Of a stretch of 64,000 nt of DNA, positions 1 through 64,000 are shown piece by piece. Source of the stretch: a virus; the IMG/VR virus record IMGVR_UViG_3300036391_000001, positions 7,563-71,562 of that record. One strand, written 5' to 3'. Every line of letters starts with the position of its first letter. Position 1 is the stretch's first letter. The translations under genes were made by a program, and so were the position numbers. A model generated the notes under the pieces. It was not told the DNA's origin. It searched no databases and saw only the letters and a list, made by a program, of their open reading frames with translations.

Positions 1-5
1 GCGTT

Positions 6-404
6 TTGGATGTCTCGTTTTTGCCGCCTGGGGTTGATATCCAAGTCGAGACGATCAACACCTCTGAAGCCCTTGCTGCTGGGGATTTCATAAACATCTA
101 CGATGCAGCGGGAACAAGAACCTGTCGTAAAGCCGACGCTTCTAATAGCCGCATGGCACACGGTTACGTGCTGGCAGCGGTCAGCTCAGGGCAACCTGCC
201 ACGGTCTATAAAACGGGCAAGAATTCGGGGCTGAGCGGTCGAACGCTTGGAACACCTTACTTTCTGAGCGCTGTAACAGCAGGAACCTCAACGGCTTCAC
301 CTTCTGCTTACCCAACGGCTCAGATCTTGCAAGTGCTAGGCTATGCCGACTCTACAACTTCAATTTTGTTTGAATTCGATCAGCCTGATTATCTTGATGC
401 CTGA
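6..404 (+). CDS. Phage structural protein (tail/capsid-decoration-like); true start may lie outside the window
   Basis: Small G/A/T-rich beta protein coupled to the tail-fibre gene; frame is open upstream of the TTG. Confidence 0.55.
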   Translation: MDVSFLPPGVDIQVETINTSEALAAGDFINIYDAAGTRTCRKADASNSRMAHGYVLAAVSSGQPATVYKTGKNSGLSGRTLGTPYFLSAVTAGTSTASPSAYPTAQILQVLGYADSTTSILFEFDQPDYLDA

Positions 405-1309
405 TGACCTACTACCCGACGCTAGTTAATGGATTGACACGGTGGCGAAAAGCGATCGCCGCTTCGTTGGGTGTAGCCGATGCTGACAAGCTGATCAAGA
501 CTAATTCCAGCGGGATTCTAGATGAAACCCTGTTGCCCATTTATCCTCTCAGCTTGATTGAGGGATTAGATCTGAGGATGGATGATAGCGGCAATCCGAC
601 CTATCTCAAGTTTGGGGCAGGTGTCGCTACTGTTTTGTCGGGCACAACCCGATACTTGGCAAGATCATCTGGCATCTTTTACAAAAATCTGGCTGCAACT
701 TGGAGTGCAGGAAGCAACAATGGTGGTAGGTTTGTGGCGACAGCCGTTGCTGCAAACCAGACATGGCACTGCTTCATTATTCGCAATCAGACAACCAAGG
801 CGATCGACTTTGGCTTTGATTCTTCGTTGACTGGCGCTAACGTACCGAGCGGCTGGAATGCGCGGATTATTGGCTCAATCATGACAGATGGATCGGCGGC
901 GATCCGCGCTTTCACTCAGGTTTGGGATACGGTCTACTGGAAAGACGAAGTTCAGGATTATCGTGCCTCCCTCGGAACAACCGCGACGGCGATTACCCTA
1001 ACCGTTCCTAGTGGCATGGCTCTAGAGGCGATCGTTAGACTTGCCTCTGGTTTGCCCACTTCGCCAAATACTAATGCAATTCTCTTATCTTCTTATTCCA
1101 TGACCGATGTAGCTCCAACCAGATTGGGTGGTGGAGCTGCATCGGTGGAGTCTGCTTACGTGGCGGGTGGGGTTGAGTTTGAGGCTTCAGTAGTGGAAAG
1201 AATTCTCACATCTGGACAAAGCATTAGAGCCAGGGCATCCTTCGGTTCCTATATTCATTTTCCGAGAATTGCGACAATCGGCTTTGTTCATCCAAGGGGG
1301 CAAGTCTAA
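404..1309 (+). CDS. Tail fibre-like protein
   Basis: WHCFII...DFGFDSS...P.GW..R.IGSI.TD...I..F.Q pattern typical of phage fibre domains. Confidence 0.65.
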   Translation: MTYYPTLVNGLTRWRKAIAASLGVADADKLIKTNSSGILDETLLPIYPLSLIEGLDLRMDDSGNPTYLKFGAGVATVLSGTTRYLARSSGIFYKNLAATWSAGSNNGGRFVATAVAANQTWHCFIIRNQTTKAIDFGFDSSLTGANVPSGWNARIIGSIMTDGSAAIRAFTQVWDTVYWKDEVQDYRASLGTTATAITLTVPSGMALEAIVRLASGLPTSPNTNAILLSSYSMTDVAPTRLGGGAASVESAYVAGGVEFEASVVERILTSGQSIRARASFGSYIHFPRIATIGFVHPRGQV

Positions 1310-1758
1310 TGGTCTGGGTACAAATTGTTGATAACGTATCGATCGGTTTTGCTAGAAACTACCCACCATCAGAGCTTGATGGATCTTATGAAGCTAACTG
1401 GATGGAGGTAGCCGAAACTGATCCTAGAGTTGAGGAAGCGCTGAATTATAGAGCGCCCGAACCGCCTCAGCCTAAATGGGACTTGTTTCGACAAACGCTC
1501 GCTCTTGATCCGGGCGTGAAGCGGGTTGTCACCACGAACAGCCTCACCATGTATCACTTCAATCAGATCACCGCTTTACTCTGGCAGGTAGGGAATAATC
1601 CGGGAGTGCTGACCGAAATTGGAACACAGTGGCATTTCATCATGGAGATTGAACCCTTGACTGAGGCAGAACGAATAACCATTAACAATGGACTCGCTCA
1701 ATGTCTCATGCCGTTTCGATTATCGGGAAAAAATGAGTTTGTGTTGGAGTTAGCCTAG
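1309..1758 (+). CDS. Putative tail-fibre assembly/chaperone protein
   Basis: Coupled directly downstream of the fibre gene; size and position only. Confidence 0.4.
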   Translation: MVWVQIVDNVSIGFARNYPPSELDGSYEANWMEVAETDPRVEEALNYRAPEPPQPKWDLFRQTLALDPGVKRVVTTNSLTMYHFNQITALLWQVGNNPGVLTEIGTQWHFIMEIEPLTEAERITINNGLAQCLMPFRLSGKNEFVLELA

Positions 1759-1764
1759 CTACTT

Positions 1765-2001
1765 GTGATCTTTCGATTTACCCATGCTCACGCCCAGGCA
1801 CCGCAATAGATTCAACGTTTCTGTATAGGGGCGATTTTCTTTGATCTGCCGCTCAACCGTCTCGATCCGCTGCTGATTACGAGGACTGGCGATCGCCTGA
1901 CATGGAACACGCTGAGCGACTTTATGGCTCAAGAATTGGACTATCTCAAAGCCGCTCTAGTCGGGACTGGATTCGATCCGGCGATCGTTGATTTGCCTTG
2001 A
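1765..2001 (+). pseudogene. Possible 78-codon ORF broken by an in-frame TAG at 1807
   Basis: GTG 1765 to TGA 2001 in one frame with a single internal stop. Confidence 0.3.
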
Positions 2002-2022
2002 TCTAGTTCAGCGTGAAAAGCT

Positions 2023-2124
2023 CCGATCAGTTGCTTCAGACTGCAACTACTCAAACTAAAAACGGCTGAAACTCCTGATATTTCGTCACTGTACCAGTTC
2101 GCTTAGTCTAGTGAGTTAGTCCAA
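2023..2124 (+). other. Putative site-specific recombination locus, copy 1 (degenerate left arm)
   Basis: AGTTGC-TTCAGACT-GCAACTACTCAA plus three downstream blocks shared with 3584-3709. Confidence 0.55.
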
Positions 2125-2500
2125 GCTTTTGGGCATTTTCAGAGGACGGCGATCGTATTTGTCATCGGAGTTAATGTACCCTGAAAACTTGATCGCCTTT
2201 CCTGAATTTTTATGGATGCACCGCAAAACACATTTGAAGCGATCGGCATTGGCAGCACGGCTCAGCTCACACAGAGGCAACGGGCAGCGGCGGGGATGTT
2301 TGTGTTTATAGGTGCTGCTCCTGTCCCTTTACCTAGCCATAGAGGAAGTGATAAATTAAGGATGAGACATACAGGATGATCAAAAAAAGGATAGAGCCGC
2401 TCGCCCCCATCCTTCAAGGCTTCTTGGCTAAATAGAGAGCCTTCCCGGCTGCACGTCGTACAGAGATTTCCTAATTGAAGCTTTGTTTCTGGAGGTTCAT

Positions 2501-2884
2501 ATGTCTAGAATTCTGATTGTTGATGATTTTTTAGATAGCCTCTTATTTGTAAAAGCACTTTTAGAAAGCGAAGAATATACCGTAGATATTGCCACTAGCG
2601 GTTTTGCAGCGCTCGACCTACTTGAGGAGTTACGTCCTGATGTTGCCCTATTAGACATTTTTCTGTCCGACATGATTGGCTATACCGTCGTTGAACGCAT
2701 TCGCCAAAATCCGGAGCTGTCTGAAACCCGTGTCGTGCTAGCAACTGCCTCATCTGTTCTAGATAAGTCCGAGGCAATGGCATCGGGCGCTGATGCTTTT
2801 TTGCGGAAACCATTTGACTCAGACCAGCTCTTAGCGATCATCAAAAAGCTGTGTAACCAAAAGGCTAAGGGGGTAGAGACATAG
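2501..2884 (+). CDS. Stand-alone response-regulator receiver (CheY-like)
   Basis: ILIVDD, LLD (phosphoacceptor Asp), AT/A, FLRKP motifs; GGAGG RBS before ATG 2501. Confidence 0.92.
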   Translation: MSRILIVDDFLDSLLFVKALLESEEYTVDIATSGFAALDLLEELRPDVALLDIFLSDMIGYTVVERIRQNPELSETRVVLATASSVLDKSEAMASGADAFLRKPFDSDQLLAIIKKLCNQKAKGVET

Positions 2885-2999
2885 GGAAAAATCTCTTCAC
2901 TCTAGCTCTGCAGCCTGCACCAATGTGATGACGTGAGAAGATACCTCAAAGTCATAGTATGTGAATAATTACCCATAAGCCATCAGTAGGTCTTTTGCT

Positions 3000-3371
3000 A
3001 TGGAAAATTCACATCCTTGCTACATCTTGGTTGTAGATGATTTAGCAGACAATTTGGTATTGATAAAAACTCTTCTAGAGGCAGAAGGGCACAGAGTAGA
3101 TGTTGCAGATAGTGGCGCTCTGGCTCTGGCAAAAATTGAAGCTTCGCCCCCAGATCTAATTTTGCTTGACCTGATGATGCCAGACATAGACGGCTTTGAA
3201 GTAACTCGGCGGCTTCGGCAAAATGACCAGTTCTCCTCTGTTCCAATCTTGATAGTTACGGCTGATCGGATTGTAGAAGAGGAACAAGGGTTGGAGATTG
3301 GAGCCAATGGCTTTATCCGTAAACCTGTTGATTTTGATGAGCTACTAAAGAAGGTTGAAGCGTTTTGTTAG
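3000..3371 (+). CDS. Stand-alone response-regulator receiver (CheY/DivK-like)
   Basis: ILVVDD, LLDLMMPDIDG, VTA, FIRKP motifs. Confidence 0.93.
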   Translation: MENSHPCYILVVDDLADNLVLIKTLLEAEGHRVDVADSGALALAKIEASPPDLILLDLMMPDIDGFEVTRRLRQNDQFSSVPILIVTADRIVEEEQGLEIGANGFIRKPVDFDELLKKVEAFC

Positions 3372-3430
3372 GCAAGACTTCTCCTCAAGTATTACTACAG
3401 GTCAGAGTGCGATCGCCCCTCTCCTAAGAG

Positions 3431-3463
3431 AAACCCCTTAGAACTTGATGTTCTAAGGGGTTT
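3431..3463 (+). terminator. Hairpin terminator after the receiver genes
   Basis: AAACCCCTTAGAAC-TTGAT-GTTCTAAGGGGTTT, perfect 14-bp stem. Confidence 0.7.
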
Positions 3464-3583
3464 AGTGTGTTGTGCTCAGACTGTCATGGGGTCGAGCTGA
3501 GATACGTTTAAAATAGTGCCACGGATCTTGAAAATGCTCACTATGCTTGCATTCTAGCCGTCAACTTCCCTAGTAGTTAATAT

Positions 3584-3709
3584 CTTGAGTAGTTGCTTTA
3601 AAAGGCAACTACTCAAGCCTGAACCCTATATTTTCGGTTGGGGTGTGTGCCAGTTGGCTAACGAGAGATGTAGTGTTTCAGGTTTTGTAGTGAGCATACT
3701 ACAGTCCAA
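3584..3709 (+). other. Putative site-specific recombination locus, copy 2 (perfect 13-8-13 core at 3584-3617)
   Basis: CTTGAGTAGTTGC-TTTAAAAG-GCAACTACTCAAG followed by blocks collinear with copy 1. Confidence 0.6.
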
Positions 3710-3853
3710 TCCTAGTCCAGTGATGTAGTACGCCTTGCACTGTGACAGTTTGCAGTTGACAGCGACGCTTGATTTGCGCTAGTCGATCGCGCCCTTAAAA
3801 TCCGCAGAGGGTTGGGGATTTGGGAACTCTGAAAAAAAGAGCTTTGAACTTCC

Positions 3854-6670
3854 ATGTGGACGATCGCTAATCCTCAGCTGACCACTTTGACCCGCCCTGG
3901 CACCGGAGCAATTTGCAGCGTGGCCCTCAATCAATCGCTGGTACTCACCGAAGTTGATTTTGATGCAGACTGGCGATCGGCTGGCGTGGTTGCCAATCAT
4001 GATCCGGTTAGTGTGCTGCTGGCAGTGGATGGAGATGTGATCGAGATTGCAGCTGAGTCTGAGCTGGTGGGTGCAACTGCTGTGATTGTCGAGGGCAGGG
4101 TTTTCACGATCGCCGCTGATTTGGACAATCCCCAAGAAGGCGAGTTCACGCCCATTTTTGCCGACTCTGCTGATACCGGAAAGCTCGGCATTCAGCCTTT
4201 AAAACAAATTAGGTTGCATACGACCCAACCGATCGCGGGTAAACCTGCGGCGATCGTGGCTCAAAAGAAGCGCCCATCCATCCCAACCAACCTGGCAGCG
4301 CCTAATATTCTGGACGCGCTCAAAGGGTTACCGATCACGGGCAAGTTTAATTGGAGCCTCAGCATCGAACAGCATCCTAGCGGCAGCTTGCAGCTTGCCG
4401 TCGATCGCCCTCACGTCAACCAAGTGCGCGATCGGCTCAAGAAGGGCACCGAGCTAGAGGTTTTAGGGATTGGTTTCAGCGTTTCCAATATTCAAGAAAA
4501 GCTAGAAGTCGAAGGCTATTACACGGTTTCCGTTTCGCTCACAGGCAAGTGGGCGAAGCCCCAGTACAATGATCCGGCGTTTCTCCATACCCCTCGTCGC
4601 CGCAACTCACAGCAGCTCAACAATGAGCCACAAATTGATTCAGAGTGTGGAGTTGCGCCAAACTCTATTCCACCCTTGAGGCAGCGCCCTCGCTGGGTTT
4701 CAATCCCAGAATTAGCCTCTAGAGTCGGCGTGATGTTTCAGCCGACCCGTGGAGCAACCAATGTTGGAACGACTACCAGCCTTCGCAATCTGTCAGGCGC
4801 TTGGGTTGTTGAAGTTCCACCGGACACCCCTCGCGATGCGGCACGGGCCTGGAGCGCTGATGTTGTTCAAATTGCTAGGCTGCACGGCTCGATCTTGGAT
4901 TGGAGTCATGCGGGTAAAGTAACCACTCAGGCGATCGAAGCAGGACGGCTTTGGAATTATCAGGTCGAATCGCTCAACACCACCTATCAGGGCGATACGC
5001 TTCACTCGCCTAACCATAAAGGCTATGCCGCTGAATTCAAAAATGCTCAGCTAACGGGCACATTTGTTGCTGAGAACCTGATCATCAATTCCGATAGGCG
5101 GAAGGGTTTGCCTCAAGCCAAATGGAAGCCGCGCACTCCCAAAAAGGTAACACTGCGATCGGGCGATCTGACCTATGCCTCACCTCCTAGCACGGTCAAG
5201 TTCATCCGCACGATGAGCCAGAATTTTGACGCATCGGGTGACACAAAAACGCTGCATATCACTACGACGATCGACGGTCAGCCGTTTGAGGAGATTGAGT
5301 ACATCTATGGCTTCAGATTCCAGGCTGAAGATGTGTTTACATTCGATCTGATCGTTAATGCTGGGGTCTACTACACCGAACCAAAAGATTTTTGGGGCGT
5401 GGTTTCCTACAAAAAGAAGGTTTACCGCTACGACAAGAGATATGGGTTTCCGCTGGGCCATGTCACGAAAGGATGGAAATATCTACGGTTCAAGCAGGAA
5501 AGCGATGAGCTGGAGACGCTAAAGCTGTTTGACCCCAACGACCCGATCGACCAGCTCAGCCGCGATCTGTATGTGTTTGAGAAAGTCCCCATTGTGGAGC
5601 GTAGCCTAATCAATAACGTTGCCTTCCGGGACTATTATGCTGACGCTGAAGAACAGTCGGCATGGGTGCCCTACAAGCATTGCAACCCGGACGGCACAAG
5701 TGAAACTCGCTACGTGATTGATCCAACCTGGGCACCGACCTGTTTTGCGATCGGCGATCTGACCTACAGCTCATGCTTCAATGTGAAGCCCAACCCAGAC
5801 CTGATACCGGGTGAGATTTATGAGTATGCTATCAACGACATCCCACCCAAACCGTTTGTGATTGCTGGAGATGAATCGATTACCAAGAAATCAATCCGGC
5901 TGCGACCTGCCCGACCTGCCGGAATCAACATCCCGCCACTGACTGCGGATCAGTCGGCTATTCTGTTCGATCGCTTCACTGAGCGCAATCTGCAGGATTC
6001 AGCCACCAACAACTACAACAACAAAGCTGTGATTGAAAGCTTTGCTGAAAACGAAGGACGACCTAGCCCAGTGAGCCGCAAACCGTCACTGCTGGAGAAA
6101 GTTGATCCATCTCAGGATCAGGCGAACAAAACCAGTACACTCAATTCGACCACGCATCAAAGCATCCGCTTCACCGTTTGCACTCCCGGCTATACCTGGA
6201 GCGATCCGGTAAATGGCAGCGTGAGCAACGGGCAAGCTCACACTCTAGACTTTGCCTTTACAGCGGTGAAAACTGACTTGAGGCTGCAAGATATGCAGCA
6301 GTCGGTTCAGCATTCGTTTGACGTGCCTTTCAATGGAGCGCTGCGACCGCTCGATCGCATTTCCCTAACCGCTCAGGGTGAAAATCATTCGGTGATCGTC
6401 ACCAGCGTTTCCAATAACCTGACGATCGAAGGACGCTACGGCAAAATCCCAATCATCACCTGGGAGCCAACGCAGGTTCAGGCAGGAATCGATCGGGAAA
6501 TCCCGGTAGTGCTTTATAAAACGCTGCTACCTGCCCCTCCCCAAGGTCGTCCTCAGCCTCAGCCTCCAGCAGAGCAAGACCCCAAAGCTCCTAACAACCC
6601 TTATCCGTGGGACATCACGCACCAACAGCTTTTAGGCAAAATCTCCCCTCGTTCAAGAGGTAATTTCTGA
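3854..6670 (+). CDS. Large phage tail/baseplate-associated protein (938 aa), family not recognised
   Basis: Long ORF in the tail region, beta-rich, Pro-rich C-terminus. Confidence 0.5.
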   Translation: MWTIANPQLTTLTRPGTGAICSVALNQSLVLTEVDFDADWRSAGVVANHDPVSVLLAVDGDVIEIAAESELVGATAVIVEGRVFTIAADLDNPQEGEFTPIFADSADTGKLGIQPLKQIRLHTTQPIAGKPAAIVAQKKRPSIPTNLAAPNILDALKGLPITGKFNWSLSIEQHPSGSLQLAVDRPHVNQVRDRLKKGTELEVLGIGFSVSNIQEKLEVEGYYTVSVSLTGKWAKPQYNDPAFLHTPRRRNSQQLNNEPQIDSECGVAPNSIPPLRQRPRWVSIPELASRVGVMFQPTRGATNVGTTTSLRNLSGAWVVEVPPDTPRDAARAWSADVVQIARLHGSILDWSHAGKVTTQAIEAGRLWNYQVESLNTTYQGDTLHSPNHKGYAAEFKNAQLTGTFVAENLIINSDRRKGLPQAKWKPRTPKKVTLRSGDLTYASPPSTVKFIRTMSQNFDASGDTKTLHITTTIDGQPFEEIEYIYGFRFQAEDVFTFDLIVNAGVYYTEPKDFWGVVSYKKKVYRYDKRYGFPLGHVTKGWKYLRFKQESDELETLKLFDPNDPIDQLSRDLYVFEKVPIVERSLINNVAFRDYYADAEEQSAWVPYKHCNPDGTSETRYVIDPTWAPTCFAIGDLTYSSCFNVKPNPDLIPGEIYEYAINDIPPKPFVIAGDESITKKSIRLRPARPAGINIPPLTADQSAILFDRFTERNLQDSATNNYNNKAVIESFAENEGRPSPVSRKPSLLEKVDPSQDQANKTSTLNSTTHQSIRFTVCTPGYTWSDPVNGSVSNGQAHTLDFAFTAVKTDLRLQDMQQSVQHSFDVPFNGALRPLDRISLTAQGENHSVIVTSVSNNLTIEGRYGKIPIITWEPTQVQAGIDREIPVVLYKTLLPAPPQGRPQPQPPAEQDPKAPNNPYPWDITHQQLLGKISPRSRGNF

Positions 6671-6858
6671 TGGACTTCACCCGCCGCACCTTAGATGAAC
6701 TGGTAGCCTTGCAAGAGGCAATCTATCAAGCCCAACAGACCTTGATTGAGGTACAGAACGCTGGCGCTCAGATCAGCATCACACCACCGAAGCAGAACAC
6801 GATTATTCTGAGGGTAGGCGGATCAACAACGAACGGGCGATCGGTGAGGTTCCAATGA
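6670..6858 (+). CDS. Small hypothetical protein
   Basis: Overlapping start/stop with both neighbours. Confidence 0.55.
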   Translation: MDFTRRTLDELVALQEAIYQAQQTLIEVQNAGAQISITPPKQNTIILRVGGSTTNGRSVRFQ

Positions 6859-7514
6859 TGACTGATTTAACTGACAAGCAAAAAGCTGTGAACTGGGAAA
6901 CTCTAAAGCACATCGAAATGGTGATGCAGCTTTTAGCGACGATGCAGAATGAGATTGCTCGTCGGATGTTCAGTCACGATCGCTCAAAGCTTACCTCTCC
7001 AGAATTGGAGATGTTTGAGCAGTTTACAGATAAATTGGCTGGGCTAACTTACGGCAGCGAAGAATATGAAGCCTGTCGTCAAGAGATGCTGAAAACGGCT
7101 CTAGGTCATCACTATGAAAACAATAGGCACCATCCAGAGTTTTTTGTAGACGGCGTTGAAGGTATGAACCTAATCGATTTGATCGAAATGGTTTGTGATT
7201 GGAAAGCTGCTACACTTCGACACAATGATGGCAATATTTTCAAAAGCATTGAATACAATGCCAATCGGTTCGGACTCTCTCCACAGTTAGTCAAGATCAT
7301 TTCCAATACCGTGCCTCTTCTACATAGTGTTTACGGCAGAAAAACGCAAAAACATCTAAATGACTACTGGCACTGTCTAGCTTGCGGGGCAGGAGACATG
7401 GAAGGAAACTTCTGTTGTATGTGTGGAGCAGGAAAGCATGATTTTGATGCCGTGCTAGAACCCTTGCCTTCGATCGATGAAATGGCTGGGATATTGAAGG
7501 AGAACAAAGGGTAA
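6855..7514 (+). CDS. DUF5662-like (HD-type metal-binding) phage protein with C-terminal Zn ribbon
   Basis: HDRSK, HHYENNRHHPE, EMVCDW motifs; CxxC...CxxC tail. Confidence 0.7.
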   Translation: MMTDLTDKQKAVNWETLKHIEMVMQLLATMQNEIARRMFSHDRSKLTSPELEMFEQFTDKLAGLTYGSEEYEACRQEMLKTALGHHYENNRHHPEFFVDGVEGMNLIDLIEMVCDWKAATLRHNDGNIFKSIEYNANRFGLSPQLVKIISNTVPLLHSVYGRKTQKHLNDYWHCLACGAGDMEGNFCCMCGAGKHDFDAVLEPLPSIDEMAGILKENKG

Positions 7515-7554
7515 TAAGCAGGTTATTACCCTTCGCCCCTCTGGGTATACTACG

Positions 7555-7636
7555 TTTAGTCGTTCTTCCTCCTTTGGGGTGACTAGGTTAAGTTGCAAAA
7601 AGCCTGCCGAGATTGATACCGATGGCAGGCTTTTTG
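7555..7636 (+). ncRNA. Candidate small RNA with anti-SD loop and terminator
   Basis: TATACT at 7546; TAGTC/GACTA stem with CTTCCTCCTTT loop; AAAAAGCCTGCC/GGCAGGCTTTTT terminator at 7597-7635. Confidence 0.4.
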
Positions 7637-7697
7637 CTGAGCTTCAAACGCCGATCGCCCATTGGGAACTGTAGGGACGTAGCTCAACAGCGCCCCA

Positions 7698-10600
7698 ATG
7701 AGAATCCAGTTTGCTTCCGGCTTACCTCAACTCCCTTTTAGTTCAGACAATCTCAGCGTGATCAGCGGCTCTACAACCACCGCCCGATCGCTCTACTTTG
7801 CCATTCTGGGAGAGAACCCGGCAGGATTCAACCTGCTCAGCTCTATCATTCCGGCGACTATTGGCGTGGGTGCAGGAGTAACAATCACCATCCCCACCAC
7901 AGCGCACCCGGCAGGTTCGTTTTGGCAAAACTACATCATTGCGGCATCCACCACGAACACCCCTAGCAGTCTCGTTCAACTTGCCAAAATCAGCGCGATC
8001 GACATCGATGGCAACCCCCGCACCCTGCCCTTGAGCATCACCCTGGATGAAGAGGAGATGTTTGCCTTATCCAGCACGATTGCCACTCCAGACCCACTCC
8101 CAGAATTGCCCCTCAACGGAATGCTGAGAGCGATCGCCTCTCTCAGCGGCAACGTGTTTGAGTACGATGAGAACTCATCGCTGCCTCCCAATGACCTGAC
8201 GGTGATTGCGGCGATCGCGGGTAACTGGGTCTACAAACCCGGCAACTTTTCCAGCTATGTTGAGCTAACAACCGATGGCGGCGGCTGCGATCGACCCTTA
8301 GCCGACATCCCTAGCACCCTGCAACGTGCCCCCCGCTACAGCCCTTCCGGCGCGGCTGGCACGAAGCGAACGTTTTGGATCGTCAATACGGCTGAGGAGG
8401 ATATTCCGGCTGGCTTGCGAGTTAAGGTCATCGTCTCAGTTGATGGTGCAGCTCAGGACTCTGAATTTGATGGGCTGTTGGCAGTGCGCTTCAAGGGTTA
8501 CGCCAACACGGTTACAGGTGCATTAAGGACGCTCGACGGCGACGGCATCGAATTCCCAAACCTAAACATAGAGCGGGATTACCAAAGCGGCAAATCAGAC
8601 CTTATCCTGCCTGACGACCTGGCAACCAACGAAGCTTACACGCTGGAAATCTACCCAAAATTCAGCCTGATTGCTGCACAAAATAAGGTTGCAGACGGCT
8701 CCCTCATCTCGATTGCTCTTGACCTGTTTGAAGAGGCTGGTGTTTACAGTGAGCTGGGTCAAGCGCTGGGTGACTGGCTCTACCCTACCGACGATCGCGG
8801 CTACATCGTTCCTGATGATGGGCTTGCTGCCATTGCCCTAAAGCGATCGGGCATCGTTGCCTCGACTAGCTTCCTCAAGGTGGGCGCATCCCCGCTCTAT
8901 GAACTGGATATCAACACAGCCAACCAGAAAGCGGCAATCAACGGCGATGGAGCAATCTATCTAAGAGATGGCGACCTGCAACCCGCCGAAGCACTCAGAG
9001 CGATTCTAGGCACCGTTGCCGGGGACAGCTATGCCTCTGCCTGGAGTCTGCCTGTCACGGTTAGCGGCACCCAAGCGGTTCAAATTACCTGCACCTATCC
9101 GAGCAACGGCACCACTGCCACGATCCGAGCGGATTACCCCGATGCAATCGCCGGAGTTACAGGCAAGGCTAAATTCAACCCCCCGCTGGTGACTCTGTTC
9201 TTGACGGACGGCACGGAGATCCGCCGCTTTGAAGGGTTCAGCGTGGTAGATGGCGCGACACAAAACTTTTTAATAGACAATTGGAACTCTGGGGTTCTAA
9301 TTGAAGATTTGCCTGATCCGGCTGCAAACTTTAGCCTGTTTCGCCCAGAGGGAGCGACCGCGATCGCCACTGCAACAGGCAATATTCCGGTAGGCGAAAT
9401 TCAGGCGGCATTCTGTTTTACCTACACAGGCGAATCCCTCACCAGCATCTCTCATGCTGAAGCTGACGGCTGCATTCACGAAGCCAAGCTTACCCTGGCA
9501 GAAATGGAAGCGGCTGCCCAGAGCTGGAGTACACCCGTTGCTGAGAGTGGTATTGTCGATATCCCACAAGGGGCGATCGTCGCATGGCAAACCCGGCGCA
9601 CCACCAGCGGCAAGCCGATTGTCTATAGTCCCGTGTCAACAGCAGAGCATGATGGGGTGAGCGTATGGAAACCCGCCTACAAGCTGGATTCCGACCCTGG
9701 CAGGTGGCTCGTCGATAACACTCAAAAAGTGTTGCTCACGGGCGAGAATCCCCCGACCAGCGGCGACGGCAGCGAAGGAGACATCTATCTCCAGATCGCT
9801 TCACCCGACCTGTTGATCTGGCATAAGGATACGGCTTTGGATTGGGCGCTCGTCCAAACCATCACCGCACCCACGGGCGCACCAGGGCAAGCCTATACCA
9901 ACACTACGGCAGCATTCATTCAGCCAGCAGTCAACGCAACCGTCACAGTCTCGCTCGCGGCTGGGCAGTGGATCGCGACAGGTGCAACGGTATTTGTGGA
10001 ATCGGCTGGATATTATCAAGTCGTTACCCCCGGCTCAACCAGCGTCGTGCTACGAAATCTAGGATACAGCGCCAATGCTGCCCCCTCAACCAACATCTTG
10101 ACCAATCGTAAGATCAGCGCATCCGGCACCGCTGGGGCAACCGGATCGATCTCAGATGCCGATCGCCTCATTCTCAACCTGATCAGCACACCTCCAACCG
10201 TTGCCGTCGATCAAATGGCAGTGTTCAATCAGGGCGAAAAACTGAAGCTGCGTAAGGCTTCTGATGGGGTGATCCAGACGATCGCAGTTCTAGAAGCCCC
10301 TCAGACCTTCACCAAAGCTCAGTCAGTTCGGGCTGTCTCGCTGACACCTGGATCAACAGTGGCGATCGATGCCACGTTGGGCAATACTTTCGCTCTTAAT
10401 GTCAGTCAAACAACCTTAATTAGTAATCCCACGGGCTTGATTGATGGCGGCGTTTATTATCTGCGGCTGAGGCAGTCGGGAGCGGGTAGCTATGCAATCA
10501 CGTTTGAGGATGCCTGGGTATGGGAGCTAGACACCCCTCCTAATCTGGTTACGGCTGCTGATCGCCTTTGGGTGATTGAAGCCAACTCAGACGGCTCTAA

Positions 10601-11270
10601 CCTCTACGCCAGGGCGCGAGGATGGTTCACAGCTCCACCACTGCCGATCGCTTACTGGACGTTGGATGACAGCAGCTATGCCGATTCGATCAACGGCTAT
10701 GATCTCTTGGCTGAAAGTGGAGCGCTGATCGATATCGTTGATGGCGCGGCAGTGTTCACGGCTGCGACTGGAATTAACAGCATTCTCTACACATCTGAAA
10801 CTGAGCTGAAATTCACAACTAATCACGCTGATGATGAGCAGTATCCACCACAGAGGGATTGGCGGCTTGAGTTCAAACTAAGCTATAGCAACGCAGGTAG
10901 CGAAGATCTGCTGATCGCTCATACTGGCGATCTGTTTGGTAACGATGATGATTGGCGGGTGTATTTAGACGCTGGCGGAATTTTGAATTTTGGAATTGTG
11001 ACTACTGGAGGGGAGGGGAGCAACTTTGAATATTTAGTAAGCACAGTTGCGATCGCCCCTAATACCACGTCCAGCATTGTGCTGGCTCTAGATGCCACTC
11101 TTGGAAAAACCAGCCTAAGCATTGATGGCGTTTTAGTAGAGCTAACGCTGACTAATGTAGCCGTTGCGCCAAGCCTTGAAATCTTCAAATTAGCGTTCGG
11201 TCTAGACTACACCGCCACGGCTGGCAGTACCCTAACCCTGGACGATATCAAACTGTTCTTCCCCTCTTAA
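7698..11270 (+). CDS. Large tail/receptor-binding protein with C-terminal LamG/ConA-like domain
   Basis: 1190 aa, G/T/A-rich; PIAYWTLDD...ADSING start of a LamG-like module; GAPG/GTAGATG linkers. Confidence 0.6.
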   Translation: MRIQFASGLPQLPFSSDNLSVISGSTTTARSLYFAILGENPAGFNLLSSIIPATIGVGAGVTITIPTTAHPAGSFWQNYIIAASTTNTPSSLVQLAKISAIDIDGNPRTLPLSITLDEEEMFALSSTIATPDPLPELPLNGMLRAIASLSGNVFEYDENSSLPPNDLTVIAAIAGNWVYKPGNFSSYVELTTDGGGCDRPLADIPSTLQRAPRYSPSGAAGTKRTFWIVNTAEEDIPAGLRVKVIVSVDGAAQDSEFDGLLAVRFKGYANTVTGALRTLDGDGIEFPNLNIERDYQSGKSDLILPDDLATNEAYTLEIYPKFSLIAAQNKVADGSLISIALDLFEEAGVYSELGQALGDWLYPTDDRGYIVPDDGLAAIALKRSGIVASTSFLKVGASPLYELDINTANQKAAINGDGAIYLRDGDLQPAEALRAILGTVAGDSYASAWSLPVTVSGTQAVQITCTYPSNGTTATIRADYPDAIAGVTGKAKFNPPLVTLFLTDGTEIRRFEGFSVVDGATQNFLIDNWNSGVLIEDLPDPAANFSLFRPEGATAIATATGNIPVGEIQAAFCFTYTGESLTSISHAEADGCIHEAKLTLAEMEAAAQSWSTPVAESGIVDIPQGAIVAWQTRRTTSGKPIVYSPVSTAEHDGVSVWKPAYKLDSDPGRWLVDNTQKVLLTGENPPTSGDGSEGDIYLQIASPDLLIWHKDTALDWALVQTITAPTGAPGQAYTNTTAAFIQPAVNATVTVSLAAGQWIATGATVFVESAGYYQVVTPGSTSVVLRNLGYSANAAPSTNILTNRKISASGTAGATGSISDADRLILNLISTPPTVAVDQMAVFNQGEKLKLRKASDGVIQTIAVLEAPQTFTKAQSVRAVSLTPGSTVAIDATLGNTFALNVSQTTLISNPTGLIDGGVYYLRLRQSGAGSYAITFEDAWVWELDTPPNLVTAADRLWVIEANSDGSNLYARARGWFTAPPLPIAYWTLDDSSYADSINGYDLLAESGALIDIVDGAAVFTAATGINSILYTSETELKFTTNHADDEQYPPQRDWRLEFKLSYSNAGSEDLLIAHTGDLFGNDDDWRVYLDAGGILNFGIVTTGGEGSNFEYLVSTVAIAPNTTSSIVLALDATLGKTSLSIDGVLVELTLTNVAVAPSLEIFKLAFGLDYTATAGSTLTLDDIKLFFPS

Positions 11271-11272
11271 CC

Positions 11273-11458
11273 ATGAAACGCCTTATCGATCCGTTCCTCT
11301 CTCGTTTCCGCTGGTATCGCCGCGCCCGTGGCGGCGTTTGGGCGTGGGTACACAATCTGAATACAGGGAAGCGATCGGGCTGGGTTCGGCTCGCTGATCA
11401 CCTTCCTCTCTTCCCCTATCCAACTCCCGGCATTCGCGAAGTGGAGCGGCATCACTAA
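11273..11458 (+). CDS. Small basic hypothetical protein
   Basis: Tightly packed between two tail genes. Confidence 0.45.
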   Translation: MKRLIDPFLSRFRWYRRARGGVWAWVHNLNTGKRSGWVRLADHLPLFPYPTPGIREVERHH

Positions 11459-12522
11459 TGCGTAGCTTTGAGGAACTGGAAGCCAAGCTCAAGGAAGTCC
11501 AGGCGCATTACGAGAATCTGGCGATCGGCGTTGGGGGTGGTGCAGTAGGCTCTACGGCATCATTCACTCTAGAGCAGCCGTTGAATGGGGTGAATACCGT
11601 TCGAGCAACCTGCTTCACGCCATGCCCACCAGGGCGATCGCAGTTGTTCAAAGATGCAAACGGCTCTTGGTATGCGATCGGTTCAAACGCTGCGGTTCTG
11701 CAAAGCATTGAGATCGCCCAGAATCGAAGGCGTACGGCTCAAGAACCGACTCAGCCTATACGGTTTGCAATGTCAGTATCGGTTTATTCCGGATCGCCTT
11801 TCGATGCAGGTCAAGGCGTTGTTTCTCTGTTGGGCGCTAAAAATGATTCGTATGTAATCGTTGAGGGCAGACCTTACCTAGTGATGTCTCGAACTCAAAC
11901 AAGCGTGGTTATTGATTCCGAGGGTGTTCCTGTCATAGTTGATGATCAGGGGGAGCAGGGCTTTAGTTCTCCGATTCTCTCTGCTGATAAAAACGGTACA
12001 GTATACGTCGATTATCAAACGTTCGACAGTCAGCGATCGCAGGGTGGCTATGCCCGGTATAACTATCATTTTCGGATCAATGGAGGGGTCGTTAGCGCTC
12101 TGAGCGAGTCCCCTTCATGGCGTGGTAGCTTGGTCAATGGCTTGCTATCGAGCGATCTTGAGATTGATCCTGATTCAAACGCTTGCGTGAACTATTTTCG
12201 GACAATCCTGTACTCCAATATTCAAGATCGCAACGTTTGGACTCTCTTCGGATTTGACACCGATCGCGGCAGACTTGCGGGTGAACTAGGGTTTCCTGGA
12301 GGATCAAACCGACTGAATGACAACGCAGTTTTGAACCATCTCAAAACTAATACGCTCCGCACAACAGCAACGATCTCAAGACTCCAAACAGAGGGCGATC
12401 GCTGTTTGACGGCTAGTGGTGGCACCCAAACTGAGCTGAGGAAATTTGACCTGCCAAGAATTCGATGGGATGTGCCGGAAGGAGCTAACGCAATCATCAC
12501 TTTTGCGGCGATCGCTTATTAA
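11458..12522 (+). CDS. Tail-associated hypothetical protein
   Basis: 354-aa ORF in the structural operon. Confidence 0.5.
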   Translation: MRSFEELEAKLKEVQAHYENLAIGVGGGAVGSTASFTLEQPLNGVNTVRATCFTPCPPGRSQLFKDANGSWYAIGSNAAVLQSIEIAQNRRRTAQEPTQPIRFAMSVSVYSGSPFDAGQGVVSLLGAKNDSYVIVEGRPYLVMSRTQTSVVIDSEGVPVIVDDQGEQGFSSPILSADKNGTVYVDYQTFDSQRSQGGYARYNYHFRINGGVVSALSESPSWRGSLVNGLLSSDLEIDPDSNACVNYFRTILYSNIQDRNVWTLFGFDTDRGRLAGELGFPGGSNRLNDNAVLNHLKTNTLRTTATISRLQTEGDRCLTASGGTQTELRKFDLPRIRWDVPEGANAIITFAAIAY

Positions 12523-12643
12523 CAGAGGGCGAGCTTTGCAATCGATCGCCCTTCGGTTGGGCACACTGAAAGCAACGCCTGCCCCTGCGACTTGGGGATG
12601 TCCATTTGGAATGCTAAACATCCTTTGAGGCAGGTAAAGTTTT

Positions 12644-13015
12644 ATGCCCACTAACATCAATTGGTCACGTCCGTTTTCTGAAGCGGCTGAAGTCAAAACC
12701 AGCGCCGTGACTCACGCCCTAACCGTTTCGGGTGGCAAGGCAATTATCGACGTGACGGCTACGGTCAACGCAGCTACCAAGATTCTTGAGCGGATCATTC
12801 TCACTCCTAAAGCCAGTAATACAGGCACAACCCACACCGTTAAGCACCTGATCTTTTCGGGCGGCTCGGATTCTGTTTATGTCAGCGCCACCAACCCAGC
12901 CGACTCAGTTGCCACCAACGCTGCAACGGCTGTAGAAACCGTGCTACCTGACACGCTCAACCTTGACAGCTTCTACACGGCTGCTGGCGTAGGACGCACC
13001 GACCCAACTCCTTAA
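12644..13015 (+). CDS. Putative structural protein
   Basis: T/A/V-rich ORF before the putative tube gene. Confidence 0.45.
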   Translation: MPTNINWSRPFSEAAEVKTSAVTHALTVSGGKAIIDVTATVNAATKILERIILTPKASNTGTTHTVKHLIFSGGSDSVYVSATNPADSVATNAATAVETVLPDTLNLDSFYTAAGVGRTDPTP

Positions 13016-13074
13016 GCCCGATCGCTCGGCTATTCACCAAGCCATTCATTAAGCTTTTTATCCAATAGAACACT

Positions 13075-13893
13075 ATGGCTAACGCAATTCTCGGATTCCG
13101 CACAATTAACAAGTGCTTTTTGCACCGCTACGTTTTTGAAGGCTCTCCAGCCGTTCTCACGCCCAAACCCATCTCCCTACTGATTCCGCCCAGCATGGCT
13201 GAAATCGATCCAGGGATTACGATCGTTGACATCGATGGTCGCACCGCAAACGGAGCCATGCAATCAGCTCTGACCTACAAAGACAAGATCATGCCGAAGT
13301 TGAAGCTTAGCTTTGACGTGGGTGGCCCCGAACTTGAGCAGATGATCCACGGTCAGGTGGTGAAGTCTTACACCAACGTTGTCTCTGCCGTCTTGTTTGA
13401 ATTTGAAGCCACGACCCAAACCTTTGCCGCACGGGAACCGGGCGAGCATGGCTATCAGGTCACAGCTCAAACCGATGGGGCAAACTCAATGGTTTACTAC
13501 ACCGATCCGCTGACTAAGCTATCGGTCGCTTTGACAGTCGTTGCCGCCAATCCTATCGGCAATCAGATCGTCATCGGCGAACACCTGGCGCTAACCGTTT
13601 CCCCAGAGCTGGCAGCAACAGGTTATCCGATCTCTGGTCGGGTCAATGCAGTGGTTCCTTCTGCTACGGCAATGAGCAATAAGCAAATGGGGCTTGTAGG
13701 CGTGTTCCTAACGGGCATCTACCATGACCAGACCGTGAAAACCTTCAGCGCTCGCTACTGCTCCCTCGACTTCGGCTCTCAGCTCAGTGCTGACGGTAAG
13801 CGATCGGTCAACCTCCGAATCCTGCCTGATGCCAACTGCCGATCGGGTCTGGGTTGGGATGTTGAGGATGTGCCACTGCAACTGGTTGCTTAG
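13075..13893 (+). CDS. Putative major tail (tube) protein
   Basis: Size, beta-rich composition, position before chaperones and tape measure. Confidence 0.5.
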   Translation: MANAILGFRTINKCFLHRYVFEGSPAVLTPKPISLLIPPSMAEIDPGITIVDIDGRTANGAMQSALTYKDKIMPKLKLSFDVGGPELEQMIHGQVVKSYTNVVSAVLFEFEATTQTFAAREPGEHGYQVTAQTDGANSMVYYTDPLTKLSVALTVVAANPIGNQIVIGEHLALTVSPELAATGYPISGRVNAVVPSATAMSNKQMGLVGVFLTGIYHDQTVKTFSARYCSLDFGSQLSADGKRSVNLRILPDANCRSGLGWDVEDVPLQLVA

Positions 13894-13937
13894 AAGGCGA
13901 TTGGGGAATACTCTGTGTATGGTGGGTTATACGAAAT

Positions 13938-14687
13938 GTGAATGTTTTTCCCGTTGGAGCGGCAGAGCAATCCAGCGGGATTTTTAATGCAAACGAACAT
14001 GGGCGATCGGGCACTAATAAGCTGTTCGAGTTAGATTCATGCCCCATGTACGAGCGCGTTGACTTCTTAGACGGCACATTCCTAATGGTTTGCCTTCCGC
14101 TGGCACGTCATGCCCTGATTAGCGCTTATAGACAAGAGTTGCGATCGAACCTGGAAGGGATCGGCTATTGGGTACCCTCAATGGATTCAACTTTGTTCGC
14201 CACATGGGGCATTTACTACACCCAAATATCGAAGCTCATGGAACCCGCTTTTGATGCGGCTGCCATGACTCCCGATTCCCGGCACAGGTTTTTCATTTGC
14301 TCTACCCCAGTCGAGCGTAATGGGGAAATGTTTGTCGGCTTACCACAGCTCGATCTGCTGCTGGGCATGGGCTACCCTGAACCTGTCACAGTCGATCGCC
14401 CCAATCAGAATAAGGGCATCGTTCATATCACATCAGGCGATCCAGCCCGTGACCTGCTGGCAGACTTGCTGATTATGTTTAAGGATCAGGCATTGCCACT
14501 GAGCGATCGCTATTCCTTCGATTACCTCAACAAGCTTGTTCTACAAACTGCACAGCGTAAAGATCCTGAGCTACAGAAGAAGCTGCAAGCCGAAGCCGAT
14601 AAAAAGCGGTTCGAGCAACTGAACGCCGGAGCCGCTGTGAGGGAACACTATCGGAGAATGAATATCGTAGTCCCAGACGATTTTTAA
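13938..14687 (+). CDS. Putative tail assembly chaperone
   Basis: Position between tube and tape-measure genes; start uncertain. Confidence 0.4.
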   Translation: MNVFPVGAAEQSSGIFNANEHGRSGTNKLFELDSCPMYERVDFLDGTFLMVCLPLARHALISAYRQELRSNLEGIGYWVPSMDSTLFATWGIYYTQISKLMEPAFDAAAMTPDSRHRFFICSTPVERNGEMFVGLPQLDLLLGMGYPEPVTVDRPNQNKGIVHITSGDPARDLLADLLIMFKDQALPLSDRYSFDYLNKLVLQTAQRKDPELQKKLQAEADKKRFEQLNAGAAVREHYRRMNIVVPDDF

Positions 14688-14688
14688 T

Positions 14689-14943
14689 ATGCCTCAGTTC
14701 AGAAAGAAGCCCGTTGTAGTTGAAGCAATGCAGTTTACGGAAGATTCAAAGAATCAAGTATTCAACTTTGTAAGGTGCAGTTGTCATGCTGACTTTATAG
14801 ACGGAAAGCCAGTTCTAAAGATCGAGACTCTTGAAGGTAGCATGACCGCAAGTTTAGGCGACTGGGTTATCAAAGGAATAAAAAACGAGTTCTATCCATG
14901 TAAGCCCGATATCTTTGAAGCAACTTACGAGCCAGTCTCATAG
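14689..14943 (+). CDS. Widespread small phage protein (FRKKPVVVEAMQF...GDWVIKG...FYPCKPDIFEATY family)
   Basis: Recognisable conserved motifs; more AT-rich than neighbours. Confidence 0.75.
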   Translation: MPQFRKKPVVVEAMQFTEDSKNQVFNFVRCSCHADFIDGKPVLKIETLEGSMTASLGDWVIKGIKNEFYPCKPDIFEATYEPVS

Positions 14944-14962
14944 ACTCATCAACGCTAAAACC

Positions 14963-15487
14963 ATGCAACCCTTTTCAGTCACGCTTCGCGATAAAACCTA
15001 TACTGCCTCTGACCCCACCTCTCGCGAGATGCGGGTGCTGGCATCCGTCTTTTTTAAGGGTGAATCAGAGCGCGATCGCATTCAGTCGCTGATGGATTCG
15101 ATCAGCGGTAGCAATCCGTTTGAGTTTGACCTGAACGACCCCAACGACCTGCAACGGGCAACGGTTGTACTAATCGTGCGGATGGACAGCCCAGCTGTTC
15201 AGGCAAGCCTAGCTCATGTGCTGCGATCGCTCTTTCCCGACCTGCCTGAGTCTCTGGTGAACCATCGGCTCATCTACGCGCCCAACGGCGAGCAAGAGGT
15301 TAAAACCGTTTGGAAGTTGGACGATGATGAGGCTCCCGCCCTGGTTTTAGAGGCATTGAAGCATCTTCAGGCTGAACATGACTTGCAAAATGAGCAAGAT
15401 GCAAAGCTGTGGACTGAGAAGGCTGAACCTCAAGGCTTTGCCGTAGCCGCCAAACCCAAGCGCACCCGCAAGCTGAAAGCCGCATAA
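14963..15487 (+). CDS. Putative tail assembly chaperone
   Basis: Immediately upstream of tape measure; ATG 14963 is the likely start. Confidence 0.45.
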   Translation: MQPFSVTLRDKTYTASDPTSREMRVLASVFFKGESERDRIQSLMDSISGSNPFEFDLNDPNDLQRATVVLIVRMDSPAVQASLAHVLRSLFPDLPESLVNHRLIYAPNGEQEVKTVWKLDDDEAPALVLEALKHLQAEHDLQNEQDAKLWTEKAEPQGFAVAAKPKRTRKLKAA

Positions 15488-15588
15488 ACAAGTTTCCTCC
15501 CTGTTGTCTGTTGGAGCTGGAGCGTTTCTCGCCTCAGCTCTTTTTTTGGGCAAACTGAATTCATAAGCCTGCCCTGGCTCAAACTGGG

Positions 15589-18500
15589 ATGCCCGTTCGG
15601 GATGCGATCGCTTCACTCATCCCACGGGCAATCATGGCACTTAACCCGATTAAGCTTGTTGTTCAAGCCGTCAATCAAACACAGCCGATCGTCAGTGAGA
15701 TCGGCAAAAATCTGGACGGGCTGAAAGCTCAGGCAGCGGCAGTTGGAGAGAGATTTGAGCTGATTCGCAAGCAGGCGGGCTTCGGCTCATTGGATAAAGA
15801 GATTTCCTTGCTGGCAAAGTCGCTAGGGAAAACCTACAAGGAGGCTGAGCAGCTCTCCAAAGGGCTGGGTCTGAGCAGTGACCAGATTCAGAAAAATATC
15901 AAGGCAATCAAGGAACTCTCAGCCCTCAAGCTTGACCCTAAGCAGATTTTTGAAAAGCTCAACAAAGAGCTGGGGACAACTGAGGAGCAATTTAATAAGC
16001 TCCATGCCGCTGCCAATGGCGACGGCGGCGGTGGAAGGAAGGGCGGCTTTGGCGGTTTAGGAGGGGCGATTAGCAGTGCCGCTGGCGCAATGGGCACGTT
16101 TGGGCTTGCCGTCCAGGGCGCTCAGGCAGCGATGGCAATCCTGTCGAAGAACTTTGATCAGGTGATTGGGCAGAATATTCGCCTCAGAGAGCAGATTCAG
16201 TCCACCGCGATTACCCTTGCCTCTAAGCAGGATGTGCTGATCAACGGCAAGATCGAAACCGATCCTAGAAAGGCGATCGATGCTCTGCGCCCGATGATCA
16301 AGGAGCAGATCGACAAGCTTGCCGTTGATGCAACCAGCCTCAGCGGGGTGACTAGCACTGATCTGATTCCCAGTTTTCAGGCGGCATTAGCGGCTAGCGG
16401 TCGGCTGAAGCTTGGTAATCAGCAGGGCGCGGGCAAGGATTCAGCCGATAATGCCCGACAGCTCACGACGCAGCTCACGGCTCAAGGGTTGATGCTAGGG
16501 CGCGATGCAGGGCAAATCACCAACGATATTTCCCAAATCACGGGCGGTAACATTGACCCTCAATACAACGCCCTTGCTAAGTTCCTCAACCTAAATAACG
16601 CCAGAGTTGCCCAACTTTCCTCAGAAGGGAAGCTGATGAAGTACATCGAAGAGCGGACTCAGGCGGCGGTTGCAGGTCAGGCACAGCTAGCAGAACAGTG
16701 GAAAGGCGCGACCTCCAATATTCAGGAGTATGTCCAGCTCATTACCCGTGATTTTGGCGGACCACTGTTAGACGTGATGCTGAAGCCGATCGTCAAACTT
16801 GAGCAATCCCTCAAAGGGCAGCTTGAGAATATGCGCACCTTTGCCAAGGGTGCAGGTGAGGCGATCGGCGGTGGCTTAATGCAGGTCTGGAGCCTGATTG
16901 ACCAGGCAATTGATGGGGTGGGCGCTGTCTACAACAAAAACCTGAAGCAGATCAGCGGCTTTATCAATGATGCGGTTCAAGCGGGTTCAGGTGCATGGGA
17001 ATGGCTTAAACAGGCGGCTACAGATGTCTGGGATTACCTCACTGAGCAGGTCAAGAGCCTAGCGCCCGATCTGCAATCAATGGGCGCTGAACTGCAAAAA
17101 AACTTTATGCCCGTCTGGGAATATCTAGTGCAGGTTCTGCCACCCGCACTGGAGAAGATCGGCAACTTTCTGAAGGCTGGAATCATTGGGCTGATTGCCT
17201 ACATCGTTCAAGGGCTTCGCAACTTTACAACAACAGTGAAAATCATTGCCCCACTGTTGAGTGGGATAACGACCACGCTGGTAATGGCTATCGACGGTTT
17301 CAATATTTCCGTAGAGAAGGCACAGCAAACCGTCGCATCCTTTATCTCGATCGCTTCTAAAATCCCCGGCGTTAGCGCCCTCATCGGTGATCCAATCAAG
17401 GATGCCGCTGAAGCATTGGACTCTCTCAGTCGGGCAAGCACACAGCTTGATACCCAATCCCTGAAAACCCTGGATCAGGTGAATGCGGCAAAGGCTCAAG
17501 GGACTAACCTCAGTGCTGAGCAGCTTAAGAAAAACACTCAAATTGCTGAACTTGCCAAGCAGCAGATTGAAGCAATCGATCAGCAGATTGCCTCAGAGAA
17601 AGAACTTGCCGTCTTCACTCCAGAGCAGAAGGCTAAGCAGCAAGCCGATATTGCGTTTCAAGAGAACCGCAAAAAAGCGCTTGAGGAAGCGTTAAAGGGA
17701 TTAAAGATTCAATCTGAAGAGGAAGCCAAGGGAACCGCTAACGTTACCACCCAAAACAGGAAGCTGGATGATAGGGGAACGATTATCAAGCAGCTTGCTG
17801 ATAAGGCGAAAGCCTTTCAGGAAGCACTAGACAATCCAATTGACCAGGCAGCGGCGATCGAATCTGCTAAACAGTTGATGGCGGTGACTCAGCAGCAGAT
17901 TGACGCGGGAGCCATCACCGCGCAACAGGGTGAGGATAGGCTGAAGGCGATCGCCAAAAACGCCGGACTCGACATTGAAACCCGGCAAGCTGCTGAGAAG
18001 GCGATCACCGGGATTCGTAAGGGTGAATTAGAAGTCCAGAAGCAGAACATCGCTACTCAAATCGCTGAGGTTGAAGCGAAAGTTAAATCGGGTAATTTGG
18101 GTGAGGTTGAAGGGGCAAAGCAGCTCACGGCTTTGAAGAAGAAGGAGTTAGATCTACAGCTCAAAGATGTAGACGACGCGATTAAAACTGAGCAAGACCT
18201 GATCGCTAAAGGTGGCGGCAGTAAAAAGGTTCTGGCTAAGTTGCAGAACGATCGTAAGGGCATTGTCGCTCAGCAGGTTAAACAGGAAACCGAAGGCGAG
18301 GAATCGATCCAAGCCGCAAGAATGGCTGTGCTAGAACGCGCCCAGAGGAAGGCGATCGATACAGCTAAACAGTCCGAGATTGAGCGTAACAACGCCAATC
18401 AGGAGTTGCTGAATAAGCATGAGATCCGGCAGGTTGAATTCGATCGCCGCCGCATCATTAACCAGCGCTCAACCATTGAAACCGAGCTGCAAAACGAGAA

Positions 18501-19848
18501 AGACAAGCTTGCCGCCCTGGAAGCCGCGCCCAAGTACGATGACCCGGCAAAGGAAGCCGAACGGCAAGCGAAGATCCGCGCCTCTAAGATTCAGCTCTCT
18601 CAACTCACCGGGCAGCTCCTACAAAACGAATACGAACAGCAGCAAGCCAACCTACGGGCACTGGCTGAAAAGCTCGATCGCGAAGTTCAAGGCTTGCAGA
18701 ACCGCACCCATGAACAGACTTTAGGCTTAGAAAAACAGCAGCAGGTTTACGACGCGATCACCCGATCGATCGAGCAGCAGAAAAAGCTGATGGAGGAACA
18801 GCAGAACCTTCGCAAAGCCCAGACTGATGCCGTGCTGGGTGAGTTGAACGTTATGGAACAGATTGCCCAAACGGAATCGGAGAAACGCCGCTATGCTCGC
18901 GCTGAGGAAGCGATTAAGCTGCGAGCGCTGAAACTTCAGCATGAGGCAGAGCTAACTAACCTGAAGATCCAGCAGCAACAGACCGAGCTTGCCCGTGAGC
19001 GCGAACAGATTGAGCTGCGGATGAAGAAGCTTCAGAATGAGGCTGACATCGCCCAGAAGGAAGCTAACTTGCAAAAAGCTAAGGCTGATCCCACATCAAC
19101 CCCTGAAGTCATCCGAGCGGCTGAACTCGATCTCAAGTCATCTCAACAGCAAGGCGGCTTTTTGGTGCAGCAGGAAACCCTGCTGGCGCGTCAAGCTGGA
19201 TTCGATCGCCAATCCTATGCCCTTCAGGAAAACGCCCTACGCACCCGGCAGGGCAGTGAAGACCTACAGCAGCAGTATGCCTTTGCCAACACGCTTCAGG
19301 GCAGCCAGAGGGCTAACGCAATGCGGCAGCTCCGTAATCAAATTGCCGGAAACTTTGGCGCAACGGGGGATAACAGCCGTCTTGATTTCCAAGCAGGTCT
19401 AGAATCCCTGGTTAATCAGACGGCTAATGATGCCTTCGGCACCCAGAAGCGCAACTTAGGCGGCAATAGTGCGACGATCGCCCAAAGTCTGCTTAGTGAG
19501 GCGGGTTTGAGCAATCCGAAGGGTAAGGCAATTGCCTCTAGGATCGGGCAACTTCAGCAGCTCGATCTATCCGGCAGCCTGAAAAGCGAGCTGAACTACA
19601 CCCCACCCCAACCGGGGGCGATCGAAGCCAGTTCGGACTCACTAGGGCAAATCCTGACGGCAGTAACAGAGATCGCCAACAAGTTTGGGGATTTAGACGC
19701 GCTGGTGCAGATCGATCAATCCAATCAAATCATCAACCAATTCCAGGGCGGCGGCTCTCCGTCTCGCTCAGATATGAACCGCGTTGACGAGCAAATGCTC
19801 AGCATTCAATACGACCTGCTTCAAAAAATACGGCAACGCCAAGGCTAA
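15589..19848 (+). CDS. Tape measure protein
   Basis: 1419 aa, Ala/Gln/Lys/Glu-rich coiled coil, Gly-rich N-terminal segment, hydrophobic mid-section. Confidence 0.88.
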   Translation: MPVRDAIASLIPRAIMALNPIKLVVQAVNQTQPIVSEIGKNLDGLKAQAAAVGERFELIRKQAGFGSLDKEISLLAKSLGKTYKEAEQLSKGLGLSSDQIQKNIKAIKELSALKLDPKQIFEKLNKELGTTEEQFNKLHAAANGDGGGGRKGGFGGLGGAISSAAGAMGTFGLAVQGAQAAMAILSKNFDQVIGQNIRLREQIQSTAITLASKQDVLINGKIETDPRKAIDALRPMIKEQIDKLAVDATSLSGVTSTDLIPSFQAALAASGRLKLGNQQGAGKDSADNARQLTTQLTAQGLMLGRDAGQITNDISQITGGNIDPQYNALAKFLNLNNARVAQLSSEGKLMKYIEERTQAAVAGQAQLAEQWKGATSNIQEYVQLITRDFGGPLLDVMLKPIVKLEQSLKGQLENMRTFAKGAGEAIGGGLMQVWSLIDQAIDGVGAVYNKNLKQISGFINDAVQAGSGAWEWLKQAATDVWDYLTEQVKSLAPDLQSMGAELQKNFMPVWEYLVQVLPPALEKIGNFLKAGIIGLIAYIVQGLRNFTTTVKIIAPLLSGITTTLVMAIDGFNISVEKAQQTVASFISIASKIPGVSALIGDPIKDAAEALDSLSRASTQLDTQSLKTLDQVNAAKAQGTNLSAEQLKKNTQIAELAKQQIEAIDQQIASEKELAVFTPEQKAKQQADIAFQENRKKALEEALKGLKIQSEEEAKGTANVTTQNRKLDDRGTIIKQLADKAKAFQEALDNPIDQAAAIESAKQLMAVTQQQIDAGAITAQQGEDRLKAIAKNAGLDIETRQAAEKAITGIRKGELEVQKQNIATQIAEVEAKVKSGNLGEVEGAKQLTALKKKELDLQLKDVDDAIKTEQDLIAKGGGSKKVLAKLQNDRKGIVAQQVKQETEGEESIQAARMAVLERAQRKAIDTAKQSEIERNNANQELLNKHEIRQVEFDRRRIINQRSTIETELQNEKDKLAALEAAPKYDDPAKEAERQAKIRASKIQLSQLTGQLLQNEYEQQQANLRALAEKLDREVQGLQNRTHEQTLGLEKQQQVYDAITRSIEQQKKLMEEQQNLRKAQTDAVLGELNVMEQIAQTESEKRRYARAEEAIKLRALKLQHEAELTNLKIQQQQTELAREREQIELRMKKLQNEADIAQKEANLQKAKADPTSTPEVIRAAELDLKSSQQQGGFLVQQETLLARQAGFDRQSYALQENALRTRQGSEDLQQQYAFANTLQGSQRANAMRQLRNQIAGNFGATGDNSRLDFQAGLESLVNQTANDAFGTQKRNLGGNSATIAQSLLSEAGLSNPKGKAIASRIGQLQQLDLSGSLKSELNYTPPQPGAIEASSDSLGQILTAVTEIANKFGDLDALVQIDQSNQIINQFQGGGSPSRSDMNRVDEQMLSIQYDLLQKIRQRQG

Positions 19849-19851
19849 ATC

Positions 19852-20379
19852 ATGGAAGACTACGCTTTCTATAAACGGATTTTGATTGAGTGCAGCACGA
19901 CTATCAAAAATCAGCATCCAGCCGTTGCCGCTGAGATGTTTGAGGTGATCGGCTCTAAGACCTACCTGCGGTTGTTGGTCGATCGCCGTAAGTACACCCC
20001 CATTGAAGACGAACTAAAAACCGACTACATTTTTACAGGCACCGGGACGATCGCACCTGTGGGAGTCTCCAAGCGTGGCTTTGATGCCGTTTGTGATTAT
20101 CCTGATGCTGAAGTTCTAGGGCTAGTTCGACATCTAGCGAAGGCTTGCACCTCTGCCAATCTGCGGCAGTTTACCCCGATCGAAGTGCTGGATTTCTTGG
20201 CAGAACTTGACCCGATTCCGGCTAATCGGCGCGTCCTCAATGGCGAGTTCTACACCCGCTGGCTAGGGCGGATCATGTCGATTCAGCCGAAAGGGTTTGG
20301 GGTGGGCTTTGGATCAGCGCTCTATGGAGAGGGGTTCTCGCTGAAATTCAAGCAGGGCGATCGCTCTTTGAGCCTGTAA
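19852..20379 (+). CDS. Putative distal tail protein
   Basis: Directly follows tape measure. Confidence 0.4.
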   Translation: MEDYAFYKRILIECSTTIKNQHPAVAAEMFEVIGSKTYLRLLVDRRKYTPIEDELKTDYIFTGTGTIAPVGVSKRGFDAVCDYPDAEVLGLVRHLAKACTSANLRQFTPIEVLDFLAELDPIPANRRVLNGEFYTRWLGRIMSIQPKGFGVGFGSALYGEGFSLKFKQGDRSLSL

Positions 20380-20496
20380 GTACGTACGTTCCCTGAAAGC
20401 TTTGTGTGAAGTGGCACTTAAACAGAGTAGAAATACTTGAGGGGTTCGGCATGTCGCTTTAATAGAATGAAGCCACCGCCTCACTTTCAAGCTTCT

Positions 20497-20796
20497 ATGC
20501 ATATCATCTCCGGTTCGGCTTACGCACATCCTCAGAGAGAGATTGGCATCTGCGGCGTAGCGCTGTTGGTTGCCATTCGCAGTTTACGGGTCGATCGGGC
20601 GCTGGGCATTGCGCGGCTCAATCGTGAAATTGACGGCTTATCACGCTACCCTGAACCCGAAATGCGACGGATCGCTCAACTGGCAATGTCGTTTCTTTCC
20701 CCTGCGGATCTTGCCATGCTGCGAGAGGTGCAGAGCGAGGTTGAGTTCGGCGTGCTGTCCGGCGCAGCAGACGATAACCGGGTGTTGGCGGCATGA
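20497..20796 (+). CDS. Hypothetical protein
   Basis: ORF whose stop overlaps the next start. Confidence 0.45.
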   Translation: MHIISGSAYAHPQREIGICGVALLVAIRSLRVDRALGIARLNREIDGLSRYPEPEMRRIAQLAMSFLSPADLAMLREVQSEVEFGVLSGAADDNRVLAA

Positions 20797-21140
20797 CAGA
20801 TCTTCATCAGCTACCCCAAGCGATCGCCCAAATCCAGCGTCAGGCATTGGCTCAAGAGGGTGAGATCCGATACCTCAAAGCCACGCTGACCACCTTTGAT
20901 CGGGAAATTGAAGGGACGATCGCCTTCGATCCTGAGCTGAAGAACGAGTCTCAGCGCAAGGCAAAGAAAGCTGAATTGCAGGCTGAAGAGGACTATCAAG
21001 CGTTATCAATTAAGCTGCAACGCGCTCAGGATGGGCTAATTGAGCTACAAATCGAATCAGAGCTGTTGAGATCTCAGCTCTCTATTTTAAAGCTGGAGAT
21101 GCGTGGGGCGATCGCTCGACTGGAAGCTGAAGCCGCGTAG
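20793..21140 (+). CDS. Coiled-coil hypothetical protein
   Basis: Heptad-rich 115-aa ORF. Confidence 0.6.
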   Translation: MTDLHQLPQAIAQIQRQALAQEGEIRYLKATLTTFDREIEGTIAFDPELKNESQRKAKKAELQAEEDYQALSIKLQRAQDGLIELQIESELLRSQLSILKLEMRGAIARLEAEAA

Positions 21141-21203
21141 CCAGACGCAAACGGACTGAGGCGATCGGGCATCTTAGGGGCATCGCGCTTCATCCCCTAT
21201 CCA

Positions 21204-21485
21204 ATGAATCAGCCTACAGAATTTCCTTGTCCAGAAACCTGCCCTAATCGCAAAGCCACCGGGCTAGATCTGTTTGGCTGGCACGTTGACCCGCTAGAGC
21301 TAGTGCTACATGGCATGATCCTAATCTGCCTGGGCATCCCAGCCGCCAGGGCATCAGTAAAAGAAGACTTCGGCATAGAGCAAGGGCTGAAGTGGCTAAC
21401 CGCGATCGCTGGGGCCAGCACCCTGATCCGCATGAGTCCGACCGATCGCATTGATGCTTACCTGAAGCTCAGTGGCAAGGGTTAG
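21204..21485 (+). CDS. Small membrane protein (possible holin)
   Basis: Two hydrophobic stretches, basic C-terminus. Confidence 0.35.
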   Translation: MNQPTEFPCPETCPNRKATGLDLFGWHVDPLELVLHGMILICLGIPAARASVKEDFGIEQGLKWLTAIAGASTLIRMSPTDRIDAYLKLSGKG

Positions 21486-21491
21486 GCTAAT

Positions 21492-22202
21492 GTGGAGCAT
21501 CCTAACTGGCTCGATAGCCTCATCAAATGGATTAAGAAAAGTCTGGGATTCAAGTCAAGCGATCGTCCAACGGTGGAAATCCTTGACGAGTATCACGCAG
21601 ACGGAATCAGCGTATTTCAAATTAAAGACGGCAGCATACCCGGATGCTGCGACCTCTGGCGAATTGATAGACACCATGAACGAATCCGATTTTTCATCTG
21701 CTGCATCAATCTCCGATCTCTACGAGCCGACCTTGCTCTCATGGGAGGCAGCAGCACTATCGCAAAGTCTGGGGGCGGGGGATTGGTTGGAAATCTCAAC
21801 CAGCAGATGCAGCAGCAGAGCGCCATTGCCGCTTCACATTATTGGGTGTCCGGTTGGAGCAAGACTGTTAGCAGTGTGGATAGTAAAGGTAGACCCTATC
21901 AAACTCAACGCACTAGCGGCGTTCAGCTTGTGGCTGTTGATCTTCAAGGTGCTGCTGACCAGTTTGCAGGAGACAAGTATATCAAGCGCTTTGCTTGGAA
22001 GATTATCAAACAACTTGCCGCCAATGATTTCAGAGAACTGGAACACCACCGCACCTGGCAAGGCGCGGTAAAAGCGATCGATTGGGTGCAGTGGTTGACG
22101 GGTTTGGCTCAAAGTAAAGGCGGCATTGATCCGAACCACAATTTGCAGCCCTTGAAGCCCGATTGCAGGAAAATAGGTGATCGGCATCGGATGGGCAGCT
22201 AA
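21492..22202 (+). CDS. Hypothetical protein
   Basis: 236-aa ORF, Gly/Gln-rich middle. Confidence 0.55.
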   Translation: MEHPNWLDSLIKWIKKSLGFKSSDRPTVEILDEYHADGISVFQIKDGSIPGCCDLWRIDRHHERIRFFICCINLRSLRADLALMGGSSTIAKSGGGGLVGNLNQQMQQQSAIAASHYWVSGWSKTVSSVDSKGRPYQTQRTSGVQLVAVDLQGAADQFAGDKYIKRFAWKIIKQLAANDFRELEHHRTWQGAVKAIDWVQWLTGLAQSKGGIDPNHNLQPLKPDCRKIGDRHRMGS

Positions 22203-22270
22203 CGGAGCAAAACCCGGCAGGGCAAAACTCCTGAACCTGAACCCTAAAATCTAAGGTCTGACAACATCTA

Positions 22271-22343
22271 TTTTGCGACATTCAGTTTTGAGACATTCAC
22301 AAAACAAGGCATAGCCAGTTATCGGCAAAAGTTTTACGACATT
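22271..22343 (+). repeat. Three TTTTRNGACATT direct repeats upstream of the recombinase
   Basis: TTTTGCGACATTCA 22271, TTTTGAGACATTCA 22286, TTTTACGACATT 22332. Confidence 0.6.
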
Positions 22344-22396
22344 GGGGCGCTGCAATCGCCCCATAGCCACCGGGCACTCTGGGAGAATCCTAACCC

Positions 22397-23272
22397 TTGT
22401 TTCCCGTGTCCTCACTTGCCCTTGCATCCCAAATCAGTCCAGCCGACCTTGAAGCCGATCGCCGTCTGATTGAGATGTGGCTGCACGGGCGACCGCTTTC
22501 AACCCAGCGCACCTATCGAGCCACCATCAAGCCGTTTCTGGGAGCGATCGCTACTCTCAAGACGGTGACACTAGAAGAGGCGCAAGCCTATACTTCCAGC
22601 CTTTCGGACAAGTCCAGCGCGACTCAGGCGCACGCAATCCGGGTCCTCAAGTCGCTGTTTCGCTATGCCCATGAAACGGGCTACCTGCCTTTCAACGTCG
22701 CAATCCCGCTGAAATCTCCCAAGATTAAGGACACTTTGGCAGAGCGCATCCTAGAGCCTGTAGAGGTATTGCGCCTGATTGATGCAGTCAAGCAAAGCCC
22801 ACGCAACCACTTGATGCTTTACCTCACCTATGCGTCTGGCTGTCGGGTAGATGAGCTGGTGGGTTTGAAATGGCGCGATGCCAAACGGCGATCGGACGGT
22901 GGGCAAATCACGATCTTCGGCAAAGGCGGCAAAACCCGCACGGTTAACCTGCCCGCAAAGGTTTGGCGATCGCTCTCTCAGCATCAGCCTGACCCATGCA
23001 GCCTGGATGATCCGATCTTCGTTAGCCGCAAGGGTGGGCACATTACGCCGCGTCAGGTGCAGCGCATCGTCAAGCAAGCGGCTGAGAAGGCGGGGCTGTC
23101 TCCAGAGATTTCGCCTCACTGGTTGCGCCATGCCCACGCCTCTCACGCAATGGACGCGGGTTCACCCATGCATGTTGTCCAGAAAACCTTGGGGCATACC
23201 AGCCCAGCCACGACCGGGCGCTATCTGCATGTGCGTCCAACTGAATCATCTTCCAAGTATCTACCGCTTTAG
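22397..23272 (+). CDS. XerD-like tyrosine recombinase/resolvase
   Basis: YASGCRVDEL (R), GKGGK (K), HWLRHAHA (HxxR), LGH, Y catalytic motifs. Confidence 0.93.
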   Translation: MFPVSSLALASQISPADLEADRRLIEMWLHGRPLSTQRTYRATIKPFLGAIATLKTVTLEEAQAYTSSLSDKSSATQAHAIRVLKSLFRYAHETGYLPFNVAIPLKSPKIKDTLAERILEPVEVLRLIDAVKQSPRNHLMLYLTYASGCRVDELVGLKWRDAKRRSDGGQITIFGKGGKTRTVNLPAKVWRSLSQHQPDPCSLDDPIFVSRKGGHITPRQVQRIVKQAAEKAGLSPEISPHWLRHAHASHAMDAGSPMHVVQKTLGHTSPATTGRYLHVRPTESSSKYLPL

Positions 23273-23485
23273 CAGCATCGGATACCAGAGTCGCGATCGC
23301 CGCCCAGCGCTATAGGTATAGTAGACCTTGCCATCAGCTCGGAGCAGGTTGAGATGGCGTAGCAAAATAGTCCTGGTGATACCCATTTCTTTATGCAGCG
23401 CCGGGATATTGCTTCCCGGTTTGCTGATAACAGCATCTAGAATTTGCCGCGATCGCTCTGACGTGGCACAGCCTCTAGGTTTCAT
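23261..23485 (-). CDS. Small winged-HTH protein
   Basis: Helix-turn-helix then beta wing pattern (LLRHLNLLRADGKVYY). Confidence 0.55.
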   Translation of the reverse strand: MKPRGCATSERSRQILDAVISKPGSNIPALHKEMGITRTILLRHLNLLRADGKVYYTYSAGRRSRLWYPMLLKR

Positions 23486-23952
23486 CGATGCCCAAGTACA
23501 GGATCTCTAAACACCAGCAGCTTGATCCGGCAAGGACAGACCACATCGACAATCCAGATATGGGACTGCTGACCTTGGGGCTGCTGAAGCGGGGCGCGAG
23601 GGTTGCCCGTGCTAATATTGCCGCTGCGTTCGATCCCAGAAAAGATGCTGCGACGGTTGATATGCCGACCGACTTGAGGCAGCAAGCTATCTAAATTCAT
23701 GCCCATGCCGATCGCCCATTGGCAAGCTTGCCAGTAGTCGGAGAAGCCGCCGCTGGCAAAGAAAGTGCAGTTCAAGTACAGCTCTGATGGCATCTCGCCG
23801 CTGCTCAAATCTTGAGGGGTAAGGATGGCATAGCGCTCACCGCTGAGCGGGTCAGTGCTGCGGAAAGGGGTGGGCAGGTCAAGCGATCGCACCAAGTGAG
23901 CATGAACCTCTAAAGCAATCTGGTGAGCAGCTTCGGCGTATTTGCTAGACAT
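23482..23952 (-). CDS. Putative tail terminator/neck protein
   Basis: Member of the minus-strand operon headed by a gp10-like gene. Confidence 0.35.
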   Translation of the reverse strand: MSSKYAEAAHQIALEVHAHLVRSLDLPTPFRSTDPLSGERYAILTPQDLSSGEMPSELYLNCTFFASGGFSDYWQACQWAIGMGMNLDSLLPQVGRHINRRSIFSGIERSGNISTGNPRAPLQQPQGQQSHIWIVDVVCPCRIKLLVFRDPVLGHR

Positions 23953-24370
23953 AGGGGAATGGCGGCGGGATAGTGACGGGTGGAATGGGCGGAAACTCAA
24001 CAGTGATGGCTTGGGCAATGCGGAAGTCGAGCGTTCCGAAGGTGTCCGCGTCTTTGATGCTTTGGCCCTCTAGTTCGCAGTCCAGCTTATTGATGCCATC
24101 AGGCGCGATCGCCCAACCTCCCTCGGTCGCTGAATAGAGATCGAGCCAGCGACGATTCACCTGGCAAGAGTAACGATGGGCGCTGACCTCTTCGCCTGAC
24201 TTGAGGTTCCGAGGTGTCACGCCCAAATCCACAGCACTATTGATTTGCACCTCGATCCAATCCTGCCCAATTGGGCGGAAGTAGAGCCGGGTCTGAAGGA
24301 ATCCGAGGCGGCGATCGATCCGAGAGAGGCGATCGTCTACCTTGCGAAGCCGCTGATTCACGTTGGGCAT
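23945..24370 (-). CDS. Putative head-closure/neck protein
   Basis: Size and operon context only. Confidence 0.35.
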   Translation of the reverse strand: MPNVNQRLRKVDDRLSRIDRRLGFLQTRLYFRPIGQDWIEVQINSAVDLGVTPRNLKSGEEVSAHRYSCQVNRRWLDLYSATEGGWAIAPDGINKLDCELEGQSIKDADTFGTLDFRIAQAITVEFPPIPPVTIPPPFPYV

Positions 24371-24466
24371 AAGAAAGGGGCTGAACAGCCCCCAGGAACC
24401 ATCAGCCCTAATATGCCCAATAAAAAACCCGCGCAGTCGGCGGGCTTCGGGTGGGTGGTGAACGAT

Positions 24467-25204
24467 TTATGCTGCGGGCTTCTTAGCAGCAGTTTTTGTG
24501 GCTGGCTTCCGAGCCGTCTTGGTTGCCATTCTCTTAGCGACTGGCTTTGCGGCTGGAGCTTCTGCACCATTGACCTCTGGGGTAACTTCTGCGATCGCCT
24601 CAGTTGTCCCCATCCCAGCGATCGCCATTTCCAGCTTTTGCCGCATCAAATTTAGAGAATCTTTGATGGCAGACTCAGGCAAAACGAACCGCCCCTGGCT
24701 ATAGCGCCATGCGGATTGGGGTACCGCTTCCAAGATCAAAGAGCCGATCGCATCGTCTGATTGCTGCGTCACTTTCTGAACCTGCCTTAGCACCTCTTCA
24801 AAGGTTCCTTGTGTCGATCGCCCACTCTTTGCTGCGCTAGGTGCCTTAGTCTCTGTCTTGGTTTCTGTGCGCTCCAGGGTTGCCGTTGCCATAAGATCTT
24901 CTCCAATCGCATTTAGATCCGATTCTAGGTCAATATTCGGCAGAACGCATAAGAGTGAAGACTCCCACACTTTTTCATCGCAGAACCAGATCGAAATTTG
25001 GGATGTGCCCGTAATGCAGTAGACCTGCTCTTCTAAAGCACTGTCACCCAGCAAGAGATCGACCTCCGCCTGATAATTGCAGTAGATCTTCAGTTCATCA
25101 TCCATAAACAAAAGGGTGGTGAACTTTGTTGCCTGCACTTGTTGGCGAAGGCGCTCAAGCTTCATCTGGCAAAGGATAGCGATGTCTTCCGAGGTGAGTT
25201 CCAT
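24467..25204 (-). CDS. Hypothetical protein with basic Ala/Lys/Pro C-terminal tail
   Basis: 245-aa ORF ending KPATKTAAKKPAA. Confidence 0.6.
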   Translation of the reverse strand: MELTSEDIAILCQMKLERLRQQVQATKFTTLLFMDDELKIYCNYQAEVDLLLGDSALEEQVYCITGTSQISIWFCDEKVWESSLLCVLPNIDLESDLNAIGEDLMATATLERTETKTETKAPSAAKSGRSTQGTFEEVLRQVQKVTQQSDDAIGSLILEAVPQSAWRYSQGRFVLPESAIKDSLNLMRQKLEMAIAGMGTTEAIAEVTPEVNGAEAPAAKPVAKRMATKTARKPATKTAAKKPAA

Positions 25205-25207
25205 ACT

Positions 25208-25549
25208 TTAAAGTTGGTTGAGTGCTTGGGTGATTTGAGCTTCGATAACGGCTTCCAGCTTGCTGCTGTCTTCGGCGGCTGGATTGACCAAAGGATTGCC
25301 TTGCAGAGAGCGATTGCGATCGGGTCTGGCATTCGGCGCGGCTAGAGGGTAGTGATTGATGCGGTAGTCTACGGGGCTAGCAACAGTCACTTCAAGGCTG
25401 TCGGGGGTTGCCCGTTGGACGATCGCGTAGGACTCTCGCAAGCGACCCGATTGCACTTGAACGTGTTCGCGGATGTCGGTCAAGGCGATTTCAGCGACTT
25501 GGTTCAAGCCTTGCGCGATCGCCCCATTAATCTGCTGTTCTAAGTCCAT
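25208..25549 (-). CDS. HK97 gp10-like neck/tail-completion protein
   Basis: V.VQSGRLRESY motif resembling the P.xTG.LR.S signature. Confidence 0.6.
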   Translation of the reverse strand: MDLEQQINGAIAQGLNQVAEIALTDIREHVQVQSGRLRESYAIVQRATPDSLEVTVASPVDYRINHYPLAAPNARPDRNRSLQGNPLVNPAAEDSSKLEAVIEAQITQALNQL

Positions 25550-25708
25550 TCGCCTTGCCTCTAACCATTGCCCCTAGACTGCCCAGAGGCTAGTGGTTTT
25601 GCTCGATTGGGCAATCTGAAGTACAGACGGCTGCCCAGTCGTCAAAACGCACCCTAAGCCAGCTACAGCGCCAAAGTTGGCGGCTTTGCTGCATACCTCC
25701 ACAAAAGT

Positions 25709-25813
25709 TCAGTAGAGCTACTTAAGAACGACTCAAGGCATGGAACACCCCGCACGATCGCCCTCTCGCCTGACTCCAGGCGGCTTCAGACCAGACCCCT
25801 CAGTAGAGCTACT
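25709..25813. repeat. Two 14-bp direct repeats TCAGTAGAGCTACT upstream of terS
   Basis: Copies at 25709 and 25800 with internal AGTAG/CTACT dyad. Confidence 0.65.
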
Positions 25814-25818
25814 CAGTT

Positions 25819-26583
25819 GTGCCTAGAAAGTTTGAGCCAGAGAAACACTGTGGAGCGATCGGCAAGAACGGTCAGCCTTGCACCCGCCCCAAAGGATCGG
25901 CAACCGATCATCCCGGTGAGGGCTGTTGCTACCTGCATGGGGACGCGGCGATCGTGCCTGTTGATGTGCCTGTGGAAGCGATCGCTGAGGTGGTCGTTCC
26001 CATCGCTGTCCGCCATCCCAACAAAGCCAGACCCGCCAATCAGAACGCGGTCAAGCATGGGCTATATGCCAGAGTATTGACGGGCGCGGCGGCAGTGCGG
26101 TTTGAGGCAGTGCAGCAACATGATCCGGCTTCCATCCTGCGAGAAAGTTTCTGCATGGTCCATGCCCGTGCCCTAGGGCTACTGGAAGGAGAGGGCAAGT
26201 TCGATCGCCAAGCTCAGACCGTTCTGGAAGCTTGCACCGTGCTAGTTGAGGCAGGGGAGCTGTCCGAAGATTTTGTCAAAGAGCTGGAGCTGCGGCTCTT
26301 GAATCTGGACATTGAGCGCCTTGCCCGTATCCTCAACAGCACGGTCAACCTGGCAAATGCGGCGGTATTTCATGAGCGCATGGGCAATTTGCAGCGGCAA
26401 TACGATCGCCTGATGGGATACCTGCAAGATTCGGTGAGATTGGGCGATCGCTCTATTAAGGAGCTGGCACTGCAAGCGATTCAGGAGCTGAAGCTTGAGG
26501 CAGGATTGCCGCTGGAGGAGCTAAATATGGCTTTACAGGCAATTCAGGAGGTTAAATCGGGTGAGGATGAGGAAGAAGCTTGA
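25819..26583 (+). CDS. Putative terminase small subunit
   Basis: N-terminal CGA..K.G.PC...C..HG Zn motif and NQNAVKHGLYA signature common in terS-like proteins. Confidence 0.7.
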   Translation: MPRKFEPEKHCGAIGKNGQPCTRPKGSATDHPGEGCCYLHGDAAIVPVDVPVEAIAEVVVPIAVRHPNKARPANQNAVKHGLYARVLTGAAAVRFEAVQQHDPASILRESFCMVHARALGLLEGEGKFDRQAQTVLEACTVLVEAGELSEDFVKELELRLLNLDIERLARILNSTVNLANAAVFHERMGNLQRQYDRLMGYLQDSVRLGDRSIKELALQAIQELKLEAGLPLEELNMALQAIQEVKSGEDEEEA

Positions 26584-26633
26584 ACTTCCGTACTACAATT
26601 GCGCTTAGCGTAGAGTTTAGGGGACTTCTGGCT

Positions 26634-26909
26634 ATGAATAAGGCGGAACTCGTGACGGCGATCGCCACCAAGACGGAATTTAGCAAGAAAGATATTGATT
26701 TGGTGCTATCAGCGGCGATCGAGGCGATTCAGGGCGCTGTTGCGGCTGGAGATAAGGTGACATTGGTAGGGTTTGGGAGCTTTGAACCGCGTGAGAGGGC
26801 GGCTCGTGAGGGGCGGAACCCTAAGACCGGAGAGGCGATGCAGATTCCAGCGAATACGGTTCCGGCATTTTCGGCAGGCAAGCAGTTTAAAGATCTGGTG
26901 GCAAGATAG
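26634..26909 (+). CDS. hup: HU family DNA-binding protein
   Basis: MNKAELV...GDKVTLVGFGSF...AREGRNPKTGE...PAF signature. Confidence 0.96.
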   Translation: MNKAELVTAIATKTEFSKKDIDLVLSAAIEAIQGAVAAGDKVTLVGFGSFEPRERAAREGRNPKTGEAMQIPANTVPAFSAGKQFKDLVAR

Positions 26910-26935
26910 ATTTTCCTTCCAAATAGATGTCAGAT

Positions 26936-26964
26936 AGCGCTTCTCAGGTCAGGGGCGCTTTTTT
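26936..26964 (+). terminator. Hairpin plus U-tract after hup
   Basis: AGCGCTTCT...AGGGGCGCT followed by T-run. Confidence 0.5.
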
Positions 26965-27020
26965 GCACGTCGCAAAACGGAGATGGGCACTGTAGGGATG
27001 TTGAAACCGATCGCCCCTCT

Positions 27021-27887
27021 ATGCCCCGTATTCAAACCGACTGGCTACCCACAGAACAATTAATGACCGCCTTTCACCCGCTGAACCCGATTCAGCATGA
27101 GGTCGAGGGCGATGTAAAGGATTTGGCGCTCTCGCTGTTGGAGGGCGGCTGGGTTGAGCCGATTACCCTAAATCAGCGCAATGGGCGGCTGGTAGGCGGA
27201 CATGGGCGAGTCGAGGCGGCGAACTGGCTCTTGCAGCAGTCTGAATCGTGGTTCGAGCATCGCTGGCAGCTATGGACGGCACATCACGAGGGCGGCGTAA
27301 GCGATGAAGAGCGTTTCACCGCAGAGTATTGGCAGAAGGCGCTAGTGCTAATGGTGGATCTGAGTGAGGCAGAGCATGAGGCAATGCTGATCCGCCTGAA
27401 CGACACCGAGAGCCAAGGCAAGGACGACCCGGAGAAGTTGAAAGCGCTGCTAGGACAGCTCCCCGGCAGGTTAAAGCAGCTAGCCGGGTATAGAGAGGCG
27501 ATAAGTGCTTCACACCCACAAGTGACCGCCCCAGAACCCCAGACCACCGAAGACTTTCAGGACAAGCAGCGGTTTGAAGCAGCAGGAGCGATCGATTATC
27601 GCGTCGCCGATGCACCGGAGCCAGACACGGCAGAGTATGCCAGTGGGGACGTGACAGAGTATGACGATCCGGATCAGGCGGGTGAATGGATTGAGGACGA
27701 AGAAGAGGATGAGCCTATTGAGCCGAAAGCGCCGCCGCCTGTGAGGGCTTTGTCGGTATCGCTGACCTGGGCACAGTGGAAGCTTTGGAATACCTGGAAG
27801 CGTGAGAACGATATCTCCAAGGATACCGATGCGTTTGTTAAGGGGCATGATGCCTATCAAGTTGTGGAGGAACCCGCCGATGCCTGA
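27021..27887 (+). CDS. ParB/Srx N-terminal domain protein, paralogue 1
   Basis: NP..H...L..SL..GW..PI..N...GRLVGGHGR motif; acidic linker. Confidence 0.82.
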   Translation: MPRIQTDWLPTEQLMTAFHPLNPIQHEVEGDVKDLALSLLEGGWVEPITLNQRNGRLVGGHGRVEAANWLLQQSESWFEHRWQLWTAHHEGGVSDEERFTAEYWQKALVLMVDLSEAEHEAMLIRLNDTESQGKDDPEKLKALLGQLPGRLKQLAGYREAISASHPQVTAPEPQTTEDFQDKQRFEAAGAIDYRVADAPEPDTAEYASGDVTEYDDPDQAGEWIEDEEEDEPIEPKAPPPVRALSVSLTWAQWKLWNTWKRENDISKDTDAFVKGHDAYQVVEEPADA

Positions 27888-28056
27888 ACTGAGCTTAGAA
27901 CAGTGCTTTGCGCTAGCGCACTTAGAGAAGGAATGCGAGCAAATGACGCTCGATCAAATCCGCGATCGCCTGATTCAGACCTACGAGCGCACTTTGCGAA
28001 TGGAAGCACAGTATCGCGCTGCGCTTAAGAAACAGTGGGGGATTGGCGATGCCTAA
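27880..28056 (+). CDS. nblA: NblA phycobilisome degradation protein
   Basis: MPELSLEQCFAL...MTLDQIRDRL...YRAALKKQWG matches the NblA LSLEQxF and Y..LLKxQWG signatures; 58 aa. Confidence 0.85.
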   Translation: MPELSLEQCFALAHLEKECEQMTLDQIRDRLIQTYERTLRMEAQYRAALKKQWGIGDA

Positions 28057-28966
28057 GAAACCGGAGATCCTTTATAAGACCGTCACTGAGCTGATGGCGC
28101 GGCATCACGAGGATAATCCTCGCGTCCACGGTTGGGATGCTGATTTGCCCAAATTGGTCAGGAGTCTCCTATTCTCAGGCTGGTGTGAGTTGCCCTCCTA
28201 CAACGAGAATAACGATCGCCTCATCGGGGGGCATGGGCGCGTCATGGCGGCTGAGTGGATGATTCAGCAAACGAAGGCTTGGTATGAAGAGCAATGGCAA
28301 TCCTATCTAGCCGTCAATCCTAGGGGCAGCAAGAAGGATAGAGAGCGGTTTGACGCGGGGTACTGGCTAAAGGTGCCTGTGCGGGTGAATCGTCTGGATG
28401 ACTCGCTGCACAAGGCAATGATGGTGCGGCTCAACAACCCAACCAGCCGGGGACGCACTAAGGAAGATATGAGGACGCTGCTCCTGTCGCGGCTGACTCC
28501 AGCGGCTCAAGACATTGCCATTCCCGACCCGGAACGCCGATCGCGGCTATTGGGGGCGATCGCCACTAAACGGGCTGAGGGTGCAGATGCTGAGGTGATC
28601 GAGCAGCAGGAACAGGCTGAAGGGATGGCGCGGGTGCAAGAGTCGCTAGCGGGTTTCGTGCCGCAAGAACCCAGTGATGCACCGCCCTCAGCTTTTGCGC
28701 CTGTGGCAAATCCCCAGACCTCTGCGGATTTGGATGCAGCCATTGATCCGGAGCCAGTCATTGAAGAAGGCGGGGCGCATTACAACGAAGATCCGGAGCC
28801 GGGGAAGAAGAAAGCGATCGCTTACCCACTGGCGATCGTGCTGTCGAATCGGCGCTGGCAAGAGTTTGAGGCTTATAAGGCGGCGATCGGGGTAGTCAGT
28901 GACCAGGTGGCGTTCCTCAAGGGCCATGTCGTATTTAATCAGAAAGAGGAAGAAGGCGATGAGTGA
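28049..28966 (+). CDS. ParB/Srx N-terminal domain protein, paralogue 2
   Basis: DNPRVH...LVRSL..SGW...YNE...RLIGGHGR; shares ERF.A.YW and FxKGH motifs with paralogue 1. Confidence 0.82.
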   Translation: MPKKPEILYKTVTELMARHHEDNPRVHGWDADLPKLVRSLLFSGWCELPSYNENNDRLIGGHGRVMAAEWMIQQTKAWYEEQWQSYLAVNPRGSKKDRERFDAGYWLKVPVRVNRLDDSLHKAMMVRLNNPTSRGRTKEDMRTLLLSRLTPAAQDIAIPDPERRSRLLGAIATKRAEGADAEVIEQQEQAEGMARVQESLAGFVPQEPSDAPPSAFAPVANPQTSADLDAAIDPEPVIEEGGAHYNEDPEPGKKKAIAYPLAIVLSNRRWQEFEAYKAAIGVVSDQVAFLKGHVVFNQKEEEGDE

Positions 28967-30191
28967 GAGTCTGAGTGTGTTTTGGGGTGGGCTGTTCAAC
29001 AATGCCTGCATCCCTCTAGAGATGAGCTTGAATTGGTGCAGTATGGGCTGCTCTTACTGCTTTGCCAATCTGAACAGCCCTGATCGCACGGGCAACATGA
29101 GTCAGATCATGGGGCTGATTAGCCAGTTTCAAGAGAAGAACACTTACGCGGCGGCGCTGCTGCGATCGGGTTATCCCGTTACCCTTTCCAATCATGTCGA
29201 TCCGTTTGCCGACAGCAATTCCCGTCAGGCGCTCGTCATTCTGGAAACGATGACCGAACTGGGCTTGCGCTACTCAATTCAAACCAAGTGCGGTAAATCG
29301 GGCTATGACTTTCTGAAGTTTGCATCGCCAACGGTGTTCTATATCTCGATCGCCACCATGGATGAAGAGGTGCTGCGGCGTGTCGAACCCGGTGCGCCAT
29401 CAGCTAAAGAGCGGTTCAAGTTTATTGAGGCGGCGCGAGCTGCGGGGCATCGGGTTTGTGTAGGCATTAACCCGGTGGTGCCGGAATGGATTGGCGATCC
29501 GAATCCCCTATGCAAAACGCTGGCTAGTATTGGCGTAGAGAGCGCCTGGGTGCAGCCGCTGCACTTGAGCTGTCATCATGTGGACAACATGAGCGATCGC
29601 GAGAGAGCGGCAATGGGTGAAACCGTTCTGAAGCGAGGGCGCAGGTTCCGCAAAGACCTGGAGATGAAAGAGGCTTGCACCCGCACCCGTGACGCAGCGG
29701 TTGAGCATGGGCTAGAGGTTTATGACGCGCAGCAGCGAGAGCGATCGGATTACTTCAGACCCTACAAAGAGACGTATCCCAAGACTTTCCCGCTGGTTCA
29801 GGACTTTGTAAACCACTGTTATGACAAGGGATTAGCTCCGAATGATCCCATCTACTTTGAAGATTGGCGAGACTTTATGCTGCCTCAGCTTCCGGCTGGT
29901 GTGCATCCGCTAAGGAACCACTTGGGAGCGGTGCAGTATCAGCAGTTTTGGCGGAGCGATCGCAACGATGAGATCCCGCGCTACATGACCTATGAGACGT
30001 TTTTGGAGATTACCTGGAATAACCATGACATCGTGTTTCATCCCTGCCATGTGGGCTGCTTCACGCTAGCAGGGGGCGCTAAGAATGAAGAGGGCAAGTA
30101 TCCGCTGCATCTAGACGATAACGGGCGCTATATCCTGCTGTTCCGTCCAGACGGCTGCTATGAGCGTGCTGCTGAGTGGGAGATGTGGTGA
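28959..30191 (+). CDS. Radical SAM protein, SplB/COG1533-like family
   Basis: CSMGCSYC (CxxxCxxC); DPF; IQTK; SIATMDEEVLRRVEPGAPS..ER motifs. Confidence 0.88.
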   Translation: MSESLSVFWGGLFNNACIPLEMSLNWCSMGCSYCFANLNSPDRTGNMSQIMGLISQFQEKNTYAAALLRSGYPVTLSNHVDPFADSNSRQALVILETMTELGLRYSIQTKCGKSGYDFLKFASPTVFYISIATMDEEVLRRVEPGAPSAKERFKFIEAARAAGHRVCVGINPVVPEWIGDPNPLCKTLASIGVESAWVQPLHLSCHHVDNMSDRERAAMGETVLKRGRRFRKDLEMKEACTRTRDAAVEHGLEVYDAQQRERSDYFRPYKETYPKTFPLVQDFVNHCYDKGLAPNDPIYFEDWRDFMLPQLPAGVHPLRNHLGAVQYQQFWRSDRNDEIPRYMTYETFLEITWNNHDIVFHPCHVGCFTLAGGAKNEEGKYPLHLDDNGRYILLFRPDGCYERAAEWEMW

Positions 30192-30311
30192 TTCTTCTCG
30201 TTGGCTGACTCACTAGACGCATAGCAATTGAGCGATCGCTGTGCTGCATCCCCCTTTAAAGACTCTGATGCACTAACCACTTTGCGCTTTTGCATCCTGG
30301 TTGCCCTCTAG

Positions 30312-31637
30312 CTAGTCTTTCAATCCAGCGGCATCTGTAATCACTGTTCCAATAGAATTCGCAAAGAACTCAGGCGGCAGACCGCAAGCAAGACCAAAAT
30401 TCAAGCACAAATGCAACCAAAGAGTATCTTCAGTACCAATAAATAGTCCCTTTTCCTCGTCCTTAGGAAATCGTACATAATCCCTCATAAGCACAGGTAA
30501 GCCTAGCTGTTGAACGTGTTCTCCCCACGAGTCGAAGTCGTAGAACGGTACATGCCTCCACACACCATTAAGTTCTAATGCCACCTGAAAGTCAGTCAGG
30601 CTTGTTGTCTCACCAAGCCACTCCAGATAGTAATTCGCCAAAAAAGCAATCGTCAGCCAGATTGTGCCGACATTAAAGAATTTGAGGCTTGTATGGTGTC
30701 TACCACCTTTTATTTCAAGTCGATCAAGAATTTGCTGACGCACTATGGGTGAGCGAATTTTTGAAAAATCTTGCAGTTCAATTTGAGATAATGGGATAAA
30801 GATTTTTGCCCTACCGAGCGAGTCAAGCTCCATGGTGAGCGAGTGAAATGCTTCGTTCTGAATATTTGTGAGTCGGAGTACCACAGAGCTAGGAGTTGGA
30901 TGGGCCGCATTAAACGCTATGTTTCCTGATATTGTTGTCGCCTCAGGATTACTAAATAATGGAATCTGAATTGCTTTTTCGCTGGCTTTGAGTAAACCTT
31001 CAATTACCGATTTAGAACGTACATCAGGATGGTCAGTTAAGCCTAAGGGATATGGAGAAATATAGATTTTCAACCAACCATCCTCCTCAGCATTGCTGAA
31101 AGTGCGATCATCTTTTGAAAATCGTGCAAATTGTTTTGAAACTTCTTTTCCTCGTTCAACAAGCTGATCCACGGCATAACGACTCGATTCTGGTATGGGG
31201 TCAGAAGAATCATGAGTACGTCGATATAATCGTCCATCTCTTGTAATGAACGGAGTCTCCTGTTTATCAGGAATATGTACGACAAGCACTAAATTTCCGG
31301 TATCGAGCGTAATGACCTGTGGAAAAAAGACAGGCACCGGATCAATATGGTGCTTAACCAAATCGCGAACGACTGAGATTGGATCATGACAGGATGCAGG
31401 GTCAAAGCCGGAGACTACTGCTGCAACATTATGCTCATCAGTCTTGATCCCTACGATGTACCAACCACCATAAGTATTTGCAAGGGATGCCAAACTTCGA
31501 CCTATCTTTGTTGAGTTCGGCATCTCCCCTTTGTACTCGACGTAATAGCCTTCCGCTACTTGCCGTGTAATTAAGGTCTGAAGATCCTCAGGCTGAAGTG
31601 GTTCTCCAACTGCTTTGTCAAAAGGGTTATAGCTCAT
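30312..31637 (-). CDS. Schlafen/AlbA_2 domain protein (putative defence moron)
   Basis: EGYYVEYK...SLASLANTYGGWYIVGIK...R.H N-terminal motif; AT-rich; no HIP1 seen. Confidence 0.82.
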   Translation of the reverse strand: MSYNPFDKAVGEPLQPEDLQTLITRQVAEGYYVEYKGEMPNSTKIGRSLASLANTYGGWYIVGIKTDEHNVAAVVSGFDPASCHDPISVVRDLVKHHIDPVPVFFPQVITLDTGNLVLVVHIPDKQETPFITRDGRLYRRTHDSSDPIPESSRYAVDQLVERGKEVSKQFARFSKDDRTFSNAEEDGWLKIYISPYPLGLTDHPDVRSKSVIEGLLKASEKAIQIPLFSNPEATTISGNIAFNAAHPTPSSVVLRLTNIQNEAFHSLTMELDSLGRAKIFIPLSQIELQDFSKIRSPIVRQQILDRLEIKGGRHHTSLKFFNVGTIWLTIAFLANYYLEWLGETTSLTDFQVALELNGVWRHVPFYDFDSWGEHVQQLGLPVLMRDYVRFPKDEEKGLFIGTEDTLWLHLCLNFGLACGLPPEFFANSIGTVITDAAGLKD

Positions 31638-31875
31638 GTAATAAAGTGTCTAAAGGGCACTGAGAAATCTGTCGTCAAACATAAAGACGTTAAATATCGC
31701 AAGATTTGCAACTGCTCTAAATCGATCGCCCTCCTATTCACTGCATTTTGACCTTAATGATAGACGAGGAGACTTTGTATGTCCGCTCTATGCCTTGCGT
31801 AGCTAGGGCAGCTAAGGAACTTTGGGGGGATTGCTCTTGAGGTTTTGGGCATCATAGACCTAGCAACCCAAATGA

Positions 31876-31928
31876 GACTCCTAATGTCGAGTGGTTCGCT
31901 GCAATATCTCGACTAAATTCTAGGAGTC
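31876..31928 (+). promoter_or_regulatory. 5' leader hairpin sequestering the Shine-Dalgarno of the 31933 gene
   Basis: GACTCCTA(31876)/TAGGAGTC(31921) outer stem, GTCGAG/CTCGAC inner stem. Confidence 0.55.
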
Positions 31929-31932
31929 CAAA

Positions 31933-32367
31933 ATGGAAGATTTGATTTGTATTCAGCAGAGCAACGGCGCTCAGGCTAGCAGCGTTGATGTCACCGCTAA
32001 AGAGCGGGTTTTGGCAAACGGCGCACGCGCTTACCAAGCAGTTGACAATGCTACGGGCGGCAACAGCGATCGCGGCAGAAACTCTGGCTTTTCTTCCTTC
32101 AGCCGGACTGCCAATCGAATCACTGGAAGCGCTGCAAAATCGCAGGAATCAGCGGCTAAGAGCCTCCTGACTCGCGCTCAGCGTCAGATGCAGAGCGCAA
32201 CAGGCGCTGCGAAAGATAAGGCTAGCAAGTTCTTGGCGAAAGCTAAAGCTAAAGCGGCAGACACCTTTACTGCACCCGTCAGCGCAGCGCGATTGGTTAA
32301 TTCCAAGTCCAAGAAGTCTCAGGCGGGTAAGCGCACGACCTCCAGCCGGGTCAAGCAAGCCGCGTAG
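31933..32367 (+). CDS. Basic Ala/Ser/Lys/Arg-rich low-complexity protein
   Basis: AGGAG RBS, strongly biased composition, hairpin and U-tract downstream. Confidence 0.7.
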   Translation: MEDLICIQQSNGAQASSVDVTAKERVLANGARAYQAVDNATGGNSDRGRNSGFSSFSRTANRITGSAAKSQESAAKSLLTRAQRQMQSATGAAKDKASKFLAKAKAKAADTFTAPVSAARLVNSKSKKSQAGKRTTSSRVKQAA

Positions 32368-32605
32368 TTTAACTTCTCTCCTCACACACCAAGCCTCGAT
32401 CGCGGTTATCCTGATCGGGGTTCTTTTTGCCCCTAAACGGGTAAGGTTCGGTTGACTTGGGGTAGTACCTAAAACTCTGTAAGGACGGTTTAGAGGGGGT
32501 TTTAGAGGGGTGTAGAGAGATGGAAAATAGGGAGATTAGAGGTAAAGAAAACCCCGATCCTGAGTACCAGAATCGGGGTTGTACACCACAACTTGAAGAG
32601 GCAGC

Positions 32606-33700
32606 TTAGCCTTCAACTTCCTCCACTTCAGCCTCACGTTCGATGTCCACCACAATCCGATCGCTCTCAAAGCATTTGCGGAAGGCGGCAGAGTGAGAGG
32701 GATTATTGGGAGTCCAAAACTCATGCAGTAGACCGCTCTTGAGGGCGATCGGTTCAGAGAACATCATAGGACGTTCCAGGATCACCCCCCAGACATCACC
32801 ATTGCCAGCGGCGGCAGAGATCTCGGCAAGGCTGACCGGATAGCCGTGAACCTCTGCCTGGTAGTCTTCTTCCCAAGTTGCCGGGGTGTACTTTTTCACT
32901 TCCTTGATGAAGGCATAGCCCAGGATGCTGTTCATAGGTGCATCGGTGCGATCGATCTCCAGATCTCGCAATCCTTTCATCATCTGATCTTCCAGTTCTC
33001 CAGAAACTTCGGTGGCATGGATGATTAGATAGCGCCCTTCAAACTCGCTGACATCTTGGGAGTAAGGAATCATGCTAGTGATGGCACAAACCGCCTCAAA
33101 CGCCTGATCCGGACGCAGGGATACTGCGACGGCGCTCTTGATTTCATCCAGACTAATTACGTGATTGGGCATAGGTGTTTTGACCTCTCCTGCTAATTGC
33201 TTGAGCAGCTGCACCGTTGCCTCACTGCTTTCAGGCTCTAGCGTACCCACTTCAGGATGAACCCTGATAGGACGGGTGAAAGGAACGATCGCGTCTTTCG
33301 GTTCTGGCGCAGGGGCAACCACGGGCGATCGTCGTTCATCCGGCATCACGGGGTACCGCTCAACACCAGGTGCACTAAACGTATAGCGGAATGTGTCGCT
33401 CGTGAACTCAATGCCAGTAGCGATCGCGTTGATCCAGACCTGCTCACAAGTCCTAGCGACTGCCCTTAGCCATTTCTTAACTAGGTAGAAGGGACACAAC
33501 ACTTCAAACGTTGTAGGCTCAGGAGGAAGGACGATCCGCTTCCATCTGCCATCCAGGTTGTAAGCGGCGATCGTCGTTTGTTTACCGTCGCAGATGATAC
33601 GGACGCAGCTCATTGCCTCGTCGTGTATGCGGAGCTTGGATTCGGAAGGGACGATCGAGTTGAGCTGCTTGAAGGCGGCGTAGAGCGCTTTGGCTTGCAT
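32606..33700 (-). CDS. Single beta-clamp-like domain fused to an ASCH-like domain
   Basis: N-terminus follows the DnaN domain I pattern; C-terminus has the SLRP..A, LIIHA, ILG..I..V, W..LERP..F..PI pattern. Confidence 0.55.
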   Translation of the reverse strand: MQAKALYAAFKQLNSIVPSESKLRIHDEAMSCVRIICDGKQTTIAAYNLDGRWKRIVLPPEPTTFEVLCPFYLVKKWLRAVARTCEQVWINAIATGIEFTSDTFRYTFSAPGVERYPVMPDERRSPVVAPAPEPKDAIVPFTRPIRVHPEVGTLEPESSEATVQLLKQLAGEVKTPMPNHVISLDEIKSAVAVSLRPDQAFEAVCAITSMIPYSQDVSEFEGRYLIIHATEVSGELEDQMMKGLRDLEIDRTDAPMNSILGYAFIKEVKKYTPATWEEDYQAEVHGYPVSLAEISAAAGNGDVWGVILERPMMFSEPIALKSGLLHEFWTPNNPSHSAAFRKCFESDRIVVDIEREAEVEEVEG

Positions 33701-33729
33701 GATGGGGAAGGTTGGTAGGGATTATGTTG

Positions 33730-33762
33730 ATACGCGCCCCTAGTGCATCTAGGGGCGCGTAT
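33730..33762. terminator. Perfect 14-bp hairpin between ardC and the clamp-ASCH gene
   Basis: ATACGCGCCCCTAG-TGCAT-CTAGGGGCGCGTAT. Confidence 0.55.
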
Positions 33763-33767
33763 TTAGG

Positions 33768-34673
33768 CTATGCAGCTTCGGCTTGCTCGATTAGCCCTGC
33801 ATTGGTCATCAGGAAGGTTGAAGCTTTTTGAGCGGCTGAAGCGGCTTTAAAGAACGCTTTGTTATCACCCTTTAAAGCTTGTAGCCAGTTGTCTAGGTAG
33901 CTAGCATGGTTCTCAATCTCAGACTCAATCCCCAACTCATTGCAGACAAACGCCGCGCCTAGTTCAGCGATCAGCTCTTCAAAAGCGTAGGACTGAGAGC
34001 CAAACCGACCGGAGAGATCGCGATCGCAGCGGCTGCTATGACCTGTCCAGTGAGTTAGCTCATGGATCAGGGTTGCGTAATAGGTAGCGGCGCTGGTGAA
34101 GTCTTCAAACTTTGGCATGGCGATCGCATCGCTAGAAGGGCTGTAGCAAGCCACATCACCCAAGTGTTTGACCGTGGCTTTCTGGGTTTGGATAAAGGAT
34201 TCTGCATCCATCCGACGAGAATCTGGATTAGAACCGGATACAGATTTGAGGTGTTCTGACACCTTGCGATCGGCTTCAGAATCATCTAGACAGGCAATGT
34301 TGAAGACCTGTAGCCACTTAGCAGTGCCGAAGAATTCCTTTTCGGTAGAACCATCCTCTAGCTTGGTTTCTTTGCAGACGGTACCGCCCCAACGAAGCCA
34401 GGTGGACTTAGACCCTTTACGAACCTTCCAGCCCATCTCAGAAGCTTGTGAGAAGCCGATAAAGTAGGGTTGCTCATAGTCATAGGTCATCATGTCGATC
34501 GCGCAGAGTAGCGGGTTAATGCCCCGATAGGTATGACCTGAGATCAGATTGCCGTAGGGAACAGAGTGCCAGGGCTTCACCCAAGGTTTAACGCCTTGCT
34601 CCATCAACTGAACGATCTTGTCGGTAACGATCTGAAACTTGTCGGCAGCTTGCTTTTTGGTTTGTGCTTTCAT
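33768..34673 (-). CDS. ardC: ArdC family ssDNA-binding antirestriction protein
   Basis: PWVKPW, YRGIN, GW.VRKGSK, VFN, HELTHWTGH, YAFEELIAELGA, HASYLDNWL. Confidence 0.93.
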   Translation of the reverse strand: MKAQTKKQAADKFQIVTDKIVQLMEQGVKPWVKPWHSVPYGNLISGHTYRGINPLLCAIDMMTYDYEQPYFIGFSQASEMGWKVRKGSKSTWLRWGGTVCKETKLEDGSTEKEFFGTAKWLQVFNIACLDDSEADRKVSEHLKSVSGSNPDSRRMDAESFIQTQKATVKHLGDVACYSPSSDAIAMPKFEDFTSAATYYATLIHELTHWTGHSSRCDRDLSGRFGSQSYAFEELIAELGAAFVCNELGIESEIENHASYLDNWLQALKGDNKAFFKAASAAQKASTFLMTNAGLIEQAEAA

Positions 34674-34754
34674 GGTGGTTAATGCTTGTCGTGATTGGTG
34701 AGCAGGGAGGCGATCGCCGAAGCCGTTGGAAGTTGCGGCGATCGCTGTAGAAAT

Positions 34755-35186
34755 CTATCTCATGCCTTGAATGAACAGGGTTGTAGCGATCGCCCGAAGT
34801 TCTGAGGGATCGTCTATTAGCCCTTGCATCTGCTGCTGGGCTGTCTCATAGCAGAATCGGAAGAACTTAGCGGACTGCTCAACATCGGCGGCGATCCGCT
34901 TCTTCGCCTGGTTAAGGGTCAAGGCTTCTTTGCCAGTAGCGGGAGCCTGGACAACTTCGGGAGCTGCTTCATAGGCGGCAAGCTTGAAGCCTTTACCGTC
35001 GTTGATGACCTGGACTTCCTGACCTTTCTTGAGTTGGGAAATCTCGCTGTCTGGATTACCCCAGAGCTTGATTTCTTCCCCACCGTTAGTGGGAGTAAGA
35101 ACGACATTGACGCGATCGCCGTACTGACCTGGAAAGACTTTACCTGCGGGGAACTTGACCTTAGCGGTGGTGAGTGTGAGTGCCAT
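34755..35186 (-). CDS. Hypothetical protein (possible OB-fold ssDNA-binding)
   Basis: Beta-rich N-terminus, AIATTLFIQ C-terminus; in the ardC operon. Confidence 0.5.
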   Translation of the reverse strand: MALTLTTAKVKFPAGKVFPGQYGDRVNVVLTPTNGGEEIKLWGNPDSEISQLKKGQEVQVINDGKGFKLAAYEAAPEVVQAPATGKEALTLNQAKKRIAADVEQSAKFFRFCYETAQQQMQGLIDDPSELRAIATTLFIQGMR

Positions 35187-35258
35187 TGTGATGAGGGTTG
35201 TGAAGGGTGGTAGGAAGCGATCGGGATGCCAGTTAACCGCCACTGGCAGGATGAAGCC

Positions 35259-35471
35259 TTACTCGATTCCGGTAAGCTCGATTACTTCGCTGACCCAAAT
35301 ATTGAAGTGAACTGAATCCTCATAGAGGTGAGAACCTAGAGCAAACATCGCCCCCATCTCTTGCCACTTAACCCGGTAGTGAAATCCTTTGGTGGTTCGA
35401 TCGAAGCCTACGATCGTTCCTAGCCAGCCTTGTTGGGTAAGAATCTTGGTGCCGTTAGAGATAGGTTTCAT
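35259..35471 (-). CDS. Small hypothetical protein
   Basis: First gene of the leftward operon, RBS-like GGAG upstream. Confidence 0.55.
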   Translation of the reverse strand: MKPISNGTKILTQQGWLGTIVGFDRTTKGFHYRVKWQEMGAMFALGSHLYEDSVHFNIWVSEVIELTGIE

Positions 35472-35519
35472 TTGATTAACTCCGGTAGTGGTTTGCTTGT
35501 TTCTCTATATCCCTAATAT

Positions 35520-35572
35520 ATCCCGGATAGATATGGGAGTAATCCGTGATTATACCGATATTTATCCGGGAT
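35520..35572. promoter_or_regulatory. Inverted repeat operator in the divergent promoter
   Basis: ATCCCGGATA (35520) and TATCCGGGAT (35563). Confidence 0.5.
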
Positions 35573-35614
35573 GTTTATGGGTTACAATCGGGAAAACAAA
35601 ACGAGCTTTACGCC

Positions 35615-35851
35615 ATGTCAGATCCTGAATATCCACCAGGCAAGCATCCTGCCTCGCTGCAAAACCTAGCTAAGACCTCTAGACCCGGTAGAAGCCAGAG
35701 CTATGGCGAAGCCAAGAAAACCCGCGAAGTGAGCATCACCGAAACGGGCTGGGAGGGAGTTAAAACACTTGCCCACGAGCTGAACTGCAAGAGCGTCAGT
35801 GAGTTAATTGAGCGGCTGGGCAGACGGGAGCTGCACATCACTGAAGAGTGA
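35615..35851 (+). CDS. Ribbon-helix-helix-like regulator
   Basis: REVSITETGWEGVKTLAHELNCKSVSELIERLGR beta-alpha-alpha pattern. Confidence 0.65.
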   Translation: MSDPEYPPGKHPASLQNLAKTSRPGRSQSYGEAKKTREVSITETGWEGVKTLAHELNCKSVSELIERLGRRELHITEE

Positions 35852-35907
35852 CGCGATCGACCTTCTGACGCGGGGAACTGTAGAGCTGTCGCGCTCCATA
35901 GCCGCCC

Positions 35908-35985
35908 ATGCTTGAAACCATCGTGATCTCGCTCTACATCCTCTCGGTTTGCGTCCTAGCCGATCGCTTCACTAGGAGCGCTTAG
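35908..35985 (+). CDS. 25-aa hydrophobic peptide coupled to terL
   Basis: MLETIVISLYILSVCVLADRFTRSA; TAG overlaps the terL GTG; conserved motif 35 nt upstream. Confidence 0.35.
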   Translation: MLETIVISLYILSVCVLADRFTRSA

Positions 35986-37472
35986 TGGGACATTGGGCGG
36001 CGCTGCTGCAGGATGAAATTGACTTGCGGCGGCAGGTAGAGGCAGAAGCTGACGTAGGCTGTACGCTGTTTGAGAAGTTCTCGCCTAGACCGGGTGGGCA
36101 AAGTCGGTTCTTTGAGTTCGCGCCGATCGCCAGCACCGAGCCGATGGATACGCGCTGGCTCGGCTTGATTGGGGGCATCGGATCAGGTAAGAGCCATTGC
36201 GGGGCAGCCTGGTTCTGTTCTCGGATGCTGCTTGATCCAGATAGCCGGGGGCTGGTCACAGCCAATAGTTATGGGCAGCTTGCGAGATCTAGTCTGATGA
36301 CGCTGGCTGAGATTTGTAGAGACTTCGACATTCCGCTAGAGCCTTGGGTAAGTGGCTCTGTGGAAGATACGGCGTTAGCGATCGCCAATCGTCAGCGCTG
36401 TTACATTGGCGAGGATCGGGCGTTTGTCTATGTCCTGTCGCTCAATGCGTTTATGGGCAGAGTGCAATCAGCACGGGGTTTACAGGTGAGAACCTCGTGG
36501 ATTGATGAGGGAGCTTATGCAGGTGAAAAATCGTTTCAGACGCTGGATGGAAGATTAGGGCGTGGACCCGGATTTCTCAAAGGGCAAGGGCTGATCACCT
36601 CATCGCCCAACGGCTTTAATTGGATTTACGATCGCTTCGCTGACCCCAACAGAGCTGCTGAACTCAAGGTTCTGTATGTGATGTTTTCTTGCTCAACCCG
36701 TGACAATGTGGAGTCGCTGGGCGAAGACTATGTGCAGTCGCTCGAAGCCAACTACACCGATGAGCTTGCCGCTCAGGAGCTTGAGGGTGCGTTCATTAAC
36801 ACCACTACTGGACGGGCTTACAAATACTTCGATCGCGCCAAACATGCGATGCAGGGTGAGGATGCTGAGATCCTGTTCTATGACCCAAATCTTGACCTGC
36901 ACGTTAGCTTTGACTTCAACTACAGCCCTGCAACTTGCACCTTGGCCCAGGTTCGAGGGAATGAGGTGCATTTCTTCAAAGAGTTTTTCGTGATGGATTC
37001 AGACACTTGGGAGATCACGTCGATGGTAACGGAGGCGATCGCTCAAGGCAAACATCAAGCAGAAATCTATATCTATGGCGATGCGTCAGGTTCGGCGCGA
37101 ACGGCGGTGAGTCGCCAAAGCAATTGGGACATTGTGTTCAACGGCTTTAAAGACATTGGCTACCACCTGGGCTTAGGTGGCAGGCTGCATCGGCGATTCG
37201 CTAAGGCGAACCCGCCCGTGAAGAACCGAATCAATAGCTGCAACTGCCTGTTCAAGGCTAATCGCGTGTATGTGGATTTGGAGCAGTGCCCAGAGCTAAC
37301 GAAGGATTGGGAAGTGGTGGGCATCATTGAGGGGGAGCTGGACAAAACAGACCCGCTGCGAAGTCACTTGTCGGACGCAGCGGGTTATTTGATGCATACG
37401 CTCTTTCCCTACAAGAATGTGGCGATCGAGCTGCGGGGGAATCATGGGGCTGTTAAAGGGATTGCAGGTTAG
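35985..37472 (+). CDS. terL: Terminase large subunit
   Basis: GGIGSGKS Walker A, WIDE Walker B, SSPNG coupling motif, C-terminal nuclease SFDFN, YGDASG, HLSDA. Confidence 0.93.
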   Translation: MGHWAALLQDEIDLRRQVEAEADVGCTLFEKFSPRPGGQSRFFEFAPIASTEPMDTRWLGLIGGIGSGKSHCGAAWFCSRMLLDPDSRGLVTANSYGQLARSSLMTLAEICRDFDIPLEPWVSGSVEDTALAIANRQRCYIGEDRAFVYVLSLNAFMGRVQSARGLQVRTSWIDEGAYAGEKSFQTLDGRLGRGPGFLKGQGLITSSPNGFNWIYDRFADPNRAAELKVLYVMFSCSTRDNVESLGEDYVQSLEANYTDELAAQELEGAFINTTTGRAYKYFDRAKHAMQGEDAEILFYDPNLDLHVSFDFNYSPATCTLAQVRGNEVHFFKEFFVMDSDTWEITSMVTEAIAQGKHQAEIYIYGDASGSARTAVSRQSNWDIVFNGFKDIGYHLGLGGRLHRRFAKANPPVKNRINSCNCLFKANRVYVDLEQCPELTKDWEVVGIIEGELDKTDPLRSHLSDAAGYLMHTLFPYKNVAIELRGNHGAVKGIAG

Positions 37473-37645
37473 GGCGCGGTGCGCCACTCGATCGCATCTA
37501 GATAGGGAATGCCAGCGGCTTCGGCGGCTTGGCGATCGCTTCCTGTCTAGGCTTCTCAGCACTCCGTTCTCCATTGCATCAAACTCACATGAAGAATCTG
37601 ACGATTCGATATACTTTGTGAGAACCAACTACAAGTTGAAGGTGC

Positions 37646-39097
37646 ATGAGAGACTTATTTTCCTGGAGACTTCGTCTATCTGAAGCTGAGGTTTCAAAGC
37701 TGTGGGAGAGCGCCATTTTTGTCTTTGATACAAACTTTCTCCTAGATTTATATCGGTTATCGCGCAAAACTACTAACGATCTTTTAACGATATTAGAGCG
37801 TATTCAAGACAGAATTTGGATACCTTATCAAGTGGCTGACGAGTTCTTTAGAAATCGAGAAGCCACTATTGACTCAGAAGCAAGGTCTTTTGAAAAAGCA
37901 TTATCAGAACTGGAAAGCTGGAAACTTCAACAACAAAAATTTGGTAATCTTAGAGACAAACTCAGCAGCGCAGGAAGGACAATAGCTGCTGAATTAGTGT
38001 ACTTCCTGAATGGACAAGAGAATTATCTTGACGAGCAAAAGCGTTATCTTGATGCAGTTGATGAGTTAGTAGAAGCCTCTCGAGAAAAAATTAAACAGAT
38101 TGAGAGCGCTCATTTTCCGCTCAATGCAGATGAAGATCTTATTTTAGATAAGATCCTCTTGCTATTTGACTCGAAAGTAGGAAAAGCCTTTGATGACAAG
38201 GCTTTACAATCCTTATACAAGGAAGCCGACGAAAGATACGACCAATTAATACCTCCTGGCTATTGCGATGTCACAGACAAGAAGGGTAATGAAAAATACG
38301 GGGACTTTATTCTTTGGAAGGAATTACTAAACTTTGCAAAACAGGAATCCCGGCCAATTATTCTTGTGACCAGTGAAAAGAAAGAAGACTGGTGGATTAA
38401 ACAACAAGATGGAAAAATTAAATCTCCACGTTTAGAATTGCGTCGCGAGTTCCAAGAATATGTGAACCAGCCATTTTGGATGTATCGAACTGGGCATTTT
38501 CTTAAAGAGGCTAAGGAGAAGCTTGAGATTGAGATTGATCCAAAATCGATCGAAGAAACGGATGCAATTGCCGATATTGAGTTAGTTGACGAAAAAAGGC
38601 GTGACACTTTAAGGCAAGTAGCTGAGCATATAGTGTTAAAGCAGCTAGGAGGCCCTAGTGCTGCCATTGAACAGATACTTGAGAGAACAAGGTTGCCGAA
38701 CGCTGAAATGTTAGAGCAGCTAGGAGGCGCTAGTGCTGCCATCGAACGGATGCTTGAGAGAACAAGGTTGCCGAACGCTGAAATGTTAGAGCAGCTAGGA
38801 GGCACTAGTGCTGCCATCGAACGGATGCTTGAGAGAACAAGGTTGCCGAACGCTGAAATGTTAGAGCAGCTAGGAGGCGCTAGTGCTGCCATCGAACGGA
38901 TGCTTGAGAGAACAAGGTTGCCGAACGCTGAAATGTTAGAGCAGCTAGGAGGCACTAGTGCTGCCATTGAACGGATACTTGAGAGAACAAGGTTGCCAAA
39001 CGCTGAAATGTTAGAGCAGCTAGAGTTGTCTCATAAACCTCAAGTGAGAAGCGAAAAACCGAAACCTGAACAGGAAGATCCTTCTCTTGATAGCTAA
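37646..39097 (+). CDS. PIN-like domain protein (DUF4935-type) with C-terminal 25-aa tandem repeats
   Basis: FVFDTNFLLDLY, IPPGY.D, GDFILW, SEKKEDWW motifs. Confidence 0.82.
   Translation: MRDLFSWRLRLSEAEVSKLWESAIFVFDTNFLLDLYRLSRKTTNDLLTILERIQDRIWIPYQVADEFFRNREATIDSEARSFEKALSELESWKLQQQKFGNLRDKLSSAGRTIAAELVYFLNGQENYLDEQKRYLDAVDELVEASREKIKQIESAHFPLNADEDLILDKILLLFDSKVGKAFDDKALQSLYKEADERYDQLIPPGYCDVTDKKGNEKYGDFILWKELLNFAKQESRPIILVTSEKKEDWWIKQQDGKIKSPRLELRREFQEYVNQPFWMYRTGHFLKEAKEKLEIEIDPKSIEETDAIADIELVDEKRRDTLRQVAEHIVLKQLGGPSAAIEQILERTRLPNAEMLEQLGGASAAIERMLERTRLPNAEMLEQLGGTSAAIERMLERTRLPNAEMLEQLGGASAAIERMLERTRLPNAEMLEQLGGTSAAIERILERTRLPNAEMLEQLELSHKPQVRSEKPKPEQEDPSLDS
38641..39023 (+). repeat. 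In-frame 75-bp tandem repeat, 5 copies plus a partial copy
   Basis: Units start at 38641, 38716, 38791, 38866, 38941 (QLGGxSAAIERxLERTRLPNAEMLE). Confidence 0.97.
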
Positions 39098-39443
39098 CAA
39101 GCCTTGATGCATTAGAAAAGAATTTCTGTTAGCTACCCCACCACGTTCCGAAGAGTGGGGATGAGGACGACCCTTAATTGAAGCCTTACCAAGGGTGGGA
39201 GGTTTGAGAGAACTCACCTAGCTGGACACTTCTAATTAGTAAGAAGCGTTTTGATGGTTCTTGCCTACATCAGGGCTAGGCGGAATTTTGGGGCGGCAAT
39301 TGCCGAGAACCGCAAAGCACCTAACGGTGCAGATCTGATAATTGCCAACTCATCTGAAGCAATTTTGAATCGAGGTCAACAGGCGGCTCTGGCAGCAGCT
39401 TTAAGTAGCCGAGGGAGCGGCTGCAATAAGCGCCATCGTTTCA

Positions 39444-39812
39444 CGGCGATCGTCCTTTTGAGTATTTGCATACGATGAGAATAAGACGATCGGGTTGCAT
39501 CCACACATCATGTTTGACACATGACCAACTGCGATCGACTCTAGCCCTGGTACTGAATGATGAAAAGAGCAATCGCCCTACTAGAGAGCGATCGCGGTTG
39601 GTCACAGGATTCTAGAAGGGCAAGGGTCTAGCGGCTGCTACGAGTGCCATCATCTCGCGTCTATCCCAGTACCAGTTCCACAGGCTTTCACGGGTGCCCA
39701 CGAGGGTTTTACCGGGCATTGCCATCTCGTAGAAGCGAGGGTTGCACGGGTTCTGGGTGATGATGCCGCCGACGCGAGCGTAGATGGTGCGCAGCTCTTC
39801 CAGAGTAGGGAG
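39444..39812 (-). repeat. Repeat A, left copy (inverted relative to 50038-50404)
   Basis: About 370 bp alignable by eye, covering the 3' part of the 39612 gene and its downstream region. Confidence 0.9.
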
Positions 39813-40013
39813 GAAGGCATCACGATCGATGATGCGGCGGTACTTGTTCAGAAGCGAGTCTTCAGGGGCGATCGCGTCTGCCTGCTGCTCGATGTGGGCA
39901 TTGAATTCAGCTTGGGCGATCGTTTGAGTGTCGAGGGTGCGACCGGAGCCGCGATCGACTGGGGTTAAATCCGCAGAGGTTGGGGATTTGCGATCGAGAG
40001 TTTGGTTTAACAT
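39612..40013 (-). CDS. Hypothetical protein (intact copy of gene A)
   Basis: ORF; its C-terminal half recurs as a pseudogene at 50036. Confidence 0.65.
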   Translation of the reverse strand: MLNQTLDRKSPTSADLTPVDRGSGRTLDTQTIAQAEFNAHIEQQADAIAPEDSLLNKYRRIIDRDAFLPTLEELRTIYARVGGIITQNPCNPRFYEMAMPGKTLVGTRESLWNWYWDRREMMALVAAARPLPF

Positions 40014-40093
40014 GGGCGTAATCCTGTAAAGGGTTGATTTAGAAGGGGCGGCGAACTTTCCACGGTGTGCCGCCCTCTCTATTAACAGTATAC

Positions 40094-40151
40094 TCAAATC
40101 AATTTGATGTAGCAATATTTAATTTGATATTTTACAAATTAATTTGATGTA
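40094..40151. promoter_or_regulatory. Operator repeats AATTTGAT(G/A)T at 20-bp period
   Basis: Copies at 40101, 40121, 40141; partial CAAAT/ATTTG dyads. Confidence 0.7.
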
Positions 40152-40185
40152 ATATAGGGAGTAGAATTCAAATAGAGGTAGCCTA

Positions 40186-40443
40186 ATGGTGATGAGATTG
40201 GTAACTCCATTGAAGGTAAGCTTTGGACAGTGGCTCAAATTAATGCGCGATCGGCTCGATCTCCCTCAAGCCAAGATTGCTGACGCGCTCAGCGTTAAGG
40301 CTCAGACCGTTTCCAATTGGGAAAATGGGAAGTCAATCCCTAGCTTGACTCCAGAGCAAACTAGAGAACTTTGCGACCTGCTTCAGGTCAATCTGAATAC
40401 TTTGGCAAAGGCTTATAGAGGAGAGGTTGAGATCAATGATTGA
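40186..40443 (+). CDS. XRE-family HTH regulator (left module)
   Basis: LPQAKIADALSV..QTVSNWENG..P. Confidence 0.9.
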   Translation: MVMRLVTPLKVSFGQWLKLMRDRLDLPQAKIADALSVKAQTVSNWENGKSIPSLTPEQTRELCDLLQVNLNTLAKAYRGEVEIND

Positions 40444-40485
40444 TCTTCAGCTTTCTAACTGTGGTTTTTTAGTTTAGGAGTAGAC

Positions 40486-41127
40486 ATGAAAGTATTGCGT
40501 GAGCTGAAGCTGATTGGCAGTCCTGGCGAACAAGAAAAACTGATAGATGCAATTGAGCAGCACCTTTCCAACGGGTGGGTTAGAGACAGGGAGAAGGAGG
40601 CTAAACTCAAGTCTTTAACTGCATATAAATACATAATTTTTACTTGTTCGGAAACGGTGACTAGACCCGCAGTGGAACTAAGCCTCACGTCGGACGAAAA
40701 TAACTATTTGTACTTATGCACCATTACTCCTAGAGACATTGGAGACTTAAGCAAAGATGCTTATAACGCCATCCTGGAAGAGTTTCTAACTCAGTTTATT
40801 GAACCCGCAACACAAGCTCTGGACATTCAGGTCATTACAACGCCTGAAGACCGCAGTTTTGAAACTTCCATGAGCCATGAAATGTCTCAATTATTGAGAC
40901 ATTTTTCTAGTGCAGCCAACAAGTCATCCAGCGCAGGACATCCATCAGACGAAAAAAGGTTCTTTGGCTTTATCATCCAGGCTCATAGCGAGGGAGCACT
41001 ATTAGACGAGGCTGAGCTAAGAGGCTTACTTGTTGAGGACGGATGGCCTGAAGTAAATGCCCAGAATCTTTCGTCCAAGTATCGCTTTGGACGGGATTTA
41101 CTCAATCAAGCTGCAAGAAAGGAGTGA
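40486..41127 (+). CDS. Hypothetical moron protein
   Basis: AGGAG RBS; no HIP1 seen; ANKSS..GHP.D..RF motif. Confidence 0.7.
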   Translation: MKVLRELKLIGSPGEQEKLIDAIEQHLSNGWVRDREKEAKLKSLTAYKYIIFTCSETVTRPAVELSLTSDENNYLYLCTITPRDIGDLSKDAYNAILEEFLTQFIEPATQALDIQVITTPEDRSFETSMSHEMSQLLRHFSSAANKSSSAGHPSDEKRFFGFIIQAHSEGALLDEAELRGLLVEDGWPEVNAQNLSSKYRFGRDLLNQAARKE

Positions 41128-41134
41128 AATTACA

Positions 41135-41488
41135 GTGAGTGAGCTAGATGACATTAAAGCAATCCTGCGACAGGTAGCAGAGAATCAGGCTACCCAGCAG
41201 CGGCAGCAGCGCACCCAGCAGCAGATAGAGCAGCTTGCCGCTTAAGTACAGGGAACGATTCAGGAAACCGCTTCAGACGTTGTATCCATGATCGGCTCCC
41301 TAGCGCATGACATGGATGCCCTATCTTCCAACGTGAACGCTTATATCGCGCAATCCACAGCATTCCTAGCGGCTGAGCAGCGCGATCGCTCAGAGTTCCG
41401 GCAGCAGATGGTAGGTCTGCAAACCGAGACGCGCAATATCTTGAGGGAGCTGGCAGATTTAAGGCGATCGCAGGGTACAGATAATTAA
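41135..41488 (+). pseudogene. Coiled-coil gene split by TAA at 41243
   Basis: Track ORFs 41057-41245 and 41288-41488 share a frame; Gln-rich context suggests CAA>TAA. Confidence 0.6.
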
Positions 41489-41672
41489 CGAGTTACAGCC
41501 GCACAGAACAGTAGTCTGAGCCGCTGGAAACTATGCGAAGAGACGGTTTTACAGGCGCACAAGTTGATGTGCTTGCGATCGCAGGTGACTTGGACAGACG
41601 GAGCAGTAGCAAGCTATCGGGATTTTTGGGCTAATCTTCCCAATAAATAACCGAGTTGGGAGAAAGTATTAA
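41467..41672 (+). repeat. Repeat B, left copy (inverted relative to 49277-49483)
   Basis: About 205 bp with long identical runs, e.g. TTTTACAGGCGCACAAGTTGATGTGCTTGCGATCGCAGGTGACTT. Confidence 0.92.
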
Positions 41673-41802
41673 CAAGTTACAACCGTGCAAAAAGGCAGTC
41701 TGAACCACTGGAAGCTATGCAAGGACGCGGTTTCACAACCGAGCAGAACGCTGCACATCACAACAAACCCCGCGATCCTGAATGCGATCGCGGGGTTTGT
41801 TT

Positions 41803-42087
41803 TTAAATATCGTCTGGAGCCTTGCCCTGCTTCAATCGACTAATCGACAGTTTTAGTTTCTCGTTAACTAGCTGCTTGTTTTCGTATTCAACCTCTACGG
41901 ACTCTTCCTGGAGAAGCCCAGGCAAGCCCCGTTCCACCGCCATGCGGATCATTGTGGCGCGATCAACATTTCGACGCTCTGCAATCTCTTCCAGCCTTCT
42001 CAAAGCAGGCTTGGGCAGGCGGAGCGAGATTTGCTCCATGTTGTCATCTTTTGGCGGCATGGTCACAGGGTCTTGTTTTGGATTCAT
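41803..42087 (-). CDS. CopG/RHH-family regulator
   Basis: EQISLRLPKPALRRLEEIAERRNVDRATMIR. Confidence 0.8.
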   Translation of the reverse strand: MNPKQDPVTMPPKDDNMEQISLRLPKPALRRLEEIAERRNVDRATMIRMAVERGLPGLLQEESVEVEYENKQLVNEKLKLSISRLKQGKAPDDI

Positions 42088-42247
42088 TTTACTCGCCTCT
42101 CTTGTCACAAAATTCAGATAAATCTCATTAAAGCAATTTTTGAATCCCACTTGAACCTCACTTGGGATTTATGTGCTATTTTTTGTTTAGTTGCTCCACC
42201 GGACTCAAACCGGAATCCGGAGCGGAATCTGTTTTCAGTCCGGCACC

Positions 42248-42493
42248 ATGCAGACCGAAATTGTCCAAGACGACTGGAGTAGCGAGGATTTGCGGCGCGA
42301 GCTGCTGATCTGGGCAAACATCGAACTGAAGCGATCGCAGTTCTATCTATGGCTGAAGCACGCCTATATCAAGCCGCAACAGCCAAACGTTTACACGGAT
42401 AGCGATCGAGCTAAGTTGCTAAGATTTGCCCACCTGATGCAACGCTATCGCAGCCTCAAGCTTGCCAGCAAAAAACTCTACGAATCCTTATAG
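42248..42493 (+). CDS. Small DNA-binding (MerR/Xis-like) protein
   Basis: Short helical ORF, VYTDSD..KL pattern. Confidence 0.45.
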   Translation: MQTEIVQDDWSSEDLRRELLIWANIELKRSQFYLWLKHAYIKPQQPNVYTDSDRAKLLRFAHLMQRYRSLKLASKKLYESL

Positions 42494-42502
42494 GAGCCAA
42501 AG

Positions 42503-42970
42503 ATGCCTACAGAACAAGAACAGCAAATGTTTGAGCAATTGCACGGAAAGCGACCCGAACTCAAACGCCCCACCCACCCGACCACAGCCCGATCGCCCCA
42601 CCAATCCAAGCCCAGCGACAGCGCCCAGGTCAATCAAGTGCGCCAGCAATCCCAAAGCGCGATCGGACTTGCCAGCCAGGGCATCATTGGCAGCTCCGGC
42701 GAATCTTTGCAAAAGCTAGATCAGCAGCTATCCCGCTTTGAAGATCGCTACGTCACCACCGTGCAGCAGCGCATTGCTGAAGTTCCTGCCCGAATTGAGG
42801 CAAAACTAGCCGCCGCATTGACTTGGGGGCAAGAAGGGATTGACCCGCTAGATGCGCTGTTCGCTGAGCTGGAGGCCTGGGATGTTGCTGAAGTCAGCAG
42901 CATTGACCAGTTCTTGTTTGGAGAGAAGGCGCTCGCGTCCCTGCCCACCTCACAGCAGCTTTCGGAATAG
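42503..42970 (+). CDS. Coiled-coil hypothetical protein
   Basis: AGGAG RBS, Gln-rich. Confidence 0.6.
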   Translation: MPTEQEQQMFEQLHGKRPELKRPTHPTTARSPHQSKPSDSAQVNQVRQQSQSAIGLASQGIIGSSGESLQKLDQQLSRFEDRYVTTVQQRIAEVPARIEAKLAAALTWGQEGIDPLDALFAELEAWDVAEVSSIDQFLFGEKALASLPTSQQLSE

Positions 42971-43050
42971 TCCACAAATTAGAGCCAGTCCCGACTTTGC
43001 ACGGCTGGGGCTGGCTGTTTATCCACTAATACCACTCAGAGGATTTTTCA

Positions 43051-43545
43051 ATGCTAAGCGAAAGCGATCGCGCCCATCCAGACACCAAGCCCAGGCCCCG
43101 TATGGATTTTGGGGCAGTCTTCGACGACGAAAACGATCGCTCTGACACGAGACAAGCAGCCCCACATGATTCATGGGCGATCTTGATTGGGCTGGAGGCT
43201 CTAACAGCAGAGCAACAGAAGGATATAGGGTTTTTGTTTGAGGAGATTAAGCGAGTCTCTGTCTTGGAATTAAAGGTTGAGCGCTTGGATAGCACGGTCA
43301 AGACACTCGAAGACATTCTGGACAATAGCGACAAAAAAGCAATTCGGATAACGACCCGCCGCTATCAGGTCAGCGAGTTCATGCGGTTCATCGGCATGAC
43401 AGCTCTAGGTTTTACTGCGGTTCTGTTCGTCGGCTCTACTCTGTCCGGCGATCGCCTTCAGAAGGATGAATATGCCCAGACTGCCGTACTCGCTGGACTG
43501 ACAGCAGTTACAGCAATGTCGATCGGCTTCAACTTGCAGGATTGA
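43051..43545 (+). CDS. Membrane protein (coiled coil plus two C-terminal hydrophobic helices)
   Basis: FIGMTALGFTAVLFVG and AVLAGLTAVTAMSIG. Confidence 0.65.
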   Translation: MLSESDRAHPDTKPRPRMDFGAVFDDENDRSDTRQAAPHDSWAILIGLEALTAEQQKDIGFLFEEIKRVSVLELKVERLDSTVKTLEDILDNSDKKAIRITTRRYQVSEFMRFIGMTALGFTAVLFVGSTLSGDRLQKDEYAQTAVLAGLTAVTAMSIGFNLQD

Positions 43546-43642
43546 GCCAGTCATCTCATCCTCCAAAATAAAGCAGGGCTGAGCAACGCCCAACCCCGCC
43601 AATACATTCGTGCCCACATTCTAACTGTTTGGAGGATGCCCG

Positions 43643-43996
43643 ATGCTACGACTCATCACGATCGCCGCCGCTGCCCTGGGCGCTGCCATTGCTGGAAGCA
43701 ACTTCTTTACCGATTTCACCAATCACAAGAACTGGCGTAGCTTCGGGCAGTACGAAGTGATCACCCAATACGATGCAGGATTCTATTCAGCCTGTGGAGC
43801 GCTTTTAGGAGGAGCGATCGGACTCAGCGTTGAATTGGCGCTAACCCGCTACTTGATTTACCGCAATAGCGACAGACTTCGCCGCGAACTGCTTCAGATG
43901 CGAGATTTACCCGGAGTCACGCCTGAGCAACAGCAAGCGATCGACCTCACCCTTGCAGGGATTGCAGAAAACAAAGCCAGAGCCATAAGAACATGA
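43643..43996 (+). CDS. Membrane protein (two hydrophobic helices)
   Basis: LITIAAAALGAAIAG and GALLGGAIGLSVELAL. Confidence 0.7.
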   Translation: MLRLITIAAAALGAAIAGSNFFTDFTNHKNWRSFGQYEVITQYDAGFYSACGALLGGAIGLSVELALTRYLIYRNSDRLRRELLQMRDLPGVTPEQQQAIDLTLAGIAENKARAIRT

Positions 43997-44637
43997 ACCT
44001 CAAAGCGGTCATCTTGCTCCCGTTGGTGGCAGCGGCGGGCATCACGATTTTTGCCACCAGCCTCAGACCTCAGATTCCTAACCTCAATATCGCCGTTCCC
44101 GGTGCAGCCGTAGCCTCTGCACCCCAACCGGAAGGGCAGCTTGCCAGTCCTGTGCTCACCAAAGGCGAAGACAAATCACGGGTTGCTGTGGCGCGGGATG
44201 CTTACCTTGACAAGGCGATCGACACCATTGATAGCCAGCTTGCAAACATTGTCTGCACCCGCAAAAACCTCTACCTGAGCCAAGCTCAAGAGTGGAGCCG
44301 TCAAACCGGAGGCAGTACCGAAAAGTGGCTACTCGATCGTCTGGATGTCCTTAAGAGCGATCGGGCTAAGAATCCTAATGCTTTCACCGGGCTGGATGGC
44401 AGTACCGACCAATTCACTTACAGCAAGGATTTCAGCCTAGATGCCTTAGCGCTGATGACCGCTCTGCAAGAGCAGTATCGCGGTGAGGTCAACAGGGGCT
44501 GCGTGACCAACTTTGCCACCAGCTTTCAGGAGCTAGACAAGTTTCAACGCGAAGCCCAGACCTATCGGGCATTGCTTGAACAACGCCAGCAGCAGTTCAC
44601 AGAAGCGTCAGGAGAGGGTAATGGTAGCAATCAATAG
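43993..44637 (+). CDS. Exported/membrane-anchored protein
   Basis: N-terminal signal-like segment AVILLPLVAAAGITIFA. Confidence 0.65.
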   Translation: MNLKAVILLPLVAAAGITIFATSLRPQIPNLNIAVPGAAVASAPQPEGQLASPVLTKGEDKSRVAVARDAYLDKAIDTIDSQLANIVCTRKNLYLSQAQEWSRQTGGSTEKWLLDRLDVLKSDRAKNPNAFTGLDGSTDQFTYSKDFSLDALALMTALQEQYRGEVNRGCVTNFATSFQELDKFQREAQTYRALLEQRQQQFTEASGEGNGSNQ

Positions 44638-46015
44638 CGACCGACAATCCAAAGGGCGCAACGCCATGACCTCTATGTTTGGTGCTGCTTTGAGTCTGTG
44701 GTTTCTCAACGCTGCCTACACCAGCCCAGCCGCCTTCATCATGAGAGCGTTTCTGTTCTTGTCTGGCTCTGCGGTGCTAAGCGCCTCAGTGCATCGGACA
44801 GTGAGGCACAGGCTTGGCCCTCAAGATTTCTGGGATGGCATTACCGAAGTGTTGGCAGATGATGTTGCAGCTACCGGAACGCTGCTATTGAAGTCAGCCG
44901 ATCGCGCTACTGCACCACTTGACCGGATTGTGTACGATCGCCTCCCAGCGTCAATTCAGCGCAGTTTGCCTCCCGCGTCGGTAGGTGATACCGCCTGGTT
45001 TGAGCAGGTTGCTTTCTGGCGCGACTCTAAGTTCATTTTTGGGCGCAAGGGCACAGGTAAATCGGTGCTGATGGGCTATGAGTCGTGGGTCATCAAGTCT
45101 ACAGATCCAGAGGCAATGCTGTTTGTTCTAGATCCTCACCTGGATGCTGAAAGTTTGTGGTTTGGCGGAAACTCTGAACTGATTAAAGCCCATTGCTACA
45201 AGTCCATTCAAGACTTTGCCCGCATCTTTGACCTGGTTGCCTCTGAGCTGGATGACCGCAAGACTCAAGGCGATCGCCGCCGCCCATTATGCAAAATTAT
45301 TGCGGATGAGTGGGAGTCCATTATCAATGGCTTTGCCAGCTTACCCGCCCGGTTTCCAGAGGGTGACGATCGCCATGATGAAGCCGTAAAGCTATCGGTC
45401 TATGCCGAAAAGATTCCAGCGATCGCCGCGTTCATTCAGGATGAAGGGCAAAAGTTTCAGGTGGAATGCACGATCGGCGCTCATGGAGGCAAAACCAAAC
45501 GATCGGGTATTGACTCAGACATCCTGCTTCAGATGCACTGGATCGCCTGTGATGACGCGCTGACTATGCCCAATACGCCTTTGCTGCAAGTGGTCAAAGG
45601 CGAGGCGCAAAAGCTAGAAGCCAATCGCCGTCGTCTGCTGCCTTACGCGGGTGAGCATCAGAAGTTTGCAGGAACCGCTATTCTGCGGTGCGTCAAGTCC
45701 AGAAGCAAAACAGAGCCTTGCCTAAAAGCGGTTGGGCTGCCCTGGATTGACTTTGAAGGCGCTGAGGTGATGGCGATCGCGCCTGAGCCAGTAGACGCTC
45801 ATGTGGCAGACGCTCCTCAGTCAGAAGAAGAGGCTTGGCTGCAAGAAAATCGGGCGAAGCTAGTCGAGGTTTATCGGTCTGGCACGACCTCTCTTCGCAA
45901 ACTTTGCGAGACATTTGATGTCGCCAGAGACAGTCGAAAGGGCAGATTGATTGCTGACTTTCTTCAGCAGATGAGAGCGATCGATGATGCCGAGCTTGAG
46001 CCAGATGCCGCATAG
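44621..46015 (+). CDS. Membrane-anchored FtsK/HerA-superfamily P-loop ATPase with C-terminal HTH-like domain
   Basis: Two N-terminal hydrophobic helices; GRKGTGKS Walker A; VLDPH; IIADE Walker B; C-terminal SLRKLCETFDV helix-turn-helix-like segment. Confidence 0.75.
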   Translation: MVAINSDRQSKGRNAMTSMFGAALSLWFLNAAYTSPAAFIMRAFLFLSGSAVLSASVHRTVRHRLGPQDFWDGITEVLADDVAATGTLLLKSADRATAPLDRIVYDRLPASIQRSLPPASVGDTAWFEQVAFWRDSKFIFGRKGTGKSVLMGYESWVIKSTDPEAMLFVLDPHLDAESLWFGGNSELIKAHCYKSIQDFARIFDLVASELDDRKTQGDRRRPLCKIIADEWESIINGFASLPARFPEGDDRHDEAVKLSVYAEKIPAIAAFIQDEGQKFQVECTIGAHGGKTKRSGIDSDILLQMHWIACDDALTMPNTPLLQVVKGEAQKLEANRRRLLPYAGEHQKFAGTAILRCVKSRSKTEPCLKAVGLPWIDFEGAEVMAIAPEPVDAHVADAPQSEEEAWLQENRAKLVEVYRSGTTSLRKLCETFDVARDSRKGRLIADFLQQMRAIDDAELEPDAA

Positions 46016-46040
46016 GCAAAAACGGCACTTTTAGCGCTTC

Positions 46041-46168
46041 CACCACCACCACCACCAGCGCGACCACGAAAAATCAGTACTTTCAGCCCTCAAAGTGGTC
46101 GCGTGGTCGCGCTGGTGGAAGCGCATTTCGACCACAAAACGCGACCACGACCACCCCAACGCGACCAC
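46041..46168. repeat. Cluster of (CG)CGACCAC / GTGGTCGCG repeats with a perfect 17-bp inverted repeat
   Basis: CCACCAGCGCGACCACG 46052-46068 / CGTGGTCGCGCTGGTGG 46102-46118; further copies at 46095, 46129, 46140, 46148, 46160. Confidence 0.9.
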
Positions 46169-46190
46169 TTTCTACCGGAGTTTTAAAACC

Positions 46191-46445
46191 ATGACAGACC
46201 TAATTGGTAAAGTTTGCCTTGTACTCGTGACCATAGGACTGCTCTCTACAGGCATCACCCGATGCTCGATCGATTTGGAGAATGGAGCCAAATTTATGCG
46301 AGGTGTTGGTGGCTCCATGCTGGGCACAAGTAACCCAGAAATCGGCGGGAACTGTGAGGACGGCGTTTGTGTTGAAAGCGGTCGTCCGACTCAGAGCTTC
46401 GATCGCCCTAGGCAGCCTACTCAATTCAATCAACCCAGCCGCTAG
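46191..46445 (+). CDS. Small membrane/exported protein
   Basis: GGAG RBS, N-terminal hydrophobic helix. Confidence 0.6.
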   Translation: MTDLIGKVCLVLVTIGLLSTGITRCSIDLENGAKFMRGVGGSMLGTSNPEIGGNCEDGVCVESGRPTQSFDRPRQPTQFNQPSR

Positions 46446-46458
46446 GAGTAAACCAGCA

Positions 46459-46698
46459 ATGCAAGCGATCGAATTTCTTCAAGGATTTGGATGGATTTGC
46501 GTTGCTGCCTACTGCCTCAATGGACTGGGATTAGTGCCTACGTCCTGGATTAATGCAGCTCAGTCCAGGGCGGGTATCCCGGTTGAAGCAGTGAGCAGCC
46601 CTAGCCCGTCATCTAGCCCAGTCCCATCGGCAACACCCAGCCCAACCACGACACCGCAGGAGTCATCAGGTGACAAGCAGTTCAGCACCCAGCAATAG
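46459..46698 (+). CDS. Small membrane protein with Ser/Pro/Thr-rich tail
   Basis: AGGAG upstream; hydrophobic N-terminus; SPSPSSSPVPSATPSPT. Confidence 0.6.
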   Translation: MQAIEFLQGFGWICVAAYCLNGLGLVPTSWINAAQSRAGIPVEAVSSPSPSSSPVPSATPSPTTTPQESSGDKQFSTQQ

Positions 46699-48028
46699 CG
46701 CAATTGTTAAGTATGGGGCGATTCAGCCCCATGTCCATGACACCTATCGCCACCGCTGGGGTTTTGATGAGGATGAGGACTTTGCAGCAGAAGATGCACG
46801 AGAAGCCTATGAGCAGTCGGTAAACTGGCGATCGCCCAATGCTGCTAAATCAGCGGCGTATCAGGCAGGGCGAGGCACAAGGGAGGCGATCGGTAGTGCA
46901 GCCGCCGCAATTCAGGCTTTGGAATACACTCCGCCACAGTGGATAGGTGATGTTGCCGCCGCTGAGCTGGAGGGCATCAAAAAAGAGTTGGCACGACAGA
47001 ACAGATTGGCTCATCGGCAGGTCTACAGTAAGCTTCTGTCGTGGAATACCTATTCGTTGGGCTTAGCGCTGCTGACTATGGGCACTGTGAATGTATACAT
47101 GGCGCTAGCAAGTCAGTTCAGCCTGCCTCTCGGTCAGTATGCCGATCGCGGCTTTGTGGGCACAACTGATGCCGTCTACACAAAGGAAATCAAAGAGGGA
47201 GATAACATCAACGGCTACACCGTGACCAGTGGCTTTGGAGAGCGAGATGCACCGGACACGAATCAAGGCAAGGGATCGAGCTTCCATGAGGGCGTTGACC
47301 TAGATACCCCAGAAGGCACGAACCTCTACATGATTGGCGAAGGCGGAACGGTTGAGTGTGAGCAGCAGCCAGAGGGGGCTGGTACCTATGCCATCATCAC
47401 CCCTAAAGGATTGCCTTACACCTTCAAGGCAATGCACCTGAGCAAATGTGAGGCGGGTGAGTACCAGACAGGCTTAGCGTTTGGGCAAACAGGCAACACG
47501 GGAAACTCATCAGGCGCTCATCTCCACTGGGGGATGTTCAAAGATGGTAAGGCGATCGCCCCCACCGAAGGCTATCTCTGGTGGGCGTTAACCGGGAACG
47601 CGCCGAAGCCGCATGGAGGCGCTTTGGCTGAGACTGGATTCGACGGCGTGGATGACTTTGCTAAGGCGATCGCCCAACAGGAAAGCGGCGGCGATATTAG
47701 CATCGTCAATTCGATCGGCGCGATGGGAAAGTATCAGTTCATGCCCGATACGCTGGACTCTATCTCTCAGTCCTGCTTTGGTCGGCAAGTCAGCCATGAT
47801 GAATTTCTAGCCAGTGAAACAATGCAAGATCAGGCGGCTAAGTGCTATTGGCAGCCTGAAATCAACAAAGTACAGCAAGCAACCTCCGACCCGGTGCAGC
47901 AGTGTCGAATGATGGCAAGCTACCACTACTCAGGCGATGCTGAAGCCTGGGACAGTAATGCTAGTCAGGTCGATGCTCCAACTATTGCGGATTACACAAA
48001 GCAGGTTTGTGGCAAGATTCAAGGTTGA
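46670..48028 (+). CDS. Peptidoglycan hydrolase: TM anchor, M23 peptidase, lysozyme/transglycosylase-like domain
   Basis: TSGFG, HEGVD (HxxxD), HLH; AIAQQESGG...GAMGKYQFMP. Confidence 0.9.
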   Translation: MTSSSAPSNSAIVKYGAIQPHVHDTYRHRWGFDEDEDFAAEDAREAYEQSVNWRSPNAAKSAAYQAGRGTREAIGSAAAAIQALEYTPPQWIGDVAAAELEGIKKELARQNRLAHRQVYSKLLSWNTYSLGLALLTMGTVNVYMALASQFSLPLGQYADRGFVGTTDAVYTKEIKEGDNINGYTVTSGFGERDAPDTNQGKGSSFHEGVDLDTPEGTNLYMIGEGGTVECEQQPEGAGTYAIITPKGLPYTFKAMHLSKCEAGEYQTGLAFGQTGNTGNSSGAHLHWGMFKDGKAIAPTEGYLWWALTGNAPKPHGGALAETGFDGVDDFAKAIAQQESGGDISIVNSIGAMGKYQFMPDTLDSISQSCFGRQVSHDEFLASETMQDQAAKCYWQPEINKVQQATSDPVQQCRMMASYHYSGDAEAWDSNASQVDAPTIADYTKQVCGKIQG

Positions 48029-48047
48029 AGGTTAAAGGAAACTTCTG

Positions 48048-48275
48048 ATGAGATATTTCACTCAAGCTGAAGCAGATGAGATCGCAGTACTTGCGGCAAA
48101 GGCACAAGGAATCGCAGATCAGATATCGGGCACACTTAGAAAGTTGAAGCAGTGTTCACCTGACAGCCAGCAGTGGAACGAGATTGATCAGAGATACCAC
48201 CTGCTAAGAGCAGAGTACTTTGAGGTTAGCGATGCCATACATGCTATTAAGGAGCGGGTGGAGTCTGAGGACTAA
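48048..48275 (+). CDS. Small helical hypothetical protein
   Basis: AAGGA RBS, 75 aa. Confidence 0.55.
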   Translation: MRYFTQAEADEIAVLAAKAQGIADQISGTLRKLKQCSPDSQQWNEIDQRYHLLRAEYFEVSDAIHAIKERVESED

Positions 48276-48337
48276 CAGTTCACAACATAACCCCCCACGA
48301 TCGAAGCGCGATCGCGAGGTTTTGTTTTGAGTCTAAA

Positions 48338-48868
48338 CTAGCTGGCAGTTTTTGTTCGCTTTGAAGCACTAGCCTTCGCCCGTGCTTCAAAGCTCGGAAA
48401 GTTAATTATATTAGCAGAATTCTTTGCTGCCTCCCAAACCTCATTCACAATATCGATTAACGGCGGAATGACAATCAGGACATACTGCCCTAAGTCTTTT
48501 TTCTTCTTGCTGGCGACTTTCAAAGCTTTTGGCATCTGTTCATGAAAGTCTGCCCAGTCTGTTCTCACCCAGAAAGCTTCTTCATCAATGACCACAATTT
48601 GCTTGTCTCTCAGGGTGTCATCAAATCCGCTCTTGTCCAAAAATTCAATGATTTTTTTGACGGTTTGAAGAGAGGCTTGCTGTCTAAGATTTTTGATGGC
48701 TCGAATCTCTAGAATTTGCTCCCAAGTGTAGAGTACCGTTGGTTTTTGAGCAGATCCTACCCGTTCTGGAATGATAAGGTTTGCTCTTTCCAGGTATTGC
48801 AGACGATTGGACGTGGTTCCTGTAAGAGCCAAAGTTTCTTGTCTAGTAAAGCCCTCAATGAGACTCAT
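48338..48868 (-). CDS. MerR-type HTH regulator
   Basis: FTRQE..ALTG.TS.RLQYLE...LI.P...LYTWEQILEIR.I. Confidence 0.8.
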   Translation of the reverse strand: MSLIEGFTRQETLALTGTTSNRLQYLERANLIIPERVGSAQKPTVLYTWEQILEIRAIKNLRQQASLQTVKKIIEFLDKSGFDDTLRDKQIVVIDEEAFWVRTDWADFHEQMPKALKVASKKKKDLGQYVLIVIPPLIDIVNEVWEAAKNSANIINFPSFEARAKASASKRTKTAS

Positions 48869-49045
48869 GGCTAATTCTGCAAAATATAAACGTTGATTGA
48901 CTCAGTAAATTTACTATTCATATATAAAGAAAATGTGAGTTTACGTATTCTTTCTAATGAAATTTAGAATACGTTCAGGTTAGTGTAAAGGCATGAGTTA
49001 GCTGATACCTAGCTCATGCTCACCTTATAACCTCTAGGAGGTCTT

Positions 49046-49174
49046 ATGTCAGGACGTAAAACAGGCGCGAAAGCAGCACAGGCTGCATCTAAGGTGCTTC
49101 GGAGCAAAACGGCTGGCAAGGCGGCTAAAACTGCTGCTGCGTCTGCCTTATCTCAACGGGCACCTAAGAAGTAG
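49046..49174 (+). CDS. 42-aa basic peptide (absent from the ORF track)
   Basis: AGGAGG RBS; MSGRKTGAKAAQAASKVLRSKTAGKAAKTAAASALSQRAPKK; terminator follows. Confidence 0.8.
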   Translation: MSGRKTGAKAAQAASKVLRSKTAGKAAKTAAASALSQRAPKK

Positions 49175-49201
49175 TTTACCCGGTTAGGGTGACTACTTAA
49201 C

Positions 49202-49241
49202 AGTTAAGCCCCTTGATCCAATGCGCTCAAGGGGCTTAACT
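49202..49241. terminator. 15-bp hairpin terminator
   Basis: AGTTAAGCCCCTTGA...TCAAGGGGCTTAACT. Confidence 0.7.
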
Positions 49242-49276
49242 ATGTCTGTAAAAGATATTGCCCTTCTGGCAGTCTA

Positions 49277-49483
49277 TTAATACTTCCTCCCAACCCGGTT
49301 ATTTATTGGGAAGATTAGCCCAAAAATCCCAGTAGCCTACTACTGCTCCGTCTGTCTAAGTCACCTGCGATCGCAAGCACATCAACTTGTGCGCCTGTAA
49401 AATCTATCTTTTCATGTGGCTTCCAGCGGCGCAGACCGCCTTTCTGTGCGGCTGTAACTCGTTAATTATCAGTACCCTGCGAT
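49277..49483 (-). repeat. Repeat B, right copy
   Basis: Reverse complement of 41467-41672 with scattered substitutions. Confidence 0.92.
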
Positions 49484-49659
49484 TGTTTGATTGTGAGAAT
49501 TGCAGCACCAAGCGCCTGCTCTATCAATCCGATAGCACGAGTTTGATAACAGTTCGTTGGAGACGCTCTGACAATTGCGCTGATCAATGATTGAGCAGCA
49601 CTCCTTATTTCAGGGTAATCGTCAAGGCGATCGGCTGGTTCGGTTGGGTTGGTGGTCAT
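49462..49659 (-). CDS. Small hypothetical protein ending SQGTDN
   Basis: Same C-terminal SQGTDN as the 41135-41488 gene. Confidence 0.6.
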   Translation of the reverse strand: MTTNPTEPADRLDDYPEIRSAAQSLISAIVRASPTNCYQTRAIGLIEQALGAAILTIKQSQGTDN

Positions 49660-49892
49660 GGGTTAGGAAACTCTCTAGCGTCGCAGCCAAACAGATCACA
49701 AAGCGTCTTGATCTGCTGAATTGAGAACGCTGGCTGCTGAGTGCCATTCTCCCAAGTGCTTATGGTTTGCCGGGTCACGCCAAGCTTTTGCCCCAGCTCA
49801 GCTTGACTTAGCTCAATCATGCGCCGCTGCATTCCCAGCCACGCACCAAACTTTGGGGGGTTCATTTGTCCAATCGTTAATTGGGTTGTCAT
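49656..49892 (-). CDS. XRE-family HTH regulator (right module)
   Basis: FGAWL...R...LSQAELGQKLGVTRQTISTWENG..P. Confidence 0.9.
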   Translation of the reverse strand: MTTQLTIGQMNPPKFGAWLGMQRRMIELSQAELGQKLGVTRQTISTWENGTQQPAFSIQQIKTLCDLFGCDAREFPNP

Positions 49893-49936
49893 GTCAATCT
49901 TATTTTACCTATTCCAGATTAATCTATCATAAATAC

Positions 49937-49974
49937 GACAGATTGACTTGACATATGACAGATTAACTTGACAT
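49937..49974. promoter_or_regulatory. Operator repeats GACAGATT(G/A)ACTTGACAT at 20-bp period
   Basis: Copies at 49937 and 49957. Confidence 0.75.
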
Positions 49975-50035
49975 CCTGATTACTAGGAAAAGCGGCTCGC
50001 CGACCAAAGTTAACCGTTTTTCCCAAGACAAAACC

Positions 50036-50237
50036 CTTTCCTACCTTAGAGGAGCTGCGAACCATCTACGCCCGCGTTGGTGGCATCATCACCCAAAACC
50101 CTCGAAACCCTTGCTTTTACCAGATGGAGATGCCTGGAAAGACGATCGTGGGCACTCGTGAAAGCCTGTGAAATTGATACTGGGATAGACGCGAGATGAT
50201 GGCACTCGTAGCAGCTGCCCGTCCGCTGCCCTTCTAG
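50036..50237 (+). pseudogene. Truncated copy of gene A with two TGG>TGA stops
   Basis: FPTLEELRTIYARVGGIITQNP...RESL*N*YWDRREMMALVAAARPLPF vs the intact 39612 gene. Confidence 0.88.
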
Positions 50238-50404
50238 ACCTCTCATGACTACCGCGATCGCTCTCTAGTAGGGCGATCGCTCTTTTCATCATTCAGTACT
50301 AGGGCTAGAGTCGATCGCCGCTGCCATGTGCCAAACATGATGTGTGGATGCAACCCGATCGTTTTATTCTCATCGTATGTAAATAATCAAAAGGACGATC
50401 GCCG
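50038..50404 (+). repeat. Repeat A, right copy
   Basis: Reverse complement of 39444-39812. Confidence 0.9.
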
Positions 50405-50466
50405 CAACCTTCCACGGAAAAGCGATCGCCCTCACTACTCAACCAGCAATTGAGATATCTACCATC

Positions 50467-51000
50467 ATGGCACTACTTTCGCCCGTCGAGATTTCTGTGA
50501 CGATCGCTACAGCGACCGTCAACCTTGCACTTCTAATAAAATGGCAGCAAGCCGAAACTAGGATTCAGCAGCTAACCGTCTGTCCTAGCTACGGATGCTT
50601 GACTAGACAAGGTGTTGATATAGAGTGGAAGCGAAGACACGATCGCCCTCCCAAGCCCAGTATTGTTTTCTTCGACATTGATGGCATGAAAGAGGCAAAC
50701 GCCAAGTGGGGTTACGCTGAGGTCGATCGCCGTATTTCGAGCGTAGTCTCTCAAATTCGCAGCAGTGAGCTAGTAACACTGGGGCGCTATTTTTCGGGTG
50801 ATGAGTTTGTCATTATTTGCTCAAAGTCCGAAGCTTATGTAACTGCGAATCGCATCTGCAAAGCCTTTGCCGACCAAAGCATGAGTGCCACGTTTGCGAT
50901 CGCCCCTTGCGTCTCCGCATCGCTTGAAGAGTGCGTCAGACCCGCCGCTGATGCAGTGCAACTGGCGAAGCTGCAAGGGCGGCGCGGGACGATTAATTAA
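50467..51000 (+). CDS. GGDEF-domain protein (SGDEF variant)
   Basis: FFDIDGMKEAN.KWGY..VD; GRYFSGDEFVI; no RxxD I-site. Confidence 0.85.
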   Translation: MALLSPVEISVTIATATVNLALLIKWQQAETRIQQLTVCPSYGCLTRQGVDIEWKRRHDRPPKPSIVFFDIDGMKEANAKWGYAEVDRRISSVVSQIRSSELVTLGRYFSGDEFVIICSKSEAYVTANRICKAFADQSMSATFAIAPCVSASLEECVRPAADAVQLAKLQGRRGTIN

Positions 51001-51051
51001 CCCGCAATTCCCCTAACAGCCCTCGAATTCCCCCGAAGCTCGATCGCCCCT

Positions 51052-52707
51052 TCAACCTGCATTCAGTTCAAGCTGTTCACCCTCCCTTTCAATGTGGCGT
51101 GCAGAAGATTTTAGGACACCTGCAACTAAGGGCAAGCCGAGTCTAGTCTTGCCCTCTAGCACCTCTTCAATGGTGACAATCTGAATGCGGGGGGTGTCTG
51201 TATTGAACGACTCAGAATGATATAGCCCACAAGCCTTTGCCTCTTTCACCATTGCCTGTGTTGGCGGCTTGAGGGTGAGGAAGACTCCCAGCTCAGCGTT
51301 CTCTCGGCTGATTGTGCCAAACAAATCTCGAATGTCTCTAGAGTCAACCTTTCCCGACTTTACTTGGAAGATGACGCGACCAAACTTTTTATCAGTGATT
51401 GGAAAGAATCCCCACCCATCAACGCCCTGGTCTGCTCCCTTCTTCTGATTGATGGCGGCGCGGTTACTGGAGTAGGTCAGCACCGCCCATTTCTCAAACT
51501 CTTTTCGTAGCCGATCGTCTTTTTTGAGTGCCAACGCCTCAGCCGATTTTATGTCCTTGGGGATGCCTGTAAGCTTAAGCGAGTCCGAACTCACTACCTG
51601 AGCACCATGAGTGTCCTCTAGACGCTTCAGAATGAGGCTGATGCTTTGGTAGGTGATGTCGATGCCAATCCACTGGCGATCGAGCTTCTGGGCGACCGCT
51701 ACAGTCGTTCCGCAGCCACAGTAGGCATCTAGTACAACATCCCCTACGTTGCTACTTGCTTGGATGATGCGCTCCAGCAAAGCTTCGGGTTTCTGAGTGG
51801 GATAGCCGAGGCGTTCTTTATCATGTGCGCTTAAAGATGGAATGTCATCCCAAACATCAGATGTAGGAACCCCAGGCATTTCATCTAGGTAGCGCTTGAG
51901 TTGGGGTCGTTTGGATTTGCTATCTGGATACCAAATCCTGCCTTGAGCATCTAGCCCTGCCATTGTTTCCTTGGAATACCGCCAGCCGTTAGATGGCGAT
52001 AGAAATCCCTTCCATTCGTACATCATGTTTGGGCGAGGACTAGGGCTAGTCATGTCAGATAGCCGATAGCAGCGACCAGCCACGTCTGTGTGACGATAAA
52101 AGTCTTTAATATATTTCTCAGAGTAAGGAGAATATTGAACATTAAAACAATGTTGATTGCTCTTGGCGTAAAGAAAGATGATGTCGCTTGTAGAACCGTA
52201 TCGGCGTTTTGCGTCATTATGACCGTTGGTTCTTTTCCAAGTAATCTCGTTCTTAAAATCTCCGCCTTGTGAGCAGAAAACAGAGTCTAGAACCAACTTC
52301 AGATAGTGGCTAGACGTGGGATCGCAGTGCAAATAGAAGCTACCAGTAGGCTTGAGAACGCGATGAATTTCAGCAATTCGTAGGGTCATGCTGATGAGGT
52401 AAGCCAGCAAGCTACTTGCGCCCAAAACGTAATGCAGACCGATGATTAGGTCGATCGTCTGCTTGGCGAAAATCCCTCGATTGTTCTCTACGATTTCTTT
52501 GTAGCCGTTGATGGCTAAATCGTCCCAGTTCCAAGTATCAACAAAGGCTTGAGCCTGAGCTGCATCTTCTTTGCCAACGTTGTTGTAGATCTGGTTGTAA
52601 TTTCTTTTGGAGTTGAAAGGTGGATCGATGTAGCACAAATCCACCACTTCATCTTTGATGTGCTTCCTAAGAACTTCGAGGCTATCACCGTAATACAAGC
52701 GATTCAT
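51052..52707 (-). CDS. N6-A/N4-C DNA methyltransferase with C-terminal Mrr-like domain
   Basis: DPPFN motif [20 protein letters not shown]; GADQGVDG...IFQVKSG. Confidence 0.9.
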
Positions 52708-52892
52708 TTTTGAGCATCTTTAGATTAATTGGCACAAAGCTCCACGCCATTTCTCAATGGCAAAGCTGGGCTAAAGCGTGATTCTGGGTCACATCTTTTA
52801 GCCGAAGCGCAATATTGTTAGGCGTAGATTACAAAGTTCTGATTTTGACTGTTAGAGACAAATTCCCAGACCGTTAAGGATTAGACTACCGA

Positions 52893-53240
52893 CTACTCGC
52901 CGCCTGGACGTTCACTTGCAGCTCTGCCACCACACTGCGAACCATCCGAAGCGATGTCGCTGCCCACCTGACAACCGCCGCTTCCAGCACTGCCGCCGCT
53001 GCCTCCAGAAGAGCTGCCTGAGCTGCCACTTGAGCCTTCAGGGTTGGTAGAGCCGCCGAGGCGAAAGGGCAGAAAAGTGTAAGGGCTGTTGGTACTACCG
53101 CTTTTGCTATGAACAGCAGATGATAGAGCCGCATCCCAATGATCTACGGGTTCTTCAGCAGACTGAACGGAGATAGGCAGTGCTGAAATGACCAAACTGA
53201 AAAGAGTTGTGGCGATCGCCAGATGGAAAATTCTCTGCAT
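52893..53240 (-). CDS. Secreted small protein with DxASDGSxCGGRAAxxRPGG motif
   Basis: Signal peptide, Gly/Ser linker, conserved Cys motif. Confidence 0.7.
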   Translation of the reverse strand: MQRIFHLAIATTLFSLVISALPISVQSAEEPVDHWDAALSSAVHSKSGSTNSPYTFLPFRLGGSTNPEGSSGSSGSSSGGSGGSAGSGGCQVGSDIASDGSQCGGRAASERPGGE

Positions 53241-53474
53241 AACCCTGTGGTTTCTCGTGGAACGATTCCCTCAGAGTGCCCAGAAAGGAGTTGACAAATC
53301 CCTAACCTTTTGCGATCGGTTGGGGATTTGCTCTACTGCCGCAACTGCCACCACATCCACAAGCCGATCGCACTAGCATACCAAACCAGCTCTAGGAGCG
53401 CGATCGGGCTGTCCCAAGAGCCGCCGTTGGAGAGTAGGGGAATTCCCAAGAATTCAGGCATTGGAGCGCTCCTG

Positions 53475-53717
53475 TTATCTGCTAATTACCTGAAGCACAA
53501 AGACGATCGCTCCCAGTAAGAGGTAGCTGATCATCACCCCTTTTGCCACTTGGTCGGAGATTCCAAAAGTCTTTTTGTCTCTCAGATCTTTTCGCAGCCC
53601 AACTACTTCCGTGCTGAGGTCTGTCATTACCTTACGAATTTCTTGCATCTCCTTCAGCAAAGGGTAGGGCTGCTGAGCTTGGGTCGGTAGTCTTGGTGTT
53701 GGATTTGCGGGATTCAT
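53475..53717 (-). CDS. Small coiled-coil protein with C-terminal hydrophobic helix
   Basis: VMISYLLLGAIVFVL; motif GGGCACTCTG 35 nt upstream. Confidence 0.6.
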   Translation of the reverse strand: MNPANPTPRLPTQAQQPYPLLKEMQEIRKVMTDLSTEVVGLRKDLRDKKTFGISDQVAKGVMISYLLLGAIVFVLQVISR

Positions 53718-53834
53718 TGTTACTCTCGTGGAACGATTTTCCCAGAGTGCCCGGAACGCCCAAAACAAGAGCCACTCCGATCGCTTTTCTGTTCCACGAG
53801 GAGGCGATCGGGGTGGCTGCGTCTATTGTGGCAT

Positions 53835-54209
53835 TTACCTTTTGGCGTGTGAAAAGTCAGGGCTGGCATCACCCAATTCCGACACGAAGCGCTCGGCTAT
53901 GGCCTGACCAATCACCGCTACTTGCTGAAGTGGCATCAGTTGAACCTGTCTAAGGATCTTATCCACCTCACCCTCTTCAAATTCAGGCATTTTATGCCCA
54001 GTCAGATATTCAACCAATCCTTCAATGGTATATCCCGCTCTCGTAGCGATCTGAGCAAGGTTCTTGGTGTCTGGCATAGTCTCACCTTTTTCCCACAACT
54101 GCACCGCTGTTGAGGAGACACCTAGAAGCTTCGCAAATTGCCGCTGGCTCATCGAACCACGAGCCAGCTTGACCACCTTTATCAACCTCTCCCTTGTTTC
54201 TGAGTCCAT
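53835..54209 (-). CDS. XRE-family repressor (cI-like)
   Basis: MSQRQFAKLLGVSSTAVQLWEKG..P. Confidence 0.88.
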   Translation of the reverse strand: MDSETRERLIKVVKLARGSMSQRQFAKLLGVSSTAVQLWEKGETMPDTKNLAQIATRAGYTIEGLVEYLTGHKMPEFEEGEVDKILRQVQLMPLQQVAVIGQAIAERFVSELGDASPDFSHAKR

Positions 54210-54275
54210 ATATGCAAGTGAACTAGCCGCATTACAAGCTTACTTGTCAAGACTGGCACCTGCAATCGGCTCAAT

Positions 54276-54572
54276 CTATCCAGGAGGGATGGAGCCGTGG
54301 CATTCGTATTTTTCTCCCTCATTGATCTCGTGTTGCGTTTCTTTACAATCCGAACCTTGCATTAACCCATAAAACACTGCGCGTTGCTCGTAACTCAATG
54401 CATCAACGACTTTGAACAGCGTGTGACTCAAGAAATCTATCCTTCCATTGCGAAATCTGCTGAGTTGATATGGATCAACTCCCGATCGTTGCGCCAGGTC
54501 AACAGCCTTGAGCTTAAACGTTGATATGACAAAGTTTAGAGACTCTCGATGATCCATAAAACACAACTCCAC
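54276..54572 (-). CDS. HTH protein (XRE-like)
   Basis: LKAVDLAQRSGVDPYQLSRFRNG. Confidence 0.75.
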   Translation of the reverse strand: MELCFMDHRESLNFVISTFKLKAVDLAQRSGVDPYQLSRFRNGRIDFLSHTLFKVVDALSYEQRAVFYGLMQGSDCKETQHEINEGEKYECHGSIPPG

Positions 54573-54606
54573 GACCCAACAGGAACCCCCCGATCGTCTA
54601 AAACTC

Positions 54607-54934
54607 TTGCGAAAGTACGCAATGAATTTCTCGGCAAGTGAGATATACTCGATCTGAAATTGCGTACTAAGGCAAGCGCCTCATGAACCGAACAGATGAC
54701 TTCCTTTGGCTCAAACTCAATGACCTAAAGAAGTTGACCGGAATCAGCAATTACCAATGGAGTCGCTGGTTCAACGGTATGGAAATGACCGAGCGATCGA
54801 TTAATCAGATCGCTGAAGCATTCGATATACGACCATCTCAAGTCCTGGACTTGGTTAATGAGAGGCGGCGAATTACTAGCTTGCGTAATAACGCAATAGA
54901 ATTACCGCAAAAAATTGATTGCGTTTAAGCGCAA
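54607..54934. promoter_or_regulatory. Four TTGCG-N6-CGCAA palindromic operators
   Basis: 54607, 54660 (1 mismatch), 54881, 54919. Confidence 0.8.
54683..54928 (+). CDS. Cro-like HTH protein
   Basis: LKKLTGISNYQWSRWFNG; divergent from the repressor genes. Confidence 0.75.
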   Translation: MNRTDDFLWLKLNDLKKLTGISNYQWSRWFNGMEMTERSINQIAEAFDIRPSQVLDLVNERRRITSLRNNAIELPQKIDCV

Positions 54935-55037
54935 GCTATCCGATCGCAGCCCATAAAAATAAGCCGATTTCCCCTAAAAGAAATCAGCCAAAAAATCAGC
55001 CACTTAGCCTCTTCACGCCCTTGCAGCATCTCTAGCT

Positions 55038-55337
55038 ATGGCAACCACAGAGCATCTACCCTTAACCGCACAGCAACGCCAGATCCTCAGCTTCCTAGCC
55101 CAGAGTCGCTATCTCTACGATTTTCTAGATGCCAACCTGATCGGCAACTACCAGGAAGCCAACAGCATTTTGCCTCCAATCATTGCCCGTGGCTGGGCAG
55201 GTTGCTCCTTTGAAGAGGGAGCCATGCTCTATAAGCTCACAGACCTCGGAAGAGCCGCGCTGCAAAACGGGCTACAGCTCTCCGAGATGCCAACCCCCAC
55301 CCCGAATCCTTTCAGGTGGCTGGAAAATCGCCAATAA
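55038..55337 (+). CDS. Early hypothetical protein (winged-helix-like)
   Basis: Y.LTDLGRAAL wing motif. Confidence 0.5.
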   Translation: MATTEHLPLTAQQRQILSFLAQSRYLYDFLDANLIGNYQEANSILPPIIARGWAGCSFEEGAMLYKLTDLGRAALQNGLQLSEMPTPTPNPFRWLENRQ

Positions 55338-55381
55338 AAAACAGTCGCTTTGCTTTTCCGGGCATTAGGCGACTGTTTTTT
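55336..55381. terminator. Bidirectional hairpin terminator
   Basis: AAAAAACAGTCGC...GCGACTGTTTTTT. Confidence 0.65.
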
Positions 55382-55518
55382 AATTCCTTAATTCAATCCG
55401 CTTCTCAAGGGATTCGCAGTCCCAAAGAAGCCGCTCCAACCAATAGTCCGTAACCAGGCATTCGTAACTAGGCAATTCGTAGCCATCAATCCGAGCCATT
55501 CGCATCAGGACAAGCCCA

Positions 55519-55797
55519 ATGAAGCCGAAAGCCGATCGATTTCAACCCGACATGACCACAGCTAAAAGCCGCGCTTCATATCTATTTACAAGTGTAGTAC
55601 ATGGGATTCCGAACAAAACGTCACCCCAATCACCAAACCCCGCGATCGCGCTCAAAATCCGCCACCTTGCTCAGTTTCCTGGGCTAACCAACGTAGAGCG
55701 GGAGCTGGTTGCCTACTGGGACAGGCGCGGCTCCATCCCATCTCACCACTGGACATCCTTCGTCCACGTCTGGCGAAAGCATGGAGGGCAGCAATGA
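55519..55797 (+). CDS. Hypothetical protein
   Basis: Coupled to the next gene. Confidence 0.5.
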   Translation: MKPKADRFQPDMTTAKSRASYLFTSVVHGIPNKTSPQSPNPAIALKIRHLAQFPGLTNVERELVAYWDRRGSIPSHHWTSFVHVWRKHGGQQ

Positions 55798-55991
55798 ACG
55801 CCAAAGATCCAATCCCAAGAATCCGCTGCTGCTGCAAATGCCTCAAGCTCACCCACCTCTGGAAGCCTCGGCTGATTCAAGGCGGGAGAAGGCACTACAC
55901 GATCGCCGTTTGCACCCAGTGCATCAGCTGCATTCAGATTTCACGCTTACAGGAAGAGGCACATGGAAGAGTTGAAGAATTTATTGATTGA
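55794..55991 (+). CDS. Small Cys-rich (Zn-ribbon-like) protein
   Basis: CCCKC...CTQC. Confidence 0.45.
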   Translation: MNAKDPIPRIRCCCKCLKLTHLWKPRLIQGGRRHYTIAVCTQCISCIQISRLQEEAHGRVEEFID

Positions 55992-56346
55992 ATGGGCAGC
56001 GCTGGAGCCTACGCGGTGCTATCACCACAAAGATGATCTCTCGGAGGACTTTAGTGTTCACCGAGGCAAGACTCTCAACACGATTTGGGCAGTAAACCTT
56101 GGAGATATCAGCACGTCTGGGCTAGATACCCTTCAGGGAGCCATTCAGGAAGCGATCGCCTATCGGGGCTATTTATTCACCCTAGAGAGCGCTACAGACG
56201 GACTGCTCTATGCCAGGATTCGCGACAAGGTTTTTGCCAGCGGGGCAAAGGGCTGGTATGGGAAATCAACGGAAGGGGCGATCGCGCTTCTAGAGGCTTA
56301 TGTGGAGTGTTTGAAAGGGTTGGGGGTGTGGCATGAAAGAGCTTGA
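55963..56346 (+). CDS. Hypothetical protein, paralogue of 56333
   Basis: LQGAIQE and AIALL.AYV.CL shared with the next gene. Confidence 0.65.
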   Translation: MEELKNLLIEWAALEPTRCYHHKDDLSEDFSVHRGKTLNTIWAVNLGDISTSGLDTLQGAIQEAIAYRGYLFTLESATDGLLYARIRDKVFASGAKGWYGKSTEGAIALLEAYVECLKGLGVWHERA

Positions 56347-56740
56347 ACGCACTGAACACGAACTCCTTGAAAGCCTTTTGAAGGACTGCGCAGAACTGGA
56401 AGAGGGCGAAAGTTTCATTGCACAGACACCATCTGGAGACTTTGGTGTACAGCGAGGTGAAGAATTTCATACGGTTTGGGCAAAAAATCAACCCATTACC
56501 TGCATCGACATGGACGTGCTTCAGGGAGCCATTCAAGAAGAGAGATGGCTGATGGGTCACGAGTTCCTGATAGCCATATTCTCAGGCGGATATCATGCTC
56601 GACTCACACTAGAACGCAGTCAGGGTGAAACATCCTCTTGGGAAGCCAAAGCAGAGAGGGCAGCGATCGCGTTGCTAACGGTTTATGTGGCGTGTTTGAC
56701 GAGTGTTGATAGCGAGGAGGAGACTGATGAACGCTTATAA
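56333..56740 (+). CDS. Hypothetical protein, paralogue of 55963
   Basis: LQGAIQE, AIALLTVYVACL. Confidence 0.65.
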   Translation: MKELERTEHELLESLLKDCAELEEGESFIAQTPSGDFGVQRGEEFHTVWAKNQPITCIDMDVLQGAIQEERWLMGHEFLIAIFSGGYHARLTLERSQGETSSWEAKAERAAIALLTVYVACLTSVDSEEETDERL

Positions 56741-59700
56741 CCTGCAAGAAACAGCCTTAGAAGCCTCTAAATCAACTCCTTGTCCACTTTGCGGTCACGA
56801 TCACTACTGCTACTTAGTGCAGAACGATCGCGGTGACATCTTCAAAGCCATTTGCCAATGGACAGGCGAAGCTCCGGAAGGATGGGATAAGACAGGTGTT
56901 GCTAAAGACGGCAGGGGAAAGTTTGTCAGGCGAGGTTTTCAACGCTTTAAGCGGAAACACTACCCCGACTATGTGCAGCTCACGCCACAGGAGAAGTCTG
57001 ACATCCCTCAATGGAAGGACTACCTGCTGGGTATGTCAGGCGATCCGGCTCCCTTAGCCAAAAACGGTAAAGCCTACGAAATGGCGATCGATTATCTTTA
57101 CCCCGACGAACAGGGACAACCATCGGGCAAAGTAGTTCGCATTCAGTGGAGCGATCGCCGTCGCGCCTACGACAACAACCGAAAGACTAAGATGGTTCGC
57201 CCTTGGCATTGGGTACACCACACTGAGGGCGGTTTTTGGTCAGATCGGGGTAAGGGCGATAAGACATGGACGCTCTACCGGGAATCTGAAGCTAAAGAAG
57301 AGATTTTGCGGGGCGGTATTGTTTTTGCCGTTGGCGGTGAACAGGCAGTTGAAGCCTACCGAGAGCTGGGGCTAACGGCTACCACATGCCAGGGCGGAGA
57401 AGCCAACTGGCGAGAGATTGTTATCCGACTGAAAGACACCTTTGCGATCGCCAGAAGGGACGGGCTGAAGCCGATTTTGGTCATTCATCCAGACTACGAC
57501 CTGACTGGGGAAAGCAAGTTTGGAGAGCTACAGAGAGAGTGCGATTTTGCACGCGTTTCCGCCGTTTCTTTAGAGCCGCCTACTCTGTGGGCAGAAATGC
57601 CCGCCGGGGGAGACATCTGGGATCTAGTTCATCTCTCTGGATTGCCTCAAGACACTATTCTTCGCTCCCTAGAAACTGCCATTGATGAAGCGATCGATCA
57701 CCAAGAGAGCGAAATTGTCGCACGCCAGCAGCGCGATCGCTGGCAAGCTCCTGAGGTTTATAGAGGCGAGTTGGGCTATTGGAAGGAGACGAAGGAAGAG
57801 GGAGAAGTTGTTGGCAGGTTTTTTAAACCTCAAGCTGACTTTGACTTTCAGGTTGAACGCGAACTCATCAGCGAAGATGGCGGTGGTCTGGTCTTGCAGG
57901 TCAAGAGAGCAGACGAACCCACACAGCGCCGGGTTTTTCTCAAGTCGAGCGACTACAGCACCGTTCAAAAATTCACTGATGCACTCAAGCGCTCATTGGG
58001 TGGAGGGGTAGTTTGCAATTTATCGAGCTATTCACTTCAGGCATTAATCCGGGTAAGGCTGCATGAATACCGCATCACCCGACATGGCAAAGCCTATCGA
58101 TTGGTCGATCGCGTGGGGCAGCAGCCGGATGGAATCTGGGTGTTTAAGCAATCTCAGTTCACCAAAGACGGAGAACCTACTAAAGAAGAGCAGTCTCTCT
58201 GGGTCTGGAATCCAGAGATTACGGGCGATGATGCCCACTTCAGATCTCCGGTGATTGCTCCTCAAGACCCCCAGGCACTGCGAAACCTGGTGCAAACCAT
58301 GCACCGGGCTTTTGGCAGCAACTTTGCTCCCGCTCTTTTGACTCTGGGCTACGGCGCGGCTGGAATCCACTATCAGGAAATTCAGGAGAAGGAAGGCGCG
58401 TTCCCCATCCTCAATCTCTACGGCGATCCGGGCAGCGGTAAAACCACCGCCGCTGAATGCGCCCTATCCCTAGCAGGGCAGCAAAAGGAGGGCATGATGG
58501 TCGAAGTGTCCGTTAGTGCTGCTTACGAGCGTCTGAAGCTGGCAGGAGGGCTGCTGCACTGCTTAGACGACCCCAAGCGCGATGATTCGTTAGACGAATT
58601 CCTTAAGGGTTTCTACAACGCTAAGGCGAGGGTAGTTAGAGGCAAAGATAATTCAGGGTTTAACACCCAGAAACCCCACAGTCCGCTGATGGTCACTTCA
58701 AATCATGCTTGCGGTGAGAATAGTGCTGCCACTCAGTCGCGTCTAGTCCGACTGTTTTTCCCTAAAGTGCAGGATGGCGACGCGGCTGCATTTCGAGAGC
58801 TGCCGAATATCCAGGCGATCGCTTCTGGTTGCTTCACACAGATGCTGCAACTGGGCTATCCCGCACAAGAGGTGTATGCCCTAGAGCAGGAGCTAGCCGC
58901 CCAAATCCCCAATGCTCACCTACGAATTGCCAAATCTTTAGCCCTCTTGCTCTGCTATGCCATGAAGGTGGCAGAGCTGGCAGGCATCGACTCCGCCCCT
59001 CTAAAGCACTACGTTTTTGAAACGGTCTGCGCCCAGGTCAACGACCCCGACGAAAGCGGCGACAGCCTAAGAGACTTTCTTGAGAAAGTCTTCTCACTGG
59101 ACTCAGAAGCAAAAATCGGTGAATGGAATTGCCGCTGGATTGAGAAAAAGGAGGATGGCAGCCGAGCGTTGGCAATCTATCTGCCTGGAGTCTGGACAGC
59201 CCTCGACCGAGAGTACAAAGTTTCCTACAACCGGAAGATTATTGAGTCCTTGCTCCTGAGCAAGGGGTTGAGAAAAACCCGATCGAATTTTCATGCCGAT
59301 GAAGATCAGAGCCGCGCATACAAGCGGGCCAAATTAACGGCTGCTGACAGCAGCTTGGTCAATCCTCCAGAGCGAACCCAAAGATGGTCGTATGAATTGC
59401 CTGAGTCGCTCTTGAGGGAATACAGCGAAAAGAGTGGAAGCGAAAAAAGATCATCAAGATCATCAGAGCTTGAAAAAGAGCCTGAAACCCTTATGAGCAC
59501 TGGGGCTTTCTCTGATGATCTAAAAGATCATCAGAGATCATCAGAGATCATCAACCCCAGTCCTGATGATCTTTTGGATGGGGCTGATGATCTTTTGATG
59601 ATCGAAAAGATCATCAGCGATTGTCAGCCTCCAGAGCAGGTTTCAGCCTCTAAAACACCCTCTGATGATCTTGATGATCTAGAAAATGCAAAAGCTCAAC

Positions 59701-59942
59701 TGGCACATTCAGCACCCCAACTGGCACAGCCCCATTTAGACCCGATCGATCCCTCCGTTTTCGGTGCCGACTGTGAAGTGCTGGTCGGAGAGTACTGGGT
59801 AGGCGGCAAATACCTTCGAGAAACCAATCGGATGAGGATGTCGCCTCTAAATCGCACCTTAGAACCCACCCACAAGGTGCAAACCAAGGCAGGCAACATT
59901 GAAGTCACCGACTCGGAGCTGCGGAGGACTGATGCAACTTGA
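56727..59942 (+). CDS. Primase-helicase (Zn finger, TOPRIM, P-loop NTPase)
   Basis: CPLCGH..YC; AVGGE and DYD TOPRIM acids; GDPGSGKTT Walker A, CLDD Walker B. Confidence 0.88.
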   Translation: MNAYNLQETALEASKSTPCPLCGHDHYCYLVQNDRGDIFKAICQWTGEAPEGWDKTGVAKDGRGKFVRRGFQRFKRKHYPDYVQLTPQEKSDIPQWKDYLLGMSGDPAPLAKNGKAYEMAIDYLYPDEQGQPSGKVVRIQWSDRRRAYDNNRKTKMVRPWHWVHHTEGGFWSDRGKGDKTWTLYRESEAKEEILRGGIVFAVGGEQAVEAYRELGLTATTCQGGEANWREIVIRLKDTFAIARRDGLKPILVIHPDYDLTGESKFGELQRECDFARVSAVSLEPPTLWAEMPAGGDIWDLVHLSGLPQDTILRSLETAIDEAIDHQESEIVARQQRDRWQAPEVYRGELGYWKETKEEGEVVGRFFKPQADFDFQVERELISEDGGGLVLQVKRADEPTQRRVFLKSSDYSTVQKFTDALKRSLGGGVVCNLSSYSLQALIRVRLHEYRITRHGKAYRLVDRVGQQPDGIWVFKQSQFTKDGEPTKEEQSLWVWNPEITGDDAHFRSPVIAPQDPQALRNLVQTMHRAFGSNFAPALLTLGYGAAGIHYQEIQEKEGAFPILNLYGDPGSGKTTAAECALSLAGQQKEGMMVEVSVSAAYERLKLAGGLLHCLDDPKRDDSLDEFLKGFYNAKARVVRGKDNSGFNTQKPHSPLMVTSNHACGENSAATQSRLVRLFFPKVQDGDAAAFRELPNIQAIASGCFTQMLQLGYPAQEVYALEQELAAQIPNAHLRIAKSLALLLCYAMKVAELAGIDSAPLKHYVFETVCAQVNDPDESGDSLRDFLEKVFSLDSEAKIGEWNCRWIEKKEDGSRALAIYLPGVWTALDREYKVSYNRKIIESLLLSKGLRKTRSNFHADEDQSRAYKRAKLTAADSSLVNPPERTQRWSYELPESLLREYSEKSGSEKRSSRSSELEKEPETLMSTGAFSDDLKDHQRSSEIINPSPDDLLDGADDLLMIEKIISDCQPPEQVSASKTPSDDLDDLENAKAQLAHSAPQLAQPHLDPIDPSVFGADCEVLVGEYWVGGKYLRETNRMRMSPLNRTLEPTHKVQTKAGNIEVTDSELRRTDAT
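59448..59680. repeat. Iteron-like AGATCATCA/TGATGATCT cluster (candidate replication origin)
   Basis: Six forward and five reverse exact copies plus one variant within about 230 bp. Confidence 0.85.
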
Positions 59943-60192
59943 CCTGCTTACCTACCAGCCCAGCCCGGAAGAAATGACGATCGCCGCTAATCCTTCAAGC
60001 CCGGTTGCCCCACCCGCAAACCAACACGCGATTGCTTGGCAGGAGGCAAAAGCCGCCTATTACCTACGTCTGATGAGCCGCTTTGTGGGCACAGGACGCT
60101 TATCCACAGAGGTGAACCAACGCGAAATCAGTCGCCTATTTGCTATGCGCCTAGCTGCTCTAGAGGAACTCAGGAGGCTGCGAGGTGAATGA
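59932..60192 (+). CDS. Hypothetical protein
   Basis: Overlaps the primase stop. Confidence 0.5.
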   Translation: MQLDLLTYQPSPEEMTIAANPSSPVAPPANQHAIAWQEAKAAYYLRLMSRFVGTGRLSTEVNQREISRLFAMRLAALEELRRLRGE

Positions 60193-60349
60193 ACCCTGCC
60201 CCAAATGCACTGCCACAGAGACGATCGCCCTCATCGTTCCCGGCGGTGGCATCCAGACCCGGTGTGCAGAGTGCGATCGCTTCCTCTCATGGCAAGAGCT
60301 ACCCAAATCAATCAAGAAGAAAGGAGAAAAATAATCATGGTGGCAACTG

Positions 60350-60565
60350 GTGAAACGCGCAGAACTACCGCAAAACACCGAAGAGGGACGAAAGCTACTG
60401 GCGATCGTCAAGCAGTATCCAGGCATCACGACAGCTCAGATCATCTTGGAGACGCAGGGCAACCCGACAACGACCCGGCGAAAGCTCGATCGACTGGCGG
60501 GGCAGGGGATGTTGACTCGAACGGGGAAGCGACCGCACAAGTGGTATCTGAGGAGGCAGGGGTAG
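60350..60565 (+). CDS. Small winged-HTH protein
   Basis: PGITTAQI...TTRRKLDRLAGQGMLTR. Confidence 0.65.
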   Translation: MKRAELPQNTEEGRKLLAIVKQYPGITTAQIILETQGNPTTTRRKLDRLAGQGMLTRTGKRPHKWYLRRQG

Positions 60566-61941
60566 GCGGCTTCAGCGAGGGCGATCGCATCCGTGCCCAA
60601 TCTAATCGGGGTGAGGCGATCGAGGGCATCATCACCAGCCTAGGACGCACCTATGCTCAGCTCGACAACCATAAGAACCGCATTGCTCTTCTAGAAAGCG
60701 CTCAACTGGTTAAGGCTCAAGCTGTGCCAGAAGAGCTGCTTAGCTTAGTGGGCAAGGAGTGGAATGAGCAGGTTGATGAACTGCTAGAGGATCATCGCTT
60801 CTACAGCCTCAACGCCTGGTCTGGGGCAAAGCGATCGAAATCCCACACAACCTACAAGGGCTGGGATATCGGATTCCACAAGGATGCAGAGTTTGATATC
60901 ACCAAGGATGAGTACACCTGGTATGCCAAGCGGAAGGATCTACCACAGATAAAGGGCGATAAAGAAACCCTGGATTACTGCCATGAGGCGATCGACTCTG
61001 TAGAAGAGAGGCTGGCGGCGCTGGCTGAATGCTTGAAGGTTGACACGCTGACCGAGCTGTTGCAGCAGGTGGCTCAAGATTTTGAGGGCATGGCGATCGC
61101 CCCTTCAGCTCCTACGCATGAGCTAGCCACCAAACCTAGCGCCTTTGCCGAAGCCTACGAAGCCGAAGCGCAGCAGCTGGTCTGCCTCATCACCCTTGCC
61201 TCAGACATCAAAGCCGCCCACGGAGATTGTGAGCAAGCCCTGACGATCGCCCAGAGTGCTGAATCCAGCGCCCTGGAACACGGTCGGAGATGTGGCGAAC
61301 TGCTGCTAGCGGCAAAAGCGGCAAACGGGCACGGCGGCTGGGAGAAGTGGCGCAATGAGAATACAGGTATTGCTTCTAGTACAGCCAGTCTCTATCAGCG
61401 AGTCTACGAGCACTGGGATGAGATTCAGGAGTTGGAAATTACCTCGCTAAAGGGAGCCGATCGCCACTTCCGGGAAAGCAAAAAGCAGCTCAAGGCAAAT
61501 CCCCAGACCTCTGCGGAATTGTCAGCCTCCCCATCGCTGCCTCCAGTGGGCACCAAGCTAGAGGGCAGGAATGGAACCGTAGCTGAAGTCGTAACTCACG
61601 ATGGAGCGCTAGCGGTGGTTAACTCCAGAGACGGTGGCACCATGACTTCATCTCGCCTTACCGCCGGGGAGATCGGGCAGATATATCAGGCGGCTGCGGA
61701 GAAGGGCGATCGCTCGGAGGTGGCAGAGCTGGAGCAGTCTCAACCCAAAGCTAAGAAGGTCAAGGTTGGGCCTGGACATTTGAGGGCGATCGCCATTGAG
61801 CAGTCGTCTTCTGCCTTCAAGCTACTGAGTGGAATGAAAGGGAATTTGCCAGAAGAGGTTGACCTGATGGCTGTTGCCGACGCTTTGGAAGAGGCAATTA
61901 TGTCCGTTTTGGAAGAGCTGATTTTAGGGGAGGAAGGCTGA
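60541..61941 (+). CDS. DUF3102-domain protein (start uncertain)
   Basis: GELLLAAKA..GHGGWEKW..EN..I..STA.LY signature. Confidence 0.75.
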   Translation: MVSEEAGVGGFSEGDRIRAQSNRGEAIEGIITSLGRTYAQLDNHKNRIALLESAQLVKAQAVPEELLSLVGKEWNEQVDELLEDHRFYSLNAWSGAKRSKSHTTYKGWDIGFHKDAEFDITKDEYTWYAKRKDLPQIKGDKETLDYCHEAIDSVEERLAALAECLKVDTLTELLQQVAQDFEGMAIAPSAPTHELATKPSAFAEAYEAEAQQLVCLITLASDIKAAHGDCEQALTIAQSAESSALEHGRRCGELLLAAKAANGHGGWEKWRNENTGIASSTASLYQRVYEHWDEIQELEITSLKGADRHFRESKKQLKANPQTSAELSASPSLPPVGTKLEGRNGTVAEVVTHDGALAVVNSRDGGTMTSSRLTAGEIGQIYQAAAEKGDRSEVAELEQSQPKAKKVKVGPGHLRAIAIEQSSSAFKLLSGMKGNLPEEVDLMAVADALEEAIMSVLEELILGEEG

Positions 61942-62519
61942 TGGAGATTCGTATTATTTCGCTGCATCAGCCTTGGGCTTTGCTGGTAGCGATGAATTTG
62001 AAACGGTTTGAAACGCGAAGTTGGGCAACGCCCTACCGGGGCAAGCTGGCTATTCATGCAGCCAAGCGCTCAGTTGATTCGGATGGGTTTCTTCTGATCA
62101 GGAAAGCTTTTGAACTGGATGGCAGAGATTTTCAGCAAGAGCAAGGCTGGGTTGAAGGTCTTCAATTTGGCTGCATTCTGGCGATCGCTGACCTCACCGA
62201 TTGTCTGCTAATGGAGTCTCATCCCAAGATAGGAGCCTACTACGTTGAGCAAAATATCACATTGCACGCTCAAGGCAAGCCAAACGCGATCATCATTGAA
62301 ACCGCTTCAGACCTAGAACGCGCCGTCGGAGACTGGCGACCAGGGCGCTATGCCTGGAAGCTGGAGAACATTCGCCCGATCGCCAATCCCATTTACTACC
62401 GAGGCAGGCAGGGGCTAACCATCATTCGAGAGCCGATGGTGGTGCAGCAGATTGAGGAGCAGCTTGCACTAACCGATCGCATTGAGCAGCAGTTGCAAGC
62501 CATTAAGGAGGCGGTCTGA
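61941..62519 (+). CDS. ASCH domain protein
   Basis: ISLHQPWA, KRFETRSW, YRGKLAIHA, YAWKLEN..PI..P..RGRQGL. Confidence 0.9.
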   Translation: MEIRIISLHQPWALLVAMNLKRFETRSWATPYRGKLAIHAAKRSVDSDGFLLIRKAFELDGRDFQQEQGWVEGLQFGCILAIADLTDCLLMESHPKIGAYYVEQNITLHAQGKPNAIIIETASDLERAVGDWRPGRYAWKLENIRPIANPIYYRGRQGLTIIREPMVVQQIEEQLALTDRIEQQLQAIKEAV

Positions 62520-62520
62520 T

Positions 62521-62826
62521 ATGCCGATGACCTACGACGAAATCCTGACCAAGATTGGCACGAGCCAAATCCCGATCGAATTCGCCACTACGCCCGGTAG
62601 AGCCTTCATTCTCATTGCCCAGTTGCAGCTCGCTTTGAGATGTCCAGGTAACACGGGTGAAAGCGCAGCGATCGCACTCCAAATCATTGAGGGCTTAACG
62701 AACGCTATTTGCTTCCATATCCCAGAAGCCAGAGAGCTGATTGAGCAGGGTCAGAACCCTGCCTATGACGTGACGAGAGATTACTTTGAGGCTGAATTTC
62801 CGTCTAAGGGAGGCGATCGCTCATGA
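62521..62826 (+). CDS. Hypothetical protein
   Basis: LQLALR.PGN.G motif; operon spacing. Confidence 0.55.
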   Translation: MPMTYDEILTKIGTSQIPIEFATTPGRAFILIAQLQLALRCPGNTGESAAIALQIIEGLTNAICFHIPEARELIEQGQNPAYDVTRDYFEAEFPSKGGDRS

Positions 62827-63095
62827 GAGATTTTTCAATGCCCAAAAGTTCTTGTCCGTGGTGTGGGTACGAAATGGATGCTTGCACTGCTCCGTCTGGA
62901 CTGGACTCTCCCGGCCCTGGAGATTTATCGATTTGTATTCAATGCTCTGGATTTCTGGTGTTTGATGTAGCTCTAAAACTTCAAAAATTAGAGCCAGAAC
63001 AAGAGTTTCAGCTTGCCTTGAAAGATCCAGCAGCCTATGCAGAGTTAATGAAACTCCGATCGAGTGTTCGGGAGATTAAGGAGGGCACCCCATGA
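62823..63095 (+). CDS. Zn-ribbon hypothetical protein
   Basis: CPWCG...CIQC. Confidence 0.6.
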   Translation: MRDFSMPKSSCPWCGYEMDACTAPSGLDSPGPGDLSICIQCSGFLVFDVALKLQKLEPEQEFQLALKDPAAYAELMKLRSSVREIKEGTP

Positions 63096-63406
63096 GCCAA
63101 CCCCGCCTCTACAACACCCAAGCAGCCCCTCAAAGACGATCGCTCCTACCCGCCGCACAGCCTCAGCGCCCCATTCCTATGGATGCCAAGCTCTACAGCA
63201 TCAAGGAAGCCTCTCACCTGCTTACAGAGCGCTATGGCGAGGGTTATAGCGAATCGGCAATCCGTCAGCTCATCGCTAGCGCCGACTGGATAGAGGGCGT
63301 TCACTGGGCAGACAGGAGGCGGAAAGGTGGCAAGTATCGCCGCCCCAAGGTTTACCTAGAAGCTGTGCAGCGGTGGCAGGTCGCTAGAGTCAGCGATCGC
63401 CCCTAA
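63092..63406 (+). CDS. Excisionase-like HTH protein
   Basis: LYSIKEA...WIEGVHW.D.R...Y.RPKVYL; converges on the integrase. Confidence 0.7.
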   Translation: MSQPRLYNTQAAPQRRSLLPAAQPQRPIPMDAKLYSIKEASHLLTERYGEGYSESAIRQLIASADWIEGVHWADRRRKGGKYRRPKVYLEAVQRWQVARVSDRP

Positions 63407-64000
63407 TCTCTTAAAATCCTTTTCGCAACATCTAAATACACCTGATCACCTATCCATCTTCGATAAGTGATCAGGTGTATTTTCAATGAATGGCCCATTA
63501 AATGAGCGGCAACATCTGGAGGAATCGATCGCTCCACGGCTCTACGCGCCCAGCAATGGCGCAGATCGTAAGCTCTAAAGGGGATCGGATGATTAAGGAA
63601 AAACCTAGAAATCTTTCCCCCTAACTTGATATTCGATTCAGTCCCGTCGATCGTGATACCGGGCATTCTGGGCTTGTCTAATCCCCAATCGATCGCCCAT
63701 TGGGGTTGCAGAGCGACGGCATACCTACCTCCGGTTTTAGTTTCATCCTTCACTCGGATGTCTGGAAATTTCTCCAGATTGACGTGGAAAACCTCGTGAG
63801 GACGCAACCCATAGGCGGCAATCATGCCGTAGATCCAAGCCCATTGCGGCTGATGTTCCACTAGCCAGCCTCGCCACTGGACGATCGCCTCATCACTAGG
63901 CAGATCCCGCTGAGCAGCCGACATGAAATTGCTGTAGCTGCCTTTCATTCGCCGGATGCCTTCAGCTTCAAGCCCAGCAAACTTAGCTAGGGCTGCATAG
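63403..64000 (-). CDS. int: Phage tyrosine integrase, C-terminal catalytic part (frame open to the window edge)
   Basis: YGLRPHE, YDLRHCWA, LMGHS..IH..TY. Confidence 0.9.
   Translation of the reverse strand, partial: YAALAKFAGLEAEGIRRMKGSYSNFMSAAQRDLPSDEAIVQWRGWLVEHQPQWAWIYGMIAAYGLRPHEVFHVNLEKFPDIRVKDETKTGGRYAVALQPQWAIDWGLDKPRMPGITIDGTESNIKLGGKISRFFLNHPIPFRAYDLRHCWARRAVERSIPPDVAAHLMGHSLKIHLITYRRWIGDQVYLDVAKRILRD

Follow-up and report, generated by a model that had tools for sequence, protein, structure and literature searches.

The window, a stretch of 64,000 nucleotides from an IMG/VR virus record, carries a conserved unit of six genes (43643-48028; Table 1) that encodes two membrane proteins, an ATPase, two small membrane proteins, and a hydrolase with M23 and SLT domains. 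It is plausible that this cassette is a self-contained TraB/Spd-like or TcpA-like module for DNA transfer or spreading, carried by mobile elements of filamentous cyanobacteria, and we give this reading about an even chance of being correct.

All genes of the operon downstream of the divergent ribbon-helix-helix (RHH) gene are on the plus strand. The RHH regulator named in an earlier note on this DNA was recovered by family searches (Table 1), and hydrophobic segments in p164, p117, p214, the ATPase, s84, and the hydrolase bear out its description of an operon with at least five membrane or exported proteins. The conserved module is narrower than that operon. No homologue of the RHH gene was found across the homologous loci L001-L005, and the gene is an accessory one outside the conserved cassette. 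In the same comparison, p164 is not conserved with the cassette, and p100 and p155 have weak matches in L001 only; p164 is also absent from a biocrust relative. Family searches with p100, p155, and p164 gave no match. As for the core proteins, p117 is 70-80% identical in L001, L003, L004, and L005 and 44% identical in L002, p214 is 78-83% identical in the close loci and 58% identical in L002, and s84 and s79 are 50-71% and 63-85% identical, respectively, across L001-L005. For p214, neither a family nor a structural neighbor was found. The ATPase start at 44621 is the position given by other gene callers. Earlier coordinates of the intergenic region and of the two small genes behind it needed small corrections, which are included in Table 1. 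Unitigs of the source run end at the inverted repeats that frame the cassette.

Table 1. Features of the cassette and its surroundings (positions in the window).
Feature	Position	Strand	Description
Outer inverted repeat framing the cassette	39444-39809 / 50040-50404		arms 84-95% complementary
Inner inverted repeat framing the cassette	41467-41672 (left), 49277-49483 (right)		arms 82-94% complementary
RHH regulator, divergent	41803-42150	-	Pfam RHH_1 E 1.2e-5; PHROG CopG/Arc-like repressors
p100, variable upstream gene	42191-42493	+	no hydrophobic segment, soluble by hydropathy
p155, variable upstream gene	42503-42970	+	coiled-coil candidate; no hydrophobic segment, soluble by hydropathy
p164, variable upstream gene	43051-43545	+	two C-terminal membrane helices (hydrophobic segments)
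p117, core gene 1	43643-43996	+	two membrane helices; hydrophobic segments 4-22, 50-68
p214, core gene 2	43993-44637	+	N-terminal anchor or signal, then periplasmic helical domain
ATPase, core gene 3	44621-46015	+	FtsK/TcpA clade, membrane-anchored, 464 aa
Intergenic region	46016-46190		between ATPase and s84; holds the repeat array
Inverted repeat, perfect, 17-bp	46052-46068 / 46102-46118		
CGCGACCAC, exact copies	46059, 46095, 46103, 46140, 46160	+, -, -, +, +	
CGCGACCAC, degenerate copies	46129, 46146	+, +	
Conserved box TTTCAGCCC	46081-46089		in the intergenic region
s84, core gene 4	46191-46445	+	N-terminal membrane helix; hydrophobic segment 4-22
s79, core gene 5	46459-46698	+	moderately hydrophobic N-terminus; Ser/Pro/Thr-rich tail
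Wall hydrolase, core gene 6	46670-48028	+	bifunctional; Pfam Peptidase_M23 E 4e-10; SLT/Transglycosylase E 3e-6

The ATPase family is new. The window protein has no Pfam family; in particular, it does not match Pfam FtsK_SpoIIIE, which matched four of 62 relatives, weakly. Its structure model (pLDDT 86.8) starts with two membrane helices, continues with a RecA-like motor (residues ~118-390), and ends in a helix-turn-helix (HTH) domain of three helices (402-459), in agreement with the membrane-anchored FtsK/HerA-type ATPase and the C-terminal HTH-like segment read earlier from the letters. Among solved structures (VIA-align Z), the best match was TcpA, the coupling protein of pCW3 (Z 18.2; rmsd 3.1 over 221 residues), followed by FtsK (16.3), EccC (15.0), HerA (14.9), VirB4 (13.9), and TrwB (12.3). 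Foldseek retrieved FtsK/TcpA at E 4e-5. Among AFDB predicted models, FtsK/SpoIIIE proteins were aligned over residues 129-454 and Tra of the Streptomyces plasmid pIJ101 over residues 6-454, that is, over the full length. The family profile also matches HerA/EssC/FtsK chains. By its modeled fold, the ATPase belongs to the FtsK/TcpA/TraB branch. Its Walker A and Walker B motifs are GRKGTGKS and IIADE; all 62 family members have Walker A K147, Walker B E230, K278, and K291, and 57 of them have a hydrophobic segment at the N-terminus. At position 277, 52/62 members have the arginine of the EGRK motif; the window protein has Q there (the GQK in place of GR remarked upon earlier), and the nearest clade has E. 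Therefore, the motor in the window may work differently or weakly. The HTH consists of three helices and, unlike those of FtsK-gamma and TraB, has no wing; its structural neighbors are the HTH domains of resolvases, ISL3, and Terminase_5.

Directly 3' of the ATPase gene, the 9-mer CGCGACCAC occurs in five exact copies within 110 nt, with no further exact copy outside the cluster in the 64-kb window. The whole 6.4-Mb genome contains 23 copies, and the only cluster is the one beside the ATPase. Both this cluster and the perfect 17-bp inverted repeat claimed in the earlier note were located, but the description of the cluster as non-coding needs qualification: positions 46041-46080 are a relic of codons for a Thr-rich C-terminal tail, still translated in relatives, and therefore a part of the cluster was once coding. 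The array is non-random and recurrent. The close loci L001, L003, L004, and L005 have the same intergenic layout with an array of CGAC-core motifs, which are three- to ten-fold enriched in this region, with minus-strand copies preceding plus-strand copies in all four; in L003 and L004, the 3' end of the ATPase gene itself contains one more plus-strand copy of the variant proper to the locus. A paralogous cassette in the same genome (C45) keeps the GTTTCAGCCC box and has four copies of GAGCAG. No repeat array was found directly downstream of the ATPase in L002, L008, L029/L030, the plasmid pOSCIL6304.02, or phages; the array does not define the wider cassette. Of the suggested co-occurrence of ATPase, repeats, and M23-lysozyme protein, the arrays were seen in the window, the close loci, and C45, and the link to the hydrolase persists in distant cassettes. 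The plus strand of the intergenic region yielded no promoter or terminator match. The motif layout also permits a hairpin, for which RNAalifold gave an 8-bp stem with some double changes and a covariation term of about zero.

The hydrolase begins with a cytoplasmic domain (residues 1-125), followed by a membrane helix (129-147) and by two further domains, an M23 endopeptidase (205-298) and an SLT-like lytic transglycosylase (329-391). It so corresponds to the membrane-anchored M23 plus lysozyme-like enzyme described before. Its sequence has the HxxxD, HxH, and E-S motifs, and NCBIfam classifies the protein as MepM/ShyA-like. It adjoins the ATPase in L001-L005, C45, L008, and L029. In L018 and L019, M23 and SLT are encoded by split genes beside the ATPase, in L020 there is M23 only, and the equivalent on pOSCIL6304.02 is an M23+GH108 protein. 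At 75%, 48%, 35%, 27%, and 21-25% identity, the ATPase still has M23/SLT hydrolases and small membrane proteins as neighbors. As this linkage is kept down to 21-27% identity, the hydrolase is not simply an endolysin, as had been considered, but a conserved part of the module.

The cassette is found on plasmid-like, integrative, and prophage backbones. Two carriers are contigs with names ending in "_c" (read as circular) with ParA/ParB and toxin-antitoxin genes, several are plasmid-sized contigs from near-complete genomes, and pOSCIL6304.02 of Oscillatoria is a complete plasmid. The integrative elements have a large primase plus an integrase or an XisA/C-like recombinase. In biocrust and sediment metagenomes, the cassette core is ~95% identical, while the flanks differ. 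This range of backbones, together with the inverted repeats around the six-gene unit, does not fit the original view of the module as part of a prophage. In the genomes sampled, the ATPase family is restricted to hetR-positive hosts (8/8 genomes with the family, compared to 101/401 overall), an association confounded by phylogeny and genome size. All named carriers and phage hosts are filamentous.

The Streptomyces TraB/clt/Spd systems (pSVH1, pIJ101 Tra/KilA, pSG5) perform double-strand DNA conjugation and intramycelial spreading (PMC4447253, PMC3548315). TraB binds 8-bp repeats in clt and, with small peptidoglycan-binding Spd membrane proteins, spreads plasmids across septa (PMC4447253). Several of these traits recur in the cassette: the motor is FtsK-like and membrane-associated and ends in a domain predicted here to bind DNA, its gene has short repeats (8-9 bp) at the 3' end, the operon encodes small membrane proteins of diverse sequence and has a link to peptidoglycan, and a small, divergently oriented repressor gene adjoins that of the motor (cf. 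the kil-kor pair); the cassette also resides on small replicons and integrative elements of multicellular, septate hosts. Unlike TraB, the cassette ATPase shows no detectable sequence homology, has three helices rather than a winged HTH, and in the window lacks the canonical arginine; the repeats are in both orientations rather than direct, a dedicated M23 + SLT hydrolase is encoded inside the operon, and the host is a diderm cyanobacterium. The proposed TraB/clt likeness thus stands for the fold, membrane anchor, HTH, and position of the array, but not for the winged type of the HTH. TraB has been reported from Actinobacteria only, and TcpA homologues from Firmicutes only (PMC3548315).

With TcpA of the Clostridium perfringens pCW3 Tcp locus, the ATPase shares the fold of the motor domain, the two N-terminal membrane helices, and its place in the FtsK-like rather than the VirD4-like branch; unlike the ATPase, TcpA lacks an HTH at its C-terminus. 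The Tcp system likewise includes wall hydrolases and small membrane proteins, and it requires the VirB4-like ATPase TcpF, the VirB6-like channel protein TcpH, and the relaxase TcpM, equivalents of which were not found here. The top Foldseek matches, FtsK/SpoIIIE, also have an N-terminal membrane anchor, a RecA-type motor fold, and a C-terminal domain, which in FtsK/SpoIIIE (gamma) reads KOPS/SRS and here is predicted to read DNA. However, the motifs for FtsK are polar and spread over the chromosome, while those of the cassette form one local cluster; the cassette ATPase has neither a long linker nor a winged HTH, and its gene lies on mobile elements. Membrane-anchored bifunctional wall hydrolases with glycosidase and peptidase domains, encoded within the transfer operon, are known from Gram-positive conjugation (PrgK, TraG of pIP501, CwlT of ICEBs1). 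Unlike the cassette hydrolase, they act inside VirB4-based type IV systems, and the cassette pair is M23 + SLT (or GH108) after a 125-residue cytoplasmic domain.

A role in the life cycle of the phage or element other than cell-to-cell transfer is possible, if unlikely. The motor might draw entering DNA across the cytoplasmic membrane, drive out or exclude superinfecting DNA, or, in a host lacking FtsK, clear and segregate copies of the element where septa close, and the hydrolase would remodel the wall at the site of motor action. Indeed, the host genome has no canonical FtsK domain above the cut-off, the window element encodes TerL and structural proteins related to those of Nodularia and Aphanizomenon siphophages, and distant homologues of the ATPase, with two N-terminal membrane helices and neighboring small membrane proteins, are encoded among early/replication genes of virulent Nostoc/Anabaena myophages (N1, A1, A-1(L), Elbi, YongM, YongM2, Dfl-JY23). 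No hydrolase is adjacent to the myophage homologues, and the original function may therefore have been one in the phage cycle. On the other hand, within the 14-21 kb read, phage genes are absent from most carriers, and ParA or ParB genes are present in several; segregation or exclusion needs no link to periplasmic wall hydrolases; and PADLOC gave no match for the cassette. It is extremely unlikely that we deal with a prophage lysis cassette, with the small membrane proteins as holins or spanins, M23 + SLT as the endolysin, and the ATPase as an unrelated neighbor. While the M23 domain has matches to endolysin-annotated PHROG families, the pairing with a diverged ATPase is also kept on plasmids without phage genes, the cytoplasmic domain before the internal anchor is unlike signal-anchor-release endolysins, and the second hydrolase copy, on C45, lies beside its own ATPase.

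We consider it improbable that the ATPase is a TcpA-type coupling protein in relaxase-dependent single-strand conjugation. In that case, a relaxase encoded elsewhere or unrecognized (e.g., the large primase-like protein) would nick at the TTTCAGCCC box, with the ATPase feeding the nucleoprotein through a minimal channel of small membrane proteins. TcpA is the single best structural match, a conserved box beside variable inverted repeats is the usual oriT geometry, a large primase-helicase gene is found near the cassette in nearly every locus, and the window encodes ArdC, a protein typical of conjugative elements. Moreover, pOSCIL6304.02 encodes a MOBP relaxase, and therefore relaxase independence is not general. 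Still, VirB4 is present in every known relaxase-dependent system (PMC3548315, PMC4027160), and the own genome (99.8% complete) has no PF03432 relaxase, the one relaxase family searched, and no PF03135 VirB4, PF12846 (AAA_10), or PF01580 protein above the cut-off. Neither a relaxase nor a VirB4-type ATPase is visible in L001-L005 or L029, in line with the earlier reading of the window. It is very unlikely that the cassette is a small type VII-like (EssC/EccC) system for protein secretion, exporting the upstream small helical proteins (about 100-160 aa) or the hydrolase itself, even with EccC and EssC domains among the best structural matches (Z 14-15). There is one ATPase domain here versus three in EssC/EccC, the HTH and the adjacent specific repeat array have no export role, the upstream proteins are not conserved with the cassette, and the hydrolase has its own membrane anchor.

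If the cassette is a DNA-transfer or spreading module, two helices would hold the ATPase in the cytoplasmic membrane, where it may form a ring-shaped motor of the FtsK/TcpA type. Its HTH would bind the short repeats at and just past the 3' end of the ATPase gene, a putative clt-like site, and thereby select DNA of the element itself. The four small membrane proteins may build or gate the membrane passage, as Spd proteins do in Streptomyces, and the membrane-anchored hydrolase would open peptidoglycan locally. Septa in cyanobacterial filaments contain no outer membrane. Therefore, the only barriers would be two cytoplasmic membranes and the septal wall, and a module that lacks outer-membrane parts, VirB4, and a relaxase could spread DNA along the filament. 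Transfer between filaments would need to cross outer membranes, and no part for such crossing is visible. Transfer would probably run from cell to cell along the filament, and its cargo could be a plasmid or a prophage, or even the genome of a lytic phage. Such cell-to-cell pumping of DNA without a classical conjugation machine would be a process not described so far in the cyanobacterial phylum.

The window comes from a 6.4-Mb, 99.8%-complete cyanobacterial genome. The divergent ribbon-helix-helix (RHH) regulator described in the earlier note is indeed present, and is followed on the plus strand by nine genes in the order p100, p155, p164, p117, p214, ATPase, s84, s79, and hydrolase. By simple hydropathy, p164, p117, p214, the ATPase, s84, and the hydrolase carry membrane segments. 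The order p117, p214, ATPase, s84, s79, hydrolase is kept in five metagenomic loci (L001-L005) with ATPases 48-75% identical, and we refer to these six genes (43643-48028, plus strand) as the cassette. Neither the RHH gene nor p164 is conserved with it in L001-L005, and the two no longer count as part of the module, as had been proposed; p100 and p155 have weak matches in L001 alone. In a biocrust metagenome, one contig is about 95% identical to the window over exactly 43628-48022 and diverges outside this segment.

Positions of the features discussed, in the window and in phage records
Feature	Record	Position	Strand	Remarks
Ribbon-helix-helix protein	window	41803-42150	-	RHH_1, E 1.2e-5
ATPase gene start according to other gene callers	window	44621	+	product of 464 aa
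First small gene 3' of ATPase	window	46191-46445	+	
Second small gene 3' of ATPase	window	46459-46698	+	
Hydrolase	window	46670-48028	+	Peptidase_M23, E 4e-10; SLT/transglycosylase, E 3e-6
Inner inverted repeat pair framing the cassette	window	41467-41672 / 49277-49483		about 205 nt
Outer inverted repeat pair framing the cassette	window	39444-39809 / 50040-50404		about 365 nt
Phage ATPase homologue	OR360731.1 (A-1(L))	35974-37566		
Phage ATPase homologue	MT426122.1 (YongM)	49811-51382		
Phage ATPase homologues, further records	KU234532.1, KU234533.1, MZ078141.1, OP834087.1, PP438415.1			

A second, divergent copy of the cassette is encoded in the same genome on contig C45. It occupies 5078-9234 (minus strand) of this 22-kb contig of lower G+C, beside a gene for a 1288-aa protein, and its hydrolase is 44% identical. 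The cassette order recurs in a Leptolyngbyaceae MAG with ATPase identity of 35%, the sole MAG from a search for related loci with a narrow alignment, and at 27% identity in two more distant loci, L029 and L030. In three other cyanobacterial families (21-25% identity), an anchored M23 gene lies 3' of the ATPase gene, and two of these, represented by L018 and L019, have a separate SLT gene besides M23. In plasmid pOSCIL6304.02 of Oscillatoria acuminata PCC 6304, genes for a small membrane protein and a membrane/coiled-coil protein precede that of a 481-aa ATPase (profile E 6e-18), and two small membrane proteins and an M23 + GH108 hydrolase follow it. This plasmid was found via the hydrolase; tblastn of the ATPase against the plasmid collection gave no match. 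A Streptomyces plasmid matching the SLT-like domain was set aside, as the gene concerned is an unrelated hypothetical one and the plasmid has no annotated translocase. For p214, the ESM Atlas contained no usable neighbour.

In the hydrolase, an N-terminal domain of 125 residues is followed by an internal membrane helix and then by Peptidase_M23 and SLT/transglycosylase domains, with the motifs HxxxD, HxH, and E-S all intact. It is always paired with the ATPase, plasmids included, and its anchor is internal, following the 125-residue cytoplasmic domain. Since the pairing recurs across loci and plasmids, the hydrolase is a component of the module and not a prophage lysin. The pairing and the internal anchor speak against both the endolysin suggested earlier as an alternative and a phage lysis cassette, in which a hydrolase linked to holin genes and to the late or lysis region would be independent of any ATPase.

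The window ATPase belongs to no Pfam (E 0.1) or NCBIfam family, and a single-sequence search of PDB found no match. Among Pfam, NCBIfam, PHROGs, and PADLOC, its sole family match is PHROG 38189, of unknown function. Close homologues number only ten among 5.8 billion clusters, and the profile search yielded 121 representatives. A profile of 62 members matches HerA/DUF87, EssC/EccC, and FtsK chains, all weakly; PF01580 (FtsK_SpoIIIE) matches weakly 4 of 62 relatives, and single members also touch DUF87. The likeness to FtsK/SpoIIIE-type translocases is structural only, as Pfam does not recognize the window protein by sequence.

The AlphaFold model based on the 62-sequence alignment is confident (pLDDT 86.8) and superseded the first one from nine sequences (pLDDT 62, weak TcpA matches). 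At its N-terminus stand two long helices, followed by a helical region and a RecA-type core (residues 137-375), from which a short disordered linker leads to the final three helices (402-459). In exhaustive structural comparison, the Z-scores were 18.2 for pCW3 TcpA, 16.3 for FtsK, 15.0 for EccC, 14.9 for HerA, 13.9 for VirB4, and 12.3 for TrwB, and Foldseek agreed. Matching Swiss-Prot models were FtsK/SpoIIIE over residues 129-454 and Streptomyces pIJ101 Tra over residues 6-454. The C-terminal domain is structurally similar to the three-helix HTH of resolvases, ISL3 transposases, and small terminases, and its sequence fits the usual helix-turn-helix pattern; there is no wing in the model. Of the TraB-like ATPase with an HTH-like segment proposed in the earlier note, this leaves a fold of the FtsK/TcpA branch and a predicted three-helix HTH, and removes TraB membership by sequence.

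Pumps of the FtsK-HerA superfamily (P-loop ASCE) are marked by Walker A, Walker B with a catalytic Glu, a polar sensor-1 residue, and an arginine finger in the (E)GR(K) segment. The cassette ATPase family conserves Walker A (K147), Walker B (D229/E230), H288, K278, and K291. In the EGRK segment, 52 of 62 members have R at position 277; the window protein has Q there and the nearest clade E. Given this replacement, the caveat raised earlier about a divergent arginine-finger motif stands. Complex prediction for the ATPase with hydrolase residues 1-160 scored 0.00, which weighs neither for nor against a contact.

As the two small genes start at 46191 and 46459, the intergenic region 3' of the ATPase gene is 46016-46190. 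It contains five exact copies of CGCGACCAC within 46059-46168, in the order one on the plus strand, two in tandem on the minus strand, and two on the plus strand, with two degenerate plus-strand copies interspersed. There are no further exact copies in the 64-kb window; the whole 6.4-Mb genome has 23, and the cluster 3' of the ATPase is the only site with at least three within 200 nt. The repeats are genuine and no chance occurrence, and both the cluster and the perfect 17-bp inverted repeat (46052-46068 / 46102-46118) had been correctly recognized. The cluster had also been called non-coding, which holds for its position 3' of the stop codon and fails for 46041-46080. The ATPases of relatives are 20-25 residues longer and end in a Thr-rich tail, lost from the window protein through an earlier stop in another frame. 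Since the relatives still translate this tail, its codons survive in the window as a relic at 46041-46080, made up of the (CCA)n run and the first copy of the motif.

Directly 3' of the ancestral ATPase stop, at 46081-46089, lies a box, TTTCAGCCC. L001 and L005 retain it, as do L003 and L004 with one change each. The C45 paralogue shares it (GTTTCAGCCC), although the ATPases are just 26-30% identical; thus, a non-coding box is conserved between paralogues whose proteins are <30% identical. Nicking, processing, or binding are possible functions of this site.

In L001, L003, L004, and L005, the same intergenic region is 110-131 nt long and contains 2-5 CGAC-core motifs versus 0.5-0.7 expected, with minus-strand copies first and plus-strand copies after; L003 and L004 have an extra plus-strand copy of the locus's own motif variant within the last ATPase codons. 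The array motif in C45 is GAGCAG, in four copies. The third helix of the HTH is conserved (R-D/N/E-S-R/A-K-G) in the CGAC-core clade and differs in C45. No array was found at the position 3' of the ATPase in L002, L008, L029/L030, the Oscillatoria plasmid, or phages. Since these more distant cassettes have no array there, it is a recurrent feature of one clade and of the paralogue, not of the whole family. Hence, of the expected co-occurrence of ATPase, repeats, and hydrolase, the hydrolase pairing persists, and the repeats are limited to this clade and the C45 paralogue. The arrangement A B ... A' B', not A B ... B' A', fits protein-binding sites better than one hairpin. RNAalifold applied to five intergenic regions yielded a weak consensus hairpin with the covariation term near zero, and a short consensus stem is possible. 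A promoter and terminator scan of the plus strand of the window intergenic region found no site, and a search of RNA runs turned up none containing the locus.

In agreement with the earlier reading, no relaxase or VirB4 was identified: the 99.8%-complete genome lacks PF03432 and PF03135, and AAA_10 (PF12846) is seen only below the cut-off, on another contig. Such partners are also absent from L001-L005 and L029; pOSCIL6304.02 carries a relaxase 30 kb from the cassette and no annotated VirB4. No FtsK_SpoIIIE (PF01580) domain was found in the genome at the Pfam cut-off; apparently, it encodes no FtsK-branch translocase besides the two cassette ATPases. PADLOC, covering HerA-based and other defence systems, gave no match for any of ten cassette proteins.

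In Streptomyces, double-stranded plasmids are transferred by one FtsK-like protein, TraB, and spread across septa by Spd proteins (PMC4447253). Conjugation of dsDNA by a single FtsK-like pump (TraB) has been reported only from mycelial Actinobacteria, and TcpA-type pumps only from Firmicutes (PMC3548315). TraB/clt/Spd is the closest system by function-like anatomy, and TcpA is the closest protein to the window ATPase by fold. TraB is sufficient alone for dsDNA transfer without a relaxase or VirB4, and the absence of PF03432, PF03135, and PF12846 here is consistent with that. TraB binds the 8-bp repeats of a clt locus at the 3' end of traB via a winged HTH; here, a three-helix HTH is predicted, without a wing, and 9-bp repeats, which are inverted, lie at and after the 3' end of the gene. 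There is no membership by sequence, and a bifunctional hydrolase is built in. Our literature search of full texts revealed no described system of FtsK/TraB-type conjugation in cyanobacteria or of phage spread through septal junctions. To our knowledge, VirB4-based MPF-C is the sole conjugation class described for cyanobacteria. We conclude that the cassette ATPase belongs to neither the TraB nor the TcpA family, and that it represents a new protein family.

Homologues of the ATPase, with 26-31% identity over the motor, were found by tblastn in seven Nostoc/Anabaena/Dolichospermum myophages (N1, A1, A-1(L), Elbi, YongM, YongM2, and Dfl-JY23), and are annotated as "DNA translocase FtsK" in two of the records. 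They lie in the early/replication region, with small membrane and acidic helical proteins encoded upstream. The A-1(L) homologue (A1L_45), of 530 aa, has two N-terminal membrane helices and is close to the DNA polymerase gene. The product of the next gene, 362 aa long, lacks membrane segments and does not match the hydrolase significantly, and the spacer between the two genes contains an ordinary terminator and promoter. Whatever its job, the motor can serve virulent phages too.

Two carriers of the cassette are contigs with names ending in "_c", which we read as circular, of 40 and 46 kb, with ParA or ParA/ParB and toxin-antitoxin genes. In L005 (ENA ctg348813_4x_c, 39.6 kb, circular), the cassette at 10001-12657 is decaying, with the ATPase split into 376 and 131 aa and the hydrolase truncated to 191 aa. 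Other carriers encode a large primase-helicase (VapE, D5_N/DUF5906, or DUF3854) and an integrase or XisA/C-like recombinase, and the distant copies come from near-complete assemblies, where they reside on contigs of plasmid size and often have a homologue of the window's 1079-aa primase close by. The window element itself looks phage-derived: it has a large terminase and a gp10-like protein, and its large proteins are related to those of Nodularia, Aphanizomenon, and Planktothrix siphophages. It also encodes ArdC, ParB-like genes, and a primase. The nested inverted repeats framing the cassette are 82-95% complementary, and its G+C is higher than in the immediate flanks; therefore, the cassette is a portable module sitting in a prophage-like element. 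The prophage context claimed earlier fits the element, and the cassette is a portable unit that also occurs on plasmids and integrative elements.

The segment 48318-49239 (MerR gene region) has the opposite orientation in sediment-metagenome relatives, and unitigs from the source run are interrupted at the framing repeats. Window positions 1-22000 encode large proteins of 938, 1190, and 1419 aa, for which the PHROG matches are families of unknown function and one tape-measure family. Homologues of the 1190-aa protein occur in Nodularia, Aphanizomenon, and Planktothrix siphophages of 113-147 kb, a group of large cyanophages to which the window element may belong. At its ends, the contig has 127-nt overlaps with contigs C4 and C56. 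At about 59521-59680, at the end of the 1079-aa primase-like gene, nine copies of GATCATC-core repeats within 160 nt may represent an iteron-type origin. The densest short repeats (GCAGCTA-type words) are at about 38791-38950, within the 3' part of the PIN_8/HTH gene 37646-39097.

The cassette ATPase family is present in 8 of 401 sampled cyanobacterial genomes. All eight carry hetR, a marker of filamentous cyanobacteria, compared to 101 of 401 overall, where the eight represent five families and are not independent, and filamentous genomes are also larger and plasmid-richer. The named carriers (Leptolyngbyaceae and Oscillatoria) and the myophage hosts are filamentous. The restriction of the cassette to filamentous, hetR-positive hosts is a lead, not proof.

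Our best reading, to which we give an even chance, is that the cassette encodes an envelope-spanning DNA translocation module. The proposed mechanism is modelled on the roles of TraB, clt, and Spd in Streptomyces: a ring motor of the FtsK/TcpA branch would pick DNA through its HTH, the small membrane proteins would join it in an envelope-spanning module, and the hydrolase would open the wall. Some other DNA-handling role in the phage or element cycle, to which the location of the phage homologues might point, is rather unlikely, the cassettes keeping the motor together with a hydrolase. Less probable still is TcpA-like coupling in relaxase-dependent transfer, with the conserved box as the nick site. 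The two N-terminal membrane helices on an FtsK-like NTPase are those of TcpA and coupling proteins (Z 18.2 for TcpA and 12.3 for TrwB), and the Oscillatoria plasmid has a relaxase; however, unlike TcpA, the window ATPase has no T4SS partners (VirB4-family ATPase, relaxase), and with PF03135 and PF03432 absent from the genome it does not fit a TcpA-type coupling protein within a T4SS. Protein secretion is improbable: the fold is similar to EccC, but type VII EssC/EccC proteins have two helices, three FtsK-like domains, and WXG100 substrates, whereas here a single ATPase domain is joined to an HTH, and Pfam and NCBIfam show no WXG100/Esx families among the cassette neighbours, which speaks against membership. 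Lysis is highly improbable given the constant pairing with the ATPase.

The outer membrane does not extend into the septa of cyanobacterial filaments, and hence a translocation module without outer-membrane parts could suffice for spread along the filament. Tentatively, and with more doubt than belief, we suggest that filamentous cyanobacteria may host relaxase- and VirB4-free spreading of whole dsDNA elements directly between neighbouring filament cells by a membrane-bound FtsK-like pump together with small channel proteins and a septum cutter of the M23 + SLT type, with an origin independent of or anciently split from TraB/Spd. The elements moved would be plasmids, integrative elements, prophages, and perhaps lytic phage genomes.

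Even under another function, this is a well-delimited, deeply conserved family without annotation, and its homologues in model phages of Anabaena PCC 7120 make it open to genetics. If spreading along filaments is true, six genes and a site of about 130 bp would provide a small genetic handle for DNA delivery in filamentous cyanobacteria, and the movement of cyanobacterial plasmids typed as non-mobilizable would be explained. It would be the second, independent case of a multicellular bacterium with mobile elements spreading through septa, and would raise the question of whether phage infection travels inside the filament without virions. One entry event might then be enough to colonise, or kill, the whole multicellular organism.
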